Origin: an uncultured Victivallis sp.
GTDB lineage: Bacteria > Verrucomicrobiota > Lentisphaeria > Victivallales > Victivallaceae
Assembly: GCF_944389935.1 (NCBI RefSeq)
Contig: NZ_CALXOE010000010.1
Reading direction: 5' to 3' (one strand)
DNA length: 64,000 nt
Shown here: positions 1 to 64,000 of the stretch, one piece after another
Layout of the letters: each line of letters opens with the position of its first letter
How positions within the stretch are numbered: the stretch's first letter is position 1
Notes under the pieces: generated by a model
The model's input: only the letters and a program-made list of their open reading frames with translations
Told to the model about the DNA's origin: nothing
Database searches by the model: none
Position numbers and translations under genes: made by a program

Positions 1-36
1 GTCTGCGGCAGGGGGAACGTGAGGGAATGGATTGAC

Positions 37-82
37 AAAAAACTTCCCGGCGGGGAATCCCCGTCGGGAAGTTCGTTTTTTT
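37..82. terminator. Bidirectional intrinsic terminator downstream of the secretin pair
   Basis: Stem AACTTCCCGGCGGGG (41-55) / CCCCGTCGGGAAGTT (59-73) with one G-U pair, A-run before and T-run after. Confidence 0.8.
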
Positions 83-85
83 CTC

Positions 86-1711
86 TTAACGCCGATCCGG
101 ATCGAGACCGATCTGATCGAAGCCGTACTCATTTTCATCGATGGATTTGAGACCGAATTCATCGATTTTCCGCTTCGTCTCGGCGGAGAGTTTTTCGATC
201 TCGCCGGAGACCCGGGTTGTGGGAGTTCCGGGCTTGACGGTCAGGACCGCCACGATCCGGCTCTTTTTAACCGTCTCGCTCTCCCCCGAAAAGAGCCACC
301 CGAGCCCGGGGATATCCCCGAGAAACGGAACCTTGCTCACGCTGCGGACCAGGTCGGACTTCTCCAATCCTCCGATGTAGAAGACACTGCCCTTGTTGTT
401 GACCTGCAGCGTTGTCGCCAGCTCGGTCCGGCTGGTGCGCGGAGTCCCGTCGCTGTGGAATCCGAGCAGATTCGTGTTCTCCATCGCAACCCGGACGATC
501 GTCGACTCGCCGTAGACCTCCGGCAGAAGTTCCATCCGGAAACCGAACTCCGCGTTATTGGTTGTGCGCAGCCGGCTCTCTTTCACGGTCGTGACGGTGG
601 TTTCACCGGGTTTGTTCGCAGTCAGCGTCAAAGGCTCGCTCTGTCCCGGAATCGAAATGGTGATCTCGGACGTATCGTTCACGGTTTCCGCAATCTGCGT
701 CTCTCCATCACCGATGACGGGGAAACGGGTCACGCTCTCGATCGTGCCCACCGCCTTGTTCCAGACATTCAGCGTCCCGCTGGTCAACACTTTCGCCTTG
801 CTCTTGCTGACGAGAAAGTCCAGATACTTCGCATTCCACTTCGGATTGAAGTTGATGTAGTTCACATGGGCGTCCTTGACCATTTCCGTCGCGTTGCCGA
901 TCGTTCCGATCAGCGGATCCCATCCGTTCAGATAGGTCGCTCCCGCGGCGAAGAGATCAGCGCCGGGCCCGTTCTTCCACGCCTGGAAATCGACTCCGAG
1001 ATTGCCGTCGTTCTCGCTGTCGATCTCATAGATCGTGTAGGTGAACAGCGCTTCCGAAAGCGGCGTATCGTACTGCGCGAGCAGAGCTTCGATGTTCTTC
1101 TGAGAAATCGGCGTACAGAAGAACAGCAGTGCGTTCATGCCGTTGTCCGGTCGAACAGTGTCCACTCCGTCGAGTTCGACGGCGTCGTCGGCGTGCATGA
1201 TTCCGACCTGTTCAATCAGTTTCGCCAGCGTCGTCGCATCGAAATATTTCGCGTAGTAGACGAAGAAGCGGCGTCCGGCCTGCGCGGAGAGATCGGGTCG
1301 ATCCAGCATCTCCACGACCTGGTCGATGGTCATTCCGTTATCGAGTTTTTCAAAGCGGTACTGCTCCGCCGAGACGATCACCATTCCGGTGCCGTCGACA
1401 TATTTGATCGCTTCGACTTTCGTCTCGTTCGTGTCGATCCGCCGGGACCGGATGGCCGACATCAGGTACGGCCGGATCTCGTAGGGATCGGCGTGCTTGA
1501 GTTTGTACACTTTCGTATAGACATACGGGTCGTTGTTCGTATTGATGAACGTGATTTCGTCGGTCGACTTGTCGATCGACACGTTCAGCTGCGGCTGAAC
1601 CTGGGTCGGCAGCGCCGGCGGAGTCGGGATATCCACGGTTCCCGCACAGAGTTTCCCCGAAACGAGAAACGCGGCGAGAACACCCGATGTAAGTTTCGGA
1701 TTGAAAACCAT
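86..1711 (-). CDS. Secretin-family (type II/III secretion system protein D-like) outer membrane protein, paralog 2
   Basis: Signal-peptide-like N-terminus; N-domain VYKLKHADPYEI; barrel start YTIYEID..NLGVDF; C-terminal IGGLEK..KVPFLGDIPGLGWLF. Start set at ATG 1711 after AAGGAG. Confidence 0.8.
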   Translation of the reverse strand: MVFNPKLTSGVLAAFLVSGKLCAGTVDIPTPPALPTQVQPQLNVSIDKSTDEITFINTNNDPYVYTKVYKLKHADPYEIRPYLMSAIRSRRIDTNETKVEAIKYVDGTGMVIVSAEQYRFEKLDNGMTIDQVVEMLDRPDLSAQAGRRFFVYYAKYFDATTLAKLIEQVGIMHADDAVELDGVDTVRPDNGMNALLFFCTPISQKNIEALLAQYDTPLSEALFTYTIYEIDSENDGNLGVDFQAWKNGPGADLFAAGATYLNGWDPLIGTIGNATEMVKDAHVNYINFNPKWNAKYLDFLVSKSKAKVLTSGTLNVWNKAVGTIESVTRFPVIGDGETQIAETVNDTSEITISIPGQSEPLTLTANKPGETTVTTVKESRLRTTNNAEFGFRMELLPEVYGESTIVRVAMENTNLLGFHSDGTPRTSRTELATTLQVNNKGSVFYIGGLEKSDLVRSVSKVPFLGDIPGLGWLFSGESETVKKSRIVAVLTVKPGTPTTRVSGEIEKLSAETKRKIDEFGLKSIDENEYGFDQIGLDPDRR

Positions 1712-1728
1712 TTGAATCACTCCTTTCC

Positions 1729-3159
1729 TCATTCAGCCTTATTTTCTTTGTTCATTGCGGTCAATGTATCGATCATCTCGCCGGCGGCGGGAGTGGGAAG
1801 ATTCTCCGTCTCAACCGGTTTGGCGGTCATGGTTACAAAGACTCTCAGTTTGCTGTCGACCTTGCTTTCCGAACCGAACAGATACTTCAGCACCGGAATG
1901 CTTCCGAGAAACGGCATGCCGATATACTGTTCGACCATCACATGCTTGTCGAATGCGCCGACGAGTTTCTCCACGCCGGTGTCGAGCGTCAGACTCCCGG
2001 AAAAGCGGTTGCTTTCGATCGAGGCGTTTCCGACATTGTCGACTTCCGCCAGGGAGTTGATCGTCAGACTCCAGTTGCTCATGAGAGTGAGTTTCCCCTC
2101 GGACGGATCGGCGGTGAAGTTGATGGACGGAGCGTAGAACTCGAATTCAAAACTCGACTCCGCCAGCGCACCGATCGCGATGGTCTGATTCTCATCTTTC
2201 ACGATGTTCTGGAATTCCGGGGCAAACGTCAGCCGGAACACCCCTTCCCCGGTGTCGTTCGCCGCCGGATCGAAGCTGTTGATCAGCGTAAGCGATCCGG
2301 ACGACGCGGTCCACGCCTTTCCTTTCTGTGCGAGCATCCGCAGAAAGGTTGCATCGATGTTCGGAGCAACCAGAATGCCGCCGATGCCGTTCACGGAATT
2401 CGGCAGGAAACCGAGAATGCTTTCAAACGCCTCCGGTCCGAGCGAATCGAAATCCGCATGCAGATCCGCGAAGTTGAATCCGGTCGAAAGCAGCTGCGCC
2501 CCGGGTCCGTTCTTCCAGGAGAGATAATCGATTCCGAGTTCACGGAAATCATTATCGCTGACGACGTAAACATCGAACTTCACCTCAAGCTGCGGGACCG
2601 GACGGTCGAGCGTTTTCAGCAAAGAGAGATACGCCTCCCCCTGGGATTTGGAACTCTTGAAATAGAACAGATTGCTCGGGCCATCGTAGAAAGACGCACC
2701 CTCCCCTCCCGCGGAGGTGAACACCTGTTCGAGCGCCTTGTACATCGTTTCGCTGCCGCGATGAACCGGTGCATAGACCCAGCGGCTGATGCCGTCACCC
2801 TCGATGCGCGCCCCGGATTCGTCGACTTTCGGGGATGGATAGTCGAGCGTGGCGATCATCTCGTCGACCCAGGGGAGAAACGTACTCCCGGTGGAGACGA
2901 CGAGAAACTGTTTGCCGCCGCTGGAATAATCGACGCTCTGCACTCGTGACTGGCTGTCGAATCGTTTGACCGCTCCGCGCACAAACGGCATCAGGTCGTG
3001 AGCCCGGACATTTTTGAGTTCATAGACTTTGGTGGTCATGTAGTGCTGATTGCGATCCTCGTTGAATACGATGGTCCGCTGATTGCCCTCTTCCGCGCAG
3101 AGCAGCGCGGGCAGCGTGCACAACAGGGCCGCGAGCTTCCATGGGTTGATGCATTTCAT
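1729..3159 (-). CDS. Secretin-family outer membrane protein, paralog 1
   Basis: Signal peptide; VYELKNVRAHDL N-domain; LEVKFDVYVV..ELGIDY; GMPFLGSIPVLKYLF secretin signature; AGGAGG RBS. Confidence 0.75.
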   Translation of the reverse strand: MKCINPWKLAALLCTLPALLCAEEGNQRTIVFNEDRNQHYMTTKVYELKNVRAHDLMPFVRGAVKRFDSQSRVQSVDYSSGGKQFLVVSTGSTFLPWVDEMIATLDYPSPKVDESGARIEGDGISRWVYAPVHRGSETMYKALEQVFTSAGGEGASFYDGPSNLFYFKSSKSQGEAYLSLLKTLDRPVPQLEVKFDVYVVSDNDFRELGIDYLSWKNGPGAQLLSTGFNFADLHADFDSLGPEAFESILGFLPNSVNGIGGILVAPNIDATFLRMLAQKGKAWTASSGSLTLINSFDPAANDTGEGVFRLTFAPEFQNIVKDENQTIAIGALAESSFEFEFYAPSINFTADPSEGKLTLMSNWSLTINSLAEVDNVGNASIESNRFSGSLTLDTGVEKLVGAFDKHVMVEQYIGMPFLGSIPVLKYLFGSESKVDSKLRVFVTMTAKPVETENLPTPAAGEMIDTLTAMNKENKAE

Positions 3160-3229
3160 TCGGCTACCTCCTGGTTTACGGGTTGACCCAATGGCGCCCG
3201 ATGTCGGACGCCGCGGATATCAATGGTTG

Positions 3230-3246
3230 AGCAGGAAGAATGCCAA
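3230..3246 (-). promoter_or_regulatory. Sigma54-type (-24/-12) promoter of the secretin pair
   Basis: Minus strand TTGGCATTCTTCCTGCT = GG-N10-GC in TGGCA..TGCT context; 16/17 identical to the motif at 14782-14798. Confidence 0.75.
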
Positions 3247-3335
3247 CTTGTAAAAAACGGATGGTTTTCTGCATTTTCCCCCGGAAAACGGCGGCCCGGC
3301 TTCGGATTCCGCTCGAATTCAGGACGTTTCGTGCG

Positions 3336-3375
3336 ACAAAATTGTGTAAGAAAAATCTCCGTTTAACAAAATTGT
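3336..3375. promoter_or_regulatory. Two ACAAAATTGT palindromic sites (candidate enhancer/UAS)
   Basis: ACAAAATTGT at 3336-3345 and 3366-3375, 30 bp apart, ~90-130 bp upstream of the -24 element. Confidence 0.6.
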
Positions 3376-3426
3376 CCTCCCGCAAGCCGGACAGCTTCAA
3401 TGGCTTATCCCGTACATTGCGGGAGG
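3376..3426. other. Stem-loop just downstream of the carboxylase operon (possible terminator or stability hairpin)
   Basis: CCTCCCGCAA (3376-3385) / TTGCGGGAGG (3417-3426); only a weak U-tract on the minus strand. Confidence 0.45.
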
Positions 3427-3438
3427 AGAGAGATACGG

Positions 3439-4272
3439 TCAGAGCTCGGGGAGCAGCATCCGCAGCAGAATCGTGATCATTCCGCCGGGAGTCTCAAGCT
3501 CCTCAAGAATCGTGAAGTGGTTGCGCCCGGCCAGCGTGAACGCGCCGCCGGGAAGTTTCGCCGCCGCCCGATGCCGGGCGAAATCCCAGCTCTGGCGCTG
3601 CAGTTCCGGCAGCTCGTCCGAACCGCAGACCGCGAACAGCGGTTTTTCCGACAGAGGAAGTCGAAGCGGACTCAGGCCGGCGACCTCTTCGGGTTTCAGA
3701 AGAAGTTTATCGTTCAGGCAGCAGAGGCGGATCGGCTCCAGATCGAAGATGCCGCTGATCGCGAGGACACCGGTTACGCCCGGTTCGTCGGCCGCCATGG
3801 CCGCGAGATGCCCGCCCGCCGACCAGCCTGCGACGACGATCCGGGAACGGTCGAATCCGAGAGAATCGGCGTGTTCCCGCAGCCAGCGCAGCGCATCGCG
3901 AATCTCCGTGACGATTCCGGCCAGATTCTGTTCCGGCGCCAGCGTATACCCCGACAGCGCCACCGAAATTCCATGATGCAGCGCCCCCGCCGCCAGAAAC
4001 CGGAACGTCTCCTTGCGCCGCATCTGCCAGTAGCCGCCGTGGATGAACACCAGAAGCGGCGCGCCGGGAGAACCGGCACGGAAAAAATCGATGCGCTGCC
4101 GCTCCCGCGGCCCGAAGCGCAAGTTCAGCTCCCCGGGATATCGCTCCGCCAGCAGACGGCTGCGCGCCTCGAATCCCACGAGAATCCGCGCGCTGTCGGC
4201 GACCGCGCGCGTATTGTCGTAAGCCGCGTCGAGTTCTTCACGGGTCAGGAAATCACGATAGAGCGCTGTCAT
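3439..4272 (-). CDS. Alpha/beta hydrolase, arylformamidase/esterase-like
   Basis: HGGYW oxyanion motif, GWSAGGHL nucleophile elbow, C-terminal GRNHF His; overlaps the end of atzF. Confidence 0.85.
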   Translation of the reverse strand: MTALYRDFLTREELDAAYDNTRAVADSARILVGFEARSRLLAERYPGELNLRFGPRERQRIDFFRAGSPGAPLLVFIHGGYWQMRRKETFRFLAAGALHHGISVALSGYTLAPEQNLAGIVTEIRDALRWLREHADSLGFDRSRIVVAGWSAGGHLAAMAADEPGVTGVLAISGIFDLEPIRLCCLNDKLLLKPEEVAGLSPLRLPLSEKPLFAVCGSDELPELQRQSWDFARHRAAAKLPGGAFTLAGRNHFTILEELETPGGMITILLRMLLPEL

Positions 4273-6007
4273 GGGATGCCTCTCGATGCGATTTCCGTTT
4301 CCGTTCTTTCACCCGGACGCGCCAGTCGGCGACCTCGGAGATGTCCGGCGCATACTCCGCGATGACCGCCTCTCCGATGAATCCCGGCACCCGCCGTCCG
4401 TCCGCCAGCTCCAGGGTGCCGAGCCCGAGCGGAGGGCGGATACCGGCGACAAATTCGGCGAAAGAGTCCGCTTCAAGCTCATAGAGCTCCACATAGCAGG
4501 ATACGCCCCCCCTGCCGGTTCGCAGCAGGGCCGGGCGGGCGCCCCCCTCCTCCAATTCGTACATCCGATAGCATGGAGCGGTTTTCGCGCAGCCGAGAAA
4601 GCGCGCGCCGAGCGCCTCGAGCTCCGGATGCAGCGGCATCCCGGCGAGATGCGCACCGCAGACCGCGATCGGAAACCTCTCCGCACTCCGGAAACGGCGC
4701 GCCGCTTCCAGAAGCCTGTAATCGTCGAACGCTTTCCCCACCAGCGTGATTCCGAAAGGAAGATCTCCGGCGCGATCCGCCGGAACAGCCAGCGCCGAAC
4801 AGTCCAGCAGGTTCATATAATTGGTGTAGTATCCGAGATTGCTGTTGAGCCGGATCGGATCGGCTTCGACCTCGTCGATCCGGTAGATGGTTCCGGCGGT
4901 CGGCGTGAGAATCAGATCCACCGCCGCAAACTGCGCATCCGCCGCCGCCCTGCACTCCTGAAGCCGGTACATCGCCCGGAAAACCTCCGATGGATGCGGC
5001 GTCCGCTCCGGCGTGATGATCGACCGGATCACCGGCAGCACCGAATCCGGATGTGTTTCAATGAACTCCCCGACCGCCGCGTAGCGCTCAAACACCCACG
5101 GCCCCTCGTAAAGCAGCCGTGCCGCCGTCAGAAACGGGGTGAAATCGATCTCCACTTTTTCGCCGCCCGCATCCTGCATTCTCCGCACCGCCCGCCGGAA
5201 CGCCTCCCGGTACTCCTCCCGGCCGAAGAACGCGAGATCCTCCTCACGCGGGACACCGAATTTCCAGTGACGCGGCAGCGGATCACGTTCCGGCAGAACC
5301 CGGCTGTAGGCATCCTCCGGGTCGAAGCGGGCGGTTGTTTCCAGCAGGATTCCGGCATCCTCGAGATTCCGGGCGAAGATCGAAACGCAGTCGAGCGAGC
5401 GGCAGGCCGGCACTACGCCGCGGCAGCTCAGGACTCCCCGGCTCGGCTTGACTCCGACAAGTTCATTGAACGCCGCCGGAACCCGGCCGGAGCCCGCCGT
5501 ATCGGTTCCCAGAGAAAAACTGCACAGATCGTACGCCAGCGCCGCGGCCGATCCGCTGCTCGATCCGCCGGAAACATATCCCGGCGCCAGACGGTTCGGT
5601 GCCGCCCCGTAAGGAGAACGCACGCCGACCAGACCGGTGGCGAACTGATCCATATTCGTCTTGCCGAGCGGAACGGCTCCGGCTTCGATCAGGAGTTCCA
5701 CCACCCGCGCGGAACGCTCCGGCCTGTAGCTGTAGTCCGGACACCCCGCCGTCGTCGGCAGCCCGGCCACATCGATGTTGTCTTTCACGGCAAACGGAAT
5801 CCCGTAAAGCGGAAGTTCCTCCGGCGAAGATGCTTCAAGTCCGGCGAGCCGAACCTCCAGCTGCTCCCGGTCGATCAGAGAAATCCAGATCCCGTCCGGA
5901 GCGGCGGCACATGCGTCGAGCAGTTCCGTAAGGACGCGACGCGGGGTCTTCGACCCGTTTCGATACGCCCGCCTGAGGGCGGCGATCGACAATTCGCAAC
6001 TTCTCAT
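4253..6007 (-). CDS. atzF: Allophanate hydrolase
   Basis: LYGIPFAVKDNIDVAGLPTTAGCP, GGSSSGSA, GTDTAGSGRVPA amidase signature; C-terminal IAVCGAHLAGMPL domain. Confidence 0.95.
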   Translation of the reverse strand: MRSCELSIAALRRAYRNGSKTPRRVLTELLDACAAAPDGIWISLIDREQLEVRLAGLEASSPEELPLYGIPFAVKDNIDVAGLPTTAGCPDYSYRPERSARVVELLIEAGAVPLGKTNMDQFATGLVGVRSPYGAAPNRLAPGYVSGGSSSGSAAALAYDLCSFSLGTDTAGSGRVPAAFNELVGVKPSRGVLSCRGVVPACRSLDCVSIFARNLEDAGILLETTARFDPEDAYSRVLPERDPLPRHWKFGVPREEDLAFFGREEYREAFRRAVRRMQDAGGEKVEIDFTPFLTAARLLYEGPWVFERYAAVGEFIETHPDSVLPVIRSIITPERTPHPSEVFRAMYRLQECRAAADAQFAAVDLILTPTAGTIYRIDEVEADPIRLNSNLGYYTNYMNLLDCSALAVPADRAGDLPFGITLVGKAFDDYRLLEAARRFRSAERFPIAVCGAHLAGMPLHPELEALGARFLGCAKTAPCYRMYELEEGGARPALLRTGRGGVSCYVELYELEADSFAEFVAGIRPPLGLGTLELADGRRVPGFIGEAVIAEYAPDISEVADWRVRVKERKRKSHREASHDSALS

Positions 6008-6031
6008 CGAGTCTCTCTCCTTTCCCTCTGC

Positions 6032-6075
6032 CCGTCCCGCGTCCCGAACCGGACCGGCGTGGAAACGCGGGACGG
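6032..6075. other. Intercistronic stem-loop between uca and atzF
   Basis: CCGTCCCGCGT (6032-6042) / ACGCGGGACGG (6065-6075), 11 bp perfect stem in a 75 bp gap. Confidence 0.55.
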
Positions 6076-6082
6076 ACGAGGT

Positions 6083-9000
6083 TCAATTCGTCTTTACAGC
6101 GAACAGACACTGTCCGCTCTTGACCTCGTTCCCGGCGGCACAGAAGATCCGGACGATTTCGCAGTCGGACTCCGCGGCTACCGGAATTTCGGTTTTCATG
6201 CTCTCGAGCACCGCCAGAATCTCTCCGGCGCGAACTCGTCTGCCGGGCTCGCTGACGTTCAGTTTCCAGAGACTGCCCGCAACCGGCGAGTAAACCCCGC
6301 TCTCACCGGGTTTCAACTCGGCCTCCTCCGCGGGCGCGGCGCTTTCGACCGTATGGCTCTCGAAAGTGAGCTGGCCATTGGCGATCCAGCGCTCTTTCTC
6401 CTCTTCAAAGGCCCGTTTCCGCTTCGTCTCGAAGGCTTCGATGGAAGCGGCGTTCTCCTCGAGGAACTTCTCATATTCCTGAATATCGAACACGCTCTCT
6501 TCCATGCGGATATGGTATTTCCCCGCGATGAAGTCGCGCCGGATTTTCAGCAGTTCATCCGCCTCGACCGGGAAGAACCGGACCTGATCGAAGAATCGGA
6601 GCAGATAAGGTTTGCCCTCCACAAACTCCGGCGTGACGTTGAAGCGGTTCCACATCTGAACCGTCCGTCCGACGAACTGGTAGCCGCCAGGCCCCTCCAT
6701 TCCGTAAACGCACATGTACGCGCCGCCGATGCCGACGGCGTTTTCGGGCGTCCAGGTCCGGGCGGGGTTGTACTTGGTTGTGACCAGACGGCGGAGCGGA
6801 TCCAGCGGCGTCGCCACCGGCGCGCCGAGATAGACGTCTCCGAGACCCATTACGATGTAATTCGCGTCGAACACGATCTTTGCGACCTCCTCGACGGAAT
6901 CGAGCCCGTTGATCCGCCGGATGAATTCGATGTTGTTCGGGCAGCACCAGGGGGCGTCCGGACGAACCGTGCTGACGTACTTCTGAATCGCGAGACGTGT
7001 CGCCGGGTCGTCCCAGCTCAGCGGCAGATAGACCGTGCGGGTCGGAACCGAGCGGATCGTCTCCGTTTTGAGTTTTTCGGCCAGAGCGGCGATCAACTTC
7101 AGGAGCTCCTCCTGCGTCATCTTCGCCGGATCGAAATGAATCTGAATCGAACGGATTCCCGGCGTGATGTCGAGAATCGCCGGCAGGTGCATCTCCTCAA
7201 GTTTGAGCATCCACGCATGCGCCGTAAAGCGGAGTCGCAAATCGATGACCGGCGGTCCGAACTCCAGCAGGAAATTCGCGTCTCCATCCTGACGGCAGAC
7301 GATGCGGGACATCGCGTCCTCACGATGAAACTCCGCCAGAACCGGCGACCCGGAAACCGTGCCGACAGGTTCCGCAACCGGGTGATCCGCCTTTTCCGGG
7401 TGCTCCAGAATCGCCTCGAGCGCCTCGCGACGTTCAGCAGCCTGCGCCGGAGTGACGGGAATGAACTTCACCTTGTCTCCGCTGCGGAGCTGCCCGACTT
7501 TCCAGAGATCCGCCGTGATGATCGTCGCAGGACAGACGAACCCGCCGAGGCTCGGCCCGTCCTTGCCGAGAATCACCGGCATGTCGCCCGTGAAGTCGAT
7601 CGTTCCGACGGCGTAGGCGTTGTCATGCAGATTGGACGGATGCAGTCCGGCCTCTCCGCCGTCCGGACGCGCCCACTTCGGCCGGGGACCGACCAGCCGG
7701 ACGCCGGTACGCGAGGAGTTGTAATGGACCTCCCATTCCGCACGGAAGAACTCCTCGATGTCCTGATCCGTGAAGTAGTCGGGCGCGCCGTGCGGCCCGT
7801 AAAGAACGGCGATCTTCCAGCTGTTCCCGATGGACGGAACGGCACCTGCCGCCGGAGACAGCGGTTCGAAAACCTTCCAGTTGCCGATATGGAGCACGTC
7901 GCCCGCGGCGAGCGCCCTCCCCCCGTGTCCGCCGAAACGGCCGAGCGTAAACGTCGAACGGCTGCCGAGGTACTCCGGCACGTCGATTCCGCCGGCGACG
8001 GCGAAATAACAGCGCTGCCCGCAACGGGTTGTGCCGACTTTGAGCACATCGCCCTTCTTCGCGGCGATCGGCGTGTTCCGGGAGATCTCCGTTCCGTTCA
8101 GTGTCGCCGGAAACTCTCCGCCGGTCAGAGCAAAGAGCGCATCCGTATTGAAGCGGAGCGAGGCGCCCGAAAGCGTCATCTCCAGCCCCGGAGCCTCCGG
8201 CGCGTTTCCGACGATCCGGTTGGCCAGCCGGAAACTGTACGCATCCATCGGCCCCGACGGCGGAACGCCGACCGCCCAGTAACCGAGACGGCCGGGATAA
8301 TCCTGCACCGTGGTCTGCGTTCCCGGGGAGAGAATTTCAAACGTCGGCGCAGAATAGGCATATTCTTTCAGCAGCCAGGTTCCGGCCCGCCCCTCGCGGA
8401 ACGGCGCCATGCCGAGGACGTCGCGCAGCAGCAGAAGATTGGTTTCAAATCCGGCGATCTCGGTCGCCTTGAGCGCTTCTTCCGCCTTGCGGATCACCTC
8501 GGCGCGGTCTCCGCCTTTCACGATGATCTTCGCGAGCAGCGGGTCGTAGAACGCGCTGACTTCAGTTCCGGTCGAAATCCAGGTGTCGCACCGGACGCCC
8601 GCTGGAAACGCCGCGCGCGTGACCAGTCCGCTCGACGGCTGGAAGTTCCGGCCGGGATCCTCCGCGTAAATCCGGAACTCCATGGCCGCCCCCTCGGGAC
8701 GGAAACTCTCCCCCGGCCGGAACGGACTCTCTCCGGCGGCGAGCCTCACCATCCACTCGACCAGATCGATTCCGAACACGGACTCCGTGACGCCGTGCTC
8801 GACCTGCAGCCGCGTATTGACTTCCAGAAAATAGAAACGATCCGCCTCGCTGTCGTATATGAATTCGACGGTTCCGGCAGACCGATAAGCGACCCCCTCC
8901 GCGAGCCGGCGGGCCGCCTCATGAAGCGCGCGCCGGGTCGCGTCCGGCAGATTCGGCGCGGGGGTCTCCTCGATCACTTTCTGGTTGCGCCGCTGGACGG

Positions 9001-9685
9001 AACAGTCGCGTTCGCCGAGAATCGCAACGCCGCCCTTTCCGTCGCCGAAAATCTGCACCTCGACGTGGCGGGCGCGCTCGATGTACTTCTCCAGAAACAG
9101 CCCCGAATCCTTGAAGTTGTTGCGGCTCAGGCGTCCGATCCGTTCAAACCCCTCCGCAAGCTCCTCATCGTTCCGGCAGATGCACATCCCGATTCCGCCG
9201 CCGCCGGCGGTGCTCTTGAGCATCACGGGATAACCGATTTCGGCAGCGGCCCGTTTCGCCGCCTGAACCTCATCCAGAAGTCCGCTCCCGGGGACAAGCG
9301 GAACACTCCAGCGTTCCGCAAGTTCCCGCGCCTTGTGCTTGAGCCCGAAGTCGACGAGCTGCTCCGGCGTCGGGCCGATGAATTCGATCCCGTTCCCGGC
9401 GCAGAGCCGCGCAAAAGAGGCGTTTTCGCTCAGAAAACCGTAACCGGGGTGAATCGCCTGCGCTCCGGTACGGCGGGCGGCGTCAAGAATCGCCTCCACA
9501 TTCAAATAGCTCTCCGCGGCCGATGCGGGGCCGACCCGCACCGCCTCATCCGCCTGCAGGACGTGGGCGGCGGTCGCGTCCGGGTCCGAATAGACGGCGA
9601 CGGACCCCACCCCCATCTTTCTGAGCGTGCGGATGATGCGGCAGGCGATTTCGCCGCGGTTTGCAATCAATACTTTCGTAAACAT
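6083..9685 (-). CDS. uca: Urea carboxylase family protein, probably guanidine-preferring
   Basis: Biotin carboxylase (ANRGEIA, HPGYGFLSEN), carboxyltransferase (GLHPSNLHDNAY, PENAVGIGG, GPGGYQ) and C-terminal biotinyl domain (ESMKTE). Confidence 0.95.
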   Translation of the reverse strand: MFTKVLIANRGEIACRIIRTLRKMGVGSVAVYSDPDATAAHVLQADEAVRVGPASAAESYLNVEAILDAARRTGAQAIHPGYGFLSENASFARLCAGNGIEFIGPTPEQLVDFGLKHKARELAERWSVPLVPGSGLLDEVQAAKRAAAEIGYPVMLKSTAGGGGIGMCICRNDEELAEGFERIGRLSRNNFKDSGLFLEKYIERARHVEVQIFGDGKGGVAILGERDCSVQRRNQKVIEETPAPNLPDATRRALHEAARRLAEGVAYRSAGTVEFIYDSEADRFYFLEVNTRLQVEHGVTESVFGIDLVEWMVRLAAGESPFRPGESFRPEGAAMEFRIYAEDPGRNFQPSSGLVTRAAFPAGVRCDTWISTGTEVSAFYDPLLAKIIVKGGDRAEVIRKAEEALKATEIAGFETNLLLLRDVLGMAPFREGRAGTWLLKEYAYSAPTFEILSPGTQTTVQDYPGRLGYWAVGVPPSGPMDAYSFRLANRIVGNAPEAPGLEMTLSGASLRFNTDALFALTGGEFPATLNGTEISRNTPIAAKKGDVLKVGTTRCGQRCYFAVAGGIDVPEYLGSRSTFTLGRFGGHGGRALAAGDVLHIGNWKVFEPLSPAAGAVPSIGNSWKIAVLYGPHGAPDYFTDQDIEEFFRAEWEVHYNSSRTGVRLVGPRPKWARPDGGEAGLHPSNLHDNAYAVGTIDFTGDMPVILGKDGPSLGGFVCPATIITADLWKVGQLRSGDKVKFIPVTPAQAAERREALEAILEHPEKADHPVAEPVGTVSGSPVLAEFHREDAMSRIVCRQDGDANFLLEFGPPVIDLRLRFTAHAWMLKLEEMHLPAILDITPGIRSIQIHFDPAKMTQEELLKLIAALAEKLKTETIRSVPTRTVYLPLSWDDPATRLAIQKYVSTVRPDAPWCCPNNIEFIRRINGLDSVEEVAKIVFDANYIVMGLGDVYLGAPVATPLDPLRRLVTTKYNPARTWTPENAVGIGGAYMCVYGMEGPGGYQFVGRTVQMWNRFNVTPEFVEGKPYLLRFFDQVRFFPVEADELLKIRRDFIAGKYHIRMEESVFDIQEYEKFLEENAASIEAFETKRKRAFEEEKERWIANGQLTFESHTVESAAPAEEAELKPGESGVYSPVAGSLWKLNVSEPGRRVRAGEILAVLESMKTEIPVAAESDCEIVRIFCAAGNEVKSGQCLFAVKTN

Positions 9686-9694
9686 GATCGTTTG

Positions 9695-10345
9695 TCACTC
9701 CTCTTGATCCCAGATGATCATCTCGACCGGAGTCGGATTGTAATCATTGCAGGGATTGTTCAACTGCGCACAGTTCGAGACGAGAACCAGAACATCCATC
9801 TCCGCAAGCAGATCGACGTACTTTCCGGCACCGGAAATGCCGTCAGCGAATTCCAGATGCCCGCTGTCGTCGAGCAGGACTTTCGTGAAAAAATTCAGAT
9901 TGCAGGTCTGGTCGCGCTTGCTCATCCCCGGCGTCTCCAGAAACTTCCGGACAAAAGTATCGCGGCAGCTGTGCATGTAACGGGTCCGATCGGTGTAACG
10001 GATCGTGTTCCCCTCCGCAGAGCAGCCGCTGCCGAGCGTATCGTGTTCGCCGCAGGTGTCTGCCACCACCCGGAACATGACGTTGTCGTCGTTGGAGCGG
10101 ATTTCTGTTCCAAGTTCGATCAGCGCCTTGCGCTGAGCCGCCAGCGTATTGTTGACGTTGTAGCGCTCGGCCGGGTTGTGCGCATTGTAGAGAAGCATGT
10201 CGACGGACTGGTTGCCGCAGAGATCGATGATCCGCAGGATCTGCCCTTTCTTCACGGTGTGCATCCAGCCGGTTCCGGCCTTGACGGTTTCCGAATAGAC
10301 GGCGGAAGCCCTGTCGCGCGGGATGTCCAACAGCTTATCGTTCAT
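9695..10345 (-). CDS. cgdB: DUF1989 urea carboxylase-associated protein, CgdB-like copy 2
   Basis: GNQSVD..YNA, DTCGEHDTLGSGCS, YMHSCRDTF, VSNCAQLNNPCN. Confidence 0.8.
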   Translation of the reverse strand: MNDKLLDIPRDRASAVYSETVKAGTGWMHTVKKGQILRIIDLCGNQSVDMLLYNAHNPAERYNVNNTLAAQRKALIELGTEIRSNDDNVMFRVVADTCGEHDTLGSGCSAEGNTIRYTDRTRYMHSCRDTFVRKFLETPGMSKRDQTCNLNFFTKVLLDDSGHLEFADGISGAGKYVDLLAEMDVLVLVSNCAQLNNPCNDYNPTPVEMIIWDQEE

Positions 10346-10360
10346 GTTCTTCTCTCCATT

Positions 10361-11005
10361 TCAGTTATCCCAGATGATCATTTTGACCGGCGTCGGATCG
10401 TAGCCGTTGCAGGGATTGTTCAGCTGCGGGCAGTTCGACACCAGAACGATGACGTTCATCATCGCCTGCAGTTCGATGTATTTCCCCGGAGAGGAGATGC
10501 CGTCGGCAAAATTGAGCCGGCCCTCCGCGTCGAGCGGAACGTACATGAAGAAATTCAGATTGTTGACCTGATCGCGTTTGTCCATCCCCGGCGTCGCAAG
10601 CAGTTTGGCCAGAAACGTCTCACGGCAAGCATGCATGTAGCGCGTATGGAACCCGTAACGGATCATATTGCTTTCGCAGGAACAGGCGCTGCCGAGCGTA
10701 TCGTGATCTCCACAGGTGTCGGCCACCACCTTGAGCATGACGTTGTCGTCGTTGGAGCGCAGCTCGGTTCCGAGCCCGACGAGGGCGTTCCGCTGCGCTT
10801 GAACCGTCTGCTGCACGCTGTAACGCTCATAAATGTCATCGGCGTTGTAGAAGATGGTGTCGACCGCCTGATTGCCGTTCACATCGACGATCCGCAGGAC
10901 CTGTCCCTTTTTCACGGTGTGCATCCATCCGTCACCGGCCTTGACGGTTTCGACATAAACGGCATCGGCCTCTTTGCGATTGCTTTCAAGATATTCCGTA
11001 ACCAT
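10361..11005 (-). CDS. cgdB: DUF1989 urea carboxylase-associated protein, CgdB-like copy 1
   Basis: GNQAVD..YNA, DTCGDHDTLGSACSCESN, YMHACRETF, VSNCPQLNNPCN. Confidence 0.85.
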   Translation of the reverse strand: MVTEYLESNRKEADAVYVETVKAGDGWMHTVKKGQVLRIVDVNGNQAVDTIFYNADDIYERYSVQQTVQAQRNALVGLGTELRSNDDNVMLKVVADTCGDHDTLGSACSCESNMIRYGFHTRYMHACRETFLAKLLATPGMDKRDQVNNLNFFMYVPLDAEGRLNFADGISSPGKYIELQAMMNVIVLVSNCPQLNNPCNGYDPTPVKMIIWDN

Positions 11006-11014
11006 GACATCACC

Positions 11015-11746
11015 TCACGCAAGATAAAGTTCAGTTGCAATGAAACCCCGCTCGTTCTCCGGACACCAGGTGAAACAGGGATCCTCTTTTGTGCCGGGTT
11101 CGCAGCGGTAAACCGTCGCCTTGATCGGCTTGCGCGGATATTCGGTCGCGGGAGAAAGCGGATGCATACCGGTATCGAGAATCACCAGCGTATCGATCTC
11201 CGCGCGCAGGTCGACGTAATCGCCGGGTTTGGAGTTGCCCTCGATGAAACTCATGCCACCCTTGTCATCCACAATGACTTTGGAGAAGAAGTTGATGATC
11301 TCCGTGAAGTCGCGTTTGGTCATGCCGTGCTTGCCCAGTTCGACGAGCAGAGAGTCGTAACCGTTCCGGTAGAAGTCGTTGTGCGCCTCCTGATACTCCT
11401 TCTTCCCGAATTTCTTCTCGATGAGGGAGGCGTGGGCGCAGCCGCAGAGCATGTCGTGCCATCCGCAGGTGTCCGCGGGAACGCTCATGAGAATCCGCCC
11501 CATGTCGGAGTAGATGCAGCAATCTTTCGTGAGGCGGCAGATATGTTGAATCTTCAGGGTGTCCCCGAGATTGAACCGTTCCGAGAAATTCGCGGCGTTG
11601 TAGAACATGGCCGAAACGTTTCCGCCGCCCTCGATATCGGTCAGCCGCAGAGCCTGGCCCCGGCGAATGATGCGCGAGTAGTTCCAGCCTCCGGCGATGG
11701 TGGTTTCCGTGATGATCCGATCCGTGATGTCGCTGTTCATAATCAT
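11015..11746 (-). CDS. cgdA: DUF1989 urea carboxylase-associated protein, CgdA-like
   Basis: GGNVSAMFYNA, DTLKIQH, YSDMGRILMS, CGWHD, INFFSKV, HPL motifs typical of the first subunit. Confidence 0.85.
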   Translation of the reverse strand: MIMNSDITDRIITETTIAGGWNYSRIIRRGQALRLTDIEGGGNVSAMFYNAANFSERFNLGDTLKIQHICRLTKDCCIYSDMGRILMSVPADTCGWHDMLCGCAHASLIEKKFGKKEYQEAHNDFYRNGYDSLLVELGKHGMTKRDFTEIINFFSKVIVDDKGGMSFIEGNSKPGDYVDLRAEIDTLVILDTGMHPLSPATEYPRKPIKATVYRCEPGTKEDPCFTWCPENERGFIATELYLA

Positions 11747-11762
11747 ACCTCCTGTTCAGGTT

Positions 11763-12662
11763 TTACAAAAATGTCTTGTCGCCGACCATGTTGACGACTT
11801 TGAATTCACACTCGTCTTCCCGCTTGACGGGGGGACGGATCAACTTGTCGATGTGCTCCCGGGTTGCGAGGAATTCCGGTTCGAGCAGCATCCGCGAACG
11901 GCGCGGCCGCGGGAGCGGAACTTCGATGAGTTCATTGATTTCGCCCGGATTCGCTTTCAGAGCCAGAATGCGGTCGGAGAGATAGACCGCCTCGTCCAGA
12001 TCGTGCGTCACGAAAATGATCGTGATGTCGATGTTCCGCCAGACTTCGAGCAGATAGTTCTGCATCTGAGTCCGGGTCTGCGCGTCGAGCGCCCCGAACG
12101 GTTCGTCCATGAGCAGAACGCGCGGCTGAGGCGCGAGGGCTCTGGCGATCGCCACACGCTGCTGCATGCCTCCGGAAAGCTGTCCGGGATAGTAGTCCGC
12201 ATACCGGGCCAGCCCGATGATGTCCAGCCACTGCAGCGCGATGTTTTCGGCGGTGTCGCGATCCTTGCCGATCGATTCCAGCCCGAACATGACGTTCCGG
12301 CAGACGGTCAGCCAGGGGAAGAGCGTGTACTTCTGAAAGACCATCCCGCGTTCCGCGCCGGGAGCGACGACCGGTTTGCCGTCCAGCAGAATTTCCCCGG
12401 AAGTCGCCGTCTCGAGTCCGGCCAGAATGCGGATCAGCGTCGACTTTCCGCAGCCGGAGGGACCGATGATCGAGAGGAACTCCCGCTGATGGACCTGAAA
12501 CGAAATATCTTTCAGGACAATCTGGTTTTTTCCGCTGGAAGTCGGAAACTCCTTGAAGAGATTCCGGGTTTCCATGATGACCGGGCGGCGAACCAGCCGG
12601 GCGAACCGGTCACGCACCTCGGGACTCATCATTTGTTTGTAATCAGGCAGAGTGCTGTTCAT
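11763..12662 (-). CDS. ABC transporter ATP-binding protein (TauB/SsuB-like)
   Basis: [29 protein letters not shown]; start set at ATG 12662 after AGGAGG. Confidence 0.93.
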
Positions 12663-13749
12663 CTCTTTTCCTCCTCTCCTCTTTGGAAAGAACGATCGAA
12701 AACACCTGGTCGCGGGGACCGAAAATCTCCTCCGCCGCCCGGTAGAAAATCCCCTTGTGCTTGCTCTCCCACGGGAAGATCTGGCGGCCGAACCACGCGA
12801 GGAACATATCGCAGAACAATCCGATGCAGCCGATGATGATGATCGCGGCATACACATTGGAAAAGTCCCGGTATTTCGCCTGCTGGTTGATGAACCAGCT
12901 GATTCCGGAGCTCGTTCCGACGACCTCCGCGACGATCAGATAGGTCCACGCCCATCCGAGCAGAATCCGCATATCCTTGTAGAGCCGCGGGAGAACACTC
13001 GGGATGATGACTTTCATGAGGATTCTTCTCCGGGATGCCCCGAGAGTCTGAGCCGCTTCGATCAACGCGCCGTCCGCGCTGCGGGTGGTATTGGCCACCA
13101 TCGGCAGCTGCTGGAAAAAGGTTCCGATGAAGATGATCGCAATCTTCGGCGCATCGTTGATTCCGAGGATCGCCACGCACAGTGTCGCAAACACCGGCGC
13201 GGGGAAATAACGGAAAAATTCGATGAACGGTTCGATCAGACGCTCGAAAAACGGAAATGTCCCACAGAGAATCCCCAGCGGGACACCGAAGAGCGAAGAG
13301 ATCAGAAATCCGAGAAACACAATCCGGATGCTGTGCCCGATGCTCTCGTGAAACCACGCCTCCCCGTCGCGGCGCGGCGGAGTCAGAAACGCGGTCACCA
13401 GCGACCGGGCAACCTGATGCGGCGCAGGGAGGTAAGCGGGATTCGCCCGCTCCCCCCGCATGATTTTTCCGCCGCTCGAGGCCAGTTCCCGATTTTCCTC
13501 TTCAAACGCGCTGCGCTCGATAAGGTCGCCCGGGGCGCACAGGAAGCTGTCCCCCGCGTCCGTCACCCGAACCAGCGGATGATAGAGAAACGGGACGTAG
13601 CTTACCAGGCACCAGAGCAGGAGCGGCAGTGCGAACGAGAGAAACAGCAGAATATATTCCTGACGTCTGGTTAATTTTTTTCGTATGGCAAAACAGCCAA
13701 CGTTCTGCATTTTCATCATGAACTTCCTCAATCCGGAACCGTGAATCAT
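12643..13749 (-). CDS. ABC transporter permease (TauC/SsuC-like)
   Basis: Hydrophobic helices, EAAQTLGAS loop, [11 protein letters not shown]; ATGA overlap with upstream gene. Confidence 0.92.
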
Positions 13750-14738
13750 TTCTGACGGGACAGATACTCTTTCGTAAAGATCGGCGTGATATGCCGGTTC
13801 ACATCGACGCTTTTCTTATAGATCTTATTCCCGAAGAAGAACTTGTCGACAATTTCCGAAGAACCGTAAATGGAGTCGAATCCCGGCGTTTTACGGAAAC
13901 GGGCCAGCGCCTCCTCGGCGGTGAGAAAACGAGTCCCGTCGATATAGTCTCCATATTTTTTCTCAGAAACCCCGACCCGGTCCGCCATGATTTTGATCGC
14001 TTCCGGCCGGGTTGCCGGATCGTTCAGGAAATCGATGACATCGTACCAGGCGGCAATGACTTTCTTCCATTCATCGCGATGCTTCATCAGACTTTCCGTC
14101 GAAACCGTCAGCACATCGTAGATGATTCCGGGCTCGTCCGCGCTCGTATAGATGGCTTTTGATCCCTTCACGAGTTCAAGCGCGTTGCCCGAGTGCGGCT
14201 GCCAGGCGACCACGGCATCGACCTCGCCGGTCTCGAGGATCTGCGCGGCCTGATGGGTCGGCATATTCACGAGTTCCACGTCCGACTCTTTCAGTCCGTT
14301 TTTCGTAAGAGCATTGATGAGAAGCGCATGACTCAGACAACCGAATTCAACCCCGACCTTTTTGCCCTTGAGTTCCTTGACGGAATTGATTCCGGGGCGG
14401 GCGACGATTTTGTCGTTGCCGTTGCTGTAATCGTTGATGAGGATGATGACGTTCCGCGCGCCGGTCGCATTGAGCACCATCGCGTCGCCGTTGGAGAGTC
14501 CGACCGCATCGATTTTCCCGACGGAAAACGCATCAAGTGAGGGCCCGTACTCGAACCACTCGAGTTTGACCTTGACGCCGTGTTTCTGGAAAAATCCCTT
14601 CTTGTCGGCGATCTCCCAGGCGGTCCAGCCCGGCCAGTCGCTGTATCCGATCCGGAGCGTCGGCTGATCGGCCGCCATCATCACCAGAGGAGCAATGGCA
14701 CTGAGGATTCCAGCTATGACAAATTTAAAACCACTCAT
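13746..14738 (-). CDS. ABC transporter substrate-binding protein (NMT1/SsuA-like, urea carboxylase-associated)
   Basis: Signal peptide, IGYSDWPGW, DYSNGNDKIV, AWQPH; start ATG 14738 after AAGGAGG. Confidence 0.9.
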   Translation of the reverse strand: MSGFKFVIAGILSAIAPLVMMAADQPTLRIGYSDWPGWTAWEIADKKGFFQKHGVKVKLEWFEYGPSLDAFSVGKIDAVGLSNGDAMVLNATGARNVIILINDYSNGNDKIVARPGINSVKELKGKKVGVEFGCLSHALLINALTKNGLKESDVELVNMPTHQAAQILETGEVDAVVAWQPHSGNALELVKGSKAIYTSADEPGIIYDVLTVSTESLMKHRDEWKKVIAAWYDVIDFLNDPATRPEAIKIMADRVGVSEKKYGDYIDGTRFLTAEEALARFRKTPGFDSIYGSSEIVDKFFFGNKIYKKSVDVNRHITPIFTKEYLSRQK

Positions 14739-14781
14739 TTTCAACCTCCTTTTCTCATGAACGGTTGGATGCCCTCTTTGC

Positions 14782-14798
14782 AGCAGGATGAATGCCAA
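14782..14798 (-). promoter_or_regulatory. Sigma54-type (-24/-12) promoter of the guanidine/urea operon
   Basis: Minus strand TTGGCATTCATCCTGCT = GG-N10-GC, ~45 nt upstream of the first start codon. Confidence 0.78.
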
Positions 14799-14844
14799 CC
14801 TTGTTTTTGAGGGGGAACAGGTCGATACAGCCCGATTTTGTTTT

Positions 14845-14886
14845 ACAATTTTGTTCAAACCGGAGATCGCATACGACCAATTTTGT
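14845..14886. promoter_or_regulatory. Two ACAAWWTTGT-type sites (candidate enhancer/UAS)
   Basis: ACAATTTTGT at 14845-14854 and CCAATTTTGT at 14877-14886, 32 bp apart; same motif as 3336-3375. Confidence 0.55.
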
Positions 14887-15233
14887 CTAAACGCCTCCGG
14901 ATTCGATCAACCGGGGAACGGCTCGCTCCGACCGCCGTCGGCGACAGCCGGATCGCGGGCCGAGACCGTGAACGGCCGCATATCGGACCGGGTTTGGTCG
15001 GGCGGAGAATCCGGATATGCCCCCGGCGTTTTCAGAAAGCGGAATTTACATTTTCCGGGATTGCGTTCCGGAAATTCCGGAGGCCGGCCGCCCCGCCTCC
15101 ATTTTCCCGCTTTTCCGCGGTGCCGGGCGAAAAAAGGAAAAAAATCCGCCTCCGGGGGTGAAAAAAAACAAATCTGGTGTATATTATTTCAATTTCCCGT
15201 TTCTAAACAAGCAACTTCGCAAGGAGAACCAAC

Positions 15234-15938
15234 ATGAGTTGTCCGTATCAGTGCTCGCACGAAGTCGAGCAGATGTGCCGCGTCGCCAAAGGCGTCAAAC
15301 ACGGCCCGGCCCCGATTCCCGAGGAGGGGAAGTGGGTCAAATCCAAGCAGATCTCCGATATTTCCGGCCTGACCCACGGCGTGGGCTGGTGCGCTCCCCA
15401 GCAGGGCGCCTGCAAACTCACGCTCAACGTCAAGGACGGCGTCATTCAGGAAGCTCTCGTCGAAACCCTCGGCTGCTCCGGCATGACTCACTCCGCCGCC
15501 ATGGCGTCGGAGATTCTCCCCGGCAAGACCATTCTCGAGGCTCTGAACTCCGACCTCGTCTGCGACGCCATCAACGTCGCCATGCGTGAACTCTTCAAAC
15601 AGATCGTCTACGGCCGTACCCAGACCGCGTTCAGCGAAGGCGGACTGCCCATCGGCGCCGGTCTTGAAGACCTCGGCAAGGGACTTCGTTCCCAGGTCGG
15701 GACCATGTTCTCCACCCTGGAAAAGGGACCGCGTTACCTCGAGATGGCCGAGGGATACGTCCTCGAGCTCGGACTCGACGAGAACAGCGAGATCATCGGC
15801 TACAAGTTCGTCCACCTCGGCAAAATGATGGAAGCCATCCGCAAGGGCGTCGAACCCGCCGAAGCATTCAAGGCCAATGTCAAGAGCTACGGCCGCTTCG
15901 ACGAAGCCGTCAAGAAAATCGACCCGCGCAAAGAATAA
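15234..15938 (+). CDS. NifU/IscU N-terminal-like Fe-S scaffold family protein (GGGtGRT partner)
   Basis: GWCAPQQGACKL, GCSGMTHSAAMA, LVCDAIN Cys pattern; AAGGAG RBS. Confidence 0.85.
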   Translation: MSCPYQCSHEVEQMCRVAKGVKHGPAPIPEEGKWVKSKQISDISGLTHGVGWCAPQQGACKLTLNVKDGVIQEALVETLGCSGMTHSAAMASEILPGKTILEALNSDLVCDAINVAMRELFKQIVYGRTQTAFSEGGLPIGAGLEDLGKGLRSQVGTMFSTLEKGPRYLEMAEGYVLELGLDENSEIIGYKFVHLGKMMEAIRKGVEPAEAFKANVKSYGRFDEAVKKIDPRKE

Positions 15939-15951
15939 GGAGTTCATGACA

Positions 15952-16950
15952 ATGAGCGTGCAATTTGAAGGATACGAGCGCCGGATCGGAAAAATCGAAA
16001 AGGCGCTGAAAGAGTACGGCATCGAGTCCCTCGAGGCCGCCCGCGACCTCTGCCTCTCCAAGGGCGTCGACGTCGACAAGATCGTCCGCGGCGTGCAGCC
16101 GATCGCATTCGAGAACGCCGTCTGGGCTTACACCCTCGGCGCCGCCATCGCCATCAAGAAAGGTTCCAAAGATGCCGCCGAAGCCGCCGAGAACATCGGA
16201 ATCGGTCTCCAGGCGTTCTGCATTCCGGGGTCCGTAGCGGACTCCCGTCAGGTCGGTCTCGGCCACGGCAACCTCGCTGCGATGCTGCTGCGCGAAGAGA
16301 CCAAGTGCTTCTGCTTCCTCGCCGGCCACGAGTCGTTCGCGGCGGCCGAGGGCGCGATCGGCATCGCCAAGACCGCCAACAAAGTCCGCAAGGAGCCGCT
16401 CCGCGTCATCCTGAACGGACTCGGCAAGGATGCCGCCTACATCATCAGCCGCATCAATGGTTTCACCTACGTTGAGACCGAGTATGACTACTACACCGGC
16501 GAACTGAAGATCGTCGAGGAGAAGGCGTTCTCCAACGGGCCGAAAGCGGCGGTCAAGTGCTACGGCGCCGACGACGTCTCCGAGGGTGTTGCGATCATGA
16601 TCAAAGAGGGCGTCGATGTTTCCATCACCGGAAACTCCACGAACCCGACCCGGTTCCAGCATCCGGTCGCCGGCACTTACAAGAAGTGGGCGATCGAGAA
16701 CGGCCGCAAATACTTCAGCGTCGCCTCGGGCGGCGGCACCGGCCGCACGCTGCACCCGGACAACATGGCTGCCGGTCCGGCCTCCTACGGCATGACCGAC
16801 ACGATGGGCCGCATGCACGGCGACGCGCAGTTCGCGGGTTCCTCCAGCGTTCCGGCGCACGTCGAGATGATGGGTCTCATCGGCATGGGCAACAACCCGA
16901 TGGTCGGCGCTTCGGTCGCCGTCGCGGTGGCGGTTTCCCAGGCGAAGTAA
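15952..16950 (+). CDS. GGGtGRT protein (function unknown)
   Basis: Contains ASGGGTGRTLHPD signature; follows the NifU-like gene. Confidence 0.92.
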   Translation: MSVQFEGYERRIGKIEKALKEYGIESLEAARDLCLSKGVDVDKIVRGVQPIAFENAVWAYTLGAAIAIKKGSKDAAEAAENIGIGLQAFCIPGSVADSRQVGLGHGNLAAMLLREETKCFCFLAGHESFAAAEGAIGIAKTANKVRKEPLRVILNGLGKDAAYIISRINGFTYVETEYDYYTGELKIVEEKAFSNGPKAAVKCYGADDVSEGVAIMIKEGVDVSITGNSTNPTRFQHPVAGTYKKWAIENGRKYFSVASGGGTGRTLHPDNMAAGPASYGMTDTMGRMHGDAQFAGSSSVPAHVEMMGLIGMGNNPMVGASVAVAVAVSQAK

Positions 16951-16971
16951 TCGAGCTGTCGCAAATCAAAG

Positions 16972-17009
16972 CGGCGCCCCGTTTCATACGAGCGGGGCGC
17001 CGTTTTTTT
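16972..17009 (+). terminator. Intrinsic terminator
   Basis: CGGCGCCCCG / CGGGGCGCCG stem followed by T7. Confidence 0.9.
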
Positions 17010-17127
17010 GTTTTCCAAAACGTTTTTCAGGGAGGGGGAAGTGCTGTTTCCGGCGTTTCCTCCCGGATTGAATTCGGTTGTCAGATATCGTCGCCGGGAG
17101 CATTCACCGTGCAGCTTATGCGCTTCA

Positions 17128-17158
17128 TTATGCATAACAAAGAGGCAGTTATGCATAG
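17128..17158. promoter_or_regulatory. Paired TTATGCATA palindromes (candidate operator)
   Basis: TTATGCATAA at 17128-17137 and TTATGCATAG at 17149-17158; TATGCATAAC / GTTATGCATA also form a 10 bp inverted repeat. Confidence 0.45.
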
Positions 17159-17196
17159 AAAATTTCAAAATTGACTCGGAACTCCCTGTCCCTCTG

Positions 17197-17225
17197 TTGA
17201 CTTTGCGGCAGAATTTTCCTATAAT
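17197..17225 (+). promoter_or_regulatory. Sigma70-type promoter of the LacI gene
   Basis: TTGACT-N17-TATAAT. Confidence 0.8.
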
Positions 17226-17250
17226 ATAAAGCAAAACAAAGGATGATAGA

Positions 17251-18243
17251 ATGCGCGATTCCATGAAAACCATCACCATGACGGACGTCGCCCGGGAAGC
17301 CGGAGTCTCGCAAAGCACCGTCTCCCGGGTATTGAACAATGTCCCGTCAATCAGCGATGAGACCTGTGAAAATGTCCGCAAAGCGGTTTTGAAGCTCCGC
17401 TATTGTGTCCGGACCGGCGTGAACCGGACGCAGATCGCCTTTCTGATGTGTCCTTTTTCCGAGCAGCAGAACCCTTTTTCGTTTGATTTCTTCAGCAACA
17501 TGCTGCGCGGCGCCCAGGAAGTTGCCGAACAGGAAAAATACGAACTGCTCATCCGGACGCTCCCGGCCGAATGCCGGAAATTGCCGGAAAATTTGAATCT
17601 GGAACAACTTGCGGGAGTGGTTCTGATCAACTCTCCGACCCGGGAAATCATCGCTCTGCTGAATGAGCGGAAGATTCCGGCGGTGGCGGCCGCCGCCGAC
17701 TCGTTCGAGGAGCCATCCGGGATCGATGTGGTCATCAACGACAATCTTTTTTTCGGGCGCAGCGCCTGCCAGTACATGCTTGAGCGCGGGATCGACAATT
17801 TCGGCATCCTGCTGCCGCGCTGCTACACCACTCGGCTTCTCGGGATCGCCCTCGAGATGAAGCGGCATGGCCGGAAAATCGATCTCGAGTCGCTTCCGCT
17901 TCCGGAAAATACGGAGATCGCCGAGATCATCCGGAGTTTCTGCCGTCTCTGGAGTACCCCTCCCCAACCCCGTGGATTGATCGTCCCCTACTATGTGGCA
18001 GCACAGGCGCTGGAACCCATTTTGAACGGTTACGGGCTGCAGGTTCCGAACGACATTGAAATTTTCACCCTGGGATTTCACGAAGAGCAGACTCACTTTC
18101 CCATGGTGCTGCAGTATCCCTGTGAAATCGGACGCAAATCTATTCAGGCCCTGTTGTGGCGGATTCGGAATCCCGAAAGTATCCCGACCACCTACATGGT
18201 GGGCGCCACCCTGGCAAATATACGAACGCCGGTGAAATCATAA
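17251..18243 (+). CDS. LacI-family transcriptional regulator
   Basis: ITMTDVAREAGVSQSTVSRVLN HTH followed by periplasmic-binding-like domain; start could be 17263. Confidence 0.92.
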   Translation: MRDSMKTITMTDVAREAGVSQSTVSRVLNNVPSISDETCENVRKAVLKLRYCVRTGVNRTQIAFLMCPFSEQQNPFSFDFFSNMLRGAQEVAEQEKYELLIRTLPAECRKLPENLNLEQLAGVVLINSPTREIIALLNERKIPAVAAAADSFEEPSGIDVVINDNLFFGRSACQYMLERGIDNFGILLPRCYTTRLLGIALEMKRHGRKIDLESLPLPENTEIAEIIRSFCRLWSTPPQPRGLIVPYYVAAQALEPILNGYGLQVPNDIEIFTLGFHEEQTHFPMVLQYPCEIGRKSIQALLWRIRNPESIPTTYMVGATLANIRTPVKS

Positions 18244-18341
18244 CCGGGTCAGCAGGAATCAGATCGAACATTTGTACAGCATACGTTCCACATTCAAGTG
18301 AATTGAATTAAAATCTAGTTTAAAAAGAAAGAATCTCCACC

Positions 18342-19313
18342 ATGAATCACAATCTTTACAGAAAAGAGAATATTCTCCACCGTTGCGAACGCAATCCGAT
18401 CATCACGCCTCAGAACATCGGTCTCCCCTACCCGGTAGACGCCGTATTCAACTGCGGTCAAACGACTTATCAGGGGAGGACACTGCTGCTGCTTCCGGTC
18501 GCGCCCGCCCACGGGAACGGGAAACCGGCCATGTATGTAGCCACCAGCGAAAACGGCGTGGATTTTGAGGTGGAACCGGAACCGTTCATCACCTCGCTGA
18601 ACGGGCTGGAACCGGATCTCAAGCTCTTCGACGAGTGGCCGATCGATCCGCGGGTCACGCAGATCGGCGAGTGGTACTACATCATCCGGCCGATTCAGCC
18701 CCGCATTGGAACCGCCTGCATCATGGAGCGGACACGCGATTGGAAAAAACGCGAATATCTGGGTTGTGTGGCGCTGCCCTGCAACCGGGTACCCTGTCTG
18801 TTCCCGGAGACATTCAACGGCCAGTACTGTCGAATCGACCGACCTTACAGTTCGCGTGGGGGTGAACTCTGGATCGCCTATTCGCCCGATCTCCTGCATT
18901 GGGGAAATTACAAGCAGCTTGTTGCCGCACCGGTCAACAACATCTGGGCGAAAGAGAAAATCGGGCCGACCGTTCCGCAGAAAACCTCACGCGGCTGGCT
19001 CGAGATTTTCCATGGGGTGAACACCTACGCGGGGGGCAGCCGTTACTGTCTCGGAGCACTCCTGCTCGACCTGGAAAATCCGGAACGGGTTCTGGGCATG
19101 ACCGACGGCTGGATTCTCTCGCCCGATACCGAATACGAATTCATGGGAAACTGTCAGAACACGGTATTCGCCACCGGCTGCATCGTCGACGAGGAGAAAG
19201 ACCTGGTCCGTGTTTATTATGGTGCAGCGGACACCACCATCGCTCTGGCGTCCGGTTCTCTCACCGAACTGTTAGACGCCTGTACTCTGCAGATCGACCA
19301 GGGATCGCGCTGA
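18342..19313 (+). CDS. GH130-family glycoside phosphorylase/mannosidase
   Basis: [43 protein letters not shown]. Confidence 0.88.
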
Positions 19314-19443
19314 GGCGGTGTCCAGGAACATATTATGGAATTCCGGCAGCAAACAACCATTCAGTCAAAGGAGAAGCAAAGTGTCAATCGTATCAGGAAA
19401 CCATTCCGCAATGCACCGTTCGCAAAACACAAGGAGGGAGAGG

Positions 19444-20148
19444 ATGAAACGTTACTTTACACTCATTGAATTATTAGTTGTCATTGCGATCATCGCAATT
19501 CTGGCCTCCATGCTGCTGCCGGCACTCAACCAGGCACGGGCCAGAGGCCGGGCGGCAACCTGCATGAACAACTTGAAAGCGGTTGGAAATGCAAACACAT
19601 TTTACTCCGTCGATTACAACGACTTCGACGTTCGATTCCACGACGGCCAATTTGCGCAGCAATGGGTCTGGAGTGCGCAGTTTCTGCAATATCTTGGCGT
19701 TCAGACGGAAATAAAAAATGACGGGATTCAGGTTTCCAAAGTGAATTGCGTTCCGTTCGACAAACTCTGTCCGGAGAAATTCAGCATGGAGCCCAATGCG
19801 GAAACCGGAAAATACCAGATCTCCTCCTATGCGAAAAATGCTGATGGCCTGAACGACTATCTTGGCAGAAGCAGCGGCAGCAATCCCTGGGAGTTTATCT
19901 ACAAATTCACCCGCGTCAAAAATCCTTCCGCTAAAATTCATCATACGGAGACTTTCAATGATTCCAGCCGGACGGGAATCTGGCAGGTGGTCAGAAAGTA
20001 CGCCCAGTCGCCAACTCTCTATCTGACGGACAACGGCGTACACTTCATCCATTCGAGTCGGGCCAATGTACTTTTCTTCGACGGGCACGTCGTTGCGATG
20101 AGCCAGCCGGAACTGTACCAGGAGGAATTGTGGTATTCCTACCGCTGA
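19444..20148 (+). CDS. Prepilin-type N-terminal cleavage/methylation domain protein with H-X9-DG motif (DUF1559-like)
   Basis: [25 protein letters not shown]-terminus; [15 protein letters not shown]-terminus; alternative in-frame GTG at 19381. Confidence 0.92.
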
Positions 20149-20200
20149 CAGCGCACGAACACGATTCCGCGGACAGACAACTCTGTTCGCGGAGATAAAT

Positions 20201-20234
20201 TAAAACCACCGGCTCGATCGGTGGTTTTATTTTC
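20201..20234. terminator. Bidirectional terminator between convergent genes
   Basis: AAAACCACCG / CGGTGGTTTT inverted repeat. Confidence 0.8.
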
Positions 20235-20250
20235 TTGAATTGCGAATTTT

Positions 20251-21981
20251 TCAACGGCTGTTCCTGCGCCGGTACGAGTGCGGCGGAACACCGTCATACG
20301 TTTGATCCGAACGGTTTACCAGCAGTACGCTCCCGCCGGAATAGGTGATGAGGGCAACGTTTTCCGCCAAAGTCTCATACCGTTCCATGAACTCGAACTG
20401 CAGATCACGCAATTCCCGGTAACGGTCGTACTGTTCCCGGATCCGGCTCACGCACCAGCGCATCTCCTCATCGGTCGCCGCGGTGCAGTCCTGTTCTCCC
20501 ATCCAGTTCACCCCCGAACTCAGGAACTTGGAGTAGAAATAGGCAAATGGCCGACCGCCGTACTCCACCATCCGGAGTTCCGGATCGGGATCATCAGTAC
20601 GGATCGCGGAGTTGACCGTTTCACAGGTCGGATTGTAACTCAGAATTCCATGATAGACCAGAAACCAGAGCGGAATCTTCTCGTCACAGATCGGCGGCAG
20701 CGGCGCGTCCGGCGTGAAAATCGCGTAAAGCACGTAATCCATCTCCGCCGCGCAGAAGTCGAACGGCCCCTCGGAACCGCTCGCACCGATCTCCTCCCGC
20801 GCCAGAGCCATCGTCTTCGCCCGCCAGCGCGCCGCCTCGGTACGAGTCAGCGGGTGCGCCGGATCGTAACAACGCCGGGTCGGAACGATGCTCATCACGT
20901 CGAAATAGTGCATGCCGCGAAAACCGAACGCCTTGAGTTCGCGGAGATCCTGCACGGCATAATGTTCGTAAGCCGCTTTCGGGCAAGGGAAATAGGATTG
21001 TCCCCCTCCCCATCTTCCTCCAGGAACGATCTCACCGTTGCGGTCTTTGATCATATCTTCCCGGCGCCACCGCGAAGCGATGGTATAGGAATCGTAAACA
21101 TTTGTATGGCAACTGATGAGGTATCCGTAAGCGTGCGCTCTGGCGATCACATTCCGCATTCCCTCTTCCCCGCCGAGCAGCGGCTCGACCGGATAGAGAT
21201 CCGGGAAACGTCCGTCGTGCCCGGATTTGTTCCAGCCGACGAGCTGAAACTCCGCATGTTCAATCCCCTGGCGATGAAACTCATCCATGAGTTCGCAGAC
21301 CCGGTCGAACGTCATCGCCACATGTATTGGCGGCTCGTTTTCCGGAGTCTGCTCCAGAACCGGAGGAGGAACCGGTTTCCATGCCAGCCGCAGTCGAACC
21401 AGCGGCCCCTCCGCCATCTCCGCCAGAACCGGGTAACGCCGGCTGCGTTCCCGCAGCGGGACACAATCCTTTTCGAGCCGGTACCGGCGATACCGCCGCG
21501 CCATACCGGAATAATCCGCCTCGCTCCCCTCCAGCGCAAAAAAGCGAAGTTCCAGATCTTCCGGAGCGCCGTCCTCATAGAGGCGGAAACGCGGATACAG
21601 AGAGTATTCCCCGTTCCGACAGGCGGCAATCAGGTCGTAATCGAGCGCCATACCCGTGACCACGGCAAGCAGGCCTCTGCCGTTCCGGACGATCCCGTAA
21701 AGCGGCATCGGATGGCGCGGGAAACACGCCTCAGTGTCAGGTCTCGCGCGAAAGCGGATCAACGCAGAGTGACAGGGATTCCCCTCCTCCCCCATAAACG
21801 TATTCGGGACAACCATATAGCCATCCTCCCCCGCCCGGGCGCAAAACGCATCGTGCCGGATCTCGACGTAGCGGACGCCCGCGGGAATCTCCTCTTTCGC
21901 GAGCCGGAAGTGATTCTCCGGTTCCGGACAGCAGCGCCGTTCGCGGGTACCGTCGGATTTGACCAGATCAATAATCAGCAT
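20251..21981 (-). CDS. Putative glycoside hydrolase, DUF5696/GH101-GH129-like TIM barrel
   Basis: LVGWNKSGHDGRFPDLYP, SCHTNVYDSY, GMHYFDV, SGSEG motifs; start set at ATG 21981 overlapping upstream stop. Confidence 0.55.
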   Translation of the reverse strand: MLIIDLVKSDGTRERRCCPEPENHFRLAKEEIPAGVRYVEIRHDAFCARAGEDGYMVVPNTFMGEEGNPCHSALIRFRARPDTEACFPRHPMPLYGIVRNGRGLLAVVTGMALDYDLIAACRNGEYSLYPRFRLYEDGAPEDLELRFFALEGSEADYSGMARRYRRYRLEKDCVPLRERSRRYPVLAEMAEGPLVRLRLAWKPVPPPVLEQTPENEPPIHVAMTFDRVCELMDEFHRQGIEHAEFQLVGWNKSGHDGRFPDLYPVEPLLGGEEGMRNVIARAHAYGYLISCHTNVYDSYTIASRWRREDMIKDRNGEIVPGGRWGGGQSYFPCPKAAYEHYAVQDLRELKAFGFRGMHYFDVMSIVPTRRCYDPAHPLTRTEAARWRAKTMALAREEIGASGSEGPFDFCAAEMDYVLYAIFTPDAPLPPICDEKIPLWFLVYHGILSYNPTCETVNSAIRTDDPDPELRMVEYGGRPFAYFYSKFLSSGVNWMGEQDCTAATDEEMRWCVSRIREQYDRYRELRDLQFEFMERYETLAENVALITYSGGSVLLVNRSDQTYDGVPPHSYRRRNSR

Positions 21982-23263
21982 ATTCTTTCCTTTCACAAAC
22001 TTTTTCTGCAAGTTTCACCACCGGAAAAGGCGGCAGCAGCGCGAGCAGCCGTTTCGCTTCCCGGAGTTTCTCCGGCTCGTCGCAGACCGTGACGCAGCGA
22101 TCGAAAATCGCAGCGATCTCCGCAAACACTTCCGGCCCGGGCTGTTCTCGCGGCGGCGACTCCCGAAACGCGAGTCGAGGCGCGGAGGCGGCATATCGTG
22201 CCGCCGAGCTCCCGGCAATGCGGCCGAATACGAGCGTCTCAAGCCCCGCATTCCCGCCGAGACGATCGCGCCCGTGAATTCCTCCTGTACACTCGCCCGC
22301 GGCGAAGAGCCCCGGGACACTGGTCGCGCCATCAGGATCGATCTCCAACCCGCCGAGCGTGGTGTGGGGCGCCGGGCGCACGGAAAAGCGCGGCGGCCAC
22401 GGCTGAAACCGTCGGAAGTATTCGGGGTATCGCTCAGCAAAACGCCGCTCATCCACGCCGGAAAAATCGTAAAAAACCTCTCCTCCGCGATCGATTTCCT
22501 GTTGAATCTGCCGCGCAAGCTCCCGTTTCCGGGGCGCGGGGGACAACCGGTCGCCGCGTTCGGTGAGCAGTTCCGCCCCCTCCCGCAGAGCAGTGGTGAT
22601 GACCGGAAATCCGTCCGCCGTGACGGTCGGCTCGAACTGGATGAATCCGACTCCGCGCAACCGTGCGCCGACGCTCATCCCCAGAGTCAAGGCCTCTCCC
22701 CGCAGCTTTTTGCTCCACGTGGAGCGTTTCCAGAGTCCGGCGAAGCCGCCGCCGGCGAGAACAACCGCCCGGGTGGAGATGATTTCACCGGATTCCAGTC
22801 GGGCACCCGCGACGGCGCCGCCATCGGCGGTGAAGAGTTCCGTCACCCGTTCCCGCAGGACGGGCCGCGCCAGACGCTCCATCACCTGTTTTCCCGTGGT
22901 CGTGCCGGAGTGAACCACGCGCGGGAAACTCGTTCCCAGCGCCGGAACCATATCGTAACTCCCGGCAGCGGTGCGGTCGAAAACGATGCCGAGCCGCTCC
23001 AGGCGTTTCAACTCCCGCAACGCGCGGCTGCACAAAACCCGGACCAGTGCCGGATCGGACTCTCCGCCGCCGGAACGGATGGTATCTTCAAACATCCGTT
23101 CCGGCGAATCCGGCTCGTTCGCCGGGGCGGAAAAGCCCATGATCTCCGTCGAGGCGGCACCACCGGCATCCGCCAGTATGACCGAAAGTTCCGGTGGAAC
23201 CTCCGCCGCCGCCGACAGTCCGGCGATTCCCCCGCCGACGATGAGGACGTCACACTTCAGCAT
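21968..23263 (-). CDS. FAD-dependent oxidoreductase, NadB/SdhA/FrdA flavoprotein-like
   Basis: GGGIAGL Rossmann motif, AAGEC.GGIHG..RLGGN, HTTLGG. Confidence 0.8.
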   Translation of the reverse strand: MLKCDVLIVGGGIAGLSAAAEVPPELSVILADAGGAASTEIMGFSAPANEPDSPERMFEDTIRSGGGESDPALVRVLCSRALRELKRLERLGIVFDRTAAGSYDMVPALGTSFPRVVHSGTTTGKQVMERLARPVLRERVTELFTADGGAVAGARLESGEIISTRAVVLAGGGFAGLWKRSTWSKKLRGEALTLGMSVGARLRGVGFIQFEPTVTADGFPVITTALREGAELLTERGDRLSPAPRKRELARQIQQEIDRGGEVFYDFSGVDERRFAERYPEYFRRFQPWPPRFSVRPAPHTTLGGLEIDPDGATSVPGLFAAGECTGGIHGRDRLGGNAGLETLVFGRIAGSSAARYAASAPRLAFRESPPREQPGPEVFAEIAAIFDRCVTVCDEPEKLREAKRLLALLPPFPVVKLAEKVCERKEYADY

Positions 23264-24912
23264 TCCCAGGCCGCTCCCTCGGCCAGCGAACCCGCGTTGC
23301 GGCAGAACAGCCGCAGAAACGGCGGAACTCCGGAGGGATCAAACTGCCAGCTCCAGGTGCGTTTGCGCTCCTCGAGTTCCGACTGCGGCACGCAGAGTTC
23401 CAGTTTCCGTTCCTCGAGATCGATCTCAATCCGGTCTCCGTCATGGACGAGCGCCAGCGGCCCCCCGAGTGCGGCCTCGGGCGAAAGATATCCGATGGAG
23501 AGTCCGCTCGAACCGCCGGAGAACCGTCCGTCGGTCACAATCGCAACGTCCCGGTCGAGACCGCGCCCCTTGAGCTCTTTCTGGAACACGTAAGCGGTCG
23601 TTCCGAACGCGGCCCGCGGCCCCAGATAGCGCAGAACCGCAACATCTCCCGGGCGGATTTCCCCCGAGTTGAGGGCCGCCAATGCCGAATCGAGCGAATC
23701 AAAACAGCGCGCGCGCCCGGTAAACGTCCGGATGTCGCAGGCTCCGGCCTTGATGATCGCCCCGTCCGGCGCGAGCGAGCCGTAAAGCACGTAAAGCGAA
23801 CCATCCTGCCGGACCGGTCGGTCGAGCGGGCGGATCACCTCCGGATCATAGATCGGGCTGTCCGCATAATTTTCCGCCAGAGTCCGGCCGGTCACGGTCA
23901 GGGCTTCTCCATGGAGTTTCGGCATCAGTGTGCGCAGAATCGCCCGCGTTCCTCCCGCCCGGTCGACTTCCTGCAGATGACACGGGCCGCTCGGCGAAGC
24001 CGCGACGATCTGCGGGATCTCGCGGGAGGCACGATCGAACGAGCTCCAGAATTTGCCCGTCAATCCGGCTTCCCGCGCGATCGCCGGCAGGTGCATGATG
24101 AGATTGGTCGAACCCGCCGTCGCCATCGTCAGCGCGATGGCGTTTTCGATCGCTCCGGCAGTGAGAATCCGGCGCGCGGTGATATTCTCCCGCAGCAGTT
24201 CCATGATCCGGAGTCCCGCCCGGTACGCAGTCTGCAGCAGCTCCGATCCGGTCGCCGCCATGCAGCCGTTGCCGGGAAGCGTCATTCCGAGCGCCTCCGC
24301 GGCGAAACACATGCTGTTTGCAGTGGTCATCACGCCGCAGGCACCGCAGGGGGAGTACATGCCGGCGACCTCGCGTTCGGCCTGGGTCCGGTCATATTCG
24401 CCTTTCATGGCTTTGCCGACGTGGTCAGTCAATTCGATGTAGTTCACGCTTCTCCCCTCGAACAGCGGCATCGGCATATATCCGCCCGTGACCATGATGG
24501 TCGGGATATCCAGCCGGGCCGCCGCCATCAGATGGCCCGGCACGATCGAATCGCAGGTGGAGAGCAGCACCATCGCATCGAACATGTTGCTTTCGACGAT
24601 CAGTTCCACCTCATCGGCAATCAGATTCCGGCTCGGGAGTTCGATGTAGCGCGGATTCTTGAGGACCATGCCGTCGCAGACCGCCGAAGTCATGACCTCA
24701 AACGGCAATCCGCCCGCTTCGCGGATGCCCTGTTTGACGCGCTCTGCGAGCGTCCGCAGATGAAGATGGCCGGGATTGTACTCATTCCAGGAGTTCACCA
24801 CCGCGACGATGGGGCGCTGGAACTCCTCCTGAGTGTACCCCATTCCGCGGATGAGTCCCCGGCGGCATTCGCCGGCGACGCCGTAAGGAAGTGCACTTCT
24901 CATCTCTTTCAT
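23257..24912 (-). CDS. IlvD/Edd-family dehydratase with atypical metal-site motif
   Basis: RPIVAVVNSWNEYNPGH, GACGVMTTANSM, GSTN..MHLPAIA, VTDGRFSG; start set at 24912 after GGAGG. Confidence 0.88.
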   Translation of the reverse strand: MKEMRSALPYGVAGECRRGLIRGMGYTQEEFQRPIVAVVNSWNEYNPGHLHLRTLAERVKQGIREAGGLPFEVMTSAVCDGMVLKNPRYIELPSRNLIADEVELIVESNMFDAMVLLSTCDSIVPGHLMAAARLDIPTIMVTGGYMPMPLFEGRSVNYIELTDHVGKAMKGEYDRTQAEREVAGMYSPCGACGVMTTANSMCFAAEALGMTLPGNGCMAATGSELLQTAYRAGLRIMELLRENITARRILTAGAIENAIALTMATAGSTNLIMHLPAIAREAGLTGKFWSSFDRASREIPQIVAASPSGPCHLQEVDRAGGTRAILRTLMPKLHGEALTVTGRTLAENYADSPIYDPEVIRPLDRPVRQDGSLYVLYGSLAPDGAIIKAGACDIRTFTGRARCFDSLDSALAALNSGEIRPGDVAVLRYLGPRAAFGTTAYVFQKELKGRGLDRDVAIVTDGRFSGGSSGLSIGYLSPEAALGGPLALVHDGDRIEIDLEERKLELCVPQSELEERKRTWSWQFDPSGVPPFLRLFCRNAGSLAEGAAWEC

Positions 24913-24913
24913 T

Positions 24914-25705
24914 TCACGCCTCCTCGAGCATGGAGTCGATTCCGCCGAAAATCGACTGGCCGCCATCGATGACGAAAGTCTGCCCGGTGATGAAAGCGGA
25001 TTTCTCCGGATCGGCGAGAAAGAGCATCATCGGAGTCACATCCTCGACCTGACCGAGTCTCCCCAGCGGAATTTTCCGCCGGAATGCAGCCATATCCTCC
25101 GGCGTGTAACGTTCGGAGATTTTGGTCAGAATGAAACCCGGGGCGATGCAGTTCACATTGATTCCATACGGGGCGACCTCCACCGCCAGCGCTTTCGTGA
25201 ACATCTCGAGCCCGGCTTTGGCCGGAGAGTACGGCAGCATCCGGCGTTTGACCCAGGTGATCCGGCCGTGAATCGAGCTCACGTTGATGATCCGCCCCGC
25301 GACCTTCCTCGCAATCATATCCCGCAACGCGATCCGGGAAGTGTAGGCCGCGGCGGAGAGATTCAGTTCGATCTGGCTCTTCCAGTACTCCACCGGCATA
25401 TCGATGAATCCCCCGGCCGGGATTTTCAACGCACCTCCCGCATTGTTGACCAGAACCTCGATTCCGCCGAAGCGCGAGAGAAACGCCTCCACAAGTTTTT
25501 CGCATTCGACGCTGCTGGTCACGTCCGCGCCGAACGCCTCCGCCTCCCCCCCCGCATTCCGGATCTCCTCGACGACCTTTTCCGCTCCGGCAGGATTCCG
25601 GAAATAGTTGACCCCCACCCGGTATCCCTCCCGCGCAAACGCTTTCGCCGTCGCCGCACCGATCCCGTGCGAAGCTCCCGTAATCAGTACTCGTTTCATT
25701 TGCAT
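24914..25705 (-). CDS. Short-chain dehydrogenase/reductase
   Basis: TGASHGIG, NNAG, YSPAK, IAPG motifs. Confidence 0.93.
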   Translation of the reverse strand: MQMKRVLITGASHGIGAATAKAFAREGYRVGVNYFRNPAGAEKVVEEIRNAGGEAEAFGADVTSSVECEKLVEAFLSRFGGIEVLVNNAGGALKIPAGGFIDMPVEYWKSQIELNLSAAAYTSRIALRDMIARKVAGRIINVSSIHGRITWVKRRMLPYSPAKAGLEMFTKALAVEVAPYGINVNCIAPGFILTKISERYTPEDMAAFRRKIPLGRLGQVEDVTPMMLFLADPEKSAFITGQTFVIDGGQSIFGGIDSMLEEA

Positions 25706-25715
25706 CCTCCTGTTT

Positions 25716-25733
25716 TATCGAAATAGATATAAT
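25716..25733. promoter_or_regulatory. TATC-N6-GATA operator candidate, copy upstream of the SDR gene
   Basis: TATCgaaataGATATAAT matches copies at 27.7 kb and 34.5 kb. Confidence 0.5.
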
Positions 25734-25747
25734 AAAAGAAAAAAAGA

Positions 25748-26875
25748 TCAGACAAACTGTTCATAAGCGAGTCTCGCCGCGCCGAGCGCCGACCCGAATT
25801 CCCCCAGAGAGGTGATACCGATCGAGCAGTTGCTCCGTTCCGGCGGCAGAAGAGACTGAAGCTGCCGGAGGGTTTCATTGTAAAGAAATCCGTCCGGCCG
25901 GCTCTGCCCCCCCGTGAAGATCAACGCCTCCGGAGAATAGAGCTGAATCATCGCCGCAATTCCGGCGGCATTGTACTGCGCGGCCTGGATCATCATTCCG
26001 GCGGCATCCGCATCGCCCGCGGCGGCGAACCGGTCGAGAGCCGCCGCATCATGAAGTTCCGGCCGTCCGGGAAACCGCTCCGCGGCGATGGCCGCGAGAT
26101 AATGGCCACCGGAAAACGCCTCGAGACATCCGCGGAAACCGCAGCTGCACAACCGATTGTTCCCGGGAATCAGGATGTGGCCGATATAGCCGACCGGCCG
26201 TTGAGGATGGCTGATGAGCAAATGATGATTCACAACCGCCCCCGATCCGATTCCGACTCCGAGACCGACTGTTACGAGATTCCCGCATCCGCGATTCCGG
26301 CCGAAATGGTACTCCGCCGCGGCGACACCGACCTGCGTGGTCACGGCGAAAACCGGCACCCCGAACCGGGCGGCGATCTCCGCCACCGGCAGATCCGTCC
26401 CGCGTTTCATCCCGAAGTTTCCTCCGGAAACGATGATTCCACGCTCGGAATCGATCACGCCGGAAACGGAGAGCCCGACCGCAACCGGGCGAAACTCCTC
26501 GAGACTCCTGCGGCAGACCCCATCGAGCCATTCCACAAAACGGGCCGGATCGCGAAACCGCTCCGTCGGGCATTTCTCCCGGTGGATCTCCCGGAAATTC
26601 AGGTCGCAGAAGAGAATCCGCGTCGTCTCGGAACCGACGTCGATTCCGCCATACACGATGCTGTCGGCATTGATGCACAGCGGCACGGTCGGCCGCCCCG
26701 GAGCGACGCTCTTCGACTGTCTGGCAAAGACGAGTCCCCGTGCCAGCAGATTCTCCACCGTTTTGTACATGGTTCCCCATGCCAGTCCGGTACGGGCGGC
26801 AATCTCCTTGCGCGACGCTTCTCCGCGCATTTCCCGGATCGCGTCAAGTACTTTTACGTTGTTGGTGTAATGCAT
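25748..26875 (-). CDS. ROK-family transcriptional regulator
   Basis: N-terminal HTH (SRKEIAARTGL), GIDVG, GVGIGSG, CSCGFRGCLE zinc motif. Confidence 0.9.
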   Translation of the reverse strand: MHYTNNVKVLDAIREMRGEASRKEIAARTGLAWGTMYKTVENLLARGLVFARQSKSVAPGRPTVPLCINADSIVYGGIDVGSETTRILFCDLNFREIHREKCPTERFRDPARFVEWLDGVCRRSLEEFRPVAVGLSVSGVIDSERGIIVSGGNFGMKRGTDLPVAEIAARFGVPVFAVTTQVGVAAAEYHFGRNRGCGNLVTVGLGVGIGSGAVVNHHLLISHPQRPVGYIGHILIPGNNRLCSCGFRGCLEAFSGGHYLAAIAAERFPGRPELHDAAALDRFAAAGDADAAGMMIQAAQYNAAGIAAMIQLYSPEALIFTGGQSRPDGFLYNETLRQLQSLLPPERSNCSIGITSLGEFGSALGAARLAYEQFV

Positions 26876-27693
26876 TGCTTCAGATGTTCCCGGACCGTGT
26901 AAAGCGGCAGAAACAGATACTTCGGAACCGTCCCGCCGATTTCCCCGATCAGCCGCACCGCGATCTCCGCCATCGGCAGATCACGGTGCGATTGAATAAA
27001 AGTATCATAAATACGGATGAATTCAAGTGCATCATCGAGAGAATTTCCACCAATATAATCATGACCGGGTACGATATTGCCGATCCGCTCCCGCCGCAGC
27101 CGTTCAATCGATTTCCGATAGGCCGGCAGATCCATGTAAAGGGCACACCCCTGAGCCGTCGTACCGTTCCATTGCAGCGAATCGCCGCTGAGCAGCGTCC
27201 CGCTCTCTTCGTCGAGGTAACAGACGCAGTCGCTGTCGTGTCCGGGCGTGGCGATGACCCGGAGCCGGCCGATCCGGTCGCCGTCCTGAAAAATCCATTC
27301 GGGATCCACGCCCTGCAGAACCGGCGGCGGCGCAGGGCTGTACTCGGGAAACTCGTTCCGAATGCGTCGGCTGCAATCCAGCGGATCCAGCAGTTTGGAG
27401 GCTCCGGACTCGATTACACCGCACTTCACGCCGAGTTCCCGGAGCCGGTGATGCCCGCCGACATGATCTCCATGCGTATGCGTGCAGAGCAGCCAGTCGA
27501 TCTTGTCCACGTTCAGCCCGGCCGACTCGAGCGCCGGTAAAATACAGTCATCCACGGTCGTCCGGTCGGCACCGGAGTCAATCAGCAGATTCTGTCTCCC
27601 GCATACGAGATAGACCCCGCTCCAAACCTGCCCGAACGGAGTCCTCAGCAGGCCGATCCCCGGTGCAATTTTCTCAAAATTTACCCGATTCAT
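26854..27693 (-). CDS. Metallo-beta-lactamase-fold hydrolase
   Basis: HTHGDH, PGHD, SGDSL, PGH metal-binding motifs. Confidence 0.88.
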   Translation of the reverse strand: MNRVNFEKIAPGIGLLRTPFGQVWSGVYLVCGRQNLLIDSGADRTTVDDCILPALESAGLNVDKIDWLLCTHTHGDHVGGHHRLRELGVKCGVIESGASKLLDPLDCSRRIRNEFPEYSPAPPPVLQGVDPEWIFQDGDRIGRLRVIATPGHDSDCVCYLDEESGTLLSGDSLQWNGTTAQGCALYMDLPAYRKSIERLRRERIGNIVPGHDYIGGNSLDDALEFIRIYDTFIQSHRDLPMAEIAVRLIGEIGGTVPKYLFLPLYTVREHLKQCITPTT

Positions 27694-27694
27694 C

Positions 27695-27723
27695 TTGACA
27701 ACTCCCATTTTTCAGAGTATGAT
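27695..27723 (+). promoter_or_regulatory. Sigma70-type promoter of the DUF1116 gene
   Basis: TTGACA-N17-TATGAT. Confidence 0.75.
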
Positions 27724-27724
27724 A

Positions 27725-27755
27725 TACAATAATATCGCTTTAGATATAATTCAAG
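27725..27755 (-). promoter_or_regulatory. Promoter/operator unit for the MBL-ROK-SDR operon
   Basis: Minus strand TTGAAT-N17-TATTGT with TATC-N6-GATA palindrome in the spacer; 25/31 identical to 34483-34513. Confidence 0.65.
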
Positions 27756-27766
27756 GGGGTGTCTCT

Positions 27767-28993
27767 ATGAAAACAGAAAATTCAATCGCGTTCGAGAAAT
27801 TGGTGAGTGCCAGACCGGTACTGATCGGCTGTCGGCGGGCGGGGGAAGTGATTCCGGGATTCCGACGGAATCTGATTCTTCACTCCGGGCCGGAACTGGA
27901 GTTCGGAAAGATGCGGGGACCGCATCGGAAAGGGGTGGTTGGAGCCGCGCTTTACGAGGGCCTGGCCCGAACCGCCTCTGAAGCGGAACAAATGATCGAA
28001 AACGGGGAAATCGAACTTGCGGCCGCCAACGACTGGAATTCCGGAGCACCGGGCAGCGGAATCACCTCGTACTCGATGGCGGTTCTCGTGGTTCGGGAGG
28101 CGAATTCCGGAATCATCGCGACTGCGCCTCCGATCGAGGGCGCGCAGGGCGGCGGACTCGGCGGCTGGGGCGTATACAATGAAGAGGTGAAAACCAATCT
28201 CGACCGGATTGCCGGGAGTTACGCGCCGCTTCTTGACGCCGCACTCGCCGCCATCGGCGGAATCGACGTCGTCGAACTCTTTTCCGCCGGGCTGCAGATG
28301 GGAGACGAGGAACACACGCGCCAGGTCGCTACTGACAACCTGTTCTTTTCCAAAATCTTCAATGGTGTCGACCAGATCGACGCCGCATCGGAGGAGAAAT
28401 TCCGCCTGCTGCGTTTTCTGCAGTCGTGCCGCCGGTTCGTTCACCACGTCGGCTGCGCCTCCGCAGTCGCCTCTTTGAAGTCCGCCTCCGGTGTAGCGGG
28501 CGCGACGCTCGTGACTGCGATGTGCGGCAACGGCGTCGAATTCGGAATCAAAACAAGCGGAACCGGTGAACAGTGGTTCACCGCCCCGGCTCCGGTGTTC
28601 AACGGCCACTACTTTTCGCCGGAAAACGGTCCGGCGGAATCCTCTCCGTGGCTCGGCGACTCGAGCAACGTCGAGGCGTGGGGAGTCGGCGGCATGGCTG
28701 CGGCCGCGGCACCGGCACTGCTCGCCATGCGTGGCGAAACCCTCGAACAGGGCATCGCCCAGTGTCGGGAAATGGCCCGCGTCACCTGCGGCGTGAATCC
28801 GCATTTCGCAATTCCGACTCTCGGAGAGTGCGCTCCGGCGGGGATTCTGCCGGAGCGGGTCGTGGAGACCGGGATCACCCCGAAAATGCACGGAGGAATC
28901 CTCTCCCGCACGACAGGCGGACAAATCGGCATCGGCTACGCGCGCACTCCGCTGGACTGTTTCGGAAAGGCACTCTCATGTTTCGGGCGCTGA
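27767..28993 (+). CDS. DUF1116 (YlbE/YahG-like) protein
   Basis: ILHSGPEL, GAALYEGLA, GLQMGDE.H, NGVEFGI, GDSS.VEA.G.GG, IGIG..R.PL.CF. Confidence 0.8.
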   Translation: MKTENSIAFEKLVSARPVLIGCRRAGEVIPGFRRNLILHSGPELEFGKMRGPHRKGVVGAALYEGLARTASEAEQMIENGEIELAAANDWNSGAPGSGITSYSMAVLVVREANSGIIATAPPIEGAQGGGLGGWGVYNEEVKTNLDRIAGSYAPLLDAALAAIGGIDVVELFSAGLQMGDEEHTRQVATDNLFFSKIFNGVDQIDAASEEKFRLLRFLQSCRRFVHHVGCASAVASLKSASGVAGATLVTAMCGNGVEFGIKTSGTGEQWFTAPAPVFNGHYFSPENGPAESSPWLGDSSNVEAWGVGGMAAAAAPALLAMRGETLEQGIAQCREMARVTCGVNPHFAIPTLGECAPAGILPERVVETGITPKMHGGILSRTTGGQIGIGYARTPLDCFGKALSCFGR

Positions 28994-29553
28994 TCGCTGC
29001 ATTGGACGGAATTCCCTGCGAACCGGGAATTAAGATCCTCCGGGAATTCCGGACCGGAACGCTCTTTCCGGAGATCGGTTGCGCCCGGGTCACGGTCGAG
29101 GCGGGAATCCTCGTCGCACGTGGTGCGTTCCGTGATTTCGACATCTACAGCGATGCCACGGCGAACAATCAGGAACTGTGGAAGCTCGGAGACACTTTTG
29201 AACTGATCTTCGGCGAAGAAGGCCGTCAGGACTATTTCGAGGTTCAAGTCGCACCGAACGGCCCGCAGCTGGAACTCCACATCCCGGATTGTCGCACGTT
29301 TCGCGCCATTCCCCATGCGAAGAAGATCTGCGATATCGGCCTGCAAAGTCGGACCGTGATCCTGTCGGAACAGAATCTGTGGCTTGCAGAACTCAGAATT
29401 CCGCTCCGATCCGTCGGAATCAGCGAAGATCGACTGCGCTACGTCGCCATCCGGCAGAACCACACCCACGGCCGAGAGACGGAAATCACGGCAGGTGCGG
29501 TTTTTCCGGAGACCGCCCATACGCCGGAACTCTGGGAGCGTTATCCGGCATAA
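28978..29553 (+). CDS. Carbohydrate-binding family 9/DOMON-like protein
   Basis: GDTFELIF, DYFEVQVAPNG, WLAELRIPL pattern; overlaps DUF1116 stop. Confidence 0.5.
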   Translation: MFRALIAALDGIPCEPGIKILREFRTGTLFPEIGCARVTVEAGILVARGAFRDFDIYSDATANNQELWKLGDTFELIFGEEGRQDYFEVQVAPNGPQLELHIPDCRTFRAIPHAKKICDIGLQSRTVILSEQNLWLAELRIPLRSVGISEDRLRYVAIRQNHTHGRETEITAGAVFPETAHTPELWERYPA

Positions 29554-29560
29554 GCCTGCC

Positions 29561-29594
29561 TCCGTCCGCGCCGGATTTTTCCGGCGCGGCGGAT
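29561..29594. terminator. Hairpin between convergent genes
   Basis: CCGCGCCGGA / TCCGGCGCGG stem. Confidence 0.55.
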
Positions 29595-29630
29595 CGTCCT
29601 CCCCTCCCCCGCTTTTCCGGACCACTCCGA

Positions 29631-31211
29631 TCACTGACTGGGGAGGAGCCATTCCGGCTCAGTCCCCTGTGCGCCGTACCAGTCGAAACGTTCTTCGCGG
29701 TCGGCGATGAGCCACCGGGCGGGCGCGGGACTCTCCATCCAGTCGAGCGGTTCGACCCGGCTGCCGCCGGAAGCGGCCGTGCGGAAAAGAGCTCTCATCT
29801 CCTCAAGCTCCTGTGCCGACGATATTCCCGGCAGGACCGAGGCGAAGAGCGTCGTGCCGCTTTCCGCGACCAGGCGCGCCCACTGGCGGTTGAACTGCCA
29901 CGGAACACATTCGGTAACGCCCACGCAATCCGGATCGACGTCGAAAAAGGTGCGATGCTGCGCGAGCCGGAACGCGAGGGTGTTGACTCCCATTTTCCGG
30001 GTTCGTTCCCAGACGCGGCCGCTGGTGTCGTCCCCGCTCCTCACGACATGCACCAACCCGGCTCCGAGATGTCCTATGATGTTGCAGCCGAGGATCATCG
30101 CCGTTCCGGCGCCCTCGAGGAGCGCCCGGTAGAAGTCCAAGACGATCTCGGCGGAACTGCGGTCATTTTTCCGGAACGTCCAGTTTCCGGAAGCGGGGAA
30201 TCCCCGCATCTCGAATCCCCATTGCCCGAAAATATCGAACGTCGAAAAATCATGCTTGATCAATTCATATCCGGCTCCGGCCAGACGGGCCATATCGTTC
30301 CGGACCCATTCCAGCACTTCCGGCAGAGAAGGATCCAGATACATGGGATCCCGCAGACTGCGGTACTTTTCCGGCGGGTTCGCCGTTTTCAGCGGCCGGA
30401 ACCAGATTCCGGGCCGCAGGCCGTCGGCCCGGATCGCAGCGGCGAGCTCCCCGAGATCGGCATAACCATCCGCCGTCTGTTCCCACGGCCCCATTCCGCG
30501 ATTGCGTTCCCAGCCGTCGTCGATGACCAGAAACGGCCGGTTCAGCAATCCCCGGGTCAGCGAGGACAGAAGGTCGGCGTCTTTCTTCAGCTGGGCGGAG
30601 GAGGATTTCCCGTAGGCGTAGTACCAGTTGTTGAAACCGTAGACCGGAAACTCCGGCAGCAGAGGGTCGCCGCACATGGTCCGGCAGAACTCCTGAACAT
30701 GCCGGGTGGCGGGCTTGTCCGTGCGAATCGCGATTCCGGTCAGCGTCGCAGCGGCGAGTTCTCTCCTGCCGAGCATGAGCGGCTCGGTCCCGCAGCGCAG
30801 ATCGAGCCAGAGGGTGATCCCCCGCGGGTCGCACTGCCAGGCGGCGAATGCAGCCGGACGCACCCGGACGCCGAACCCGAGAAAAAGCCCCTCGTGAAAC
30901 GCCACAAAGTACCACGGCATCAGCGTCCCGGGATCGGGATGACGCCAGCTCACATCTCCATAAGTCCGTTCCCAGGCATCGCCGCAGACCAGACATTCCG
31001 CCGGCAGTTCGATGTTCCAGCGCAGGCGAATGAAGCGGACACCCGCCCGGCCGCCGGCGACGACCACCTGCAGCCAGCCGTCGGCCGCGCGGAATGAAAG
31101 TTCCACTCCTCCGGCCGCCTGTTCGTTTTTCGGTGCGGCAAACACCTCGGAACCATCTCCGCAGATCACTTCGGCAAAGTCAGGAAGTCGCGGAAAAAGG
31201 ACTTCTTCCAT
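29631..31211 (-). CDS. Alpha-galactosidase-like glycoside hydrolase (clan GH-D, GH27/GH36-like)
   Basis: YGFNNWY, VIDDGW, IKHDF (nucleophile), RSGDD (acid/base); start set at ATG 31211. Confidence 0.75.
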   Translation of the reverse strand: MEEVLFPRLPDFAEVICGDGSEVFAAPKNEQAAGGVELSFRAADGWLQVVVAGGRAGVRFIRLRWNIELPAECLVCGDAWERTYGDVSWRHPDPGTLMPWYFVAFHEGLFLGFGVRVRPAAFAAWQCDPRGITLWLDLRCGTEPLMLGRRELAAATLTGIAIRTDKPATRHVQEFCRTMCGDPLLPEFPVYGFNNWYYAYGKSSSAQLKKDADLLSSLTRGLLNRPFLVIDDGWERNRGMGPWEQTADGYADLGELAAAIRADGLRPGIWFRPLKTANPPEKYRSLRDPMYLDPSLPEVLEWVRNDMARLAGAGYELIKHDFSTFDIFGQWGFEMRGFPASGNWTFRKNDRSSAEIVLDFYRALLEGAGTAMILGCNIIGHLGAGLVHVVRSGDDTSGRVWERTRKMGVNTLAFRLAQHRTFFDVDPDCVGVTECVPWQFNRQWARLVAESGTTLFASVLPGISSAQELEEMRALFRTAASGGSRVEPLDWMESPAPARWLIADREERFDWYGAQGTEPEWLLPSQ

Positions 31212-31339
31212 CTTCGTCTCCAATTCTTTCCAACAGTCAAAACTTTCGATGTGCAACAAAAAAATATCTGCATGACAGCTGACGCGACAGGCCTCGGATC
31301 AATGTATCATGCAGGGGGAAAAGAGTCAAGCGCAGTTTT

Positions 31340-34300
31340 TCACTTGCTACTCGATTCTCCTGATTTTTTCCGAGTTTCCCGCTCATCCGCCGCGCGGGGA
31401 GAGAGAAGCCGGAAAATCTCGCCTGCGACCGGGACCAGCCGGGCACCTTCGACATAGACCGGAGATTCGGTCAGCGGGAGAATGACGATACCGTTCCGAT
31501 CGGCAGTCAGAAGTTTCGTTTCACCCACGACGTCGGTCACCCGAATGGATTTCCCGTTTTCCGCAGTCAGGGCCAGCGGTCGCGGAGGCGTCACATCCGT
31601 TGCGACCCACGGAGCGCGGTGAAATCCCTGCGGGATGATGGCCTCCTGTTCACGCAGGCCGTCTTTCCGACTCCAGAGTACCGCGAATTTGCCGTTGGGT
31701 CCCTTGTCGAACAGCAAACCGCGCGCATCGGGGTCCTCGAATTGCAGATCGCCGAGGAATTCACCGGGATCGAAAAATTTCGCCGCCGTCTGATAAGCCC
31801 AGAGCGGAACTTTCGGCATCCAGTCGCGATGGAACAACCCGAAATGACACTCCCGTTTCCGATCCTGTTTCACATGAGTGCCGATCAGATGCGGCGGTTC
31901 AAAGTCGTTGAACATGTAGAGCATGACGTTCTTCACGTCGGCGGCGACTGCGAGAGCCATCTGGATACAGAGGTCGTCGGCGGTGGTACGCTGATTGTTC
32001 GTCACACCGAAATTCGGACCGCTTGCGCTGTACAATTCACTGATGTACAGCGGCTTGTCTCCGAATTCACGGGTTGCTTCCCGAATGGTTTTCAACGTCC
32101 CGAGGTAACTCCAGTAGGAGTCGTCGTTCTCCGGAGAACGGGTGATCCCGGCAGCGTGGAACGCGAGGTAGTCGAAATCATCCCAGGCCCCTTTTTCGTA
32201 AACAGTCCGCATATAAGGCATGTCGCCGTTGGCGATGGAGAGCCCGGTCAACTTGATCTCCGGGAAATCCCGGTCCCGGACTTCGCGCAGCGCCGAAGCG
32301 TAGAATGCGTACACCTCCGCAAGTTTCGCCTTTCTCTCTCCGCCGGAGAGATTCCATTCGTTGCTGAATTCAAACACTTCCGACCCGGATGCACGGGTAT
32401 TCTTCAGGTTGCCCGCCATAAACTTCTTCACGCTTTCCCGGTTCGCAAGCCAGCTGTTTTCTCCACGGGCATGGCGCAGGACATTGTCCCAGTCTCCGAT
32501 GTTGTTGTGATACCAGGTCCTGATGCCGAGAGAATGCGCAAGCTCCTCGTATCCATAGCATTGACGGACCAGAGAAACGCCGATTCTGCGCATCATCGAC
32601 AAAACCTGCTCCGGCGTCCGCGACTCTGTGACCTGCCCCGGGTTGTTGCGCCAGCCGGTCATCCCGATGCGCGACATCTTTCCCGCCCGGAAACGGTATT
32701 CCGGCAGATACCCCCCGCAGACCCGCCGATAATCACCGGCATATTCGTGCGAAGCGAAAATATCAAAGAATACCGGCCCCGGCCGCGTGATCTCGACGGA
32801 AATCGGGATGGAACACTCCGCCTCAGCTTCGACGATGTTGGACACGGTGTCCTCGCGCAGAATATTTCCGTGAAAGTCATGCACCACATAATGCAGGTCG
32901 ATCCGCTGCCGTTTCCGGAAATAATTCCCGACGTGAGCCTGCAGGCGGTAGGTACCGGGCTCTTTCAGCAACCAGAACGGGTCCGGGGATTCGACCTCCA
33001 TGAGCAGCCGTTCATCTCCTGCCCGCGCCAGGGCCTCGCGGCGGCGCGCCCCCTGATCGGGGCGGACGGAAAACGCAATCGTCCCGGAATAAAAATCCGG
33101 AGCCCAGGGCAATCGCGCCAGATTGACCGCCACCCGGAGTTTGCCGTCCTGCCAGAATTCCGGCCAGGTCGGGCTCTCCCCGCTGACCGCGATAGCGGCG
33201 TGCCCCCGCTCTCCCCCGAATTCAATGACCTGTCCGCGGATTTTTTCCTCTGGCTCGCCGCCGGTTCGATGCAGATAGAACCGTTCCGGTGAGAACCGCG
33301 CCGTCTCCCGGATTCCGGCAGCGGGGATGAAAGGAACCGCGCAGAGATTTTTCCCCCACTCCTGCGGAACCTTTCCGGACGGATAAATCCGCAGTCGCGC
33401 TCCCTCCGGAAAAAGCGTCCACTGCAGCAGGTAGAGTCTCCCGCCCTTCTCATTCAGCGCCTCGACGCCGAACACCTTGCTGCTCGCCCCTTTCACGTCC
33501 GTTGCGGTGGGGATCATACGGTAATCGATCCGCGGCAGTTCAGGATTGTCATCTTCGAGCGCAACGCCGCGAAATTCCGCCGGAAGTTCCGCCCGGCCGG
33601 GCAACTCCGGAACGCCGATCATTCCGAGCGGATGCCACGCCCCGTCGTCATTCCGGAACTCCACACTGGTGAATCCGTCGGCATGGAACGTCAATTTCAT
33701 GCGCTCATTTTCCAGGATCTCGATCTGTCCGCGTTCCCGCGTCCGCAACGCACCGCGATCGACGAATGCGAGGTCGGCAATCTTGAGCACGCCGTGCGTA
33801 TCGTGCCCCGGAATTACTTCAAAGCGGATCTGAACGGGAGGCCGATCGGACTGCAGTCTGATGTTCCCGACTTTCCTCGTTCTGCCGGATTCCAGGTCGG
33901 TCACGCTCAAGTCGAGCAGTCGATCCGTATGAATCAACTCGGCTTTCACACGATACCATGTCTCATCCCGGACGGGGAGATCTCCCGGAAGAAATCCGCC
34001 GGGAACCGTCCGCAAATAACGTCCACCGAGTTCGGCGACGGTTTCCCCGCTCGAATCAAGCAGCGTAATCCGGAATGAATACGGGTTCTTTTCCTTTCCC
34101 CATCCCGGCGGGGAAAATTTGAAATCATAAGAGAGCTCCCAAGCCTCGCTCGGCTCAAACCGCGGAGAACACGCAATGGCGGGATCCCCTGCCCAATCGT
34201 AATCCTGCAACATCAAAACCGCCCGTTTGCCATCCCGCGAAATCCCCGCAGAAGTATAGCGCTCCCCGTTGCGATGTCCGCTGAACGTCCAGCGTTTCGC

Positions 34301-34411
34301 AATTTCCGGAGACTGGAAACTCTCTTTCAGAAGGACTCGTCCCTCATTTGCGCCCGCCGAGACACGGGAGAACATCAGGATACAAAAAACAATCCCCGTC
34401 CAAAACTTCAT
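31340..34411 (-). CDS. Large secreted modular protein with clan GH-A (GH39/GH5-like) catalytic domain
   Basis: Signal peptide; FEFSNEWN acid/base, LAFHAAG, LYISEL nucleophile. Confidence 0.65.
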   Translation of the reverse strand: MKFWTGIVFCILMFSRVSAGANEGRVLLKESFQSPEIAKRWTFSGHRNGERYTSAGISRDGKRAVLMLQDYDWAGDPAIACSPRFEPSEAWELSYDFKFSPPGWGKEKNPYSFRITLLDSSGETVAELGGRYLRTVPGGFLPGDLPVRDETWYRVKAELIHTDRLLDLSVTDLESGRTRKVGNIRLQSDRPPVQIRFEVIPGHDTHGVLKIADLAFVDRGALRTRERGQIEILENERMKLTFHADGFTSVEFRNDDGAWHPLGMIGVPELPGRAELPAEFRGVALEDDNPELPRIDYRMIPTATDVKGASSKVFGVEALNEKGGRLYLLQWTLFPEGARLRIYPSGKVPQEWGKNLCAVPFIPAAGIRETARFSPERFYLHRTGGEPEEKIRGQVIEFGGERGHAAIAVSGESPTWPEFWQDGKLRVAVNLARLPWAPDFYSGTIAFSVRPDQGARRREALARAGDERLLMEVESPDPFWLLKEPGTYRLQAHVGNYFRKRQRIDLHYVVHDFHGNILREDTVSNIVEAEAECSIPISVEITRPGPVFFDIFASHEYAGDYRRVCGGYLPEYRFRAGKMSRIGMTGWRNNPGQVTESRTPEQVLSMMRRIGVSLVRQCYGYEELAHSLGIRTWYHNNIGDWDNVLRHARGENSWLANRESVKKFMAGNLKNTRASGSEVFEFSNEWNLSGGERKAKLAEVYAFYASALREVRDRDFPEIKLTGLSIANGDMPYMRTVYEKGAWDDFDYLAFHAAGITRSPENDDSYWSYLGTLKTIREATREFGDKPLYISELYSASGPNFGVTNNQRTTADDLCIQMALAVAADVKNVMLYMFNDFEPPHLIGTHVKQDRKRECHFGLFHRDWMPKVPLWAYQTAAKFFDPGEFLGDLQFEDPDARGLLFDKGPNGKFAVLWSRKDGLREQEAIIPQGFHRAPWVATDVTPPRPLALTAENGKSIRVTDVVGETKLLTADRNGIVILPLTESPVYVEGARLVPVAGEIFRLLSPRAADERETRKKSGESSSK

Positions 34412-34482
34412 TCAAACCTCCTGCTCCTGTTGCCAATTCGTCGGCACAATCAATTTTCATTGCACTCTTTCACGCGATGATT

Positions 34483-34513
34483 TACAATATTATCACGAGT
34501 GATATAATTCAAG
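34483..34513 (-). promoter_or_regulatory. Promoter/operator unit for the GH-A and GH-D genes
   Basis: Minus strand TTGAAT-N17-TATTGT with TATCAC-GA-GTGATA palindrome in the spacer. Confidence 0.65.
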
Positions 34514-34569
34514 TTGACTTTGAAAAAAAGTAACATAAATTTGACTGGGAGCGGGAGCTCCGGAGGCGC

Positions 34570-35346
34570 TCACTCCGGGATGGAGAGTACAAGCACTCGC
34601 ACGCCACGTTTTCGCAACGCGGCGACGACGGGATGTTTCCGCGGTTCAAAATCGGTGATGAGAAGCGAGATTCTACCGGCGTCAACGCTGCGGCACAGAG
34701 CTTTTCCGCCAAGTTTCGCCGAGTCGGCGACGACAATCAGCCGATCAGAATTCTCCACCATCTTCCGCTGAAGTTCCGCCGCGTCCTCCCGGTTGTCGTA
34801 AAGGAAATCCGCGTCGAGCGCAGTTCCGGAAATGACTGCCGCATCGGCATGGAAATGTTCTATCGTGCGAACAGCCTCCGCCCCGGTCAGAATCTCCGAC
34901 TTCCGGTTGTAAACTCCGCCGGTCAGCTGCAACAACGGCATCGGTTCCCCCGAACCGGTGCAGCTCCATAACAGAGCCAGAGAGTTCGTGATGATCCGCA
35001 ATTCCGGGCGGGCCAGAAAATGACCGAGTTGCGCGGTCGTGGTTCCCCCGTCGATAAATACACATCCGCGCTGCGGCAATTCCGCCGCGACCGCCTCGGC
35101 GAGTTTGCATTTCACTTCGCGCCGCCACCCCTGCCGGAGACCGATCGGAAGTGCCGGATCTCCACGGAAATCCGCGGCCCGGATCCCGCCGTGAAATCGG
35201 CACGCTTCCCCACTCGTCGCCAGGAGCTCGAAATCACGGCGAATGGTCGCTTCACTGACTCCGAAACAGCGGGCGGTTTCGACACTGTTCAGAATCTCTC
35301 CCCGACGCAACAGCCGGATCATTCGTTGGATTCGATCTCGTTTCAT
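34570..35346 (-). CDS. DeoR/GlpR-family transcriptional regulator
   Basis: FGVSEATIRRDFELL HTH, RFHGG, FIDGGTT, ITNSL, VADSAKLG; start set at ATG 35346. Confidence 0.93.
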   Translation of the reverse strand: MKRDRIQRMIRLLRRGEILNSVETARCFGVSEATIRRDFELLATSGEACRFHGGIRAADFRGDPALPIGLRQGWRREVKCKLAEAVAAELPQRGCVFIDGGTTTAQLGHFLARPELRIITNSLALLWSCTGSGEPMPLLQLTGGVYNRKSEILTGAEAVRTIEHFHADAAVISGTALDADFLYDNREDAAELQRKMVENSDRLIVVADSAKLGGKALCRSVDAGRISLLITDFEPRKHPVVAALRKRGVRVLVLSIPE

Positions 35347-35395
35347 ATTGATACTGTAGCGGGAAAGCGACATTTTGCAAGCGGTAAAATGATCG

Positions 35396-35418
35396 AACAA
35401 TCACTTTTTTTGATTGTT
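35396..35418. promoter_or_regulatory. Candidate DeoR operator in divergent intergenic region
   Basis: AACAATCA-N7-TGATTGTT perfect inverted repeat; an extra GATTGTT half-site lies nearby. Confidence 0.55.
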
Positions 35419-35526
35419 TACAAGATTTTTTTCTGATTTTGACCGGTTTCGATTGTTTTCCATTCAGATACAGCTACACTAAAGACGCAGCAGAATCCAT
35501 CCATCAGTAAATCGAAAGGAGAAAGG

Positions 35527-37920
35527 ATGCCGAGATTTTTCAAAGTTGTAGGCCACCGGGGAATGCCGTCACGCTACCCGGAAAACACCCTGCCCTCGTT
35601 CAAAGCCGCCATCGAAGCCGGAGTCGATGCCATTGAATTCGACGTGCATCCGACCTGCGACGGACGGTTGGTGGTGACGCACGACGATACGCTCGAACGA
35701 TGCAGCAACGGCAGCGGTCCGGTTCATGACCGGACTCTGGCGGAACTGCGCAAACTCGATTTCGGCTCGTGGAAAGGAGCTGCGTTCGTCGGAACGCAAA
35801 TACCGGTATTGGAGGAAGTTCTCGATCTCGCATGCGCCATGAGCGATACGCTTGAACTGTTGATCGAACTCAAGGAAGACGATGAACGGTGCGCGCTGGC
35901 CGTGCTTGAGGAGATCACGCGCAGGGGGATTCTTGATCGAGTCGTCATCCTCTCATTCTATGCAAATCTGCTGAAACAACTGCATGAACGGGAACCGCGA
36001 CTGCGTCTGCAGGGATTCCCGCTCAAAGTGTTTGCGCGGCCGGAACAGGATGCGTACGAGTGGCTTTTCCGGCTCTGCCTCTGGCGGCAGGAGATCACCC
36101 GGGAAGAGGTCGATGCGTTTCATGCGCGCGGAATCGAAGTCGATGTCTGTCCGGTGGACAGCGGGGAAGATCTCGAAGCGATCCGGAATCTCGAAGTCGA
36201 TACCGTGACCACCAACGCCGCGGACGTCTTGATGCCGCTTCTGCGGGAATCGGGATTGCGCCCCGCTCCGCTGCCGCGCGAATACACGGCATGGCGACTG
36301 CATGGAAGCGGACTCGACCAGCTGCTGCCGGAACGACTGCCGCTGCCGGAGCCGGCCCCCGGGGAGATCCTGGTGCGCATCGATGCGGTCGGGCTCTGTT
36401 TTTCCGACATCAAAATCATTCGCGCGGGCGCAAATCACCCGAAACTCAACGGCCGGGACCTCCATGCCAATCCGCTTACGCCGGGCCATGAGGCGGTGAT
36501 GACCATCGTCAAAACCGGCAGCGCCGTTCCGCTGCGTTATGCTCCCGGCCAACGATTTCTGATTCAGTGCGACATCTACGTCAACTCCCGCAGCTGCGCC
36601 TACGGTTATGCAATGAACGGCGCCTATGCCCAGTACGGTGTGATCGACGAACGGGTCTGGCGCGGGGAAGGACGCAGTTATCTGCTCGATTTTCCGGAGA
36701 CGCTTTCCTGCGTCGCCACCGCTCTGATCGAACCGTGGAGCTGTGTGCGCGGGTCGTACGGGATCGAGCATCGAAACGCTCCCCGGCCGGGAGGCCGCAC
36801 ATTGATCGGCACCATCACCGGAGCGGACAATGTACTCCGGGCGGGGGAGCTTTTCCGCACTTCGGCTCCCGGCGAAATCGCCGCATTCGGGCTTTCCGAA
36901 GCGACCGTCCGGAGTCTGGAAAAGGAGCTCGGCCGTGAGGTTGCGCGGCTGACCGCGATTCCTGCGGGAGAAGAGTTCGATGACGTCGTCTGCTGGAATG
37001 TGACGGATCCGGGTTTGGCCGAGGCGCTGGCCGGGCTCGCGGGCGCACACGGCATCGTCAATTTTCTCGGAAAAACGCCGTCCCTTCCCTGTCGGATCGA
37101 TGTGGGCGCTCTTCACTACCGGAATCGGTACTATCAGGGTGCGCCCGATGGAGAAATCTCCGCGCTTTACCGCCGGAAGCGGCGAACCGGCCTCCTCGCC
37201 GGCGGCAACGCCTGGTTCATCGGAGGAGCCGGAGCGATGGGGCAGATGCACGTTGAACTGGCAATTTCCGGTCCGGAGAGCCCCTCCCGTATTCTCGTCA
37301 CGGATCTCGATGCGGAGCGGCTCGAACACCTGAAGCGGCAACTTTCCCCGCAGGCTGCGGCGAAAGGGATCGACCTGAAATTTCTGAATCCCGCTGCCAT
37401 CGAACCGGAACGCTTTACAACGGAGCTCCACTCTTTTGCGCCGGAGGGATTCGACGACGCGGTCATTCTTGTTCCGAGTGCGGCACTGGTCGAGGAAGCG
37501 GCCGGATTCCTGCGCGATGGCGCACTGGTCAATGTGTTCGCGGGAATTCCGACCGGCGAGAGCGCCTTGCTCGATCTCGCCGCGATCACCGAACGGGGAA
37601 TCCGCTACACCGGATCGAGCGGCAGCAGTTTCGACGATATGGCCGAAACTTTGCGTCTCGCCGCAGCCGGGGAGTTTCACCCGGAACGCGCTCTCGCGGC
37701 GATCGGCGGGATGAATGCACTGAAAAAGGGATTGGAAGCGGTTGCGGCGGGGCGTTTTCCCGGCAAAACCGCCATTCTCCCGAACTGCCCGGATCTGCCT
37801 TTGACCTCGATTGCCGACCTCGGGAAACTCGATCCCGAACTCGCCGCCACCCTCGATGAGAGCGGCTGCTACACGATCGCGACCGAAGCGGCGCTGATCC
37901 GGAAATGGGGGAAAGCATGA
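35527..37920 (+). CDS. Fusion of glycerophosphodiester phosphodiesterase (GDPD) and zinc-dependent SorE-like sugar-phosphate reductase/dehydrogenase
   Basis: N-terminal GHRG, ENTLPSF, EFDV, HD, ELK; C-terminal DAVGLCFSDIK, PGHE, LIEPWSCV, GGAGAMG. Confidence 0.85.
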   Translation: MPRFFKVVGHRGMPSRYPENTLPSFKAAIEAGVDAIEFDVHPTCDGRLVVTHDDTLERCSNGSGPVHDRTLAELRKLDFGSWKGAAFVGTQIPVLEEVLDLACAMSDTLELLIELKEDDERCALAVLEEITRRGILDRVVILSFYANLLKQLHEREPRLRLQGFPLKVFARPEQDAYEWLFRLCLWRQEITREEVDAFHARGIEVDVCPVDSGEDLEAIRNLEVDTVTTNAADVLMPLLRESGLRPAPLPREYTAWRLHGSGLDQLLPERLPLPEPAPGEILVRIDAVGLCFSDIKIIRAGANHPKLNGRDLHANPLTPGHEAVMTIVKTGSAVPLRYAPGQRFLIQCDIYVNSRSCAYGYAMNGAYAQYGVIDERVWRGEGRSYLLDFPETLSCVATALIEPWSCVRGSYGIEHRNAPRPGGRTLIGTITGADNVLRAGELFRTSAPGEIAAFGLSEATVRSLEKELGREVARLTAIPAGEEFDDVVCWNVTDPGLAEALAGLAGAHGIVNFLGKTPSLPCRIDVGALHYRNRYYQGAPDGEISALYRRKRRTGLLAGGNAWFIGGAGAMGQMHVELAISGPESPSRILVTDLDAERLEHLKRQLSPQAAAKGIDLKFLNPAAIEPERFTTELHSFAPEGFDDAVILVPSAALVEEAAGFLRDGALVNVFAGIPTGESALLDLAAITERGIRYTGSSGSSFDDMAETLRLAAAGEFHPERALAAIGGMNALKKGLEAVAAGRFPGKTAILPNCPDLPLTSIADLGKLDPELAATLDESGCYTIATEAALIRKWGKA

Positions 37921-38855
37921 TGCCGACCTCCCCGGAAATCCTCGTATTCGGCGCCAATCCGGCCTGGCAGAAAACCCTCACATTCCCCCGGCTGACACCC
38001 GGAGCGGTCAATCGAGCCATATCTCTGGACGCCTATGCCGCGGGAAAAGGCGTCAACTTCTGTCGGGCCGCAGCCGGTCACGGGCGCTGTCGAACCCTGC
38101 TGTTCCAATTCAGCGGCGGAGAAAACGGCGCGCGACACGAAGCGGCGTTACGGGACGAGGGGATCTGCTTTCACCGAATCCGCACCGCGGCCGAAACCCG
38201 CTGCTGTCTGACCTGTCTGGACCGGACAACCGGAGAAATGACGGAACTCATCGAACCCTCTTCCCCGGTAACGCCGGAGGAAGCAACGGCTATGACCGCC
38301 GCCTTTTCCCGGAGTCTTGCCGACGCGACCGGCGCAGCCATCGTCGGAAGCCTGCCGGACGGGACGGATCCGAACCTCTATTGCGACATCATCCGACTTA
38401 TCAGGGAGAAAGGAGTTCCGGTCCTTATAGACGCCGCTGCCAATATAGTTCCGGCTCTCGATCTTGCGGAACAGTTTATTCTGAAGATCAACCGCCGGGA
38501 ACTTCAGAATCTGACCGGGGGAACGAGTCCGGCCGCAGCGCTGTCCGCCGCACGGGATCGCTGGCCCGGAGCGATTTTCGTCATAACGGGGGGGCCGGAA
38601 GCCGCATGGCTCGCCGTCGGGGATGAAACATATTGCTGCAAACAGCCGCAGCTTTCGATTCTCTCTCCGCTCGGAGCGGGCGACACCTGTTCGGCAGTAC
38701 TGTTCTCGGAACTGCTCTGCGGAACCCCATTGAAAGAGGCGTTCCGAATCGCGCTCGCGGCGGCCAATGCCAACTGTCTGATTCCGCGAGCGGGAACGTT
38801 CGATCCGGAAACACGCGATGCAATCGCTTCGCGTCTCTTCATCGAACCCTTCTGA
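37917..38855 (+). CDS. PfkB-family kinase (1-phosphofructokinase/tagatose-6-phosphate kinase-like)
   Basis: NPAWQKT, AAGKGVN, GSLP, LKINRREL, SPLGAGD; ATGA overlap. Confidence 0.88.
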   Translation: MMPTSPEILVFGANPAWQKTLTFPRLTPGAVNRAISLDAYAAGKGVNFCRAAAGHGRCRTLLFQFSGGENGARHEAALRDEGICFHRIRTAAETRCCLTCLDRTTGEMTELIEPSSPVTPEEATAMTAAFSRSLADATGAAIVGSLPDGTDPNLYCDIIRLIREKGVPVLIDAAANIVPALDLAEQFILKINRRELQNLTGGTSPAAALSAARDRWPGAIFVITGGPEAAWLAVGDETYCCKQPQLSILSPLGAGDTCSAVLFSELLCGTPLKEAFRIALAAANANCLIPRAGTFDPETRDAIASRLFIEPF

Positions 38856-38865
38856 AACGCAGAAG

Positions 38866-38902
38866 AAAAAACGGCCCTCTCCATCCGGAGAGAGCCGATT
38901 TT
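38866..38902. terminator. Bidirectional terminator between pfkB and fba
   Basis: A-run, CGGC-CTCTCC / GGAGAG-GCCG hairpin, T-run. Confidence 0.7.
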
Positions 38903-38924
38903 CTGATCGCTGAAGATCGATCGC

Positions 38925-39905
38925 TTATTTGTCGTAAGCATGGCCGGCAGAGCCGAGCACTTCGATGTTCTTGCGCTTGTAGAGCTCTTTCAGAGCGGTA
39001 CGGGCCGGGCCGAGATACTTGCGCGGATCGAATTCCTCCGGCTTCTCGTTGAAGACCTTGCGGATCGCGGCGGTCATCGCGAGACGGCCGTCGGAGTCGA
39101 TGTTGATCTTGCAGACCGCGGATTTCGCAGCGGCGCGGAGCTGATCTTCGCCGATGCCGATCGCGTCCTTGAGTTTGCCGCCGTTCTCGTTGATGATCTT
39201 GACCAGATCCTGCGGAACGCTCGAGGAGCCGTGCAGCACGATCGGGAATCCCGGGATGCGCTTTTCGATCTCGGCGAGGATGTCGAGACGGATCTTCGGA
39301 TCGTCGCCCGGCTTGAATTTGTAGGCGCCGTGGCTGGTGCCGATCGCAATCGCGAGGGAGTCGACGCCGGTGCGTTTGACGAAGTCCTCGACCTCTTCCG
39401 GACGGGTGTAGGTGTGCTTTTCCGCCTTGACATCATCCTCGATGCCGGCCAGAACGCCGAGCTCGCCCTCGACGGTGACGTCGAACTTGTGAGCGTATTC
39501 GACGACCTTGCGGGTCTCGATGATGTTCTGTTCATACGGCAGATGGGATCCGTCGATCATGACCGAGGAGAAGCCCATGTCGATGCAGCTCTTGCAGGTC
39601 TCGAAATCCGGACCGTGGTCGAGGTGCAGGCAGATCGGAATGCCCTTGCCGCCGGAAATCTCCTTGGCATATTCGACCGCGCCCTGAGCGAGGTAACGCA
39701 GCAGGGTCTGGTTCGCGTACTCGCGGGCGCCCTTGGAAACCTGCAGAATCACCGGGGATTCGGTTTCGACGCAGGCCTGGATGATCGCCTGGAGCTGTTC
39801 CATGTTGTTGAAGTTGTACGCCGGAATCGCGTAGTGGCCCTTCATCGCCTTGGCGAACATTTCCTTCGTGTTCACCAGGCCGAGATCTTTGTAGCTGACC
39901 GCCAT
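38925..39905 (-). CDS. fba: Class II fructose-1,6-bisphosphate aldolase
   Basis: AYNFNNMEQ, HLDHG, SVMIDGS, VEGELG, AIAIGTSHG, LHGSS, KINIDSD; start ATG 39905. Confidence 0.96.
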   Translation of the reverse strand: MAVSYKDLGLVNTKEMFAKAMKGHYAIPAYNFNNMEQLQAIIQACVETESPVILQVSKGAREYANQTLLRYLAQGAVEYAKEISGGKGIPICLHLDHGPDFETCKSCIDMGFSSVMIDGSHLPYEQNIIETRKVVEYAHKFDVTVEGELGVLAGIEDDVKAEKHTYTRPEEVEDFVKRTGVDSLAIAIGTSHGAYKFKPGDDPKIRLDILAEIEKRIPGFPIVLHGSSSVPQDLVKIINENGGKLKDAIGIGEDQLRAAAKSAVCKINIDSDGRLAMTAAIRKVFNEKPEEFDPRKYLGPARTALKELYKRKNIEVLGSAGHAYDK

Positions 39906-40054
39906 AAAAAGACTCCTTAACTGGTTGTGAATTTCACCGAACAATTTCGGTATTCAATAGGATATAACTTAACTTGTTTGCGGAAAAATGCAAGCCGCGG
40001 AACTCGAAAAATCAGGGTAAAATCAAAATCCCGCCCGATTTTTTTCGCGAACGA

Positions 40055-40083
40055 TTGAAAAAAAACCAATCGGGTATTATAAT
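40055..40083 (+). promoter_or_regulatory. Sigma70-type promoter of the esterase gene
   Basis: TTGAAA-N17-TATAAT. Confidence 0.7.
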
Positions 40084-40131
40084 ATGGGAAATTTGTCCAA
40101 TCCGGAAATCAACAAATCAAGGAGTTGAAGA

Positions 40132-42360
40132 ATGGAAAAAAGGATTCCGCTGTCCGCGGCATTCGCAGCGGCGTTCCTGCTCTCCGGCTGTGTGGCGGAA
40201 AAGCAGGAGTGTCAGAAGCCGATTCCCGAAGAACCTCAGGTGACGATTCCTGCGCAGACCGCTCCCGAGGCTGCCGCCACGGAGCAGGAAAAACCCGGAA
40301 CACCGGACTCCATCCGTGCTCTGTCGATGGCGGAAAAATTCTCGGTCCGCAAGGTGTACGGCGATCACATGGTGCTGCAGCGCCGCTGCCCGATCCGGAT
40401 CTGCGGAACGGCCCCGGCCGGCAAAATGGTCCTCGTCGGAGTCGGCCCGAACAGCGTGCTCGCGACAGCCGGTGAAAACGGCGTCTGGGAAGCGGTACTT
40501 CCGGCGATGGAGGCGGGCGGCCCCTATATGGTCAGCGTCACAGGAGCACCGGGCAGCGAACCGGTCGTGTTCAAAGACGTTCTGATCGGAGACGTCTGGC
40601 TTGCAACCGGCCAGTCCAACATGGAAATGCCCGTTTACAGCAAAGGACGTTTCTGGTCCACCAAGAACGGAAAAGAAGAAGCCGCTCAGGCGAATTATCC
40701 GGAGATCCGCCTCTACAACGCGACGTCGAAAAAATATGTCTCTCCGGGGGTCGTCCAGAGCGAAGTCGTCGGTCCGGGCTGGAAACGCTGTACCCCGGAA
40801 ACAGCCGCACCGTTCAGCGCGGTGGCTTTCTACTTCGGCCGCCAGCTTCAGAAAGACATCGATGTGCCGATCGGCCTCATCAGCGCAAGCTGGGGCGGCA
40901 CGGCGATCCAGCCGTGGATCAGTTACGACGCTTACGCGCGCGCCGGCAGAACCCGCGAACAGCTCACAATCGACCGCATCCTCAAGAACTCGGCGGAACA
41001 CCAGGCGAAATATGAAGCCGCTGCAGCCAAAGCGAAAAAGGCGTTCACCGACTGGGAAAAACGGTTCTACAGCACCTATCAGAAAGAGACGGCGGCCGCG
41101 GCCGACTGGAAGAATCCCGATTATGACGACTCCTCCTGGCAGCGACTCACCGATCTTCAAAACTCGTTTCCGGACGGTGTCGACGGCGTCGGCTGGTATC
41201 GCAAGAGTGTTGATCTCCCCGCAAACTGGGCAGGCAAAACCCTCAAACTCTCCCTCGGCGGCATCGATGACTGCGACGAAACCTATTTCAACGGCGTCAA
41301 GGTCGGAGCGACCGGGACGGACGTCGACAACTACTGGTCGGTCGACCGGAACTACACGGTTCCCGGCAATCTCGTCAAGGCCGGACGCAATGTCATTGCC
41401 GTCCGGGTCAGCGACATGTTCTCCGCGGGCGGACTTCAGGACGAGCCGTCGGCCCGTTTCCTGCAATCCGGGGATCAGAAGATCGGCCTCGGCGGAGAAT
41501 GGCGGTTCCGGCTCGAGTTCGCGGCCGACCTGAAACGCCTCGGCGTCCGCCCGGATCCGCTGGCGCACATGACCACCGATGAACGCCATCCGAGTTTTCC
41601 CGCGACACTTTACAACTCCATGCTTGCGCCGTGGACGGTCTATCCGATCTGCGGGGTACTCTGGTATCAGGGCGAGAGCAACGCCGGCGACCCGAAAGAT
41701 TATATCGAGCTGCAGAAACTTCTGATCTCGGATATGAGAACCCGCTGGAACAACCCGAAGCTGCCGTTCCTCTTCGTCCAGCTCTCCGGCTTTGAGAAGC
41801 ATTCGCCCGACAAACGGCTGCCGGATGACTTCTGGGTCGGACGGGCGCCGGGAGATCCCACCTGGGCAGCTTTCCGCGAGGCACAGGCCGCCACGCTCAG
41901 CGTGCCGTACACCGGCATGGCCGTCTGCATCGACGCGGGCGACCACTCCGATATCCACCCGGCCAACAAACAGGTGGTCGGCTATCGGCTCGCCAAAGAG
42001 GCCGAGCGGATTCACTATGGAAAGAACATCATCTCGGCCGGCCCCTGGTTCCGTTCGATGAAAATCGAGGGCAACAAAGCGATCCTCTCGTTCGACAACG
42101 TCGGCGGCGGCCTCGTCGCCTCCGGCAACAGGGAGGGGAAACTGAACTGCTTTGCCATTGCCGGAAAAGACGGGAAATTCGTCTGGGCCGATGCCGTCAT
42201 CGACGGCGACAAGGTCGTGGTGAGCTCTCCGTCGGTCAAAGAGCCCGCGGCCGTCCGCTACGGCTGGGTCAGCTACGCGGGCAATCTGAATTTCTACAAC
42301 AAGGACGGTTTCCCGGCCTGCCCGTTCCGGACCGACAAACCGGACTACATCACAAAGTAA
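40132..42360 (+). CDS. Sialate O-acetylesterase-family lipoprotein (split SGNH domain with inserted sugar-binding domain)
   Basis: Lipobox LSGC, GQSNME, WYQGESN, DIHPANK, AVRYGW. Confidence 0.88.
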   Translation: MEKRIPLSAAFAAAFLLSGCVAEKQECQKPIPEEPQVTIPAQTAPEAAATEQEKPGTPDSIRALSMAEKFSVRKVYGDHMVLQRRCPIRICGTAPAGKMVLVGVGPNSVLATAGENGVWEAVLPAMEAGGPYMVSVTGAPGSEPVVFKDVLIGDVWLATGQSNMEMPVYSKGRFWSTKNGKEEAAQANYPEIRLYNATSKKYVSPGVVQSEVVGPGWKRCTPETAAPFSAVAFYFGRQLQKDIDVPIGLISASWGGTAIQPWISYDAYARAGRTREQLTIDRILKNSAEHQAKYEAAAAKAKKAFTDWEKRFYSTYQKETAAAADWKNPDYDDSSWQRLTDLQNSFPDGVDGVGWYRKSVDLPANWAGKTLKLSLGGIDDCDETYFNGVKVGATGTDVDNYWSVDRNYTVPGNLVKAGRNVIAVRVSDMFSAGGLQDEPSARFLQSGDQKIGLGGEWRFRLEFAADLKRLGVRPDPLAHMTTDERHPSFPATLYNSMLAPWTVYPICGVLWYQGESNAGDPKDYIELQKLLISDMRTRWNNPKLPFLFVQLSGFEKHSPDKRLPDDFWVGRAPGDPTWAAFREAQAATLSVPYTGMAVCIDAGDHSDIHPANKQVVGYRLAKEAERIHYGKNIISAGPWFRSMKIEGNKAILSFDNVGGGLVASGNREGKLNCFAIAGKDGKFVWADAVIDGDKVVVSSPSVKEPAAVRYGWVSYAGNLNFYNKDGFPACPFRTDKPDYITK

Positions 42361-42375
42361 ACAAAAAAATCAATC

Positions 42376-42407
42376 GGGGGGACGGCGGCGAGTCGTCCCC
42401 TCTTTTT
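42376..42407 (+). terminator. Intrinsic terminator
   Basis: GGGGACGGC / GTCGTCCCC stem then TCTTTTT. Confidence 0.7.
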
Positions 42408-42430
42408 CAATCAATCAGAAAGGACACACC

Positions 42431-43396
42431 ATGTTGATCGATATGCCATTGGCTGAAATGAAGAGCTATCTCGGCAGCTCTCCGCGCCCGGAGGATTTTG
42501 ACCGTTACTGGGCGGACTCTCTCGCCGAACTTGAGGCGACGCCACCGGAACTGGAACTGACGCCGGCGAAGTTCCAGGCTCCGAACGCCGAATGCTTCGA
42601 TCTGCGGTTCACAGGAACGGGCGGAGCGCGGGTTTACGCCAAATTGCTGCGTCCGGTGAAAACGGCGGGGAAACATCCGGCGGTTGTGCAGTTTCACGGA
42701 TACTCCGGCAATTCCGGGGACTGGAGCGACAAGCTCAGTTACGTCAACGCCGGCTTCACAGTGGCGTCTCTCGATGTGCGCGGCCAGGGCGGACTTTCGC
42801 AGGATGTGACGCCGGTTACCGGGACAACGCTGCGCGGACACATCATCCGCGGCGTGGATGATCCCGATCCGAAGAAACTGCTGTTCCGCAATATCTATCT
42901 CGATACGGTGCGGCTGACCCGCCTGGTCATGGCGATGGACGATGTTGACGAAACGCGGGTCGGCGCGATGGGCGGATCGCAGGGAGGCGGCCTCACGCTC
43001 GCCTGTGCCGGACTCGTTCCGGAACTGAACCGGGCTTGTGCCGTGTATCCGTTTCTGTCGGACTACCGGCGGGTCTGGAACATGGATCTGGCCAAGGCGG
43101 CATACGAAGAACTGCAGTATTATTTCCGTCAGTTCGACCCGACGCACGCACATGAAGAGGAGTTTTTCCAGCGGCTCGGCTACATCGATGTGCAGAATCT
43201 TGCGCCGCGCATCCGCTGCCGGATTCTGATGGTCACGGGACTCATGGATACGGTCTGCCCGCCGTCGACCCAGTTTGCGGCGTACAACAAGATCACTTCG
43301 TCGAAAGAACAGGTGTTCTACCCGGACTTCGGCCACGAGTGGCTGCCCGGCAGCAGCGACCTCATATTCCAATACATGATGGAGATGCTGCAGTAA
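42431..43396 (+). CDS. Acetyl xylan esterase / cephalosporin C deacetylase (CE7)
   Basis: FHGYSG, DVRGQGG, GGSQGG, DTVCPPSTQFA, FGHE. Confidence 0.93.
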   Translation: MLIDMPLAEMKSYLGSSPRPEDFDRYWADSLAELEATPPELELTPAKFQAPNAECFDLRFTGTGGARVYAKLLRPVKTAGKHPAVVQFHGYSGNSGDWSDKLSYVNAGFTVASLDVRGQGGLSQDVTPVTGTTLRGHIIRGVDDPDPKKLLFRNIYLDTVRLTRLVMAMDDVDETRVGAMGGSQGGGLTLACAGLVPELNRACAVYPFLSDYRRVWNMDLAKAAYEELQYYFRQFDPTHAHEEEFFQRLGYIDVQNLAPRIRCRILMVTGLMDTVCPPSTQFAAYNKITSSKEQVFYPDFGHEWLPGSSDLIFQYMMEMLQ

Positions 43397-43397
43397 A

Positions 43398-43742
43398 ATG
43401 GCGGAATCAGATTGCACGAAAAAGCTCTCGAAAGAGGAACTCGAGTCGATGCCGTTTGAACAGGCATTGGAAAAACTCGAAGCCCTCGTCGCCAAAATGG
43501 AGACAGGACGGCTTCCGCTCGAAGAACTCATGCAGAACTTCGAGGCCGGAAGCGAACTCGCCCGGGCCTGCCGCGCAAAACTCGACAAACTCGAGCGGAA
43601 AATCGAACTTCTGACCCGCGACGACGGCGGCGATGGCGTATGGACCGACTTCGAGTCGGATGTTCCCTCCCCCGTCCGGAACGCGCCGGAGCCTCCTCCT
43701 GCCGCCGCCGAACCGCCGGCGGCAGAGGAGCTGCCTTTCTAA
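43398..43742 (+). CDS. xseB: Exodeoxyribonuclease VII small subunit
   Basis: FEQALEKLEALVAKME.G.LPLEE....FE.G..L...C...L...E.KI; Pro/Ala-rich tail. Confidence 0.88.
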   Translation: MAESDCTKKLSKEELESMPFEQALEKLEALVAKMETGRLPLEELMQNFEAGSELARACRAKLDKLERKIELLTRDDGGDGVWTDFESDVPSPVRNAPEPPPAAAEPPAAEELPF

Positions 43743-44524
43743 CGCAGCCCGACAGCGATGGCGGAGATCAGTGCGACGGCCTCATCCGCGCCACGGTCGA
43801 GCAGAGTCCCGACCATGGCGCTGCCGACGACAACGGCATCGGCGTGCGCGGAGACCTCTTTCGCCATCTCGGGCGTGGAGATGCCGAATCCGGCAGCCAC
43901 GGGGAGACGACACGCCCGCCGGGCTGCTTCGAGTTCCGCGGCGAGTTCGGGAGGAAGCGAGCTGCGTACTCCGGTGACGCCGCGGACCGTGATGCAGTAG
44001 ACGAAACCACCGCACCCCTCGGCAATCCGCGCGGCGCGTTCCGGCGATGTCGCCGGAGAAACGAGCGGAATGAAGTCGAGTCCGTACGTTTCACAGACGG
44101 GCATGAATTCGCCTCGCTCCTCCATCGGCAGATCTACGACAAGCACGCCGTCGATGCCGGCTTTTTTAAGCGCTCCGCCGAGCCGGTCGAGCCCGTAATG
44201 GAACAGCACATTGTAGTAGGAAAAAAGCACGAGCGGCGTCTCCGGATGAGCAGCCCGGATCCGGGTTGCGATCTCCAGAATTTTCGGCAGCGTGGTGCCG
44301 GCTTTCAATGCGACCTGACCGGCCCGCTGGATGACCGGCCCGTCGGCCATCGGGTCGGAAAAGGGAACACCGAGTTCGATCATGTCCGCACCGGCATCGA
44401 TCAGACGATCGATGAGAACTTCACTCTCCTCCGGAGTGGGACAGCCGACGGTGGCGTAAACGACGAGCGCGCTGCGCTTTTCCGCGCGGCAACGGTTCAG
44501 GCAAAGGTTGATACGCGATTCCAT
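43739..44524 (-). CDS. trpA: Tryptophan synthase alpha chain
   Basis: IELGVPFSDPMADGPVIQ, GVTG, GFGIS. Confidence 0.97.
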   Translation of the reverse strand: MESRINLCLNRCRAEKRSALVVYATVGCPTPEESEVLIDRLIDAGADMIELGVPFSDPMADGPVIQRAGQVALKAGTTLPKILEIATRIRAAHPETPLVLFSYYNVLFHYGLDRLGGALKKAGIDGVLVVDLPMEERGEFMPVCETYGLDFIPLVSPATSPERAARIAEGCGGFVYCITVRGVTGVRSSLPPELAAELEAARRACRLPVAAGFGISTPEMAKEVSAHADAVVVGSAMVGTLLDRGADEAVALISAIAVGLR

Positions 44525-44527
44525 GAT

Positions 44528-45706
44528 TCAGTTCTCCCGGCTTTTCTTGTATTTTGCAATGTTGTCCATGTCTTTGTCGCCGCGTCCGGAGAGGCAGACG
44601 ATGATCGACTCTTCCGGGGAATAATTCTTCGCGGCTTTGAACGCCTGAGCGAGCGCATGGCTCGACTCGAGAGCGGGGATGATCCCCTCGAGACGCGAGA
44701 GCGTATCGAAGGCGGCAACCGCCTCATCGTCGTTGATCGCGACATACTTCACTCTCCCCGAATCCGCGAGGAAACTGTGTTCCGGCCCGACGCCGGGGTA
44801 ATCGAGCCCCGCGGAAACGGAATACGCTTCGACGATCTGCCCGTCCGGGGTCTGGAGCAGATAGGTTTTGCATCCGTGGAGCACCCCGACACTGCCGCCG
44901 CCGATGCTGGCGGCATGTTTTCCGGTTTCGATTCCCATTCCACCGGCCTCGACGCCGGTGAGCTTCACCTCGGGATCGTCGAGGAAAGCGGAGAACATCC
45001 CGATCGCGTTGCTGCCGCCGCCGACACAGGCGAGAACCTCCGCCGGAAGTCGGCCGCGCTTTTCGAGAATCTGGCGGCGGCTCTCCGTCCCGATAACCGA
45101 TTGGAAATAGCGGACCATCGCCGGATACGGGTGCGGCCCGGCCACGGTGCCGATCACATAAAACGTGTTTTCGGCGGTGGCGACCCAGTTGCGGATCGCC
45201 TCGTTCATCGCGTCTTTCAGCGTGGCGGACCCGGAATCGACGGAGATGACCCTCGCCCCGAGTGTTTTCATACGCTCGACGTTCGGAGCCTGCCGGGCGA
45301 TGTCGACGGCACCCATGTAGACGTCGCACTCCATGCCGAAGAGTGCCGCCACGGTGGCGGTTCCGACTCCGTGCATTCCGGCGCCGGTCTCGGCGATGAG
45401 CCGGGTTTTTCCCATGCGGCGCGCGAGCAGCGCCTGGCCGATGGTGTTGTTGACCTTATGGGCACCGGTGTGGTTCAAATCCTCGCGTTTCAGATAGATA
45501 CGTGCTCCGCCGATCGATTCGGAGAGCCGTTTTGCATAGTAGAGCGGCGACTCCCGCCCGACGTAATCGGTGAGAAGATACCGGTATTCCTCCTGAAACG
45601 CGGGATCATCCTGCGCTTTCAGGAACTCCCGTTCGAGTTCGATCAGGGTCGGCATGAGGGTTTCGGCGATGTACTGACCGCCATAAATTCCATAATGAGA
45701 GTTCAT
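44528..45706 (-). CDS. trpB: Tryptophan synthase beta chain
   Basis: [44 protein letters not shown]; start ATG 45706. Confidence 0.98.
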
Positions 45707-46272
45707 GATTTCGCTTCCTTGATAAAAAGTTGAATTTTTTCTGCTGATTTGATTCCGGGGGAGAGCTCGACACCGCCGGCGACATCGACGCCCCACGGAT
45801 TGACCTGCCGGACCGCTTCGGCGACATTCCCGGGAGAAAGTCCCCCGGCAAGCAGGATCTCGTACCGTTCCGCCGCGCGCGCCGCGAGACGCCAGTCGCA
45901 GCATTGCCCCGAGCCGCCGCGCTCGGAGTCGACGACAAAATGTCCGACCCGGTATCGGGCGAACTCCGCGGGCGCCGCCGAAGCCGGAAGCGCTTTCCAG
46001 CTCCGTTCGCCATCTGCGAGATCCGGCGGTTCATGACCATGAAACTGAATGATATCGAACAACTTCCGAATTTCTGAGAGCTCATCTTCCGTCGGGTCGG
46101 CGACCACGGCAACGCTTTTGACTTCCGCAGGCAGATCCGCAACGAGTGCGCGACGCCGTTCCGGCGGCACAAACCGCTTCGATTCCGGAACGAGCACGAA
46201 CCCGAGGTAGTCCGCTCCGGCGGCGACGGCGGATTCGACATCTTCGCGGCGGGTCAGCCCGCAAATCTTCAC
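45703..46272 (-). CDS. trpF: Phosphoribosylanthranilate isomerase
   Basis: [25 protein letters not shown]; GTG start overlapping trpC stop. Confidence 0.95.
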
Positions 46273-47048
46273 TTTGACAGGAGTTCGCACAGTTTCTCCC
46301 CCGGATGTTCGGCGCGCATCAGAGTTTCACCAATCAGAAACGCCTTTGCACCAAGTTGTTGCAATTTCTGTAAATCCGCCGCGCAACGGATCGCGCTCTC
46401 GGCGACGGCAATTTTCCCCGCCGGAATCCGTCCGATCAGCGCACCCGCAAGATCGAGACTCGTCTCGAACGTCGAGAGGTTGCGGGCATTCACTCCGACG
46501 ATCGTCGCCCCATTTTCAAGCAGCATCGCAAGTTCCTCTTCCGTATGGGCCTCGCAGAGGACATCGAGTCCGAGCGAATGCGCAAATGCGTGCAGCCGCC
46601 GGAATTCCGGGGCGGAGAGCATCGCCGCGATCAGCAAAACAGCGTCAGCACCAGAGGCCCGCGCCTCGAGAATCTGATACTCGTCATAGATGAACTCCTT
46701 GCGCAGCAATGGAATGCGAACGCACGCACGCGCCCGTTCCAGATTTTCGAGCGATCCGGAGAAAAAGTTGCGCTCGGTCAGCACGGAGAGCGCCGCCGCT
46801 CCGGCAGCTTCCAGTTCCGGCGCGAGCGTCTCAATGTCGAGATGGGGGCGGATCACCCCTTTCGAGGGAGAGGCGCTTTTGAGTTCCGCAATCACCCGCG
46901 CGCCGGGCTGCCGCAATGCCGCCTCAAATCCGAGCGTCGCCGGGAGCGTTTCGATCCGCATTTCGAGCCGGGAGGCAGGAATGCGTTTCTTCTTATCCGC
47001 CAGATCAATGCGGCTCTTCGCAACAATGGTTTCAAGCACCCGCTCCAT
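46269..47048 (-). CDS. trpC: Indole-3-glycerol phosphate synthase
   Basis: IAELKSASPSKG, SVLTE, LRKEFI, GVNARNL, LIGETLM; start ATG 47048. Confidence 0.96.
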   Translation of the reverse strand: MERVLETIVAKSRIDLADKKKRIPASRLEMRIETLPATLGFEAALRQPGARVIAELKSASPSKGVIRPHLDIETLAPELEAAGAAALSVLTERNFFSGSLENLERARACVRIPLLRKEFIYDEYQILEARASGADAVLLIAAMLSAPEFRRLHAFAHSLGLDVLCEAHTEEELAMLLENGATIVGVNARNLSTFETSLDLAGALIGRIPAGKIAVAESAIRCAADLQKLQQLGAKAFLIGETLMRAEHPGEKLCELLSK

Positions 47049-48054
47049 GGCTCGCCTCAATGAGTTGTTCGAGTTTCCGCAATGCCGCACCGGAGTCGAT
47101 CGAGCGTCCAGCCAGAGCAATGCCATCTTTCAGAGTCGGAGCCGCGCCGGCGACGTAAATGGTCGCCCCCGCATTCAGCAGCACGGAGGCGCGCGCTCCC
47201 CCCTGGTTCGTGCCGTCCAGCACCGAGCGGAGGGTCAGGGCGTTTTCCTCCGGCGTGCCGCCGACAATTTCCGCCGGGTCGTAACTCTCTCCGATCAGCA
47301 GTTCCGGCAGAAGTTCGCTCGTGCGGATCTCGCCGTCACGCAGTTCAGAAACGCGGGTCGGCCCGCAGCAGCTGATTTCGTCGATTCCCTCCATGCCGTG
47401 CACGACCAGCGCGTGACGGACACCGAGTTCCAGCAGCGCCGAGGCGAAGAGTTCCGTCAATTCCGGAGCATAGACTCCGAGCACAATCGCTTTCGCCCCG
47501 GCCGGATTGCACAGGGGGCCAAGCATGTTGAACACCGTGCGAATCCGCAATTCACGCCGGATCACCGCCACATTCGCGAGAACCGGATGAAGCTTTGCCG
47601 CGTAGAGAAATCCGATTCCGTTTTCGACGATCGCCTGTTCGATGACCGGAATCGGCGCGTCGAGGTTGTAGCCGAGCGCCGCAAGCACATCGGCCGAACC
47701 GCAGCGGCTCGAAGCGGCGCGATTGCCGTGTTTGGCGACCGTCACTCCCGCTCCGGCAGCGACGAACGCGCTCGTGGTTGAAATGTTGAAACTGTTCGAG
47801 CCGTCACCGCCCGTGCCAACTACGTCGACGACCTCCCGCTGCCCGCAATCGATGAACGCCGCCGAGCGCCGCAGCATGCGGGCCGCCCCGACCAGTTCGG
47901 AGCAGGAGACCCCTTTCATGCGCAATGCCGCGAGAAACGCGCCGATCTGCGAATGCGATACCTCACCGCCCGTGACGATCCGCAGCGCCGCCTCCATTTC
48001 AGATGGAGTTAAATCTTTTCGCTGAAAGAGTTTATCAAGATATCGAGATAACAT
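47032..48054 (-). CDS. trpD: Anthranilate phosphoribosyltransferase
   Basis: DVVGTGGDG, FNISTT, KHGNR..SS..GSAD, RTVFNMLGPL.NP. Confidence 0.97.
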   Translation of the reverse strand: MLSRYLDKLFQRKDLTPSEMEAALRIVTGGEVSHSQIGAFLAALRMKGVSCSELVGAARMLRRSAAFIDCGQREVVDVVGTGGDGSNSFNISTTSAFVAAGAGVTVAKHGNRAASSRCGSADVLAALGYNLDAPIPVIEQAIVENGIGFLYAAKLHPVLANVAVIRRELRIRTVFNMLGPLCNPAGAKAIVLGVYAPELTELFASALLELGVRHALVVHGMEGIDEISCCGPTRVSELRDGEIRTSELLPELLIGESYDPAEIVGGTPEENALTLRSVLDGTNQGGARASVLLNAGATIYVAGAAPTLKDGIALAGRSIDSGAALRKLEQLIEASHGAGA

Positions 48055-48057
48055 TTC

Positions 48058-48651
48058 TCACCTCCTGCCGCGCCGGTATCCGGCCGCAAGTTCAAGAAAA
48101 TTCGCGAGCTGCCGTTTGCCGGTCGTCGTCAAAATCGACTCGGGATGGTATTGAATTCCCTCCACCGGCAACGTCCGATGGCGAATACCCATGACCTCGC
48201 CATCCTCGCTGCGCGCCGTGATCTCGAGTTCCGGCGGGAGCGTATCCGCGTCCAGTGCGAGAGAGTGGTATCGAACCACTTTCACCACCGCCGGAAGATT
48301 CTTGAACAACCCCTTCCCGTCATGCGTGATCTCGGAGATTTTTCCGTGCATGATGCTTTTGGCATTCCCGAGTTTCATGCCGAACGCCTCGCCGATCGCC
48401 TGATGTCCGAGGCAGACGCCGAGCAGCGGGATTCCCGCCTCGACCGCCTGCGGAATCAACTCCGGCATGATCCCGGCCGCCTCAGGTCTGCCCGGGCCGG
48501 GCGAGAGAACGATCGCTTCCGGGCGCATCGCAAGCGCCTCGGCCGGAGTGAGCGCATTGTTGCGGCGCACCTCGACCTCCGCGCCGAGCTGCTGGAAATA
48601 CTGCACGAGATTGTACGTGAACGAATCGAAATTATCAATCATCAGAATCAT
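48058..48651 (-). CDS. trpG: Anthranilate synthase component II (glutamine amidotransferase)
   Basis: IDNFDSFTYNL, SPGPG, GVCLGHQ, RYHSL, QYHPES; start ATG 48651. Confidence 0.96.
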   Translation of the reverse strand: MILMIDNFDSFTYNLVQYFQQLGAEVEVRRNNALTPAEALAMRPEAIVLSPGPGRPEAAGIMPELIPQAVEAGIPLLGVCLGHQAIGEAFGMKLGNAKSIMHGKISEITHDGKGLFKNLPAVVKVVRYHSLALDADTLPPELEITARSEDGEVMGIRHRTLPVEGIQYHPESILTTTGKRQLANFLELAAGYRRGRR

Positions 48652-48671
48652 GATGTCACCTTTCCTTCCTG

Positions 48672-50141
48672 TCAAAGTTCGAGGTTCGCGGCTGCGAGCC
48701 GGATCGATTTCAGCATGGCGGCAGCCTTGTTGCAGGTCTCCTGATATTCCGTGGCGGGATCGGAGTCGAAGACGATTCCCGCTCCGGCCTGAATCTCCAT
48801 CCTGCCGCCGTCCAGGATGATCGTGCGGATCGTAATCGCCAGATCCATGTTCCCGGTATAACTGAAGTAACCGACCGCCCCGCCATAGAGCCCGCGGGGA
48901 GCCGGTTCGAGGTCGCGGATGATCTCCATCGCCCGGATCTTCGGCGCACCGGAGAGCGTCCCGGCCGGGAATGCCGAGCGTACGAGATCAAATGCGTCGC
49001 AGCCGTCCTGCAGCAGCGCCTCGACCGTCGTCACCAGGTGCATCACGTGCGAATAGCGCTCGACCGTCATGAAGTCCTTGACCTGAACGCTGCCCGGGAG
49101 CGCGACCCGGCCGAGATCGTTGCGGGCGAGATCGACCAGCATCAGATGTTCGGCACGCTCTTTTTCGTCACGCAACAGCTCGTCCGAGAGCGCCATATCC
49201 TCCTCCCGGTTCCGACCGCGCGGCCGGGTTCCGGCGATCGGACGCAGAATCGCATTGCCGTTGTCGAGTTTGCAGAGCGTCTCCGGCGAGGAGCCGATCA
49301 GAATTCTCCCCCCGATCTTCAAATAAAATGTGTACGGCGAGGGATTCACCATCCGCAGCGCCCGGTAGAGCTGGAGCGGCGGGATGGTATTCTCCGCCGT
49401 AAATTTCTGTGAAAGAACAACCTGGATGATGTCGCCATCGTAAATGTGTTTGCGCGCTTTCCTCACCATCTCCATATACGCCTCGCGCCCGCAGTTCGAG
49501 ACGAGCTCCGGCGCCTCCGCGCAGGTCGAACGGCGGATGACCGGCGGCTGACGCAACCGTTCCGCCAATGCGGAGATCCGGGCCGCCGCGTGATCGTAGG
49601 CGTCCCGGAGCGTTTTGAACTCATCCGGGCGTACACAGACGCAGAGCATCATCGTATGCTTCACGTTGTCGAAAAGGATCGTTTCATCCGTGATGAGCAT
49701 CGCACTGGTCGGACCGGTAAGCCCCGGCTTCGGTTCAGGCAGGGTCTCGAACTCCCGCACCGTCTCGTAGCCGAGATATCCGACCGCGCCGCCGAACAGC
49801 GGCGGAAGTCCCGGCACCGTCGCGGGGCGAATTCCCCGCAGCACGCCGCGCAACGCCATAAACGGACCGTCCGGCATCTCCAGTTTCCGGCGTCCCGATG
49901 CGTCCTCCAGGTACGCCTGTCCGTTCTCCACGGTAAAAACGCCGCGCGGATTCAATCCGAGAAACGAGTAACGGCCGAACCGTTCCCCCGCCTCGACACT
50001 CTCGAGCAGAAAGACGTTTTCATCATCCGCAAGGCGGGCGAGCACCGACACCGGCGTCTCCAGATCCGCAATGAGCGTCTCCACCACCGGAATGAGGTTC
50101 GCACCTTTCGCCAACTCCTTGAATTCCTCAAATTTCAACAT
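48672..50141 (-). CDS. trpE: Anthranilate synthase component I
   Basis: FLLESVE, NPSPY, SSPE, PIAGT, EHLMLVDLARND, PAGTLSGAPK. Confidence 0.97.
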   Translation of the reverse strand: MLKFEEFKELAKGANLIPVVETLIADLETPVSVLARLADDENVFLLESVEAGERFGRYSFLGLNPRGVFTVENGQAYLEDASGRRKLEMPDGPFMALRGVLRGIRPATVPGLPPLFGGAVGYLGYETVREFETLPEPKPGLTGPTSAMLITDETILFDNVKHTMMLCVCVRPDEFKTLRDAYDHAAARISALAERLRQPPVIRRSTCAEAPELVSNCGREAYMEMVRKARKHIYDGDIIQVVLSQKFTAENTIPPLQLYRALRMVNPSPYTFYLKIGGRILIGSSPETLCKLDNGNAILRPIAGTRPRGRNREEDMALSDELLRDEKERAEHLMLVDLARNDLGRVALPGSVQVKDFMTVERYSHVMHLVTTVEALLQDGCDAFDLVRSAFPAGTLSGAPKIRAMEIIRDLEPAPRGLYGGAVGYFSYTGNMDLAITIRTIILDGGRMEIQAGAGIVFDSDPATEYQETCNKAAAMLKSIRLAAANLEL

Positions 50142-50185
50142 TTCGGATTCCTCTTTTTATCTCTGAATTTCTGAAATTTCGACAC

Positions 50186-50224
50186 AAAAAAAGCGGGCCC
50201 GTAATCCTAATCGATCGGACCCGC
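50186..50224 (-). terminator. trp attenuator terminator
   Basis: Minus strand GCGGGUCCG / CGGGCCCGC stem followed by U7, upstream of trpE. Confidence 0.85.
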
Positions 50225-50298
50225 CATCACCGGAACAGTTCGTCAAAACGCCGGAAGATATGCTATTTCAAAATCTGCTTCATCCTGACACTCCGGCT

Positions 50299-50382
50299 TC
50301 AACGCACGCAAAGAACAGCCATGGCGGGCTCACGCCACTGCCATCGCCAACCTTTGACAAGCTTGTATGCCGGATGATTCAA
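50299..50382 (-). CDS. trpL: trp operon leader peptide (27 aa, TTG start): MNHPAYKLVKGWRWQWREPAMAVLCVR
   Basis: AGAGG RBS 7 nt before TTG; three TGG codons in W-R-W-Q-W; absent from the ORF track. Confidence 0.85.
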   Translation of the reverse strand: MNHPAYKLVKGWRWQWREPAMAVLCVR

Positions 50383-50736
50383 GATAAAACCTCTGTTTTT
50401 GATTTCAACGTTTAAATATGGCATAAAAAAACCAAAATGCAAATCGAAATCAAACTTTTTTTTCAATTTTTTCGTTCCAACCGGTAACGACCCGGAGAAC
50501 GGCCGTAAAGCTCGCGAAACCGGCGGATGAAATAGACCTCACTCGAAAACCCGCAATGCAGCGCGACCGCTGCGGACGCGGCGAAATCCTGCTCGCAAGG
50601 TTCTCCGAACAGGATGTCGAAGCGGGAGAATTCATCACGCCCGGCAGCTTCCTGCGCAGCATCGTCAGCGCTTTCCCCGTGAAAAAGTAGAAGAAAAAAC
50701 GGTCTCGGGCAGGAAATCCGAACAATTCGGGGTTAT

Positions 50737-50748
50737 ATTGTATACAAT
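50737..50748. promoter_or_regulatory. Perfect palindrome ATTGTATACAAT upstream of the MATE gene (candidate operator)
   Basis: 12 bp self-complementary sequence overlapping TATATT/TACAAT -10-like hexamers. Confidence 0.4.
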
Positions 50749-50797
50749 CACCCGGGAACGGTCTCCTGCGTGATTGTATTTTTTTCAGGAGATTTCC

Positions 50798-52180
50798 ATG
50801 CGATCACAAACCGAAAAACTCGGCACGGATCCGGTCATGCCGCTGCTGCTTCGCCTCGCCCTGCCCTCGATGGCCGGACTCATCATCGGAAACTTGTACG
50901 TCATCGTCGACCGCATGTTCGTCGGCAACTATGTCGGGGCAACCGGTCTGGCGGCGATGAATGCGGCCATGCCGATCTCGATGATCATCTTCGCGATTTC
51001 GATCCTGATCGGCCGCGGGACAGCCGTGCTCTACTCGATCGAACTCGGCAAGAAAAATTACGAGGAAGCTCAGAAGTTCTTCGGCATGTCGATGCTGATC
51101 TATCTCGTTGCATCCGCTGTCATCACCACGGCGGGACTGCTCTTTCTCGACCCGCTGCTGCATCTGTTCGGGATTCCGCCTGAAGCGCTGCCTTACGGAC
51201 GCAGCTATCTCTCCGTCTCGCTCTACGGCACGATCTTCGTGATGCTCGGATTCCAGAACAACCTGATCCGCGGCGAAGGCTACTCGGGGCTCGCGATGTG
51301 GACGCAGGTGATCGGCGCGGTGATGAACGTCGGGCTCGACTGGCTCTTCGTGGCGGTATTCTCATGGGGCATGGCCGGCGCGGCCTGGGCGACCGTCATC
51401 GCGCAGGGAGCCTCGGCGCTCTGGGTCATGTGCTTCTTCCGATCGCACCGGAGCATCTCGAAACTCGACTTCCGGACGTTCCGTTTCTACGGGAAAGAGT
51501 ATCTCTGGAGAATCCTCTACAACGGCTGTTCGCCGTTCGCGATCAACGTCGCGGGCAGCGTCATCTGGACCGTTCAGAACCACATGCTGCTCAAACACGG
51601 CAGTCTGCTGGCGATGTCCGCTTTCGGGGTGATTCTGACCGTGAACCAGTTGCTCATGGGTCTTGTGTTCGGAGTCTGCATGGGCATGCAGCCGCTGGTC
51701 GGATACAACACCGGCGCAAGGAAATTTCATCGCGTGCTCAAAAGTTTCTACTGCTCGATCCTGCTGGCGGCACTCTTTGCCCTGATTCCGTACTTCTGCG
51801 TCCAGATCTTCGCACACCCGATCTTCGCGCTCTTCGTCGGGGCGGATGAAACCGAACTGCTCAACATCGGCGTCTACTCGATGCGCCGGTTCCTGCTGCT
51901 GCTGCCGATCGGATGCGGCAGCATTCTCATTTCGCAATATTTCCAGAGCATCGGCAAAGCGCCGGTCGCGCTTTTCATCGCGATGACCCGGCAGCTGGTC
52001 TTCCAGATTCCGCTGATTCTGCTGCTGCCTCTCATCTGGGGATATGACGGAGTGCTTTTCTCGGGGCCGCTCGGGGACGCGATCGCTTTCATCCTCGCGT
52101 TCTTCATCATGAGGCGGGAAATTGTGAAACTCAAAAAACAAGAGCGTGTCGAAGACGCCGCGGAACAGGCCGCCGCCTGA
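50798..52180 (+). CDS. MATE-family efflux transporter (MepA-like)
   Basis: LALPSMAG, LYVIVDRMFVG, NVGLDWLF, GMAGAAWATVIAQ; ~12 hydrophobic segments; start ATG 50798. Confidence 0.93.
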   Translation: MRSQTEKLGTDPVMPLLLRLALPSMAGLIIGNLYVIVDRMFVGNYVGATGLAAMNAAMPISMIIFAISILIGRGTAVLYSIELGKKNYEEAQKFFGMSMLIYLVASAVITTAGLLFLDPLLHLFGIPPEALPYGRSYLSVSLYGTIFVMLGFQNNLIRGEGYSGLAMWTQVIGAVMNVGLDWLFVAVFSWGMAGAAWATVIAQGASALWVMCFFRSHRSISKLDFRTFRFYGKEYLWRILYNGCSPFAINVAGSVIWTVQNHMLLKHGSLLAMSAFGVILTVNQLLMGLVFGVCMGMQPLVGYNTGARKFHRVLKSFYCSILLAALFALIPYFCVQIFAHPIFALFVGADETELLNIGVYSMRRFLLLLPIGCGSILISQYFQSIGKAPVALFIAMTRQLVFQIPLILLLPLIWGYDGVLFSGPLGDAIAFILAFFIMRREIVKLKKQERVEDAAEQAAA

Positions 52181-52185
52181 AAACA

Positions 52186-52222
52186 CCGGGGAGGCACTTC
52201 CATTCCGAACGCTCCTCCCCGG
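52186..52222. terminator. Possible hairpin between convergent genes
   Basis: CCGGGGAGG / CCTCCCCGG with long loop and no clear U-tract. Confidence 0.35.
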
Positions 52223-52274
52223 CTCTCGACTTCGGCGGAAGTCCCGGCGCAACGGTCGCGGATGCCGACCGACG

Positions 52275-53126
52275 TCACCCGCGACTGGTGGAGACCGTAT
52301 AGCGGACCGAGATTCCGGCAGGCAGTTCGCGGCCGGTCGATTCCGGAATCGTCATCTCAAACGAGTCGAACTCCCCTCCCCGGCCGCACGCCTCCACGAG
52401 CAGCCGCTCGAGCACGAGACAGGAGAATCCCGGCGAGTGGCACGAAAGAATCACCGTGAACGGACGCCCCGGTTCGCGCAGCTGATTGCAGACGTTCAGC
52501 AGTTTCGGCAGATCCTCCTCGATCTTCCAGACCTGACCGCTCGAACCGCGCCCGAATGTCGGCGGATCAAGTGCAATCAGGTTATAACGGCTGCCGCGCC
52601 GCAACTCGCGCTGCGTGAATTTATTCACGTCATCCGCAATCCAGCGGATCGCAGGGGGAATTTGCGGATTGAGCGTCAGATTCTCCTTCCCCCACTCGAT
52701 CATGCCGCGGGAAGCGTCGAGATGGCAGACCGACGCCCCGGTCGAAGCCATCGCCATCGAACCGACCCCGGAGTAACCGAAAAGATTCAACGCCTTTGCC
52801 CCCTCCCTCAGTCCGGAAGCCGGAGAGCGGAAAAAATCCCAGTTGCGGAACTGCTCCGCAAAAAAACCGAGGTGCCCGAACCCGGTCGGTTTGATCTTCA
52901 GCGCAAAGCCGCCCCATTCCGCAACCCACGATTCCGGCAGTTTCCGCCGGAAACTCCAGTGGCCGCCGCCGGAACTGTCCCGGGTGAACACCGCATCGCC
53001 GGCTTCCCATTCGCGGTGAGGCAGGCCGGGCCGCCAGAACGCATTCAGAGCCGGCCGCACAAGCCGGAACTCGCCGACCTGTTCGAGTTTCTGCAAATTC
53101 CCGCTGTCGAGCAATTCGTACTTCAT
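52275..53126 (-). CDS. Class I SAM-dependent methyltransferase (RlmI/RlmK-like)
   Basis: YELLDSG..QKLEQVG, HLGFFAEQ, LNLFGYSG, LDPPTFG. Confidence 0.85.
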   Translation of the reverse strand: MKYELLDSGNLQKLEQVGEFRLVRPALNAFWRPGLPHREWEAGDAVFTRDSSGGGHWSFRRKLPESWVAEWGGFALKIKPTGFGHLGFFAEQFRNWDFFRSPASGLREGAKALNLFGYSGVGSMAMASTGASVCHLDASRGMIEWGKENLTLNPQIPPAIRWIADDVNKFTQRELRRGSRYNLIALDPPTFGRGSSGQVWKIEEDLPKLLNVCNQLREPGRPFTVILSCHSPGFSCLVLERLLVEACGRGGEFDSFEMTIPESTGRELPAGISVRYTVSTSRG

Positions 53127-54310
53127 TTTTCCTCCGCGCGGTAAACGATCTGTCCGTTGCAGACGGTCAGCAGAGGCCGGTTGGTGCGGCGCTCGTAAAT
53201 CGCCAGATCAGCACGGTGAGTCGGCATGAGAGTCCCGCGATCATCCAGGTGGAACGCATTCGCCGGATTGCAGGTCACCGCGGATGCCGCCTGAAGTTCC
53301 GTCAGGTGGCCGCCGTTCATCAAGCTGTGCCAGCCGGTATCGAGCATCGTGGTGGTCCCGGCCAGAATTCCCTGCTCCGTCTGCGAGTAGCCGTCCCGGA
53401 CGCGGATCATCGACGGACCGATCCGATATTCGCCGTTCGGCATCCCGGCCGCCATCGTGCAGTCGCTGATGCCGACGAGTTTCGACGAGGTTTTGCACCG
53501 GCGCGCCAGATCCACCATCCGCGGGTTGATGTGACGCCCGTCGATGATGAGTTCAACCGTGACCCGGTCATCCGTCAACGCGATTCCCGGCAACCCCATC
53601 GCCCGCTGATGCAGCGGCGGCATTCCGTTGAACAAATGGGTGCAGTGCGATGCTCCCGCATCGATCGCCCGCAGAGTCTGTTCCTCGTTCGCGATGCTGT
53701 GACCCATCGACGGCTTCACGCCGTATTCCAGCAGCAGCTCCACAAGTTCAGTCGCATGTTCGAGCTCCGGCGCGAATGTCATGACTTTCACGAGCCCGTT
53801 CCCCGCTTCGATGAGTTCGCGGGCAAACCCGAGATCGACCGGCACGATCGACTCCTCTTCCTGCGCTCCGCGTTTGGCCGGGTTGATGAACGGCCCCTCC
53901 AGATTGATCCCGGCCGCATCCGCTCCGGGGAGCTCCCGCTCCATCACCGCGGCCAGTCGGCGCAGATTCGTCAGCATAACCTCGCGCGGTGCCGCAACCA
54001 CCGTCGGAAAAAACGAAGTGACCCCCCGTTCCGCCAGCAGCCGGCTCATCGATTCGATCGGCTGCGGCGAAAGATCCACCGAAGAGGCATCGAATCCCCC
54101 CGCCCCGTGAATGTGCGTATCGATGAATCCCGGTGTCAAATAGGCATCCATGAATTCATACACTTCCAATTCCGACTCCATCGAAAACGCGGAAATTCCG
54201 CCGACCGCCAGAATCCGGTCGTTTTCGCACAGAACCGCCCCGTTTTCAATGCGACGCTCCGGAGTAATCAGGTAATCGACATGAAACAGCCTGCGCACCC
54301 GGTTTTTCAT
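53123..54310 (-). CDS. nagA: N-acetylglucosamine-6-phosphate deacetylase
   Basis: PGFIDTHIHG, NLEGPFIN, TFAPE, GHS, HLFNGM, IIDG.H, SD; start set at ATG 54310. Confidence 0.9.
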   Translation of the reverse strand: MKNRVRRLFHVDYLITPERRIENGAVLCENDRILAVGGISAFSMESELEVYEFMDAYLTPGFIDTHIHGAGGFDASSVDLSPQPIESMSRLLAERGVTSFFPTVVAAPREVMLTNLRRLAAVMERELPGADAAGINLEGPFINPAKRGAQEEESIVPVDLGFARELIEAGNGLVKVMTFAPELEHATELVELLLEYGVKPSMGHSIANEEQTLRAIDAGASHCTHLFNGMPPLHQRAMGLPGIALTDDRVTVELIIDGRHINPRMVDLARRCKTSSKLVGISDCTMAAGMPNGEYRIGPSMIRVRDGYSQTEQGILAGTTTMLDTGWHSLMNGGHLTELQAASAVTCNPANAFHLDDRGTLMPTHRADLAIYERRTNRPLLTVCNGQIVYRAEEK

Positions 54311-54351
54311 AGCATCCATCCTCTCATCATTTTCATCCGCGGCGCATCCCG

Positions 54352-55683
54352 TCACGGTTCGCGCATCGATTCGTCGAGCGATTTGATGAGCGGATGAATC
54401 AAATATTCGATGATCCGCCGTTCGCCGACTTTGATCTCAGCCTGACACTCCATACCGGGAATCAGCCGGAAATCTTCCCTCACATTGCGCAGATGCCCGG
54501 AAAGCGTAATGCGTGCACGATAGTAGGTTCTGGCCGATCCCGGTTCCCCCTGCTGTTTTTCAAACGAGTCCTCGGAGATCGTCCGGACCACGCCGTCGAG
54601 CGTTCCATGTTTCTGGAACGGAAATGAATTGAGCTTCACCCGGACCTCCGAACCGATATGAACCTTGCCGATATCCTGCGGCCGGATTTCCGCCTCAAGC
54701 TCGATCTCGCTGTCGAGCGGCACGAGCGTGATGAGCGCCTCCGCCTCCCGCACCGCCGAACCGACCGGAAAACTCGCGATCTCATGCACCATCGCATTGC
54801 ACGGCGCCCGCAGAACGTCGTAGGTCAGCTGCGCCTGACTCTTGTCGTACTGCTTCTGTGTGCTGGTCAGTTCACGCTGCACACTGACCAGCTCCGTCGA
54901 AATGCTGTTGCGCCACTCCTCGATGTAGGAGTTTTTGCTCGCAATCGCGGTCTGTTCCTGATGCTGCTGCTCCACGAGCGAATTCCGCAGATTGATGACC
55001 GACGCCTCCAGCTCCATGCGCTGAATCTGAATTTCGAGCGTCTCTTTCAGCGAAACGGTGTTTTTCTCCTGCAGCTCCGTGAACATGAGTTCGATCCGCT
55101 TGATCGCCTCGAGCTGCTCCTCCTGCTTGGCCAGACTCTCGCTGGTCGTGTGCTGCGACGCCTGAATCTGCTTGATGCTCTGATCGTAATAACGGATCTT
55201 CTCTTCGTAGAACTTCTGGCGCTGATCGTAGATCGCTTTCTGCCAGACCTGATCCTCATTCTGCGGATCGGAGACCTCGTACTTCAGATGCTTGAACTCC
55301 GCCAGCAGCCGGTCGACCTGCGCCCCGAGCGTGGAGAGTTCCGAGGCGAGGCGCTCGGCTTCCGCGACGTTCATGACCGGGTCGAACGTGAACAGAATCT
55401 GGTCTTTCTTGACCACTTCGCCCACTTTCACATCGATGCTTTTAATGACGGTCCGCTCCAGCGGCTTCATCACAATGTTCGGACTGTCCGTCACGAGTTT
55501 GCCCTCGGCGGTGACGACCATGTCGACCTTTCCGAACGTCGCCCAGATGACCGCCCCGATCATGAAGAGAGCGGCACTCCAGATTCCGTAGCGTGCCCAC
55601 CACGGAAGTCGCTCATGCTTGATCTCCAGAGCATCAGGCTGAAATTCGATCGCCTTGCGGCAGAGTTTTTCATTTTCACTCAT
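54352..55683 (-). CDS. Type I secretion membrane fusion protein (HlyD family)
   Basis: Single N-terminal TM, long coiled coil, QDIGKV, FPFQKHG, PGMECQAEIKVG.R.IIEYL. Confidence 0.95.
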   Translation of the reverse strand: MSENEKLCRKAIEFQPDALEIKHERLPWWARYGIWSAALFMIGAVIWATFGKVDMVVTAEGKLVTDSPNIVMKPLERTVIKSIDVKVGEVVKKDQILFTFDPVMNVAEAERLASELSTLGAQVDRLLAEFKHLKYEVSDPQNEDQVWQKAIYDQRQKFYEEKIRYYDQSIKQIQASQHTTSESLAKQEEQLEAIKRIELMFTELQEKNTVSLKETLEIQIQRMELEASVINLRNSLVEQQHQEQTAIASKNSYIEEWRNSISTELVSVQRELTSTQKQYDKSQAQLTYDVLRAPCNAMVHEIASFPVGSAVREAEALITLVPLDSEIELEAEIRPQDIGKVHIGSEVRVKLNSFPFQKHGTLDGVVRTISEDSFEKQQGEPGSARTYYRARITLSGHLRNVREDFRLIPGMECQAEIKVGERRIIEYLIHPLIKSLDESMREP

Positions 55684-58247
55684 TTGCTCAGATTCCTTTC
55701 CATCTGCTGATGCCAGAAGTCGCGGTAGATGCCGTCATGCGTGAGAAGTTCGCGGTGCGGCGCAAAGTCGGTCTTGACTCCCTTGTCCATCACCAGAATC
55801 CGGTCCGCCCCGCTCACGATGCTGAGCCGGTGCGAGATGATCAGAACCGTCCTCCCTTTCGCAATCGCGGAGAGATTCTCCTGAATCACGTTCTCGCTCT
55901 CCGGGTCGAGTGCGCTGGTCGCCTCGTCGAAAATCAGAATCGACGGATTCGTCAGCAGTGCCCGCGCGATCGCCAGGCGCTGCTTCTGTCCGCCGGAGAG
56001 GTTCGAGGCATTCTCTTCCAGCATCGTGTCATACCCCTTGGGCAGATTCGAGACAAATTCATGCGCTCCCGCGAGACGCGCGGCGAAGATGATCTCCTCA
56101 AGCGTCGCATTGCGCTTGGTCAGGCAGATGTTGTCCCGCACGGTCCCGTTGAAGAAATAATTCTCCTGCAGCACCACGCCGATGCTCGAACGCAGATGCG
56201 CCTTGTCGATCTCGCGCAGATCGATGCCGTCGATTTTAATCAATCCCGACTGAACCGGATACAGCCCCTGCAGCAGTTTCGTCAGCGTCGTCTTGCCGGA
56301 TCCGGAACGCCCGACGATGCCGATCGTCGAACCGCTCGGCACGTCGAGATTGAAGTTCTTGATGACCTGCGGAGTGTCCGGACGGTATTGGAACGTCACG
56401 TTCTCAAACGAGATATTTCCCCGCAGCGGATTGCGTACGCCGCCCCCCGCCGGTTCGACCGGCGTATTCATGACCACGCCGAGCATCCGCACCGACAGAG
56501 CCACCTGCTGATATTCGTGAATCAACCCCACGAGCCGGACGAGCGGCCCGGTGACCCGGCCGGCAAGCATCTGAAACGCGATGAGTGCGCCGATGCTCAT
56601 CTCATGCTTGAAAACCAGCAGCGCGCCGAGCCAGATCACCGAGACCGTCATAAGCATCTCCAGCGCCTGGCTGATCGTCCGCGCCGTCATCGAAATTTTT
56701 CCGACCCGGAAATAGGATTTGATCGCATACGCCGTCGAGTCGTTCCATGCTTTCTCTTCGACCGGTTCGATCGCCAGCGACTTCACCGTCCGGATGCCGT
56801 GGATCGATTCGACCAGCATGCTCTGGCGTTTCCCCTCCGCCTGATAAAGCTCGTTCAACCGGCTCTGGAACGGCTTGATGAGAAGCGCAATGACCAGCGC
56901 CATCAACACCGAGTAACCGAGCACCACCAGCGTAAGTTCCACACTGTAAAGCAGCAGAAACGGAATGAACACCACCAGGCTGAAAAGCTCCAGCACCGTG
57001 AAGAAGAGGTTCCCCGAGAGAAACCCGCGGATCTTCTCGGTCTGCTGCATATGCTTGAGCAGGACACCGGAGGGCACCCGCTCGAAAAATTCGATCGGCA
57101 GCCGCATGAGGTGTTTGAATGTTTTGGTCGCGGTCGAGATGTCGATCTTGTTCGTCGCAAACAAGAGCAGATAGTTGCGCAGATACTCGAGGCACGCATT
57201 GAAGAGAATCGCCGCGACGATGCCGACGCCGAGCACGTTCAACGTCTGATACGTATTGTTGACCAGCACCTTGTCGACGACGATCTGGAAGAACAACGGC
57301 GTGATGAGCGCGATCGCATTGATCATCAGCACGGCCATCGCAATCTGCCCGAAGAGCCCCTTGAGCTTCAGAAATTCCGGGATGAACCAGCGCAGCCCGA
57401 ACGGCTGCTCCTCGTCCGCGAGCTTGTAAACCCGCTTGATGAGCAGCGCTTTCCCGGCGGAGATCTCCTCAAACTCCTCCCGCTTCAGGAACTGGAACTG
57501 CTGACCCGGATGATCGGCCTGAAACGCCGGATCGACCAGCACCACCTGATCGTATTCGTTCCCCTCCTCCTCAACGTGGCGGATTCCGCAGATCACGTGA
57601 TAGGAGCCGTCTTTCTTCATGCCGAGAAACGGAAACGCCTTCCCCATGCGGGCGAGATCTTTCCATTTCAGCTTGATCCGCCTGGTTTTGAGATTGTTTT
57701 CGGAAGCGATTTCAACCAGTTGCCGAACAGAAACCTCCCCCTCGCCCACGGCGTAATCATGCAGCAGCCTCCGGATATCCAGCGGGATATTGTGGTGCCG
57801 CCCGATCGCGGTCAGTCCGAAAAGCGAACTGTGCTTGCGGTTGTCCACCGCCTGAAGCTGCCGGAAAATCAACACCGGCCCCTTGAGCTTCTCTTTCAGC
57901 TGAGAGACCGGGACGCTGATCAGCGGACTCTTCCCCTTGACCAGCGGATCGTAAAGAGTGATCGCTTCCCCCTTGATCTGCTTCAGATTCACCGCGCAGA
58001 CCCAGTTCCCATTCTCAAGCTCAAGGAGCGCCGGTCCCTGATAGGTATCCACCAGTTCCGCGACGTCCTTGTGAATCTCCGGCTCGAGCTGAAGTCCGGC
58101 CGCAAGCGCCTGAAGCCCCCGGGCCGGACTCTCTTCAAACTGAGCTTTCAATTCCGGAGAGAGCAGCGCATCGAAATTGATGTCGCGCTTCAGGTTTGCA
58201 GCCAGATTGCGCAGACACGCAATCCCGCTGGTGACAGATACATCCAC
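55680..58247 (-). CDS. Type I secretion ABC transporter (HlyB family) with two tandem C39-like domains
   Basis: FGLRWFIPE, PLFFQIVVDKVL, GRSGSGKTT, LSGGQKQR, DEATSALD; unusually long N-terminus. Confidence 0.93.
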   Translation of the reverse strand: MDVSVTSGIACLRNLAANLKRDINFDALLSPELKAQFEESPARGLQALAAGLQLEPEIHKDVAELVDTYQGPALLELENGNWVCAVNLKQIKGEAITLYDPLVKGKSPLISVPVSQLKEKLKGPVLIFRQLQAVDNRKHSSLFGLTAIGRHHNIPLDIRRLLHDYAVGEGEVSVRQLVEIASENNLKTRRIKLKWKDLARMGKAFPFLGMKKDGSYHVICGIRHVEEEGNEYDQVVLVDPAFQADHPGQQFQFLKREEFEEISAGKALLIKRVYKLADEEQPFGLRWFIPEFLKLKGLFGQIAMAVLMINAIALITPLFFQIVVDKVLVNNTYQTLNVLGVGIVAAILFNACLEYLRNYLLLFATNKIDISTATKTFKHLMRLPIEFFERVPSGVLLKHMQQTEKIRGFLSGNLFFTVLELFSLVVFIPFLLLYSVELTLVVLGYSVLMALVIALLIKPFQSRLNELYQAEGKRQSMLVESIHGIRTVKSLAIEPVEEKAWNDSTAYAIKSYFRVGKISMTARTISQALEMLMTVSVIWLGALLVFKHEMSIGALIAFQMLAGRVTGPLVRLVGLIHEYQQVALSVRMLGVVMNTPVEPAGGGVRNPLRGNISFENVTFQYRPDTPQVIKNFNLDVPSGSTIGIVGRSGSGKTTLTKLLQGLYPVQSGLIKIDGIDLREIDKAHLRSSIGVVLQENYFFNGTVRDNICLTKRNATLEEIIFAARLAGAHEFVSNLPKGYDTMLEENASNLSGGQKQRLAIARALLTNPSILIFDEATSALDPESENVIQENLSAIAKGRTVLIISHRLSIVSGADRILVMDKGVKTDFAPHRELLTHDGIYRDFWHQQMERNLSK

Positions 58248-58344
58248 GAAATATCCCCTTTCCTGACAAGGTTGTTATTCATTCAAAACCGAATCTCTCT
58301 CCACCGAAAAACAAACGACTGACCACACCTCAGTCGGCTCCGGA

Positions 58345-58689
58345 CTACCGCTCTCCGGAGGCGAGCGCCCTGACTCCGGCTTCGCGTCCGGGAAACAGCG
58401 CGAACAAAGTCAAAAAACCGCTGATGTCGAAAATCTCCTCAACCTCCTCGCGAAGAGAACACAGACCCAGTGCAACAGCCTGAGTCCGCGCCCGTTTTGC
58501 CAGCATCAGAAACACCCGCAGTCCAGCACTGCTCACATACTCAACCTCCGCGAGATCGATCAGGAATCCGATGCTGTGTTCAAGTTCCGCGGTCAATTCC
58601 TGCTCGGCTGCCGGCGAAGTCGCCGAATCAAGTCTCCCGGACAGCACGGCAATCGTCACACCGTTTTCATGCTGAAATTCGATTTTCAT
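58345..58689 (-). CDS. STAS-domain anti-sigma factor antagonist
   Basis: LSGRLD, DLAEVEYVSSAGLRVFL. Confidence 0.92.
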   Translation of the reverse strand: MKIEFQHENGVTIAVLSGRLDSATSPAAEQELTAELEHSIGFLIDLAEVEYVSSAGLRVFLMLAKRARTQAVALGLCSLREEVEEIFDISGFLTLFALFPGREAGVRALASGER

Positions 58690-58695
58690 TTCCGG

Positions 58696-59112
58696 TCACT
58701 CCCCTCTGCCGATCCGGAGCGTCAAGACATTCCGCCCCTCCTCCCGGCGATACTCCATGGAACGCACCATGCTCCGGACGAGGTAAACCCCCACTCCGCC
58801 GATATCACGCTCTTCGACGTCCCCGGTCGGAGGCGGGTCTGCCGTCATCGGGTTGAACGGCTTTCCGTCATCCCGCAGCGTCAGCGTCACCTCGGAAGCG
58901 TCAAATCCGATTCCGATCTCAATGATCCGCTCCCCGGGAACATCGTATCCGTAACGGATGATGTTGCCCGCCATCTCTTCCAGCGCAAGGTCGAGCGTAT
59001 ACCGCGATTTCCCGTCGAGCTGAAGATATTCAGGCAGCTGACGGATCTCCGCTGCGAGCAGCATGAGCTTATCGATTTCATTCGGCAGTTTGAACAGAAA
59101 ATTCCGACCCAT
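58696..59112 (-). CDS. Anti-sigma regulatory factor (RsbW-like HATPase)
   Basis: LALEEMAGNIIRYG, LRDDGKPFNP, IGGVGVYLV; start ATG 59112. Confidence 0.9.
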   Translation of the reverse strand: MGRNFLFKLPNEIDKLMLLAAEIRQLPEYLQLDGKSRYTLDLALEEMAGNIIRYGYDVPGERIIEIGIGFDASEVTLTLRDDGKPFNPMTADPPPTGDVEERDIGGVGVYLVRSMVRSMEYRREEGRNVLTLRIGRGE

Positions 59113-59188
59113 ATCGTTTCTCCCCTCCGAACTTGTCACACATTTGAGCCGGATTCCGGCCGGTATCCGAATCATCCATCCCGCCGCA

Positions 59189-59797
59189 TCAACTGCGCAG
59201 AATGTTCTTGATCCCCTCGAAAATAATCTGGGACGCCAGCGCGGCCAGAAACAAACCGGTCAGCTTGCTCAGAATATTCAACCCTTTGCGCTTGAGCAAC
59301 TTTTCCAGTTTATTTGAAAAAAAGAGCAGTGCTCCCAGCGCAAACACCGCGAAAATGATTCCGAGAATCTCGGCGATGCGCACCTCCGTCGACGGCGCAC
59401 CGGCCCCCATCACCAGCAGAGTTCCGACCGTTCCTGGACCGACCGTGTAAGGGATTGCCAGCGGAACGACCGATATGTCGCCATCGTCATTCGACTGCCG
59501 CACCCCGGTCGGGATTCCACTGCCCCTGACAACCTCGATGCCGCTGAGCAGAAGCACGATACCGGACCCGATCCGGAACGCATCGAGCGTAATTCCCAGA
59601 TAACGGAAAATCTGCTCGCCGAAAAGATAGAGCACCATCGCAATGACAAGGACCGCAATCGTCGTCCGGGCCGCCAGTTTGCGACGGGAGATCTCCTCCT
59701 CCCCGCGCGTCAGCGTCACGTACACCGACAACACGAAAAACGGCGTCAGAAGAAAAAAGATCTTGACAAACACCCCGATGATCGCACTGACAGTCAT
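59189..59797 (-). CDS. MarC-family membrane protein
   Basis: GITLDAFRIGSG, VPLAIP..VGPG, KLTGLFLAALA. Confidence 0.92.
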   Translation of the reverse strand: MTVSAIIGVFVKIFFLLTPFFVLSVYVTLTRGEEEISRRKLAARTTIAVLVIAMVLYLFGEQIFRYLGITLDAFRIGSGIVLLLSGIEVVRGSGIPTGVRQSNDDGDISVVPLAIPYTVGPGTVGTLLVMGAGAPSTEVRIAEILGIIFAVFALGALLFFSNKLEKLLKRKGLNILSKLTGLFLAALASQIIFEGIKNILRS

Positions 59798-59818
59798 CGC
59801 CCCGGCCTCTGCCTCCGT

Positions 59819-60328
59819 CTAGCGGTTCTTCAGTTCTTCCTGAAGTTCCCGGTCCGTCTTCAGGACCTGCTCCGTCTGCTTCCGGCGGAACGCTTTGAGC
59901 TTTTCAGCCAAATCCGCATCCGAAAGCGCCAGAATCGATACCGCGTAAAGAGCCGCATTTTTCCCGCCGGCTTTGCCGACCGTCACCGCCGCCACCGGAA
60001 TCCCCGGCGGCATCTGGACGATCGAAAAGAGCGCATCCAGCCCGTTGAACGGCTCCGACGCAATCGGGATGCCGATCACCGGCAAAGTCGTATGCGCGGC
60101 GACCACTCCGCCGAGATGCGCGGCCATCCCGGCCGCACAGATCACGACCTTGAATCCGTTCGCCTCCGCATTCGCCGCAAATTCGGCCGCTTCCGTCGGC
60201 GTCCGATGCGCCGACAGAGCGTGCGCCTCGTACCCGATCCCGAACTCCTCGAAAATCTTGAACGCGCCCTCCACGACAGGGAGGTCGCTCCTGCTGCCCA
60301 TCAGAACAGCAACAACCGGCTTGCCCAT
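59819..60328 (-). CDS. purE: N5-carboxyaminoimidazole ribonucleotide mutase
   Basis: MGSRSD, SAHRTP, AGMAAHLGG, PVIGIP, VQMPPGIPVA. Confidence 0.97.
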   Translation of the reverse strand: MGKPVVAVLMGSRSDLPVVEGAFKIFEEFGIGYEAHALSAHRTPTEAAEFAANAEANGFKVVICAAGMAAHLGGVVAAHTTLPVIGIPIASEPFNGLDALFSIVQMPPGIPVAAVTVGKAGGKNAALYAVSILALSDADLAEKLKAFRRKQTEQVLKTDRELQEELKNR

Positions 60329-60340
60329 GCTGCCGTCCCC

Positions 60341-60652
60341 TTACGCTTCGCTTTCGGTTTTCTCGTCCGCGGGTTTCTCGTCCGCGGGTTTCTCGTCCGC
60401 GGTTTTGTCATTCTCGGCGCCGAGAGTCGGCAGCGGGGAAGTGTTCTCTCCCGGTGTGCCGAACTCATAACTCAGCAATCCCTCGGCAATCTCGAGCAGC
60501 GCCCAGTCGAGGTAATTCTCAGAGTCGCATTTGATCATCGGACGGGCGCCGAGAGCCAGCTGCTTGGCGCGCTTCGCAGCGACGACCGAAAGAATCTGCG
60601 GATCCGGAATCATCTTCTTCGCACGCGCCAGATAGGCATTGTTCATACTCAT
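60341..60652 (-). CDS. rpoZ: RNA polymerase omega subunit with acidic repeat tail
   Basis: LSVVAAKRAKQL..G, ALLEIAEG. Confidence 0.85.
   Translation of the reverse strand: MSMNNAYLARAKKMIPDPQILSVVAAKRAKQLALGARPMIKCDSENYLDWALLEIAEGLLSYEFGTPGENTSPLPTLGAENDKTADEKPADEKPADEKTESEA
60359..60402. repeat. 15 bp tandem repeat, three copies (encodes ADEKP/T)
   Basis: TTTCTCGTCCGCGGG x2 plus TTTCTCGTCCGCGG. Confidence 0.9.
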
Positions 60653-60740
60653 AATTTGTGCATCCTCTTTAAATATCGCAAGCGAAACGCCCGTTTTCCG
60701 GGGCGTTCCGCCGCGATGGGTTCCACTTTTTTCGCGAATA

Positions 60741-62456
60741 TCAGTAATCGATGATATCGCGGTTGTTGTCGATCAGCGTCACGTCGCCGGACATGACACG
60801 CATAAAGCGCTTCTCGAACTCCGGAATCGCGTCAAGCACCCAGCGTTCCGCGATTGCGGCGCGCTCTTCGCACTTCATCGCATCACGCAGCAGCAGCAGC
60901 CCGACAAAGATGTAGGTCTCCATCTCCACGAGGCTGCGCGCCATGAGATCGTGATATGCCTGATCCTTTTTCCCGGAGACGAACGCCACAGCCTGAAGCT
61001 GCCGCTCGTACAACTCCATGACCTTGTCGCGCAGACGGGCGAGCTTGCCCTGGAAATCCAGCGAAGCGAGCTCCTTGATCCGCACGTCATTGTCGCGCTG
61101 GATCACGCCGCCGATCGCGGCGACGACCTGAAGCTGCGTCGTACCCTCGTAGATATTCGTGATACGCGCATCACGGTAGAAACGCTCGACGTTGAAGTCT
61201 TTCATGTAACCGGTGCCGCCGTGGATCTGAATCGCATCGTAGGTCACCTGGTTCGCCATTTCGGTCGCGAGCGCCTTGCACATCGGCGTCAGAACGGCGG
61301 CAACCTTGTTGTAATACTTCTGCTTCGCGCGATCCTCGGCCGTGGCTTCGCCGCGTTCGACCAGATCGTTGTATCCGTTGCGCAGGTCGACCGAACGGGT
61401 CGTCTCATACAGCAGCGCACGCGCCGCCGTGAGCTTGACCTTCATGCTCGAAAGCATGTCGTAAATCGCCGGGAACTGGTCGATCGACTTCTTGAACTGC
61501 ATACGCTCCGAGGCGTACTTCCGCGCCTCGCGGTAGGCCGCTTCCGCGATGCCGACCGCCTGGCCGCTGATCGCGACGCGCGCGCCGTTCATCAGACTCA
61601 TCACGTATTTGATGAGTCCGAAACGGCGCTTGCCGCAGAGCTGCGCCGGAACATCGTTGTACTGCAGTTCGCAGGTCGCGACGCCGTGGATGCCGAGCTT
61701 GTGCTCGATGCGGCGGACGACGAGCTGCGGGCACTTCTCGGCGATGAACATCGACAACCCGCGGCCGTCGGTCGTTCCCTCCTCCGAACGGGCCAGAACC
61801 AGGTGCACCTGCGCGCAGCCGTTCGTGATGAACCGCTTCATGCCGTTCAGATACCACTGCCCGGTCTTCTCATCCTGCCAGGCGCGCAGCCGGACCGACT
61901 GCAAATCGGAGCCGAAATCCGGCTCGGTCAGGTCCATCGAACCGTCGAACTCGCCCGAGGCGAAGCCCGGCAGATATTTCTGCTTCTGCTCTTCCGAGCC
62001 GAAGAAGCTGATCGTCTCGGCAATGTCCTGCAGACCGAAGATGTTCTGCAGCGAACCGTCGGCGCGGGAGACCATCTCGGTCATCATCGTATAGACCGAA
62101 ACCGGGAAGTTCAGACCGCCGAAGCGATGTTCGAGCATCACGCCCATCACGCCCGCCTGTTCCAGATCTTTCAGGTTCTGGACCGTCAGCGGATGATAGG
62201 TGACTTTGCCGTTCTCGAAGTGCGGGCCCTCTTCATCGACCGTGCGGCTGCGCGGCTCGATCCGGTCGCCGCAGATTTCGCCGACGATTTCAAGCACGCG
62301 GTTGTAGTTGTCGAGCGCATCCTCGAACGAGGTCGGCGCGTTGTCGAACTCCTGCGCATATTTGTAGTTCTGCTCGCGCAGAGCTGCGACTTCGGTCAGG
62401 TCGAGATTTTTCAGCGTGAAGACCAGATCGCTGTTGTCTTTGTAAAAGTTAGCCAT
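60741..62456 (-). CDS. ETF-associated acyl-CoA dehydrogenase family protein
   Basis: MDLTEPDFGSDL, KRFITNG, KLGIHG..TCEL, QIHGG.GY, RDARITNIYEGTTQLQ. Confidence 0.93.
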   Translation of the reverse strand: MANFYKDNSDLVFTLKNLDLTEVAALREQNYKYAQEFDNAPTSFEDALDNYNRVLEIVGEICGDRIEPRSRTVDEEGPHFENGKVTYHPLTVQNLKDLEQAGVMGVMLEHRFGGLNFPVSVYTMMTEMVSRADGSLQNIFGLQDIAETISFFGSEEQKQKYLPGFASGEFDGSMDLTEPDFGSDLQSVRLRAWQDEKTGQWYLNGMKRFITNGCAQVHLVLARSEEGTTDGRGLSMFIAEKCPQLVVRRIEHKLGIHGVATCELQYNDVPAQLCGKRRFGLIKYVMSLMNGARVAISGQAVGIAEAAYREARKYASERMQFKKSIDQFPAIYDMLSSMKVKLTAARALLYETTRSVDLRNGYNDLVERGEATAEDRAKQKYYNKVAAVLTPMCKALATEMANQVTYDAIQIHGGTGYMKDFNVERFYRDARITNIYEGTTQLQVVAAIGGVIQRDNDVRIKELASLDFQGKLARLRDKVMELYERQLQAVAFVSGKKDQAYHDLMARSLVEMETYIFVGLLLLRDAMKCEERAAIAERWVLDAIPEFEKRFMRVMSGDVTLIDNNRDIIDY

Positions 62457-62474
62457 GATTGGAATCCACCCCTC

Positions 62475-63497
62475 TTACGCTTTGGCCTTGAAGGCTTTGA
62501 TCATTTGCGGAATCACGGTATTCAGGTCGCCCACGATCGCATAGTGGGCGGTGCTGAAGATCGGCGCGCCCGGATCGGTGTTGATCGCGATGATCTTCTT
62601 CGACTCTTTCATACCCGCAACGTGCTGAATCGATCCGGAGATGCCGCAGGCGATGTACAGACGCGGACGCACGGTCACGCCGGTCTGACCGACCTGGTGA
62701 TCGTGATCGATCCACCCTGCGTCAACCGCCGCGCGCGAAGCGCCGACTTCGGCGCCGAGCGCCTCCGCGAGCTTGTAAATCAGCGAGAAATTCTCCTTGC
62801 TGCCGACGCCGTAGCCGCCGGCGACGATGATCTGCGCCCCCTTGAGATCGACCTCCTTGTCAGCGCGGACGCGCTCGAGGACTTTCACGACGGTCTCGAC
62901 ATCGGAGAGCGCGGGCTTGACTTTCACGAGTTTGCCTTTGCGGGTCGGGTCGGGTGCGTCCATCTTCATGACGCCCTCGCGCACGGTGACCATCTGCGGA
63001 TCGTCCCAGGTGTTCACGATCGTCGCGATGATGTTGCCGCCGAATGCGGGACGAATCTGCATGAGCTTGTTCTTGTAGCTCTTGTTGTTCTTCTTGTCCT
63101 CAAAGTCATCGATCTTGAGGTCCGTGCAGTCGGCAGTCAGGCCGCCGAGCTTCTCGGAGGCGACGCGCGGCGCAAGTTCGCGCCCTTTCAGCGTCGCGCC
63201 GAAGAGCAGAATGTTCGGTTTGTGCTCTTTCACCAGATCGACGATTGCCCGTGCATACGGCAGAACAGTGAACGGCTCAAGCCGCTCATCCTCAACGAGA
63301 TAGACCGTGTCGCACCCGTAGCTGTACAACGTTTCGACACAGTGCCCCACTTTGTCGCCGAGCAGCAGCGCCTCGGTTTTGACGCCGAGTTTGGCGGCGA
63401 GTTCGCGGCCCTTGCAGACAAGCTCAAGACTCACATCGGCGATTTTCCCGGCTTCCTGCTCGATGAAAATCCAGACATTTCCAATTTTTTCAGACAT
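62475..63497 (-). CDS. etfA: Electron transfer flavoprotein alpha subunit
   Basis: GLTADCT, RPAFGG, GASRAAVD, QVGQTG, GISG..QH..GM, AIN.D..API. Confidence 0.96.
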   Translation of the reverse strand: MSEKIGNVWIFIEQEAGKIADVSLELVCKGRELAAKLGVKTEALLLGDKVGHCVETLYSYGCDTVYLVEDERLEPFTVLPYARAIVDLVKEHKPNILLFGATLKGRELAPRVASEKLGGLTADCTDLKIDDFEDKKNNKSYKNKLMQIRPAFGGNIIATIVNTWDDPQMVTVREGVMKMDAPDPTRKGKLVKVKPALSDVETVVKVLERVRADKEVDLKGAQIIVAGGYGVGSKENFSLIYKLAEALGAEVGASRAAVDAGWIDHDHQVGQTGVTVRPRLYIACGISGSIQHVAGMKESKKIIAINTDPGAPIFSTAHYAIVGDLNTVIPQMIKAFKAKA

Positions 63498-63504
63498 GAT
63501 GCGC

Positions 63505-64000
63505 TTACCCCAGAGTGTGATCGCTGATGAGTTCGTGAATCAGAAGGCTGATGCCCTCGTCGGTCGCGGGAACGCTCTTGGCTTCGCTCGCAGTGAGCAC
63601 AACGCTCATGACGTTCTTCACCTTGGTCGGAGAACCGGGGAAACCGATCCGCCCCGGATCCGCGTCGATATCCTTCGCGGAAAATTCCCGGATGAGCAGT
63701 CCGTTCTTCTCGAGTTTCTTAAGTTCCTCATCCTGTTCAGCGCCGTCGGTGTAGTTCGCGTTTGCATGCAGCTTCGCGACTTCGGAAACGGTTTTCGCGC
63801 GCTTGAACTTCATGAGTCTCTTCGCGTTCATCGGGCGTGGATCGTTCGCGTCGATCACGGTCAGCAGCGCCGGAGTCGGGCTCTCAAGCACTTCATAGCC
63901 GCCCTCGATCGCACGGCGGACGACGACTTTGCCCGGCTCGAGGCTGCGAACCTCTTCCACATAGCAGAGCTGCGGAATCTTCAGCTTCTCCGCAATCTGC
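63505..64000 (-). CDS. etfB: Electron transfer flavoprotein beta subunit (5' end beyond the window)
   Basis: PQLCYVEE, PALLTV, G..GSPTKV; directly upstream of etfA. Confidence 0.9.
   Translation of the reverse strand, partial: QIAEKLKIPQLCYVEEVRSLEPGKVVVRRAIEGGYEVLESPTPALLTVIDANDPRPMNAKRLMKFKRAKTVSEVAKLHANANYTDGAEQDEELKKLEKNGLLIREFSAKDIDADPGRIGFPGSPTKVKNVMSVVLTASEAKSVPATDEGISLLIHELISDHTLG

Follow-up and report, generated by a model that had tools for sequence, protein, structure and literature searches.

The secretin genes

Textbooks describe secretins as exit or pilus ports, and to our knowledge these never act apart from an inner-membrane machine; the locus analysed here raises the question of what two adjacent secretin genes may serve next to a urea/guanidine carboxylase (uca) operon. 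The locus lies in a 64,000-nucleotide stretch of contig NZ_CALXOE010000010.1 from an uncultured Victivallis sp., hereafter the window, and includes the following genes:

86..1711, minus strand: secretin B, 541 aa from the ATG at 1711 (the open frame extends to 1732 and would give 548 aa)
1729..3159, minus strand: secretin A, 476 aa, a divergent paralogue of B

The presence of two adjacent paralogous secretins, proposed in the initial annotation of this DNA, is borne out by profile searches: A and B score 28.9 and 74.4 bits (E-value 1e-20 for B) against the Pfam Secretin model PF00263, both above its curated cut-off of 27.5 bits, which places them in the secretin superfamily, and they match each other with an E-value of 3e-26 and 24% identity. 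Both reading frames are intact. For B, the start codon corresponding to Met8 of the open frame was chosen as this residue is invariant among homologues and is preceded by the ribosome site GGAAAGGAG; the N-terminus of the protein contains a hydrophobic, signal-like stretch. The exact-sequence look-up of B returned no record.

When compared with PDB sequences, B has GspD as its top phmmer match (9e-14), and the N-terminal part of A is closest to pIV of phage f1. The PF03958 model (N3/Secretin_N ring) gives scores of 27.4 and 22.4 bits, just below its cut-off of 28.2. The AF2 model of A, of moderate quality (pLDDT 65.7), contains two beta-alpha-beta-beta-alpha N domains (residues 41-105 and 125-184) and a barrel, and Foldseek relates it to ExeD, GspD and InvG with a probability of 1.0, while the AF2 model of B (pLDDT 48) is too poor for the gate to be read, which is also unreadable in the model of A. 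Neither protein reaches the system-specific families: B scores 90.8 bits against the T2SS GspD model TIGR02517 (cut-off 351), 51.4 bits against the T4P PilQ model TIGR02515 (cut-off 284) and 47.3 bits against the T3SS SctC model TIGR02516 (cut-off 238), and A gives 25-28 bits with all three (25.3 for TIGR02517). In Pfam and NCBIfam the secretin models are the only matches to A and B, with no homology to a porin beta-barrel. The orphan state of the unit is confirmed and extended, as no secretion ATPase, platform or pilin gene is found either in the two genes themselves or within about 12 kb.

Promoters and transcription units

The control elements of the secretin unit and of the neighbouring uca operon are:

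41..73, both strands: bidirectional intrinsic terminator closing the two-gene unit
3160..3219, minus strand: predicted 5' leader with an AGGAGG ribosome-binding site, read from sequence
3230..3246, minus strand: -24/-12 (sigma-54) promoter TTGGCATTCTTCCTGCT of the GG-N10-GC type
3336..3345: predicted proximal activator site ACAATTTTGT, centred 96.5 bp upstream of the -24 GG
3366..3375: predicted distal activator site ACAATTTTGT
3376..3427, minus strand: hairpin after the last uca-operon gene (RNA fold -28.4 kcal/mol, z -2.8), followed by ACAAUUUUGUU
3439..14738, minus strand: uca operon, a presumably co-regulated neighbour, assigned with Pfam and NCBIfam
14782..14798, minus strand: -24/-12 promoter of the uca operon, TTGGCATTCATCCTGCT, GG-N10-GC
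14845..14886: two putative activator sites of the uca promoter, ACAAAATTGT (14845-14854) and the imperfect ACAAAATTGG (14877-14886)

The uca operon consists of genes coding for an ABC binding protein, permease and ATPase, three DUF1989 proteins, urea carboxylase, allophanate hydrolase and an alpha/beta hydrolase. The hairpin behind it is likely a terminator separating the uca and secretin units. At the other end, the strong terminator described earlier is indeed present, with a 15-bp stem including 10 G-C pairs and a T run on both strands. Transcription of the secretin unit is predicted to start near 3219, judging from the -12 GC at 3232-3231; no sigma-70-like promoter was detected in positions 1-3700, and Rfam finds no riboswitch or RNA family in positions 1-16000, the 5' leader included.

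The reported likeness of the two promoters holds, the secretin element (3246-3230) and the uca element (14798-14782) being identical in 16 of 17 positions and both having the GG-N10-GC spacing; the consensus TGGCA-N6-TGC given with it is to be corrected to TGGCA-N7-TGC. The secretin element is correctly placed upstream of A in a genome with rpoN and activator genes, and is accordingly assigned to sigma-54. Upstream of each promoter there are, as noted before, two ACAAWWTTGT-type palindromes, which lie 30 bp apart at the secretin pair and 32 bp apart at uca.

The nitrogen regulon

The 3.64 Mb genome contains 15 ACAAWWTTGT sites and 76 matches to TGGCA-N7-TGC, and the strict palindrome and the promoter occur together only at five promoters (glnN, gltB, glnK, uca and the secretins), the number expected by chance being about 0.08 by our estimate. 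The gdhA promoter joined this set through an independent promoter scan. Paired ACA-N4-TGT sites 26-36 bp apart are found at exactly five loci genome-wide, all five beside sigma-54 promoters, namely the divergent glnN/gltB, glnK-amtB, gdhA, the urea/guanidine carboxylase operon and the secretin pair, the four besides the secretins representing core nitrogen assimilation. The genome scan that had been proposed thus leaves the signature with glnN, gltBD, glnK-amtB, gdhA, uca and the secretin pair only, and the possibility that the motifs are common irrespective of gene function is removed by their rarity. None of the paired-site loci in the genome belongs to a secretion or pilus machine. Having its activator sites in common with glnN, gltB, glnK-amtB, gdhA and uca, the pair can be placed in an Ntr-type regulon, and its membership of the sigma-54 nitrogen regulon appears well supported in silico.

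Measured from the GG, the proximal sites are centred at about -52, -75 and -96.5, in steps of approximately two helical turns, with the secretin pair (-96.5) having the site farther from the promoter than the others. The search for rpoN and for an activator was successful on both counts: rpoN is present and intact, and the genome encodes two enhancer-binding proteins of the GAF type, one from within the gltB operon. These candidate activators are GAF-AAA+-HTH_8 proteins and do not qualify as an NtrC response regulator/NtrB system.

Many of the TGGCA-N7-TGC matches fall within coding DNA, for example in pilin N-termini, and are false positives. The genes dnaK and clpB were considered as further members and rejected: their sigma-54 promoters have no palindromes, so they belong to another activator.

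Conservation in relatives

The pair is found in 39 of 41 genomes of the family and in all 27 genera. Orthologous pairs in at least six other genomes retain the promoter despite differing neighbours, and orthologues with 49-98% identity, in other genera too, keep both the promoter and the ACA..TGT sites. The promoter element of the orthologues, TGGCAY-N5-YTGCT, lies 73-97 nt upstream of A, and about 240 nt upstream in one case. The sharing of activator sites with core nitrogen genes is likewise seen in relatives, as the glnK promoters of four of them have the same promoter and paired-site design, and in two genera the pair has control DNA or an operon in common with glnK-amtB: in genome G017 the pair and glnK-amtB point away from each other on either side of a common activator region, and in G021 the gene row amtB-glnK-secA-secB follows a sigma-54 promoter equipped with paired sites. 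The suggested synteny with uca holds in the closest relatives only; elsewhere, in V. vadensis, uca adjoins a different A/B pair. As a general rule it was rejected, with orthologues adjoining AraC, OmpR/HisKA, trkHA or glnK genes.

The A/B family and its gene neighbourhoods

As far as sequence comparison goes, the A/B family is Lentisphaerota-only and always tandem, with A followed by B at 52 of 52 loci and at every evaluable locus of a second census (n = 80), evaluable loci being those whose contig continues. Three A/B pairs are present in this genome, with congruent A-A and B-B similarities, and only the pair at 86-3375 carries the sigma-54 signature; as the other two are devoid of it, nitrogen control would be specific to this orthologue group.

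Next to about one third of the loci there are genes for pstSCAB, amtB-glnK, kdp, trk or ABC importers (in the second census, 26 of 80 have pst, amtB/glnK, kdp, trk or uca/NMT1 ABC genes no more than 6 kb away) and about two thirds have no uptake operon within 6 kb, these locus counts overstating independence as related genomes share synteny by descent. In many genera pstSCAB-phoU is located directly downstream of the pairs, and in the sister subclade the pair stands at the end of a sigma-54-driven kdpFABC operon. No pilus or T2SS genes recur beside A/B pairs in the neighbour census. Pilin-like genes are the commonest neighbour family there (12 loci), and were rejected as a functional link, being by our estimate no commoner than genomic density predicts.

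Proposed function of the secretin pair

From the genes, motifs, regulon membership, conservation and neighbourhoods established from these sequences we infer a channel function for the pair: with a probability of roughly 0.55, it is a nitrogen-starvation-induced, probably two-subunit outer-membrane channel for nutrient uptake, encoded by an operon of the nitrogen-limitation regulon. The two-gene operon, A then B, would join the Victivallis regulon through a putative GAF-AAA+-HTH enhancer-binding protein which binds the two ACA-N4-TGT palindromes three helical turns apart and, by looping, reaches the sigma-54 RNA polymerase on the -24/-12 promoter, which it opens. Promoters of this design presumably also drive glnN, gltBD, glnK-amtB, gdhA and the urea/guanidine carboxylase operon. 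A and B would then be exported and probably co-assemble into a hetero-oligomeric secretin-type pore, serving nitrogen-starved cells as the outer-membrane step of nutrient acquisition. Through such a pore small nitrogen compounds or cations (ammonium, guanidinium, urea) may enter the periplasm, to be taken over there by AmtB and the uca ABC importer. The pair would thereby be the nitrogen member of the Lentisphaerota-specific family whose other members are encoded with pst, kdp, trk, ammonium and ABC uptake operons. The two functional options put forward at the outset fare differently: a stand-alone portal is better supported than a pilus-like gate, given that pst, kdp, amtB, trk and ABC-importer operons contain or adjoin such pairs.

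The same nitrogen regulation would also suit an outer-membrane port of a T2SS or a type IV pilus-like machine encoded elsewhere, which starving cells would switch on for the secretion of scavenging enzymes or the uptake of DNA or peptides. We consider this unlikely, though several observations speak for it. We know of no characterised secretin that works without an inner-membrane machine; the N domains of A in the AF2 model and Foldseek matches resemble those of GspD/XcpQ, which dock partners, and potential partners exist in the form of PilB/PilC-type and Tad-type ATPase/platform clusters on C49 and C59 without an adjacent secretin and of at least 57 pilin-like DUF1559 proteins. Downstream of a PilM-like gene there is a larger tandem secretin pair, P. 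aeruginosa has a dedicated T2SS (Hxc) that is induced under phosphate limitation, and an open pore of secretin size would be costly for a cell. Against such a port, the regulon signature is found on no machine gene, pilus and T2SS genes do not recur beside A/B pairs, where pilin-like neighbours stay at the estimated genomic density, and membership of kdp operons together with adjacency to trk and amtB concerns ions, which have no macromolecular source.

That the shared motifs are coincidental or answer another signal, leaving the pair outside nitrogen control, could be argued from the distant proximal site at -96.5; it is made improbable by the five of five paired-site loci beside sigma-54 promoters, four of them in core nitrogen assimilation, by conservation of the signature in orthologues of several genera and by the physical coupling of the pair to glnK-amtB in G017 and G021. 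The idea that the genes are left over from a filamentous phage or a decayed secretion cluster and have no current role draws on the orphan state of the unit and on the pIV match of A, and is scarcely credible for two intact frames found throughout the genera of the family with conserved gene order and regulation and no phage genes nearby.

Extending the channel reading to the whole family, Lentisphaerota may use secretin-derived A+B channels, without a pilus or ATPase, as starvation-inducible nutrient pores, separate pairs being wired to the uptake of nitrogen (sigma-54/GAF activator; amtB, uca), phosphate (pst) and potassium (kdp, trk); we propose this tentatively, at slightly worse than even odds.

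Comparison with known systems

In the PDB, GspD-type secretins (PulD, EpsD, ExeD, XcpQ) come closest to B in sequence and to A in fold. They have the C-terminal secretin domain in common with A and B, and the N3-type ring domains that precede it may have counterparts in A and B, whose PF03958 scores stay just under the cut-off. Unlike GspD, A and B are far under the TIGR02517 cut-off, have a much shorter periplasmic part, always occur as two tandem paralogues with no gspC-M nearby, and are encoded with ion or nutrient importers. The pIV protein of filamentous phages is similarly a short secretin with few N domains, and leaky variants of pIV and PilQ let small solutes through; unlike pIV and the DNA-uptake proteins HofQ/PilQ, the A/B unit is devoid of phage or competence genes, has two subunits and keeps a conserved chromosomal place in nutrient regulons. 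A likeness of function only is proposed to PhoE of E. coli and OprP/OprO of Pseudomonas, starvation-inducible outer-membrane channels co-regulated with the matching high-affinity inner-membrane importer when the nutrient is limiting, which are 16-18-strand trimeric porins with no homology to A/B.

The Victivallis regulon resembles those of the NtrC/NifA type, in which glutamine synthetase, GOGAT, PII-AmtB and scavenging operons are likewise driven by -24/-12 promoters whose upstream activator sites are paired and in helical phase. The candidate activator differs from NtrC in having a GAF sensor (a NifA-like architecture) and no receiver domain, and the Victivallis site ACA-N4-TGT differs from those of NifA (TGT-N10-ACA) and NtrC (TGCACC-N5-GGTGCA). 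Unlike those regulons, that of Victivallis includes an outer-membrane secretin pair.

Our literature search brought up no publication that describes such a nutrient channel, none dealing with secretins that are paired or hetero-oligomeric or that belong to pst, kdp or amt operons, and none about nitrogen control in Lentisphaerota. A first sketch of this control is now available, comprising sigma-54, an activator of the GAF type, six promoters and paired ACA-N4-TGT sites. Obligately paired, machine-free secretins wired into nitrogen, phosphate and potassium starvation would widen the known roles of secretins, and would be the first hetero-oligomeric, uptake-dedicated ones, filling the role of PhoE/OprP-type porins in Proteobacteria. 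They would also bear on how gut bacteria of the PVC group without recognisable porins pass small nutrients across the outer membrane; this genome (99.7% complete) has no match to Pfam Porin_1, Porin_4 or Porin_O_P, which is weak evidence in a phylum that has been little studied. An orthologous pair with the same promoter is present in the type strain Victivallis vadensis DSM 14823, so the hypothesis is directly testable in a cultured organism.

The secretin pair and its promoter

The two secretin genes, A and B, are located in tandem next to the urea/guanidine carboxylase (uca) operon. The features of the region are:

41-73, bidirectional terminator with a 15-bp stem, end of the secretin unit
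1732..86, minus strand, secretin B, 548 aa; the ATG at 1711 is the likelier start, giving 541 aa
3159..1729, minus strand, secretin A, open frame of 476 aa
3246-3230, upstream of A, -24/-12 promoter of the pair, TTGGCATTCTTCCTGCT, GG-N10-GC
3336-3345 and 3366-3375, upstream of the promoter, two ACAATTTTGT palindromes
3376-3427, minus strand, stable hairpin (-28.4 kcal/mol) after the last uca gene

Both proteins exceed the Pfam Secretin cut-off and are full-length paralogues (24% identity, E 3e-26). GspD is the nearest relative of B by sequence (the predicted structure of B being of poor quality) and of A by fold; neither protein reaches the family cut-off of GspD, PilQ or SctC, and the gene context of these three systems is missing around the pair.

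The initial annotation described a promoter shared with the carboxylase operon, two palindromes upstream of each promoter and a terminator closing the two-gene unit, all of which are indeed present. TTGGCATTCTTCCTGCT is identical to the uca promoter element (14798-14782) at 16 of 17 positions, with GG-N10-GC in both; the palindromes are 30 bp apart upstream of the secretins and 32 bp apart upstream of uca, where ACAAAATTGT is accompanied by the imperfect ACAAAATTGG. No sigma-70-like promoter was found in the secretin unit region, and a search for Rfam elements around the unit returned nothing. The hairpin probably ends the uca transcript, keeping it apart from that of the secretins; it directly adjoins the more distant of the two activator sites of the secretin pair, so an interplay between termination and activator binding is conceivable.

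A predicted nitrogen regulon

The genome (3.64 Mb, 98 contigs, 99.7% complete) was scanned for both motifs, with the initially proposed spacing TGGCA-N6-TGC corrected to the canonical TGGCA-N7-TGC. The latter has 76 matches, many within coding DNA, and ACAAWWTTGT has 15 sites; the two occur within 250 nt of each other at only five promoters, namely the two in the window, a divergent pair on contig C2 driving the type III (glnN-type) glutamine synthetase gene and gltB, and one on C15 driving glnK-amtB. When good -24/-12 elements were searched for separately, gdhA joined the list, with ACAAAAATGG and ACAAAAATGT as its sites. Under a slightly relaxed site definition, site pairs 26-36 bp apart exist at exactly five loci, all beside sigma-54 promoters. 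The paired sites are 30-32 bp apart and the proximal one is centred at about -52, -75 or -96.5 relative to GG, that is, in steps of about two helical turns, so the sites stay on one helix face. Judging from these genome-wide motifs, the secretin pair is the sole non-metabolic member of a putative nitrogen-assimilation regulon.

The genome contains rpoN and six real enhancer-binding proteins, two of which have the GAF-AAA+-HTH_8 architecture. One GAF-type gene belongs to the gltB-gltD-dapF-aminotransferase operon, downstream of the sigma-54 promoter of gltB, and the other (C3:3952-5481) follows an aminotransferase gene, both within C3:2642-5481. The search for the activator, suggested earlier, has thus provided two candidates for the site-binding protein. 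It is quite reasonable to suggest (probability about 0.85) that the pair is a sigma-54-dependent operon which nitrogen limitation switches on through the paired sites, with a GAF-type protein as the probable activator.

A single ACAAATTTGT palindrome, which may be autoregulatory, is found beside the sigma-70-like promoter of the C3 aminotransferase gene. Good -24/-12 promoters devoid of nitrogen-type palindromes precede dnaK (C39:2765, plus strand) and clpB (C71:6600, plus strand), which points to a heat-shock regulon that depends on sigma-54 and is served by a separate activator. Divergent sigma-54 promoters on C62 (699, minus; 845, plus) drive a 493-aa enhancer-binding protein with no recognised sensor domain and a 68-aa cysteine-rich open frame.

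Conservation in relatives

By its homologues the organism belongs to Victivallis, within the Lentisphaerota. Upstream of A, a TGGCAY-N5-YTGCT promoter and ACA..TGT sites are retained in the orthologous pairs, and the neighbour genes vary. Genes of the relatives are crude open-frame calls, the cited cases being checked by Pfam or tblastn.

Orthologous pairs: genome, identity to A, neighbours
MAG labelled V. vadensis, 79%, AraC-type gene
V. vadensis DSM 14823, 61%, OmpR/HisKA
G011, G036 and G017, 56-62%, various
5.6 Mb Victivallales genome, 49%, pair divergent from trkHA

In G017 the pair and glnK-amtB diverge from a region where two sigma-54 promoters flank shared sites, and in G021 paired sites and a sigma-54 promoter stand ahead of amtB-glnK-secA-secB, which ends in the two secretin genes. 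The same promoter design is found at glnK of four relatives and at uca of V. vadensis. In the tree of A proteins these orthologous pairs form one supported clade, two further members of which lack a promoter of their own and stand at the end of a kinase-kdpF-kdpABC-kdpD(N) operon driven by sigma-54.

These kdp operons ending in an A/B pair (L064:8411-19001, from G036:C25, and L074:3200-11252) have the promoters TGGCATGCGTCTTGCT and TGGCACGAATTTTGCT, respectively, an arrangement that would put potassium uptake under sigma-54 and give it a partner in the outer membrane. In L064 the first gene codes for a histidine kinase, and immediately ahead of the promoter is a gene for an NtrC-type response-regulator activator.

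Paired secretins and their possible function

The genome has 11 secretin genes, including three A/B pairs with congruent A-A and B-B similarities; only the window pair bears the sigma-54 signature. A-type genes are present in 39 of 41 family genomes and in all 27 sampled genera. B follows A in the same orientation at 52 of 52 loci, as it does, wherever the contig continues, in another set of 80 named Lentisphaerota loci. The neighbour census showed no recurring family of ATPases, platform proteins or pilins beside A/B pairs.

Uptake genes within 6 kb of the 80 loci (counts inflated by shared descent among genomes)
pst, 14/80
amtB/glnK, 6/80
uca or NMT1-type ABC, 3/80
kdp, 2/80
trkH, 1/80
all types, 26/80

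Since each of these uptake operons is single-copy or nearly so, random placement would produce far less of such adjacency. In several genera pstSCAB-phoU directly follows the pair. An APC-family amino-acid permease (L023:12242-13792) starts 61 bp after B of this genome's second pair, on C6, an arrangement shared by its G036 orthologue (L101). In V. vadensis a different A/B pair, with an ABC importer behind it, and the uca operon are arranged divergently.

The initial annotation left a choice between a stand-alone portal and a gate for a machine encoded elsewhere. Given the uptake-operon neighbours, the chances are roughly even that A and B form a secretin-type channel, probably hetero-oligomeric, which would admit small nitrogen compounds or cations through the outer membrane. 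The main alternative, in which the pair is the port of a pilus- or T2SS-like apparatus whose genes lie at another place, draws on pilus/T2SS-like clusters lacking a secretin and on many pilin-like proteins in this genome, but is less likely; ions such as K+, NH4+ and phosphate have no known macromolecular precursor, so these neighbours favour permeation over secretion of scavenging enzymes. A weak but consistent hint at the channel role is that Porin_1, Porin_4 and Porin_O_P of Pfam have no match in the nearly complete genome. Neither paired secretins nor secretins encoded in nutrient-uptake operons turned up in the literature searched; the present, entirely computational analysis contributes the predicted nitrogen regulon together with its conservation, the sister clade in kdp operons, and the locus counts.

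One large branch of the family has, immediately ahead of A and in the same orientation, a gene for a conserved lipoprotein (about 150 aa, no match in Pfam), as at L084:11521-11970, L105:11480-11941 and no fewer than 10 other loci. This protein is a candidate for a pilotin or an accessory subunit; the pair in the window lacks it. A second type of tandem secretin pair (C33:35666-40808; L024:15168-19597) encodes proteins of 863 and 841 aa that share about 26% identity; upstream of it are a PilM-like gene and two other open frames, so paired secretins may also serve the pilus-type system of this organism.

Follow-up and report, generated by a model that had tools for sequence, protein, structure and literature searches.

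A tandem pair of divergent secretins as a candidate nutrient-regulated outer membrane channel of Victivallales

Two adjacent but strongly diverged secretin genes, secretin A and secretin B, are encoded in fixed order in an uncultured Victivallis sp. (assembly GCF_944389935.1, contig NZ_CALXOE010000010.1), and there is good support for viewing them as a two-secretin unit that is obligate. Textbooks describe secretins as the homo-oligomeric exit gates that serve secretion systems, pili, and filamentous phages, and to our knowledge all characterized examples are homo-multimers, with rings of 12-16 subunits in the outer membrane. The reading to which we assign a rough probability of 45% is that A and B are subunits of one obligate, machine-independent outer membrane channel that is specific to Victivallales and is induced by nutrient limitation. 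If true, the channel would be without precedent as a natural hetero-oligomeric secretin, and likewise as a secretin used for the import of small solutes rather than the export of a filament or protein. A literature search on hetero-oligomeric, tandem, or paralogous secretins, and on secretins of Lentisphaerae or Victivallis, returned nothing relevant, although its coverage was limited and is no proof of absence.

Both genes lie on the minus strand of the window, which is the whole 64,000-nucleotide stretch of DNA that was analyzed. Secretin A (positions 1729 to 3159; 476 amino acids, P0002) was recognized from its match to the Pfam Secretin family, its AF2 model, and Foldseek comparisons, and is preceded by a Shine-Dalgarno sequence, AGGAGG, at positions 3167 to 3172 on the same strand. 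The longest open reading frame for secretin B spans positions 86 to 1732 (548 amino acids, P0001) and begins at an in-frame ATG at 1732. The start codon is most likely the ATG at 1711, because it is preceded by the Shine-Dalgarno sequence AAGGAG (1725-1720) and because the public gene call has the corresponding 541-residue product (P0003; 86 to 1711). With this start codon, the spacer between the two genes (1712 to 1728, minus strand) is exactly 17 bp, as the first-pass annotation had given. Two long antisense open reading frames on the plus strand (32-2137 and 1942-2949) are without support and are taken to be artefacts of GC-rich sequence.

The domain layouts of the two proteins are similar in outline. 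Secretin A carries a signal peptide, two small N-domains, the secretin barrel domain, and a C-terminal helix, whereas secretin B has a low-complexity linker of about 40 residues between its signal peptide and two N-domains, a short variable insert in its barrel, and a tail after the C-terminal helix. The proteins share 24% identity over approximately 515 aligned columns (E 3e-26), which is far beyond chance, and both score above the Pfam Secretin cutoff. The first-pass description of two strongly diverged secretin paralogs is thereby upheld, and the motifs on which it was based are present in both sequences: an N-domain motif (KVYELKNVRAHDL in A, KVYKLKHADPYEI in B), a WKNGPGA.L motif (WKNGPGAQL in A, WKNGPGADL in B), of which the WKNGPGA portion occupies residues 215-221 of secretin A, and a PFLG.IP.L..LF signature (PFLGSIPVLKYLF in A, PFLGDIPGLGWLF in B).

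Assignment to the secretin superfamily is secure at the level of the barrel, and assignment to any established secretin type is not. Against a gathering cutoff of 27.5 bits for Pfam Secretin (PF00263), A scores 28.9 and B scores 74.4 bits; for the ring-building domain Secretin_N (PF03958), the values of 22.4 bits for A and 27.4 bits for B fall just under the cutoff of 28.2. Scores are well below the cutoffs that define particular systems, including GspD (TIGR02517; 90.8 bits for B and 25.3 for A, equivalog cutoff 351), PilQ (TIGR02515; 51.4 and 26.9 bits for the two proteins, subfamily cutoff 284), and SctC (TIGR02516; 47.3 and 28.0 bits for the two proteins, equivalog cutoff 238). The AF2 monomer models of A and B contain two beta-alpha-beta-beta-alpha units per protein. 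They are of moderate quality overall (pLDDT 70 for A and 66 for B) and are poor precisely in the motif and gate-side regions. When these models were compared by Foldseek, A matched PulD, GspD, InvG, PilQ, and pIV (E 2e-16), B matched GspD (E 9e-17), and the top matches of both were GspD, InvG, PilQ, and pIV at E values near 1e-16 and a probability of 1.0. Each protein is thus predicted to adopt the full secretin protomer fold, with an N3-type domain and the strands of a double-walled barrel. What both lack is the N0 domain, which couples ordinary secretins to an inner membrane machine. No family match to an STN/N0 domain was found in A or B at E<=1, the GspD model aligns to B only from model position 161 of 600, and in the models the first N-domain begins after fewer than 45 residues, which hold just the signal peptide and a short linker.

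Strong evidence that A and B function as a unit comes from their relatives. A total of 359 relatives was found, gene context was read at 80 loci, and 75 of these loci had enough DNA for pairing to be judged. The first-pass annotation had raised the question of whether the two clades always occur together, and they do: B directly follows A in 75 of 75 informative loci, which are related and so do not count as independent, and in 13 of 13 cases from five near-complete genomes. No lone A or B was found among these 88 checked pairs, and no fusion of the two reading frames was seen in the 80 loci. The gap between the genes is short throughout (median 22 bp; <=30 bp in 63 of 74 loci). Trees of A and B are congruent (patristic distances r = 0.95; Mantel test 0/999), with the same nearest neighbor in both trees for 56 of 71, and the two proteins are conserved to a similar degree. 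Within the motif near the start of the barrel, W-K-N-G(-P-G) is invariant in 58 A-type sequences and W-K-N-x-x-G in 57 B-type sequences. The host genome itself holds three paralogous pairs in the order A then B, among which identities are approximately 33% between A proteins, 35% between B proteins, and 23% between A and B; the split between A and B is therefore older than the multiplication of the pair. It is this constant pairing, together with the short gap, the congruent trees, the similar conservation, and the full secretin-fold models, that argues for an obligate two-secretin unit.

The regulatory sequences around the pair provide hints regarding its physiological role. A candidate sigma54-type -24/-12 element, TGGCATTCTTCCTGCT, lies on the minus strand at positions 3230 to 3245, about 70 nucleotides upstream of the start codon of A. 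The strict consensus TGGCAC-N5-TTGC, with one mismatch allowed, gave no match, and it was the relaxed pattern TGGCAY-N5-YTGCW that revealed both sites of the window (2 matches versus 0.1 expected; 22 in the whole genome). The host genome encodes rpoN, the element upstream of A is kept in the orthologous loci L015-L017, and a -24/-12 element is situated just upstream of A in 13 of 75 other loci. Farther upstream are two ACAATTTTGT boxes on the minus strand (3336-3345 and 3366-3375, spanning 3336 to 3375), placed 30 bp apart, which are presumably bound by an enhancer-binding protein. A strict ACAAWWTTGT box is found just 15 times in 3.6 Mb. A strict or one-off box is located no more than 130 bp upstream of 5 of the 22 sigma54-like sites, compared with 0.02 expected. 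These five boxed promoters precede genes for type III glutamine synthetase (GS; E 2.7e-183), GltB (E 7.6e-268), Amt (E 1e-71), a urea/guanidine operon, and secretin A.

The urea/guanidine operon is encoded in the same window (3439-14858) and includes an ABC importer, three DUF1989 genes, a urea/guanidine carboxylase, an allophanate hydrolase, and an esterase. Its regulatory region (14782 to 14886, minus strand) is a twin of that of secretin A, with the second sigma54-like element, TGGCATTCATCCTGCT, at 14782-14797 and boxes at 14845-14854 and 14877-14886. The promoter type of the secretin pair, judged from these shared elements, is that of the nitrogen-assimilation regulon. At the other end of the unit, a hairpin of 15 base pairs with T-runs on both sides (positions 41 to 73; 12553-12585 in the numbering of locus L011) lies 13 bp past the stop codon of B and is a predicted bidirectional terminator-like site. 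In sequence, A and B are arranged as a self-contained bicistron, with a sigma54 promoter and its two upstream boxes followed by A, the 17-bp gap, B, and the terminator. Two open reading frames of 255 and 1017 amino acids downstream of B were considered as further members and were rejected, because the terminator lies between them and B, because neither matches any family, and because the closest orthologous loci lack them.

Gene context beyond the window points in the same general direction. The neighbors of the window's pair are the esterase, the urea/guanidine operon, and genes of no known family. Among the 80 loci, 12 are in or beside pstSCAB-phoU with phoBR, and six adjoin amtB-glnK. In locus L034 the gene order is cysP-T-W-A, A, B, cysK, and a metY-like gene, and in locus L041 the pair sits after a sulfite-reductase-like gene. 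Another pair of the host genome, on contig C6, has an amino-acid permease 60 bp downstream. Pairs are thus placed in nutrient regulons or uptake operons by way of the boxed sigma54 promoter and of the pst, amt, and cys loci. At about two-thirds of the 80 loci, no neighbor is obviously involved in nutrient uptake, and some pairs are located by sugar or housekeeping genes. A KdpD gene had been considered upstream of the pair in loci L033 and L053 and was rejected because the Pfam tallies show PheT; two KdpD-positive upstream reading frames in the neighbor tally were not found when the loci were read again, and no link to kdp genes is claimed.

Secretion machinery is scarce in the same surroundings. 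No T2SSE, T2SSF, or pilin genes are among the 25 most frequent neighbor families listed per side for the 80 loci, only one RcpC is present among the neighbors, and none of the three host-genome pairs has pilMNOP genes. In contrast, the canonical secretins of the host genome, on contigs C36 and C50, do adjoin ATPases. Given that genes for nitrogen, phosphate, and sulfate uptake adjoin the pairs and that a secretion machine does not, the pair may build a two-protein nutrient pore. In the simplest arrangement, A and B would co-assemble as an alternating ring (e.g., 7+7) that passes small hydrophilic nutrients across the outer membrane when these are scarce. The window's pair might serve nitrogen compounds such as ammonium, urea, or guanidine, and the paralogous pairs of other genomes might serve phosphate or sulfate. 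A normal secretin ring is very wide for ions, and therefore a fixed narrow aperture must be assumed. Net charge was compared between pst- or cys-linked pairs and amt-linked pairs for five regions per protein, and the ranges overlap, so that they provide no selectivity signature.

The distribution of the pairs is consistent with such a role. Of 44 sampled Victivallales genomes, 37 have the A/B module, which was found in none of 107 genomes elsewhere in the phylum; TonB-dependent receptors were found in none of the 44 genomes of the order and in 91 of the 107 others. Porin_O_P was detected in none of 49 genomes of the class versus 49 of 102 elsewhere in the phylum. The host genome, which is 99.7% complete and encodes BamA, has no match to Porin_O_P, Porin_4, OprB, OMP_b-brl, or the TonB-dependent receptor barrel, an absence of porins that is defined by five Pfam families. 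One family of the order (f3) has neither A/B pairs nor classical channels.

Accordingly distributed, the pairs might take the role that starvation-induced specific porins have in other phyla. The OprP/OprO and PhoE proteins (Porin_O_P and relatives) occupy the same genomic niche by pst genes, presumably under the same nutrient-limitation control, and OprP-type porins have a distribution in the phylum that is complementary to that of A/B. They are, however, trimeric beta-barrels of 16 to 18 strands with no kinship to A/B in sequence or fold. A broader statement, that Victivallales turned a duplicated secretin into hetero-oligomeric, machine-free, starvation-inducible pores for nutrient entry, with different paralogous pairs wired to Ntr, Pho, and Cys control, is offered tentatively, with the odds somewhat against it. 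A two-gene secretin without N0 domains that is regulated and placed like a starvation porin would widen the known roles of the fold, and would bear on how nutrients cross the outer membrane in a gut and sediment lineage without recognizable porins or TonB-dependent receptors. The module would also offer a natural system in which to study the assembly, gating, and aperture of secretin rings.

Comparisons with known secretins show which features of this proposal have precedents. The best family and fold match for both proteins is GspD (PulD, EpsD, XcpQ; TIGR02517; PDB 6hcg, 5wq8, 6i1y), which shares with them the N3-type domain, the double-walled barrel protomer, and the C-terminal helix. Unlike GspD, A and B lack N0 and N1 domains, are not part of a gsp operon, and have no nearby pilotin gene; their scores of 90.8 bits (B) and 25.3 bits (A) do not approach the family cutoff of 351, and they are two different subunits, always co-encoded, with the regulation and neighbors of nutrient uptake. 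Among PDB entries, pIV (PDB 7ofh; E 1.4e-12) is the closest to A in sequence and is likewise a compact secretin with few N-domains. Mutations in the pIV gate lead to leakage of maltopentaose, deoxycholate, and antibiotics (PMC8563730), but this leakiness is a mutant phenotype and not the function of pIV, which is a homo-15-mer that works with phage inner membrane proteins to export a filament. A ring with non-equivalent neighboring subunits is represented by the PilQ tetradecamer with its TsaP heptamer (PDB 6ve2; 14 subunits with a sevenfold partner), which demonstrates that geometry permits a 7x2 arrangement. PilQ is also among the fold matches of A and B, although it is a single gene product that carries AMIN and N0 domains and is part of the pilMNOPQ machine.

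Explanations other than a nutrient pore must also be weighed. The pairs could be interchangeable portals in the outer membrane that serve type II secretion machines or type IV filament machines encoded elsewhere, and could be induced on starvation for the export of scavenging enzymes or fibers, for which the Pho-regulated Hxc type II system of Pseudomonas is a model. The host genome has approximately 10 matches to the T2SSE ATPase family at about seven loci, and a secretin adjoins the ATPase only at the C36 and C50 loci; some machines therefore need a secretin from elsewhere. Some pairs are also near genes for hydrolases, including the esterase here, Metallophos proteins in pst loci, and glycosidases. 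These portals would nonetheless have no N0 domain with which to dock on an inner membrane platform, and the frequent neighbors listed for the 80 loci include no ATPase, platform, or pilin family. The importers of ammonium and sulfate require no secreted enzyme, the 243-residue Metallophos protein resembles an ordinary member of a Pho regulon, and the A/B unit has its own putative promoter and terminator. On balance, a portal function is judged unlikely, while still deserving serious attention.

It is more doubtful that A and B form two separate, co-expressed homo-oligomeric rings with distinct tasks, or that one of them is an assembly helper. The precedent of homo-multimeric secretins and the complete fold predicted for each protein would favor separate rings, but single losses or transfers would then be expected sometimes, and the 88 checked pairs include none. 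The invariant order of A then B with a short gap, and the invariance of the WKNG(P)G motif at the same place in both proteins, also speak against separate rings. Least probable is an uptake pore for nutrient polymers (DNA or peptides, for example) that would be comparable to HofQ or PilQ in DNA uptake and would be induced when phosphorus or nitrogen is scarce: competence-type secretins admit DNA, which is a source of both elements, and the pairs are linked to Pho and Ntr regulons, but ComEA, ComEC, and pilus genes were not seen adjoining the pairs, a connection with sulfate assimilation is at odds with DNA, and neither protein has the N0 domain.

Aside from the proposed nutrient pore, the same genome contains another tandem pair of diverged secretin paralogs (locus L014, 5667-8258 and 8284-10809; 26% identity, E 2e-72). 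These proteins are much like A and B in their adjacency and divergence, and differ in their much larger size (863 and 841 amino acids), their TPR N-termini, the absence of the WKNGPG motif, and their location in a pilus-type operon after a PilM-like gene. With this further case, two-gene secretins seem to be a recurring feature of the lineage.

The proposed secretin made of two adjacent paralogs is strongly supported as an obligate partnership. In the source genome of the window (G000, 99.7% complete), 12 Secretin-domain matches were found, among them three pairs in which gene A is followed by gene B, on contigs C10 (the pair in the window), C6 and C33. Identities among these pairs are about 33% for A-A and about 35% for B-B, and exceed the A-B identity of about 23%, which indicates that the A/B split predates multiplication of the pair. 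A scan limited to one genome per species recovered 359 A-type relatives, of which the best 80 loci were analyzed. Homologs of A and B carry hypothetical or GspD-like annotations only, in records from Victivallis, Victivallales and Lentisphaerae. The first-pass annotation had proposed a hetero-oligomeric secretin and asked whether the two clades always co-occur. They do so in this sample: a same-strand B-type ORF follows A in all 75 loci with enough downstream DNA, the other five ending at a contig edge, and the 13 A and 13 B genes of five near-complete genomes are all arranged A-then-B with no orphan. The genes are separated by a median of 22 bp, and by no more than 30 bp in 63 of 74 loci, and no fused A-B ORF was seen in the best 80 of the 359 loci. 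Furthermore, the trees of A and B agree with each other (patristic r = 0.95; Mantel test 0/999; same nearest neighbor in 56 of 71), and thus whole pairs have been passed on and duplicated together with no exchange of partners, a pattern that alone does not prove contact between the proteins.

Gene A occupies 1729-3159 on the minus strand and encodes 476 aa. The longest ORF for B, on the same strand, spans 86-1732, but a start at 1711 is favored. The junction between the two genes consists of TGA, 17 nt that contain AAGGAG, and the ATG at 1711, and B therefore most likely begins there. This start yields the 541-aa protein of the public gene call and reproduces the 17-bp spacing of the first-pass annotation, whose quoted shared motifs were also all found in both proteins. 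Its description of A and B as diverged secretin paralogs likewise holds, as both exceed the Pfam Secretin cutoff of 27.5 bits (A, 28.9; B, 74.4) and align end to end with 24% identity (E 3e-26). Long antisense ORFs at 32-2137 (+), 1942-2949 (+) and 4271-11794 (+), of up to 2507 aa, overlap real genes, lack family support and probably represent artifacts of GC-rich coding DNA.

Judged by profile comparisons, A and B are members of the secretin superfamily that fall outside every named subfamily. Secretin_N matches are weak in both, and none of the named models (GspD, PilQ, MshL, SctC, HofQ) comes near its cutoff for either protein; GspD gives 90.8 and 25.3 bits against a cutoff of 351, and the other four score lower. 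AF2 models, based on 58 sequences of the A type and 57 of the B type, are of moderate confidence (pLDDT 70 and 66). In each, a signal peptide is followed by two beta-alpha-beta-beta-alpha N-domains, about eight long strands of the barrel and a helix at the C-terminus. In Foldseek searches the models group with GspD/PulD, InvG, PilQ and pIV (E about 1e-16). Confidence is poor in the WKNGPG-bearing stretch after the first barrel strand (A 211-266, B 234-302) and in B residues 341-378. The latter fall within an insert between barrel strands (residues 339-380, window about 570-695) that has 42 residues here and 117-177 in most relatives, is longest in pairs linked to pst and cys genes, and might serve as a variable cap or filter. 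Profile searches gave no N0/STN match in A or B, the GspD model aligns to B only from position 161 of 600, and fewer than 45 residues separate the signal peptide from the first N-domain; both are accordingly N0-less secretins. Neither family is better conserved than the other (mean column identity of 39% for A and 38% for B), and W-K-N-G is invariant in both.

The pair also carries its own regulatory signals. About 70 nt upstream of A, a sigma54-type -24/-12 element, TGGCATTCTTCCTGCT, lies at 3230-3245 with correct spacing of the -24 GG and -12 GC. Upstream of it are two ACAATTTTGT boxes spaced by 30 bp (region 3230-3375). A 15-bp terminator-like hairpin with T-runs (41-73) lies 13 bp after the B stop, so the unit here comprises promoter, A, B and terminator. 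The motif search also revealed a near-identical element with two boxes at 14782-14886, before a urea/guanidine operon. Strict ACAAWWTTGT boxes number only 15 in the whole genome. Of its 22 -24/-12 promoters, five have a box (strict or a one-off variant) within 130 bp, compared to 0.02 expected by chance. In addition to those of secretin A and the urea/guanidine operon, boxed promoters precede genes for glutamine synthetase (GS) type III (E 2.7e-183 to PDB 3o6x), the glutamate synthase large chain (E 7.6e-268) and an ammonium transporter (E 1e-71), with sites at C2:10593 (-) and C2:10725 (+) for the divergent GS type III and GltB genes and at C15:36450 (+) for the Amt gene. The genome has rpoN, along with genes for at least six enhancer-binding proteins. 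Orthologous loci L015-L017 retain both the promoter and the boxes, and a -24/-12 element lies just upstream of A in 13 of 75 loci, some with a divergently transcribed amt. The A/B unit is predicted from these sites to be a member of the nitrogen-assimilation regulon.

The neighbors that recur around the pairs belong to nutrient systems. The pair in the window lies beside an esterase gene and the urea/guanidine operon (3439-14858, minus strand), which encodes an NMT1-type binding protein, an ABC permease and ATPase, three DUF1989 paralogs, a 1200-aa urea/guanidine carboxylase, allophanate hydrolase and an esterase, and appears to specify the breakdown of guanidine or urea. The annotated TTG start of its first gene overlaps the operon's own promoter, and the true start is thus the ATG about 40 nt past the -12 element. 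Among the best 80 of the 359 loci, pstS-pstC-pstA-pstB-phoU with phoB/phoR hosts or adjoins 12 pairs (L037 reads phoB-phoR-metallophos-A-B-pstSCAB), and amtB and P-II adjoin six. Another pair sits within cysP-cysT-cysW-cysA-A-B-cysK-metY-like (L034), and a sulfite-reductase-like gene precedes one more (L041). PstS-type binding proteins (10) and Amt (4) are the top families in nearest-ORF tallies on either side. In a quick tree, pst-linked pairs occupy several branches, and the main pst clade has the cys-linked pairs as its sister group. Roughly two thirds of the 80 loci have mixed neighbors, including sugar and housekeeping genes. In the window's genome, the C6 pair follows a tyrosine phosphatase gene and is followed 60 bp after B by an amino-acid permease gene, and the C33 pair has unknown genes and triose-phosphate isomerase as neighbors. 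ORFs of 228/255 aa and 1017 aa without a Pfam match follow the terminator, immediately to the left of the window (L011 8847-12593, minus strand); they are missing from the closest orthologous loci, where a DUF7544 gene takes their place.

The distribution of A/B is complementary to that of classical uptake channels. The sample comprised 150 other Verrucomicrobiota genomes. A-type genes were found in 37 of 44 genomes of Victivallales (families f1, 21/23; f2, 15/15; f3, 0/5; f4, 1/1) and in 0 of 107 outside the order. For the limited set of channel families sampled, TonB-dependent receptors were not found in the order (0/44, versus 91/107 elsewhere), nor was Porin_O_P found in the class Lentisphaeria (0/49, versus 49/102 elsewhere). 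The window's genome has BamA and gave no match to Porin_O_P, Porin_4, OprB, OMP_b-brl or the TonB-dependent receptor barrel. Genomes of cultured Lentisphaerae are reported to lack ExbB (PMC11361711).

Most likely, A and B form a predicted nutrient-limitation-induced, machine-independent outer-membrane channel, a reading that draws on the obligate pairing, the co-transcription and export signals, the N0-less secretin fold, the lack of machine neighbors, the embedding in nutrient regulons and operons and the distribution complementary to that of classical uptake channels. The two proteins would co-assemble, most simply as an alternating ring; the PilQ 14-mer with sevenfold TsaP (PDB 6ve2) indicates that non-equivalent neighbors are feasible in a secretin ring. 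Together they would form a diffusion pore that is induced by starvation. That the secretin fold can serve as a diffusion channel is shown by pIV gate mutants, which let in maltopentaose, deoxycholate and antibiotics (PMC8563730). Counted against a pore are the moderate models, the many loci without uptake neighbors, the failure to find a charge signature of selectivity in the pairs compared, and the size of the full secretin lumen, in which a constricted, fixed aperture would be needed. A rival explanation is that the pairs, induced by starvation, serve as portals for filament machines whose genes lie elsewhere. Filament-machine families are absent, except for one RcpC, from the frequent neighbors listed for the 80 loci, whereas the canonical secretins on C36 and C50 adjoin T2SSE ATPases. 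Alternatively, A and B might build two independent homo-rings. The least likely rival is a pore for polymer (DNA) uptake.

The proposed channel differs from described secretins in its always-paired two-gene architecture, machine independence and nutrient-regulon wiring, and our literature search for these three features found no paper describing them. In one relative's genome, two pairs stand in direct tandem, A-B-A-B (G014:C1:2224258-2231541). The same genome carries a lone 477-aa secretin (G014:C1:3110043-3111191) that the A and B profiles match equally weakly (about 70 and 66 bits), and that may be an unduplicated relative of the family. A second, unrelated tandem in the window's genome (L014 5667-8258 (+) and 8284-10809 (+), equivalent to G000:C33:35666-40808) encodes secretins of 863 and 841 aa with TPR-like N-termini and 26% identity (E 2e-72). 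It lies downstream of a PilM-like gene and two unknown genes, and is possibly another two-gene secretin within a pilus-type operon. Taken with the A/B pairs, it is a hint of recurring two-gene secretins in this lineage.

Follow-up and report, generated by a model that had tools for sequence, protein, structure and literature searches.

What is a pair of secretin genes for when no secretion machine is encoded beside it? In the textbook picture, a secretin consists of a single protein, docks to an inner-membrane machine and serves as an export gate for T2SS, T3SS, type IV pili or filamentous phages. Two adjacent secretin genes, B and A, lie near the start of the 64,000-nt stretch of an uncultured Victivallis sp. 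analysed here (the window). A preliminary description had proposed that they share a sigma54-type promoter and activator sites with a guanidine/urea operon, and that they form an outer-membrane portal for nitrogenous solutes or the gate of a machine encoded elsewhere. Its observation was confirmed and its interpretation partly supported: the regulation held, while the specific tie to guanidine and urea weakened.

The B-A locus and its two secretins

Genes were called with a codon-model dynamic-programming caller, and the features of the locus are collected in Table 1. The longest ORF for A begins at 1732; the start at 1711 was preferred, as it has a ribosome-binding site. A 2507-aa plus-strand ORF (4271-11794) was discarded as a shadow ORF. 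The hairpin at 41-73 closes both the B-A unit and a convergent thioredoxin-like gene, in agreement with the strong terminator originally ascribed to the two-gene unit. Besides this gene, the neighbors of B-A are DUF6311, LacI, GH2 and the carboxylase operon, the last lying directly upstream on the same strand, with hairpin 3377-3424 and the B-A promoter in between. Profile searches of the B-A contig for T2SS/T4P ATPase (PF00437) and platform (PF00482) genes gave no match, nor did a motif search for prepilin-type genes, extending to the whole contig an absence first noted for the unit. The pair is therefore an orphan in that no machine genes accompany it, but it is not isolated, since it is directly downstream of the carboxylase operon.

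Table 1. Coordinates of the secretin pair, the carboxylase operon and their predicted control elements
Feature	Position	Strand	Details
Bidirectional intrinsic terminator hairpin	41..73	both	15-pair stem, 10 GC pairs, T-runs on each strand
Secretin A	86..1711	(-)	541 aa with the ATG at 1711 (which has a ribosome-binding site) as start; signal peptide, then two N domains and a secretin domain bearing insertions of low confidence; C-terminal helix
Secretin B	1729..3159	(-)	476 aa; signal peptide, then a pair of ring-building N domains (~39-108, ~122-189); barrel (~190-450); C-terminal helix
Sigma54-type -24/-12 promoter of B-A	3230..3246	(-)	TTGGCATTCTTCCTGCT (GG-N10-GC); 72 nt 5' of the B start codon
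Two upstream activator sites of B-A	3336-3345, 3366-3375		ACAAAATTGT; 30 bp apart; -100, -130 from the promoter
Hairpin 3' of the esterase stop codon	3377..3424	(-)	dG -32.7 kcal/mol, z -2.8
Urea/guanidine-carboxylase operon	3439..14738	(-)	Pfam, NCBIfam
Sigma54-type promoter of the carboxylase operon	14782..14798	(-)	TTGGCATTCATCCTGCT
Two upstream activator sites of the carboxylase operon	14845-14854, 14877-14886		ACAATTTTGT, CCAATTTTGT; 32 bp apart; -57, -89

The carboxylase operon encodes an NMT1/SsuA-type binding protein, a permease, an ATPase, three DUF1989 proteins (UAAP1 and two UAAP2), urea carboxylase, allophanate hydrolase and an esterase, with 1806 bits for TIGR02712 (cut-off 1304). 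Hairpin 3377-3424 is likely its terminator, and the U-rich tract behind this hairpin overlaps the distal activator site of B-A. An Rfam search over 1-16000 found no riboswitch or other RNA; thus, the operon has no ykkC-type leader at the gathering threshold.

Both proteins exceeded the Pfam Secretin cut-off (PF00263, 27.5 bits), A with 74.4 and B with 28.9 bits, and they share 23.7% identity, in keeping with their earlier description as paralogous secretins, here seen to be diverged. Searches of the PDB with the family profiles retrieved GspD for A (E 6e-21) and GspD/ExeD for B (E 7e-35). The predicted monomer models, of moderate confidence (pLDDT 62 for A and 72 for B), matched secretins (GspD, InvG, PilQ) in Foldseek with E values of 3e-16 and 1e-16, respectively. 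VIA gave Z 9.6 and an rmsd of 2.4 over 67 residues against GspD N1, and Z 8.5 and an rmsd of 1.8 over 64 residues against a HofQ domain. B and A are thus secretins by fold, with KH-like N-terminal ring-building domains. The VIA alignments of the B model with GspD structures start at GspD residue ~97-100, corresponding to N1, and the mature residues ahead of the first ring domain number ~16 in B and ~30 in A; on these models, neither protein has an N0 docking domain.

B and A share superfamily and fold with GspD/PulD (TIGR02517), PilQ, InvG, pIV and RcpA, including the C-terminal barrel, with a conserved P-x-L-x-x-I-P-x-L-G-x-L-F-type motif, following the KH-like ring domains. Unlike those relatives, they are without N0, have no machine genes adjoining and score far below every equivalog cut-off: A and B reached 90.8 and 25.3 bits for GspD (TIGR02517, cut-off 351) and 51.4 and 26.9 bits for PilQ (TIGR02515, cut-off 284). 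Further differences are that they are tandem diverged paralogues, that a genome may carry several pairs, and that one orthogroup appears to be under sigma54 nitrogen control. No gspC-M or pilMNOP linkage was found at the locus; a PilM-like cluster lies on contig C33, with tandem large secretins of its own. A phage origin (pIV-like) was dropped, as phage genes are absent nearby and the pairs are conserved order-wide.

A two-chain prediction of A(24-541) with B(23-476) gave weak support, scoring 0.38 against 0.00 for the best of three controls. Of 80 solved complexes, 58 attained that mark, as did 2 of 110 mismatched pairs, but at 0.60 or below a score is likelier to be wrong than right. Contacts agreed between the A+B runs to at least 72%, with a partner pLDDT of at least 61. 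As passing may simply mirror solved homo-oligomeric secretins, the prediction was given no weight.

Promoter design and nitrogen regulon

The promoter elements TTGGCATTCTTCCTGCT and TTGGCATTCATCCTGCT are identical at 16 of 17 positions, as initially reported, and TTGGCATTCNTCCTGCT matched just these two in the window (0 expected, 100 shuffles) and the same two in the whole 3.64 Mb genome. The loose core TGGCA-N7-TGC by itself occurred twice in the window against 1.59 expected, no excess over chance; genome-wide, the B-A promoter is one of 12 intergenic, correctly oriented matches. The putative promoter signal of B-A accordingly comprises the extended identity, the paired sites and the location ahead of start codons. 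Transcription of B-A is predicted to start near 3219, 60 nt ahead of the B start codon; a sigma70-like promoter was not detected in 1-3600.

The two palindromes per promoter stood in spacing and position, and three of the four are exact, the window containing three copies of ACAAWWTTGT against 0.08 expected; CCAATTTTGT is a one-mismatch copy. Genome-wide, ACAAAATTGT has just 10 occurrences. A local duplication could yield the 16/17 identity, and the chance-level count of the loose core would likewise suit a motif likeness that is a local accident or a functionless duplicated promoter, the pair being constitutive or decaying. We consider this very improbable: five or more other genomes keep promoter and sites ahead of their orthologous pairs, with different flanks, the ORFs of B and A are intact, conserved and co-evolving, and the site pairs mark nitrogen genes specifically.

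Paired sites also accompany the sigma54 promoters of gdhA (-108/-78), gltB (-85/-55) and the GSIII gene glnN (-86/-56, shared with gltB), and glnK-amtB has a sigma54 promoter with a single clear site at -79. Rather than being frequent regardless of gene function, strict site pairs were confined genome-wide to these nitrogen-gene, B-A and carboxylase regions, plus one promoter-less coding site; none of the machine genes (pilin, ATPase, platform) bears the paired-site sigma54 signature. The genome encodes RpoN (PF04552, 202 bits, C2:96964-97440), on which the sigma54 proposal depended, and six full enhancer-binding activators. One of these, of GAF type, is a NifA-like GAF/AAA+/HTH protein whose gene closes the gltBD operon (G000:C2:18805-20340; 464 bits against a NifA cut-off of 529); picked by gene position, it is a candidate activator of B-A. 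At the level of sequence, the design shared with glnN, gltBD and gdhA gives good support to the proposal that one enhancer-binding activator would serve both units within a nitrogen regulon. Taken from sequence, nitrogen control of B-A is well supported by this shared design, by rpoN and the GAF activator, and by the promoter kept in orthologous pairs.

The postulated link to guanidine and urea fared less well. The promoter is common to the carboxylase operon, and the orthologous operon of V. vadensis-like genomes has kept the sigma54 promoter with two sites; the specific tie is weakened because sigma54-controlled orthologous pairs occur in genomes and loci without a carboxylase operon.

The regulon resembles NtrC/NifA-type regulons (glnA, glnK-amtB, nif) in its -24/-12 promoters with two sites ~30 bp apart, 55-130 bp upstream, and in its targets (GS, GOGAT, PII-AmtB, urea/guanidine use). 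The enterobacterial NtrC site is TGCACC-N5-GGTGCA, unlike the ACAAWWTTGT found here. In the candidate activator, the sensor is a GAF domain and not a receiver domain; the protein falls below the NifA cut-off, and the regulon, unlike the known ones, includes an outer-membrane secretin pair. With its paired ACAAWWTTGT sites, this would be the first sigma54 nitrogen regulon to be defined at sequence level in Lentisphaeria.

An order-wide family of paired secretins

B lies directly upstream of A in 52 of 52 loci, and the distance matrices of A and B correlate with r 0.967 (permutation maximum 0.168); B→A is an obligate, co-evolving module. The family was present in 51 of 201 genomes of the phylum, all in the order Victivallales, with 1-7 tblastn matches per genome, some genes being split into two matches. 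The genome studied here has three pairs; that B-A is one of them, and part of an order-wide family, had been overlooked. The pairs have duplicated and diverged as a unit. A sigma54 promoter was found upstream of 8 of 11 A1-type pairs, none of 17 A2-type pairs and one (doubtful) of 24 A3-type pairs. It is kept in A1-type pairs with as little as 37% identity, including pairs outside the family, and in different genomic contexts. We found nothing relevant in the literature on paired, heteromeric or orphan secretins, on secretins in Lentisphaerae or Planctomycetes, or on secretin-MacB operons. In contrast to textbook secretins, this order-wide family always comprises two co-evolving paralogues, is N0-less, unlinked to machines and present in multiple copies per genome, with one orthogroup wired into a nitrogen-starvation regulon.

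The uca-adjacent pair of V. vadensis-like genomes was rejected as an A1 orthologue, being another paralogue (~40% identity) without a strict sigma54 promoter. Carboxylase adjacency is therefore not an orthologous, conserved trait of the A1 pair.

The majority of pairs stand by themselves as two-gene units among unrelated genes, and an ATPase, platform or pilin gene was an operon partner in none of the 52 loci. This bears on whether B-A might gate the outer membrane for a type IV filament machine (T2SS, T4P, Tad) whose genes lie elsewhere. To our knowledge, all characterised secretins serve filament or secretion machines or phage export, and the genome offers possible partners: about four sets of machine genes, additional PilT-like ATPases, 29 or more prepilin-type proteins, and a Tad-like cluster on C59 with no adjoining secretin. 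Against a gate stand the lack of N0, which docks secretins to GspC, PilP, PrgH or pI, the absence of machine partners from all loci and of the paired-site signature from machine genes, and the secretins that the T2SS and Tad clusters have of their own; the T4P cluster has a candidate pair. A gate is thus rather improbable, and we judge no differently its specific form, in which it would be made under nitrogen limitation to export pseudopilus-driven cargo (scavenging enzymes, prepilin-type binding proteins).

Multi-pass membrane proteins adjoined pairs in 12 of 49 cases against a whole-genome background of 15% (p 0.054, the loci being mutually related), and in 9 of 49 without PMT_2 glycosyltransferases (p 0.31); against a control inside the loci, the transporter counts were 12/49 and 3/22 (p 0.24). 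As the enrichment was not significant, we used only conserved synteny of particular arrangements. An APA antiporter (TIGR00905) lies 3' of the C6-type pair in five genomes of Victivallis and one from another family; G049 lacks both the antiporter and the C6-type pair. FeoA-FeoB lies 3' of pairs in two families, and FeoB 5' of a pair in a third genus. NMT1-type ABC genes lie 3' of pairs in G010, G006 and G049; in G010 and G006, the pair with these genes is divergent from the carboxylase operon.

Some arrangements would also suit an export duct tied to inner-membrane exporters or antiporters and releasing polyamines or other end products of nitrogen metabolism. A secretin→HlyD-type MFP→MacB ABC operon, conserved across the order (16 of 16 loci with downstream sequence available), links secretins here to non-T2SS transporters; the C6-type pair adjoins an antiporter family, and an amino-acid permease and a PLP decarboxylase adjoin a pair in G124. 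Nevertheless, export is unlikely for B-A: no membrane-fusion or adaptor gene adjoins the B-A pairs, the co-regulated genes serve uptake and assimilation (amtB, an ABC importer, GS/GOGAT), and FeoAB and the NMT1 ABC systems are importers.

A small lipoprotein of ~150 aa adjoins the pair in 15 loci, as pilotins adjoin many secretins in secretin-pilotin systems (PulS/AspS, TadD, MxiM). Unlike in those systems, it has no Pfam match, resembling DUF3887/DUF4019 by language-model features only, and its single homologue in this genome (C54:6025-6507) is unlinked.

Proposed role in the uptake of nitrogenous nutrients

We propose, tentatively and giving it not quite an even chance, that B-A is a nitrogen-limitation-induced sigma54 operon for a stand-alone outer-membrane channel admitting nitrogenous nutrients. 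The sequence provides the predicted -24/-12 promoter and two ACAAWWTTGT sites spaced by some three turns of the helix. At low nitrogen, the NifA-like activator would bind these sites and open the sigma54 complex. The secretins then produced, N0-less, with two ring-building domains, always encoded in the order B→A and with no ATPase, platform or pilin gene adjoining, would assemble, probably together. Their channel would be a regulated uptake portal with no filament machine involved, which is the weakest step; permeability for nitrogenous nutrients would rise, so that inner-membrane importers are fed.

The backdrop to this last step is that sister pairs adjoin solute transporters and that seven channel families (TBDR, Porin_4, OprB, Porin_O_P, OMP_b-brl, Porin_1, FadL) were searched for and not found in the lineage. 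BamA and TolC were found, and unrecognised porins may exist, as the search covered these seven families. The B-A pairs may replace porins that the genome appears to lack, and the portal for nitrogenous solutes suggested at the outset gains circumstantial support. Counting against an uptake portal, solute uptake is not a known function of any secretin, and the canonical ones have a wide, gated channel.

Wide lumens would suit another cargo, namely macromolecular nitrogen (peptides, proteins, DNA) entering the periplasm in starvation. HofQ and PilQ act in DNA uptake, NCBIfam naming HofQ a 'DNA uptake porin', and related PVC bacteria have been proposed to take up macromolecules. However, DNA uptake requires a pseudopilus, for which no linked or co-regulated genes were found; the unit has no peptidase or nuclease, and the recurring neighbors are small-solute transporters. 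Such cargo seems even slightly less likely than export.

For the portal for nitrogenous solutes, parallels may be drawn with nitrogen-regulated or substrate-linked porins. FmdC-type amide/urea porins are encoded with urea/amide uptake genes, and cyanobacteria have NtcA-controlled porins. As in these systems, the B-A channel would be co-induced with, and sometimes encoded beside, importers of nitrogenous solutes. Those porins are 14-18-strand monomeric or trimeric beta-barrels, whereas B-A would be a secretin-fold multimer.

If the pairs are autonomous channels, they bear on the outer-membrane permeability of PVC-group gut bacteria without recognisable porins and on what secretins can do (gating, heteromer assembly, nutrient scavenging). 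A wider generalization, which we hold possible though doubtful, is that Victivallales use N0-less hetero-paired secretins as regulated uptake channels, each pair serving an importer class, with A1 as a nitrogen-starvation-inducible 'porin'. If true, this would be the first inward-working, filament-machine-free secretin and possibly the first natural heteromeric one. Victivallis vadensis is culturable, so these predictions are directly testable. The importer classes concerned would be iron, basic amino acids/polyamines and NMT1-type ABC substrates.

Secretins A and B

The Pfam Secretin profile matched both proteins above its cut-off, A with 74.4 bits and B with 28.9 bits against 27.5. The two are 23.7% identical, and their closest named homologues, from Victivallis vadensis, show 62% identity. 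Family profiles strongly matched solved secretins (A, 6e-21; B, 7e-35), and the predicted models (pLDDT 62 for A and 72 for B) matched GspD, InvG, PilQ, and pIV at ~1e-16 in Foldseek. The domain map of B was taken from VIA alignments. Because the alignments to GspD start only at about GspD residue 97, the N0 domain is absent from B. A shares this layout; its first domain is preceded by only ~30 unstructured residues. In equivalog tests for GspD, PilQ, MshL, SctC, and HofQ, A and B fell far below every cut-off. They are members of the secretin superfamily that belong to none of its named functional families.

Table. Features of the B-A unit, the nitrogen-type promoters, and related loci. Plain numbers are window coordinates, C-numbers contigs of the source genome (G000), and L-numbers loci; promoter site positions are counted from TGGCA.
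Feature	Location	Strand	Details
Secretin B	1729-3159	-	476 aa
B, GspD N1-like domain	residues 39-108		VIA alignments
B, second ring-building domain	residues 122-189		VIA alignments
B, secretin barrel	residues 190-450		VIA alignments
B, C-terminal helix	after barrel		VIA alignments
Secretin A	86-1732	-	longest ORF; 541 aa from ATG with ribosome-binding site at 1711
Terminator hairpin	41-73		15-bp stem, T-runs on both strands; closes B-A unit against convergent thioredoxin-like gene
Hairpin between carboxylase operon and B-A	3377-3424		dG -32.7 kcal/mol, z -2.8
B-A activator sites, ACAAWWTTGT	3336-3345, 3366-3375		30 bp apart; -100 / -130
Carboxylase-operon activator sites	14845-14854, 14877-14886 (one-mismatch copy)		32 bp apart; -57 / -89
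gltB promoter			sites -85 / -55
glnN promoter			sites -86 / -56, shared with gltB
gdhA promoter			sites -108 / -78
glnK-amtB promoter			one clear site, -79
-24/-12 matches of dnaK, clpB, activator gene	C39:2765-2779, C71:6600-6614, C62:845-859
T2SS gene set	C36		own secretin
Tad gene set	C50		own secretin
Type IV pilus genes	C49
Tad-like gene set	C59
PilM-like gene, two genes without Pfam matches, two large tandem secretins (863, 841 aa)	C33:31167-40808	+	loci L003/L004
Secretin-MFP-MacB operon	C4:111477-116519	+	outside window; loci L103-L122
Lipoprotein beside pair	L061, L063, L065, L067, L074, L078, L082, L084, L085, L088, L090, L092, L093, L097, L101		~150 aa

The sigma54 promoter and the nitrogen regulon

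The pair lies directly downstream of the urea/guanidine-carboxylase operon on the same strand, with a hairpin, probably the terminator of that operon, and its own promoter between them. On the minus strand at 3355-3445, the U-rich tract after this hairpin coincides with the distal activator site of the secretin promoter, a terminator/enhancer overlap. At its other end, the two-gene unit closes in a second hairpin, confirming the terminator noted previously. The convergent thioredoxin-like gene lies just left of the window (C10:11952-12467, plus strand); a 42% identical homologue is directly downstream of a secretin pair in another family (G124; L100:10793-11293).

The preliminary description had proposed a sigma54 promoter with paired activator sites common to B-A and the carboxylase operon. 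Its two 17-mers were found exactly where it had placed them, and paired ACAAWWTTGT-type sites are present upstream of each promoter at the spacings reported. TTGGCATTCNTCCTGCT has only two matches in the window (0 expected), which are also the only two in the 3.64 Mb genome. The loose core TGGCA-N7-TGC by itself was not above chance in the window; the promoter signal draws its weight from the extended identity, from its placement, and from the paired sites.

The genome (99.7% complete, 58.8% GC) contains rpoN, on which the proposal depended, and six full enhancer-binding activators. Genome-wide, ACAAAATTGT occurs only 10 times, and the proposed scan for a regulon yielded nitrogen-assimilation members: beyond the two window promoters, the motif precedes sigma54-type promoters of gltB, glnN (type III glutamine synthetase, divergent from gltB), glnK-amtB (PII, then ammonium transporter), and gdhA. 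Across the whole genome, strong site pairs with 28-34 bp spacing were found only at gltB/glnN, at the two promoters of the window, and at a single promoter-less coding site. One activator-site pair is placed symmetrically between the divergent glnN and gltB promoters (C2:10579-10739). The gltBD operon closes with a gene for a GAF-AAA+-HTH activator that is nearest to NifA yet below the NifA cut-off. From its gene position we infer that it is the candidate regulator, in which case the operon would be autoregulated. A paralogous GAF activator (C3:3952-5481) is also located behind an aminotransferase, with ACAAATTTGT upstream (C3:2642).

Nitrogen-type sites are absent at other -24/-12 matches. 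These include good matches, such as TGGCACGCTCTTTGC, at dnaK, clpB, and an activator gene, which suggests that a separate sigma54-dependent stress regulon may exist.

Orthologous B-A pairs of other genomes (50-97% identity) keep the TGGCA-N7-TGC promoter and upstream ACA-N4-TGT-type sites before B, mostly amid unrelated flanks where the carboxylase operon is not adjacent. Across the 52 loci surveyed by pair type, the sigma54 promoter precedes 8 of 11 pairs of the A1 type, to which the window's pair belongs. It was found in none of 17 A2-type pairs and in 1/24 A3-type pairs, the latter doubtful. One of the eight A1-type pairs with the promoter is from another family, at 37% identity, and has two sites 29 bp apart. 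The orthologous carboxylase operon of V. vadensis-like genomes likewise has a sigma54 promoter, and its two sites are spaced 31 bp. This retention across A1 pairs and carboxylase operons argues that the predicted sigma54/nitrogen control of the A1 orthogroup is old, selected, and independent of carboxylase synteny. The single nitrogen regulon proposed for both units thus stands in its common promoter and site design, but the guanidine/urea-specific tie is weakened, as most orthologous pairs elsewhere have no adjacent carboxylase operon.

No guanidine riboswitch was found in the carboxylase operon by Rfam (1-16000 of the window), and the operon is predicted to be controlled by sigma54 instead. 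It contains three DUF1989 genes (9695-11746, minus strand; one UAAP1-like, two UAAP2-like) instead of the usual two, and an esterase gene (3439-4272) trails it. A 2507-aa ORF antisense to the carboxylase genes (4271-11794, plus strand) was rejected as a shadow ORF, a by-product of high-GC coding sequence and not a gene.

Secretin pairs in the Victivallales

Three B-A pairs are present in this genome (C10, C6, C33), with A-A and B-B identities of ~33-35% and A-B identities of ~23%. By tblastn, the A family was detected in 51 of 201 phylum genomes, every one from the order Victivallales; each gave 1-7 matches, and some genes were split over two of these. For the B family, a search of 1.84 billion representative proteins gave only 424 relatives at E <= 1e-3. 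In 52/52 loci examined, A is immediately preceded by B on the same strand. The A and B distance matrices are correlated (r 0.967; permutation maximum 0.168), indicating that the pairs duplicated and diverged as units. This argues that A and B work together, perhaps as a mixed ring, as stacked rings, or as two separate channels.

In 15 loci, the pair is adjoined by a homologous ~150-aa lipobox lipoprotein, encoded before A3-type pairs and after A2-type pairs. It had no Pfam match and resembled DUF3887/DUF4019 by language-model features only; it could be a pilotin-like helper or accessory subunit. Its sole homologue in this genome is unlinked to the pairs.

Genome context and possible function

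In the source genome, 10 genes together give 12 Secretin-domain matches. The three B-A pairs come in addition to the machine gene sets, and the described lack of a secretion ATPase, platform, or pilin gene holds across all loci, none of which has one as an operon partner. The main rival reading, that B-A is the gate of a filament machine encoded elsewhere, appears unlikely on balance; the genome does encode T2SS, Tad, Tad-like, and type IV pilus genes, the T2SS and one Tad set with their own secretin. The large tandem secretins on C33 indicate that secretins of this lineage were also duplicated in tandem within a type IV pilus-like cluster.

Pfam searches of this genome gave no match for the TonB-dependent receptor barrel, Porin_4, OprB, Porin_O_P, or OMP_b-brl, and Porin_1 and FadL were not found in nine genomes of the genus, this one included. 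By contrast, both BamA and TolC were detected. Some pairs have solute transporters of the inner membrane as conserved neighbours. The C6-type pair is followed by a basic amino acid/polyamine antiporter (TIGR00905, 510 bits) in five Victivallis genomes, this one among them, and in a genome of another family; G049 lacks both antiporter and C6-type pair. In two families, FeoA-FeoB genes come after pairs; a third genus has FeoB in front of one. Beside other pairs are amino-acid permeases, in one case together with a PLP decarboxylase, or CitMHS/EamA transporters. In G010, G006, and G049, pairs are followed by NMT1-type ABC genes. Synteny with the carboxylase operon was recovered in part: the NMT1-adjacent pair in G010 and G006 is divergent from that operon, but is a different paralogue from the window's pair. 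Overall transporter enrichment beside pairs was not significant; many pairs stand alone as two-gene units.

The best single reading, which we hold tentatively at somewhat below even chances, is that B-A forms a stand-alone, nitrogen-inducible outer-membrane portal. Its regulatory part is strong; nitrogen regulation and orphan status stood as originally proposed, whereas the transport role is one that we infer. A guanidine/urea-specific role probably does not explain everything, because sigma54-controlled A1 pairs occur in genomes where no carboxylase binding-protein gene was found (e.g., G178). Literature searches for paired or heteromeric secretins, Lentisphaeria secretins, and a sigma54 nitrogen regulon in Lentisphaeria found no description. 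If the uptake role is true, the pair would represent a new functional class for secretins.

On C4, an operon begins with the gene for a single secretin (490 aa; 141 bits against PF00263) and continues with those for an HlyD-type membrane-fusion protein (MFP), an ABC ATPase, and a MacB/FtsX permease; the starts and stops of these genes touch or overlap. The operon looks like a tripartite ABC pump in which a secretin would replace TolC; a description of such a secretin-headed MFP/MacB operon was not found in the literature searched. The secretin-MFP arrangement recurs in 16/16 loci for which downstream sequence was available, from at least 8 families of the order, and this conservation links secretins of the lineage to non-T2SS transporters.
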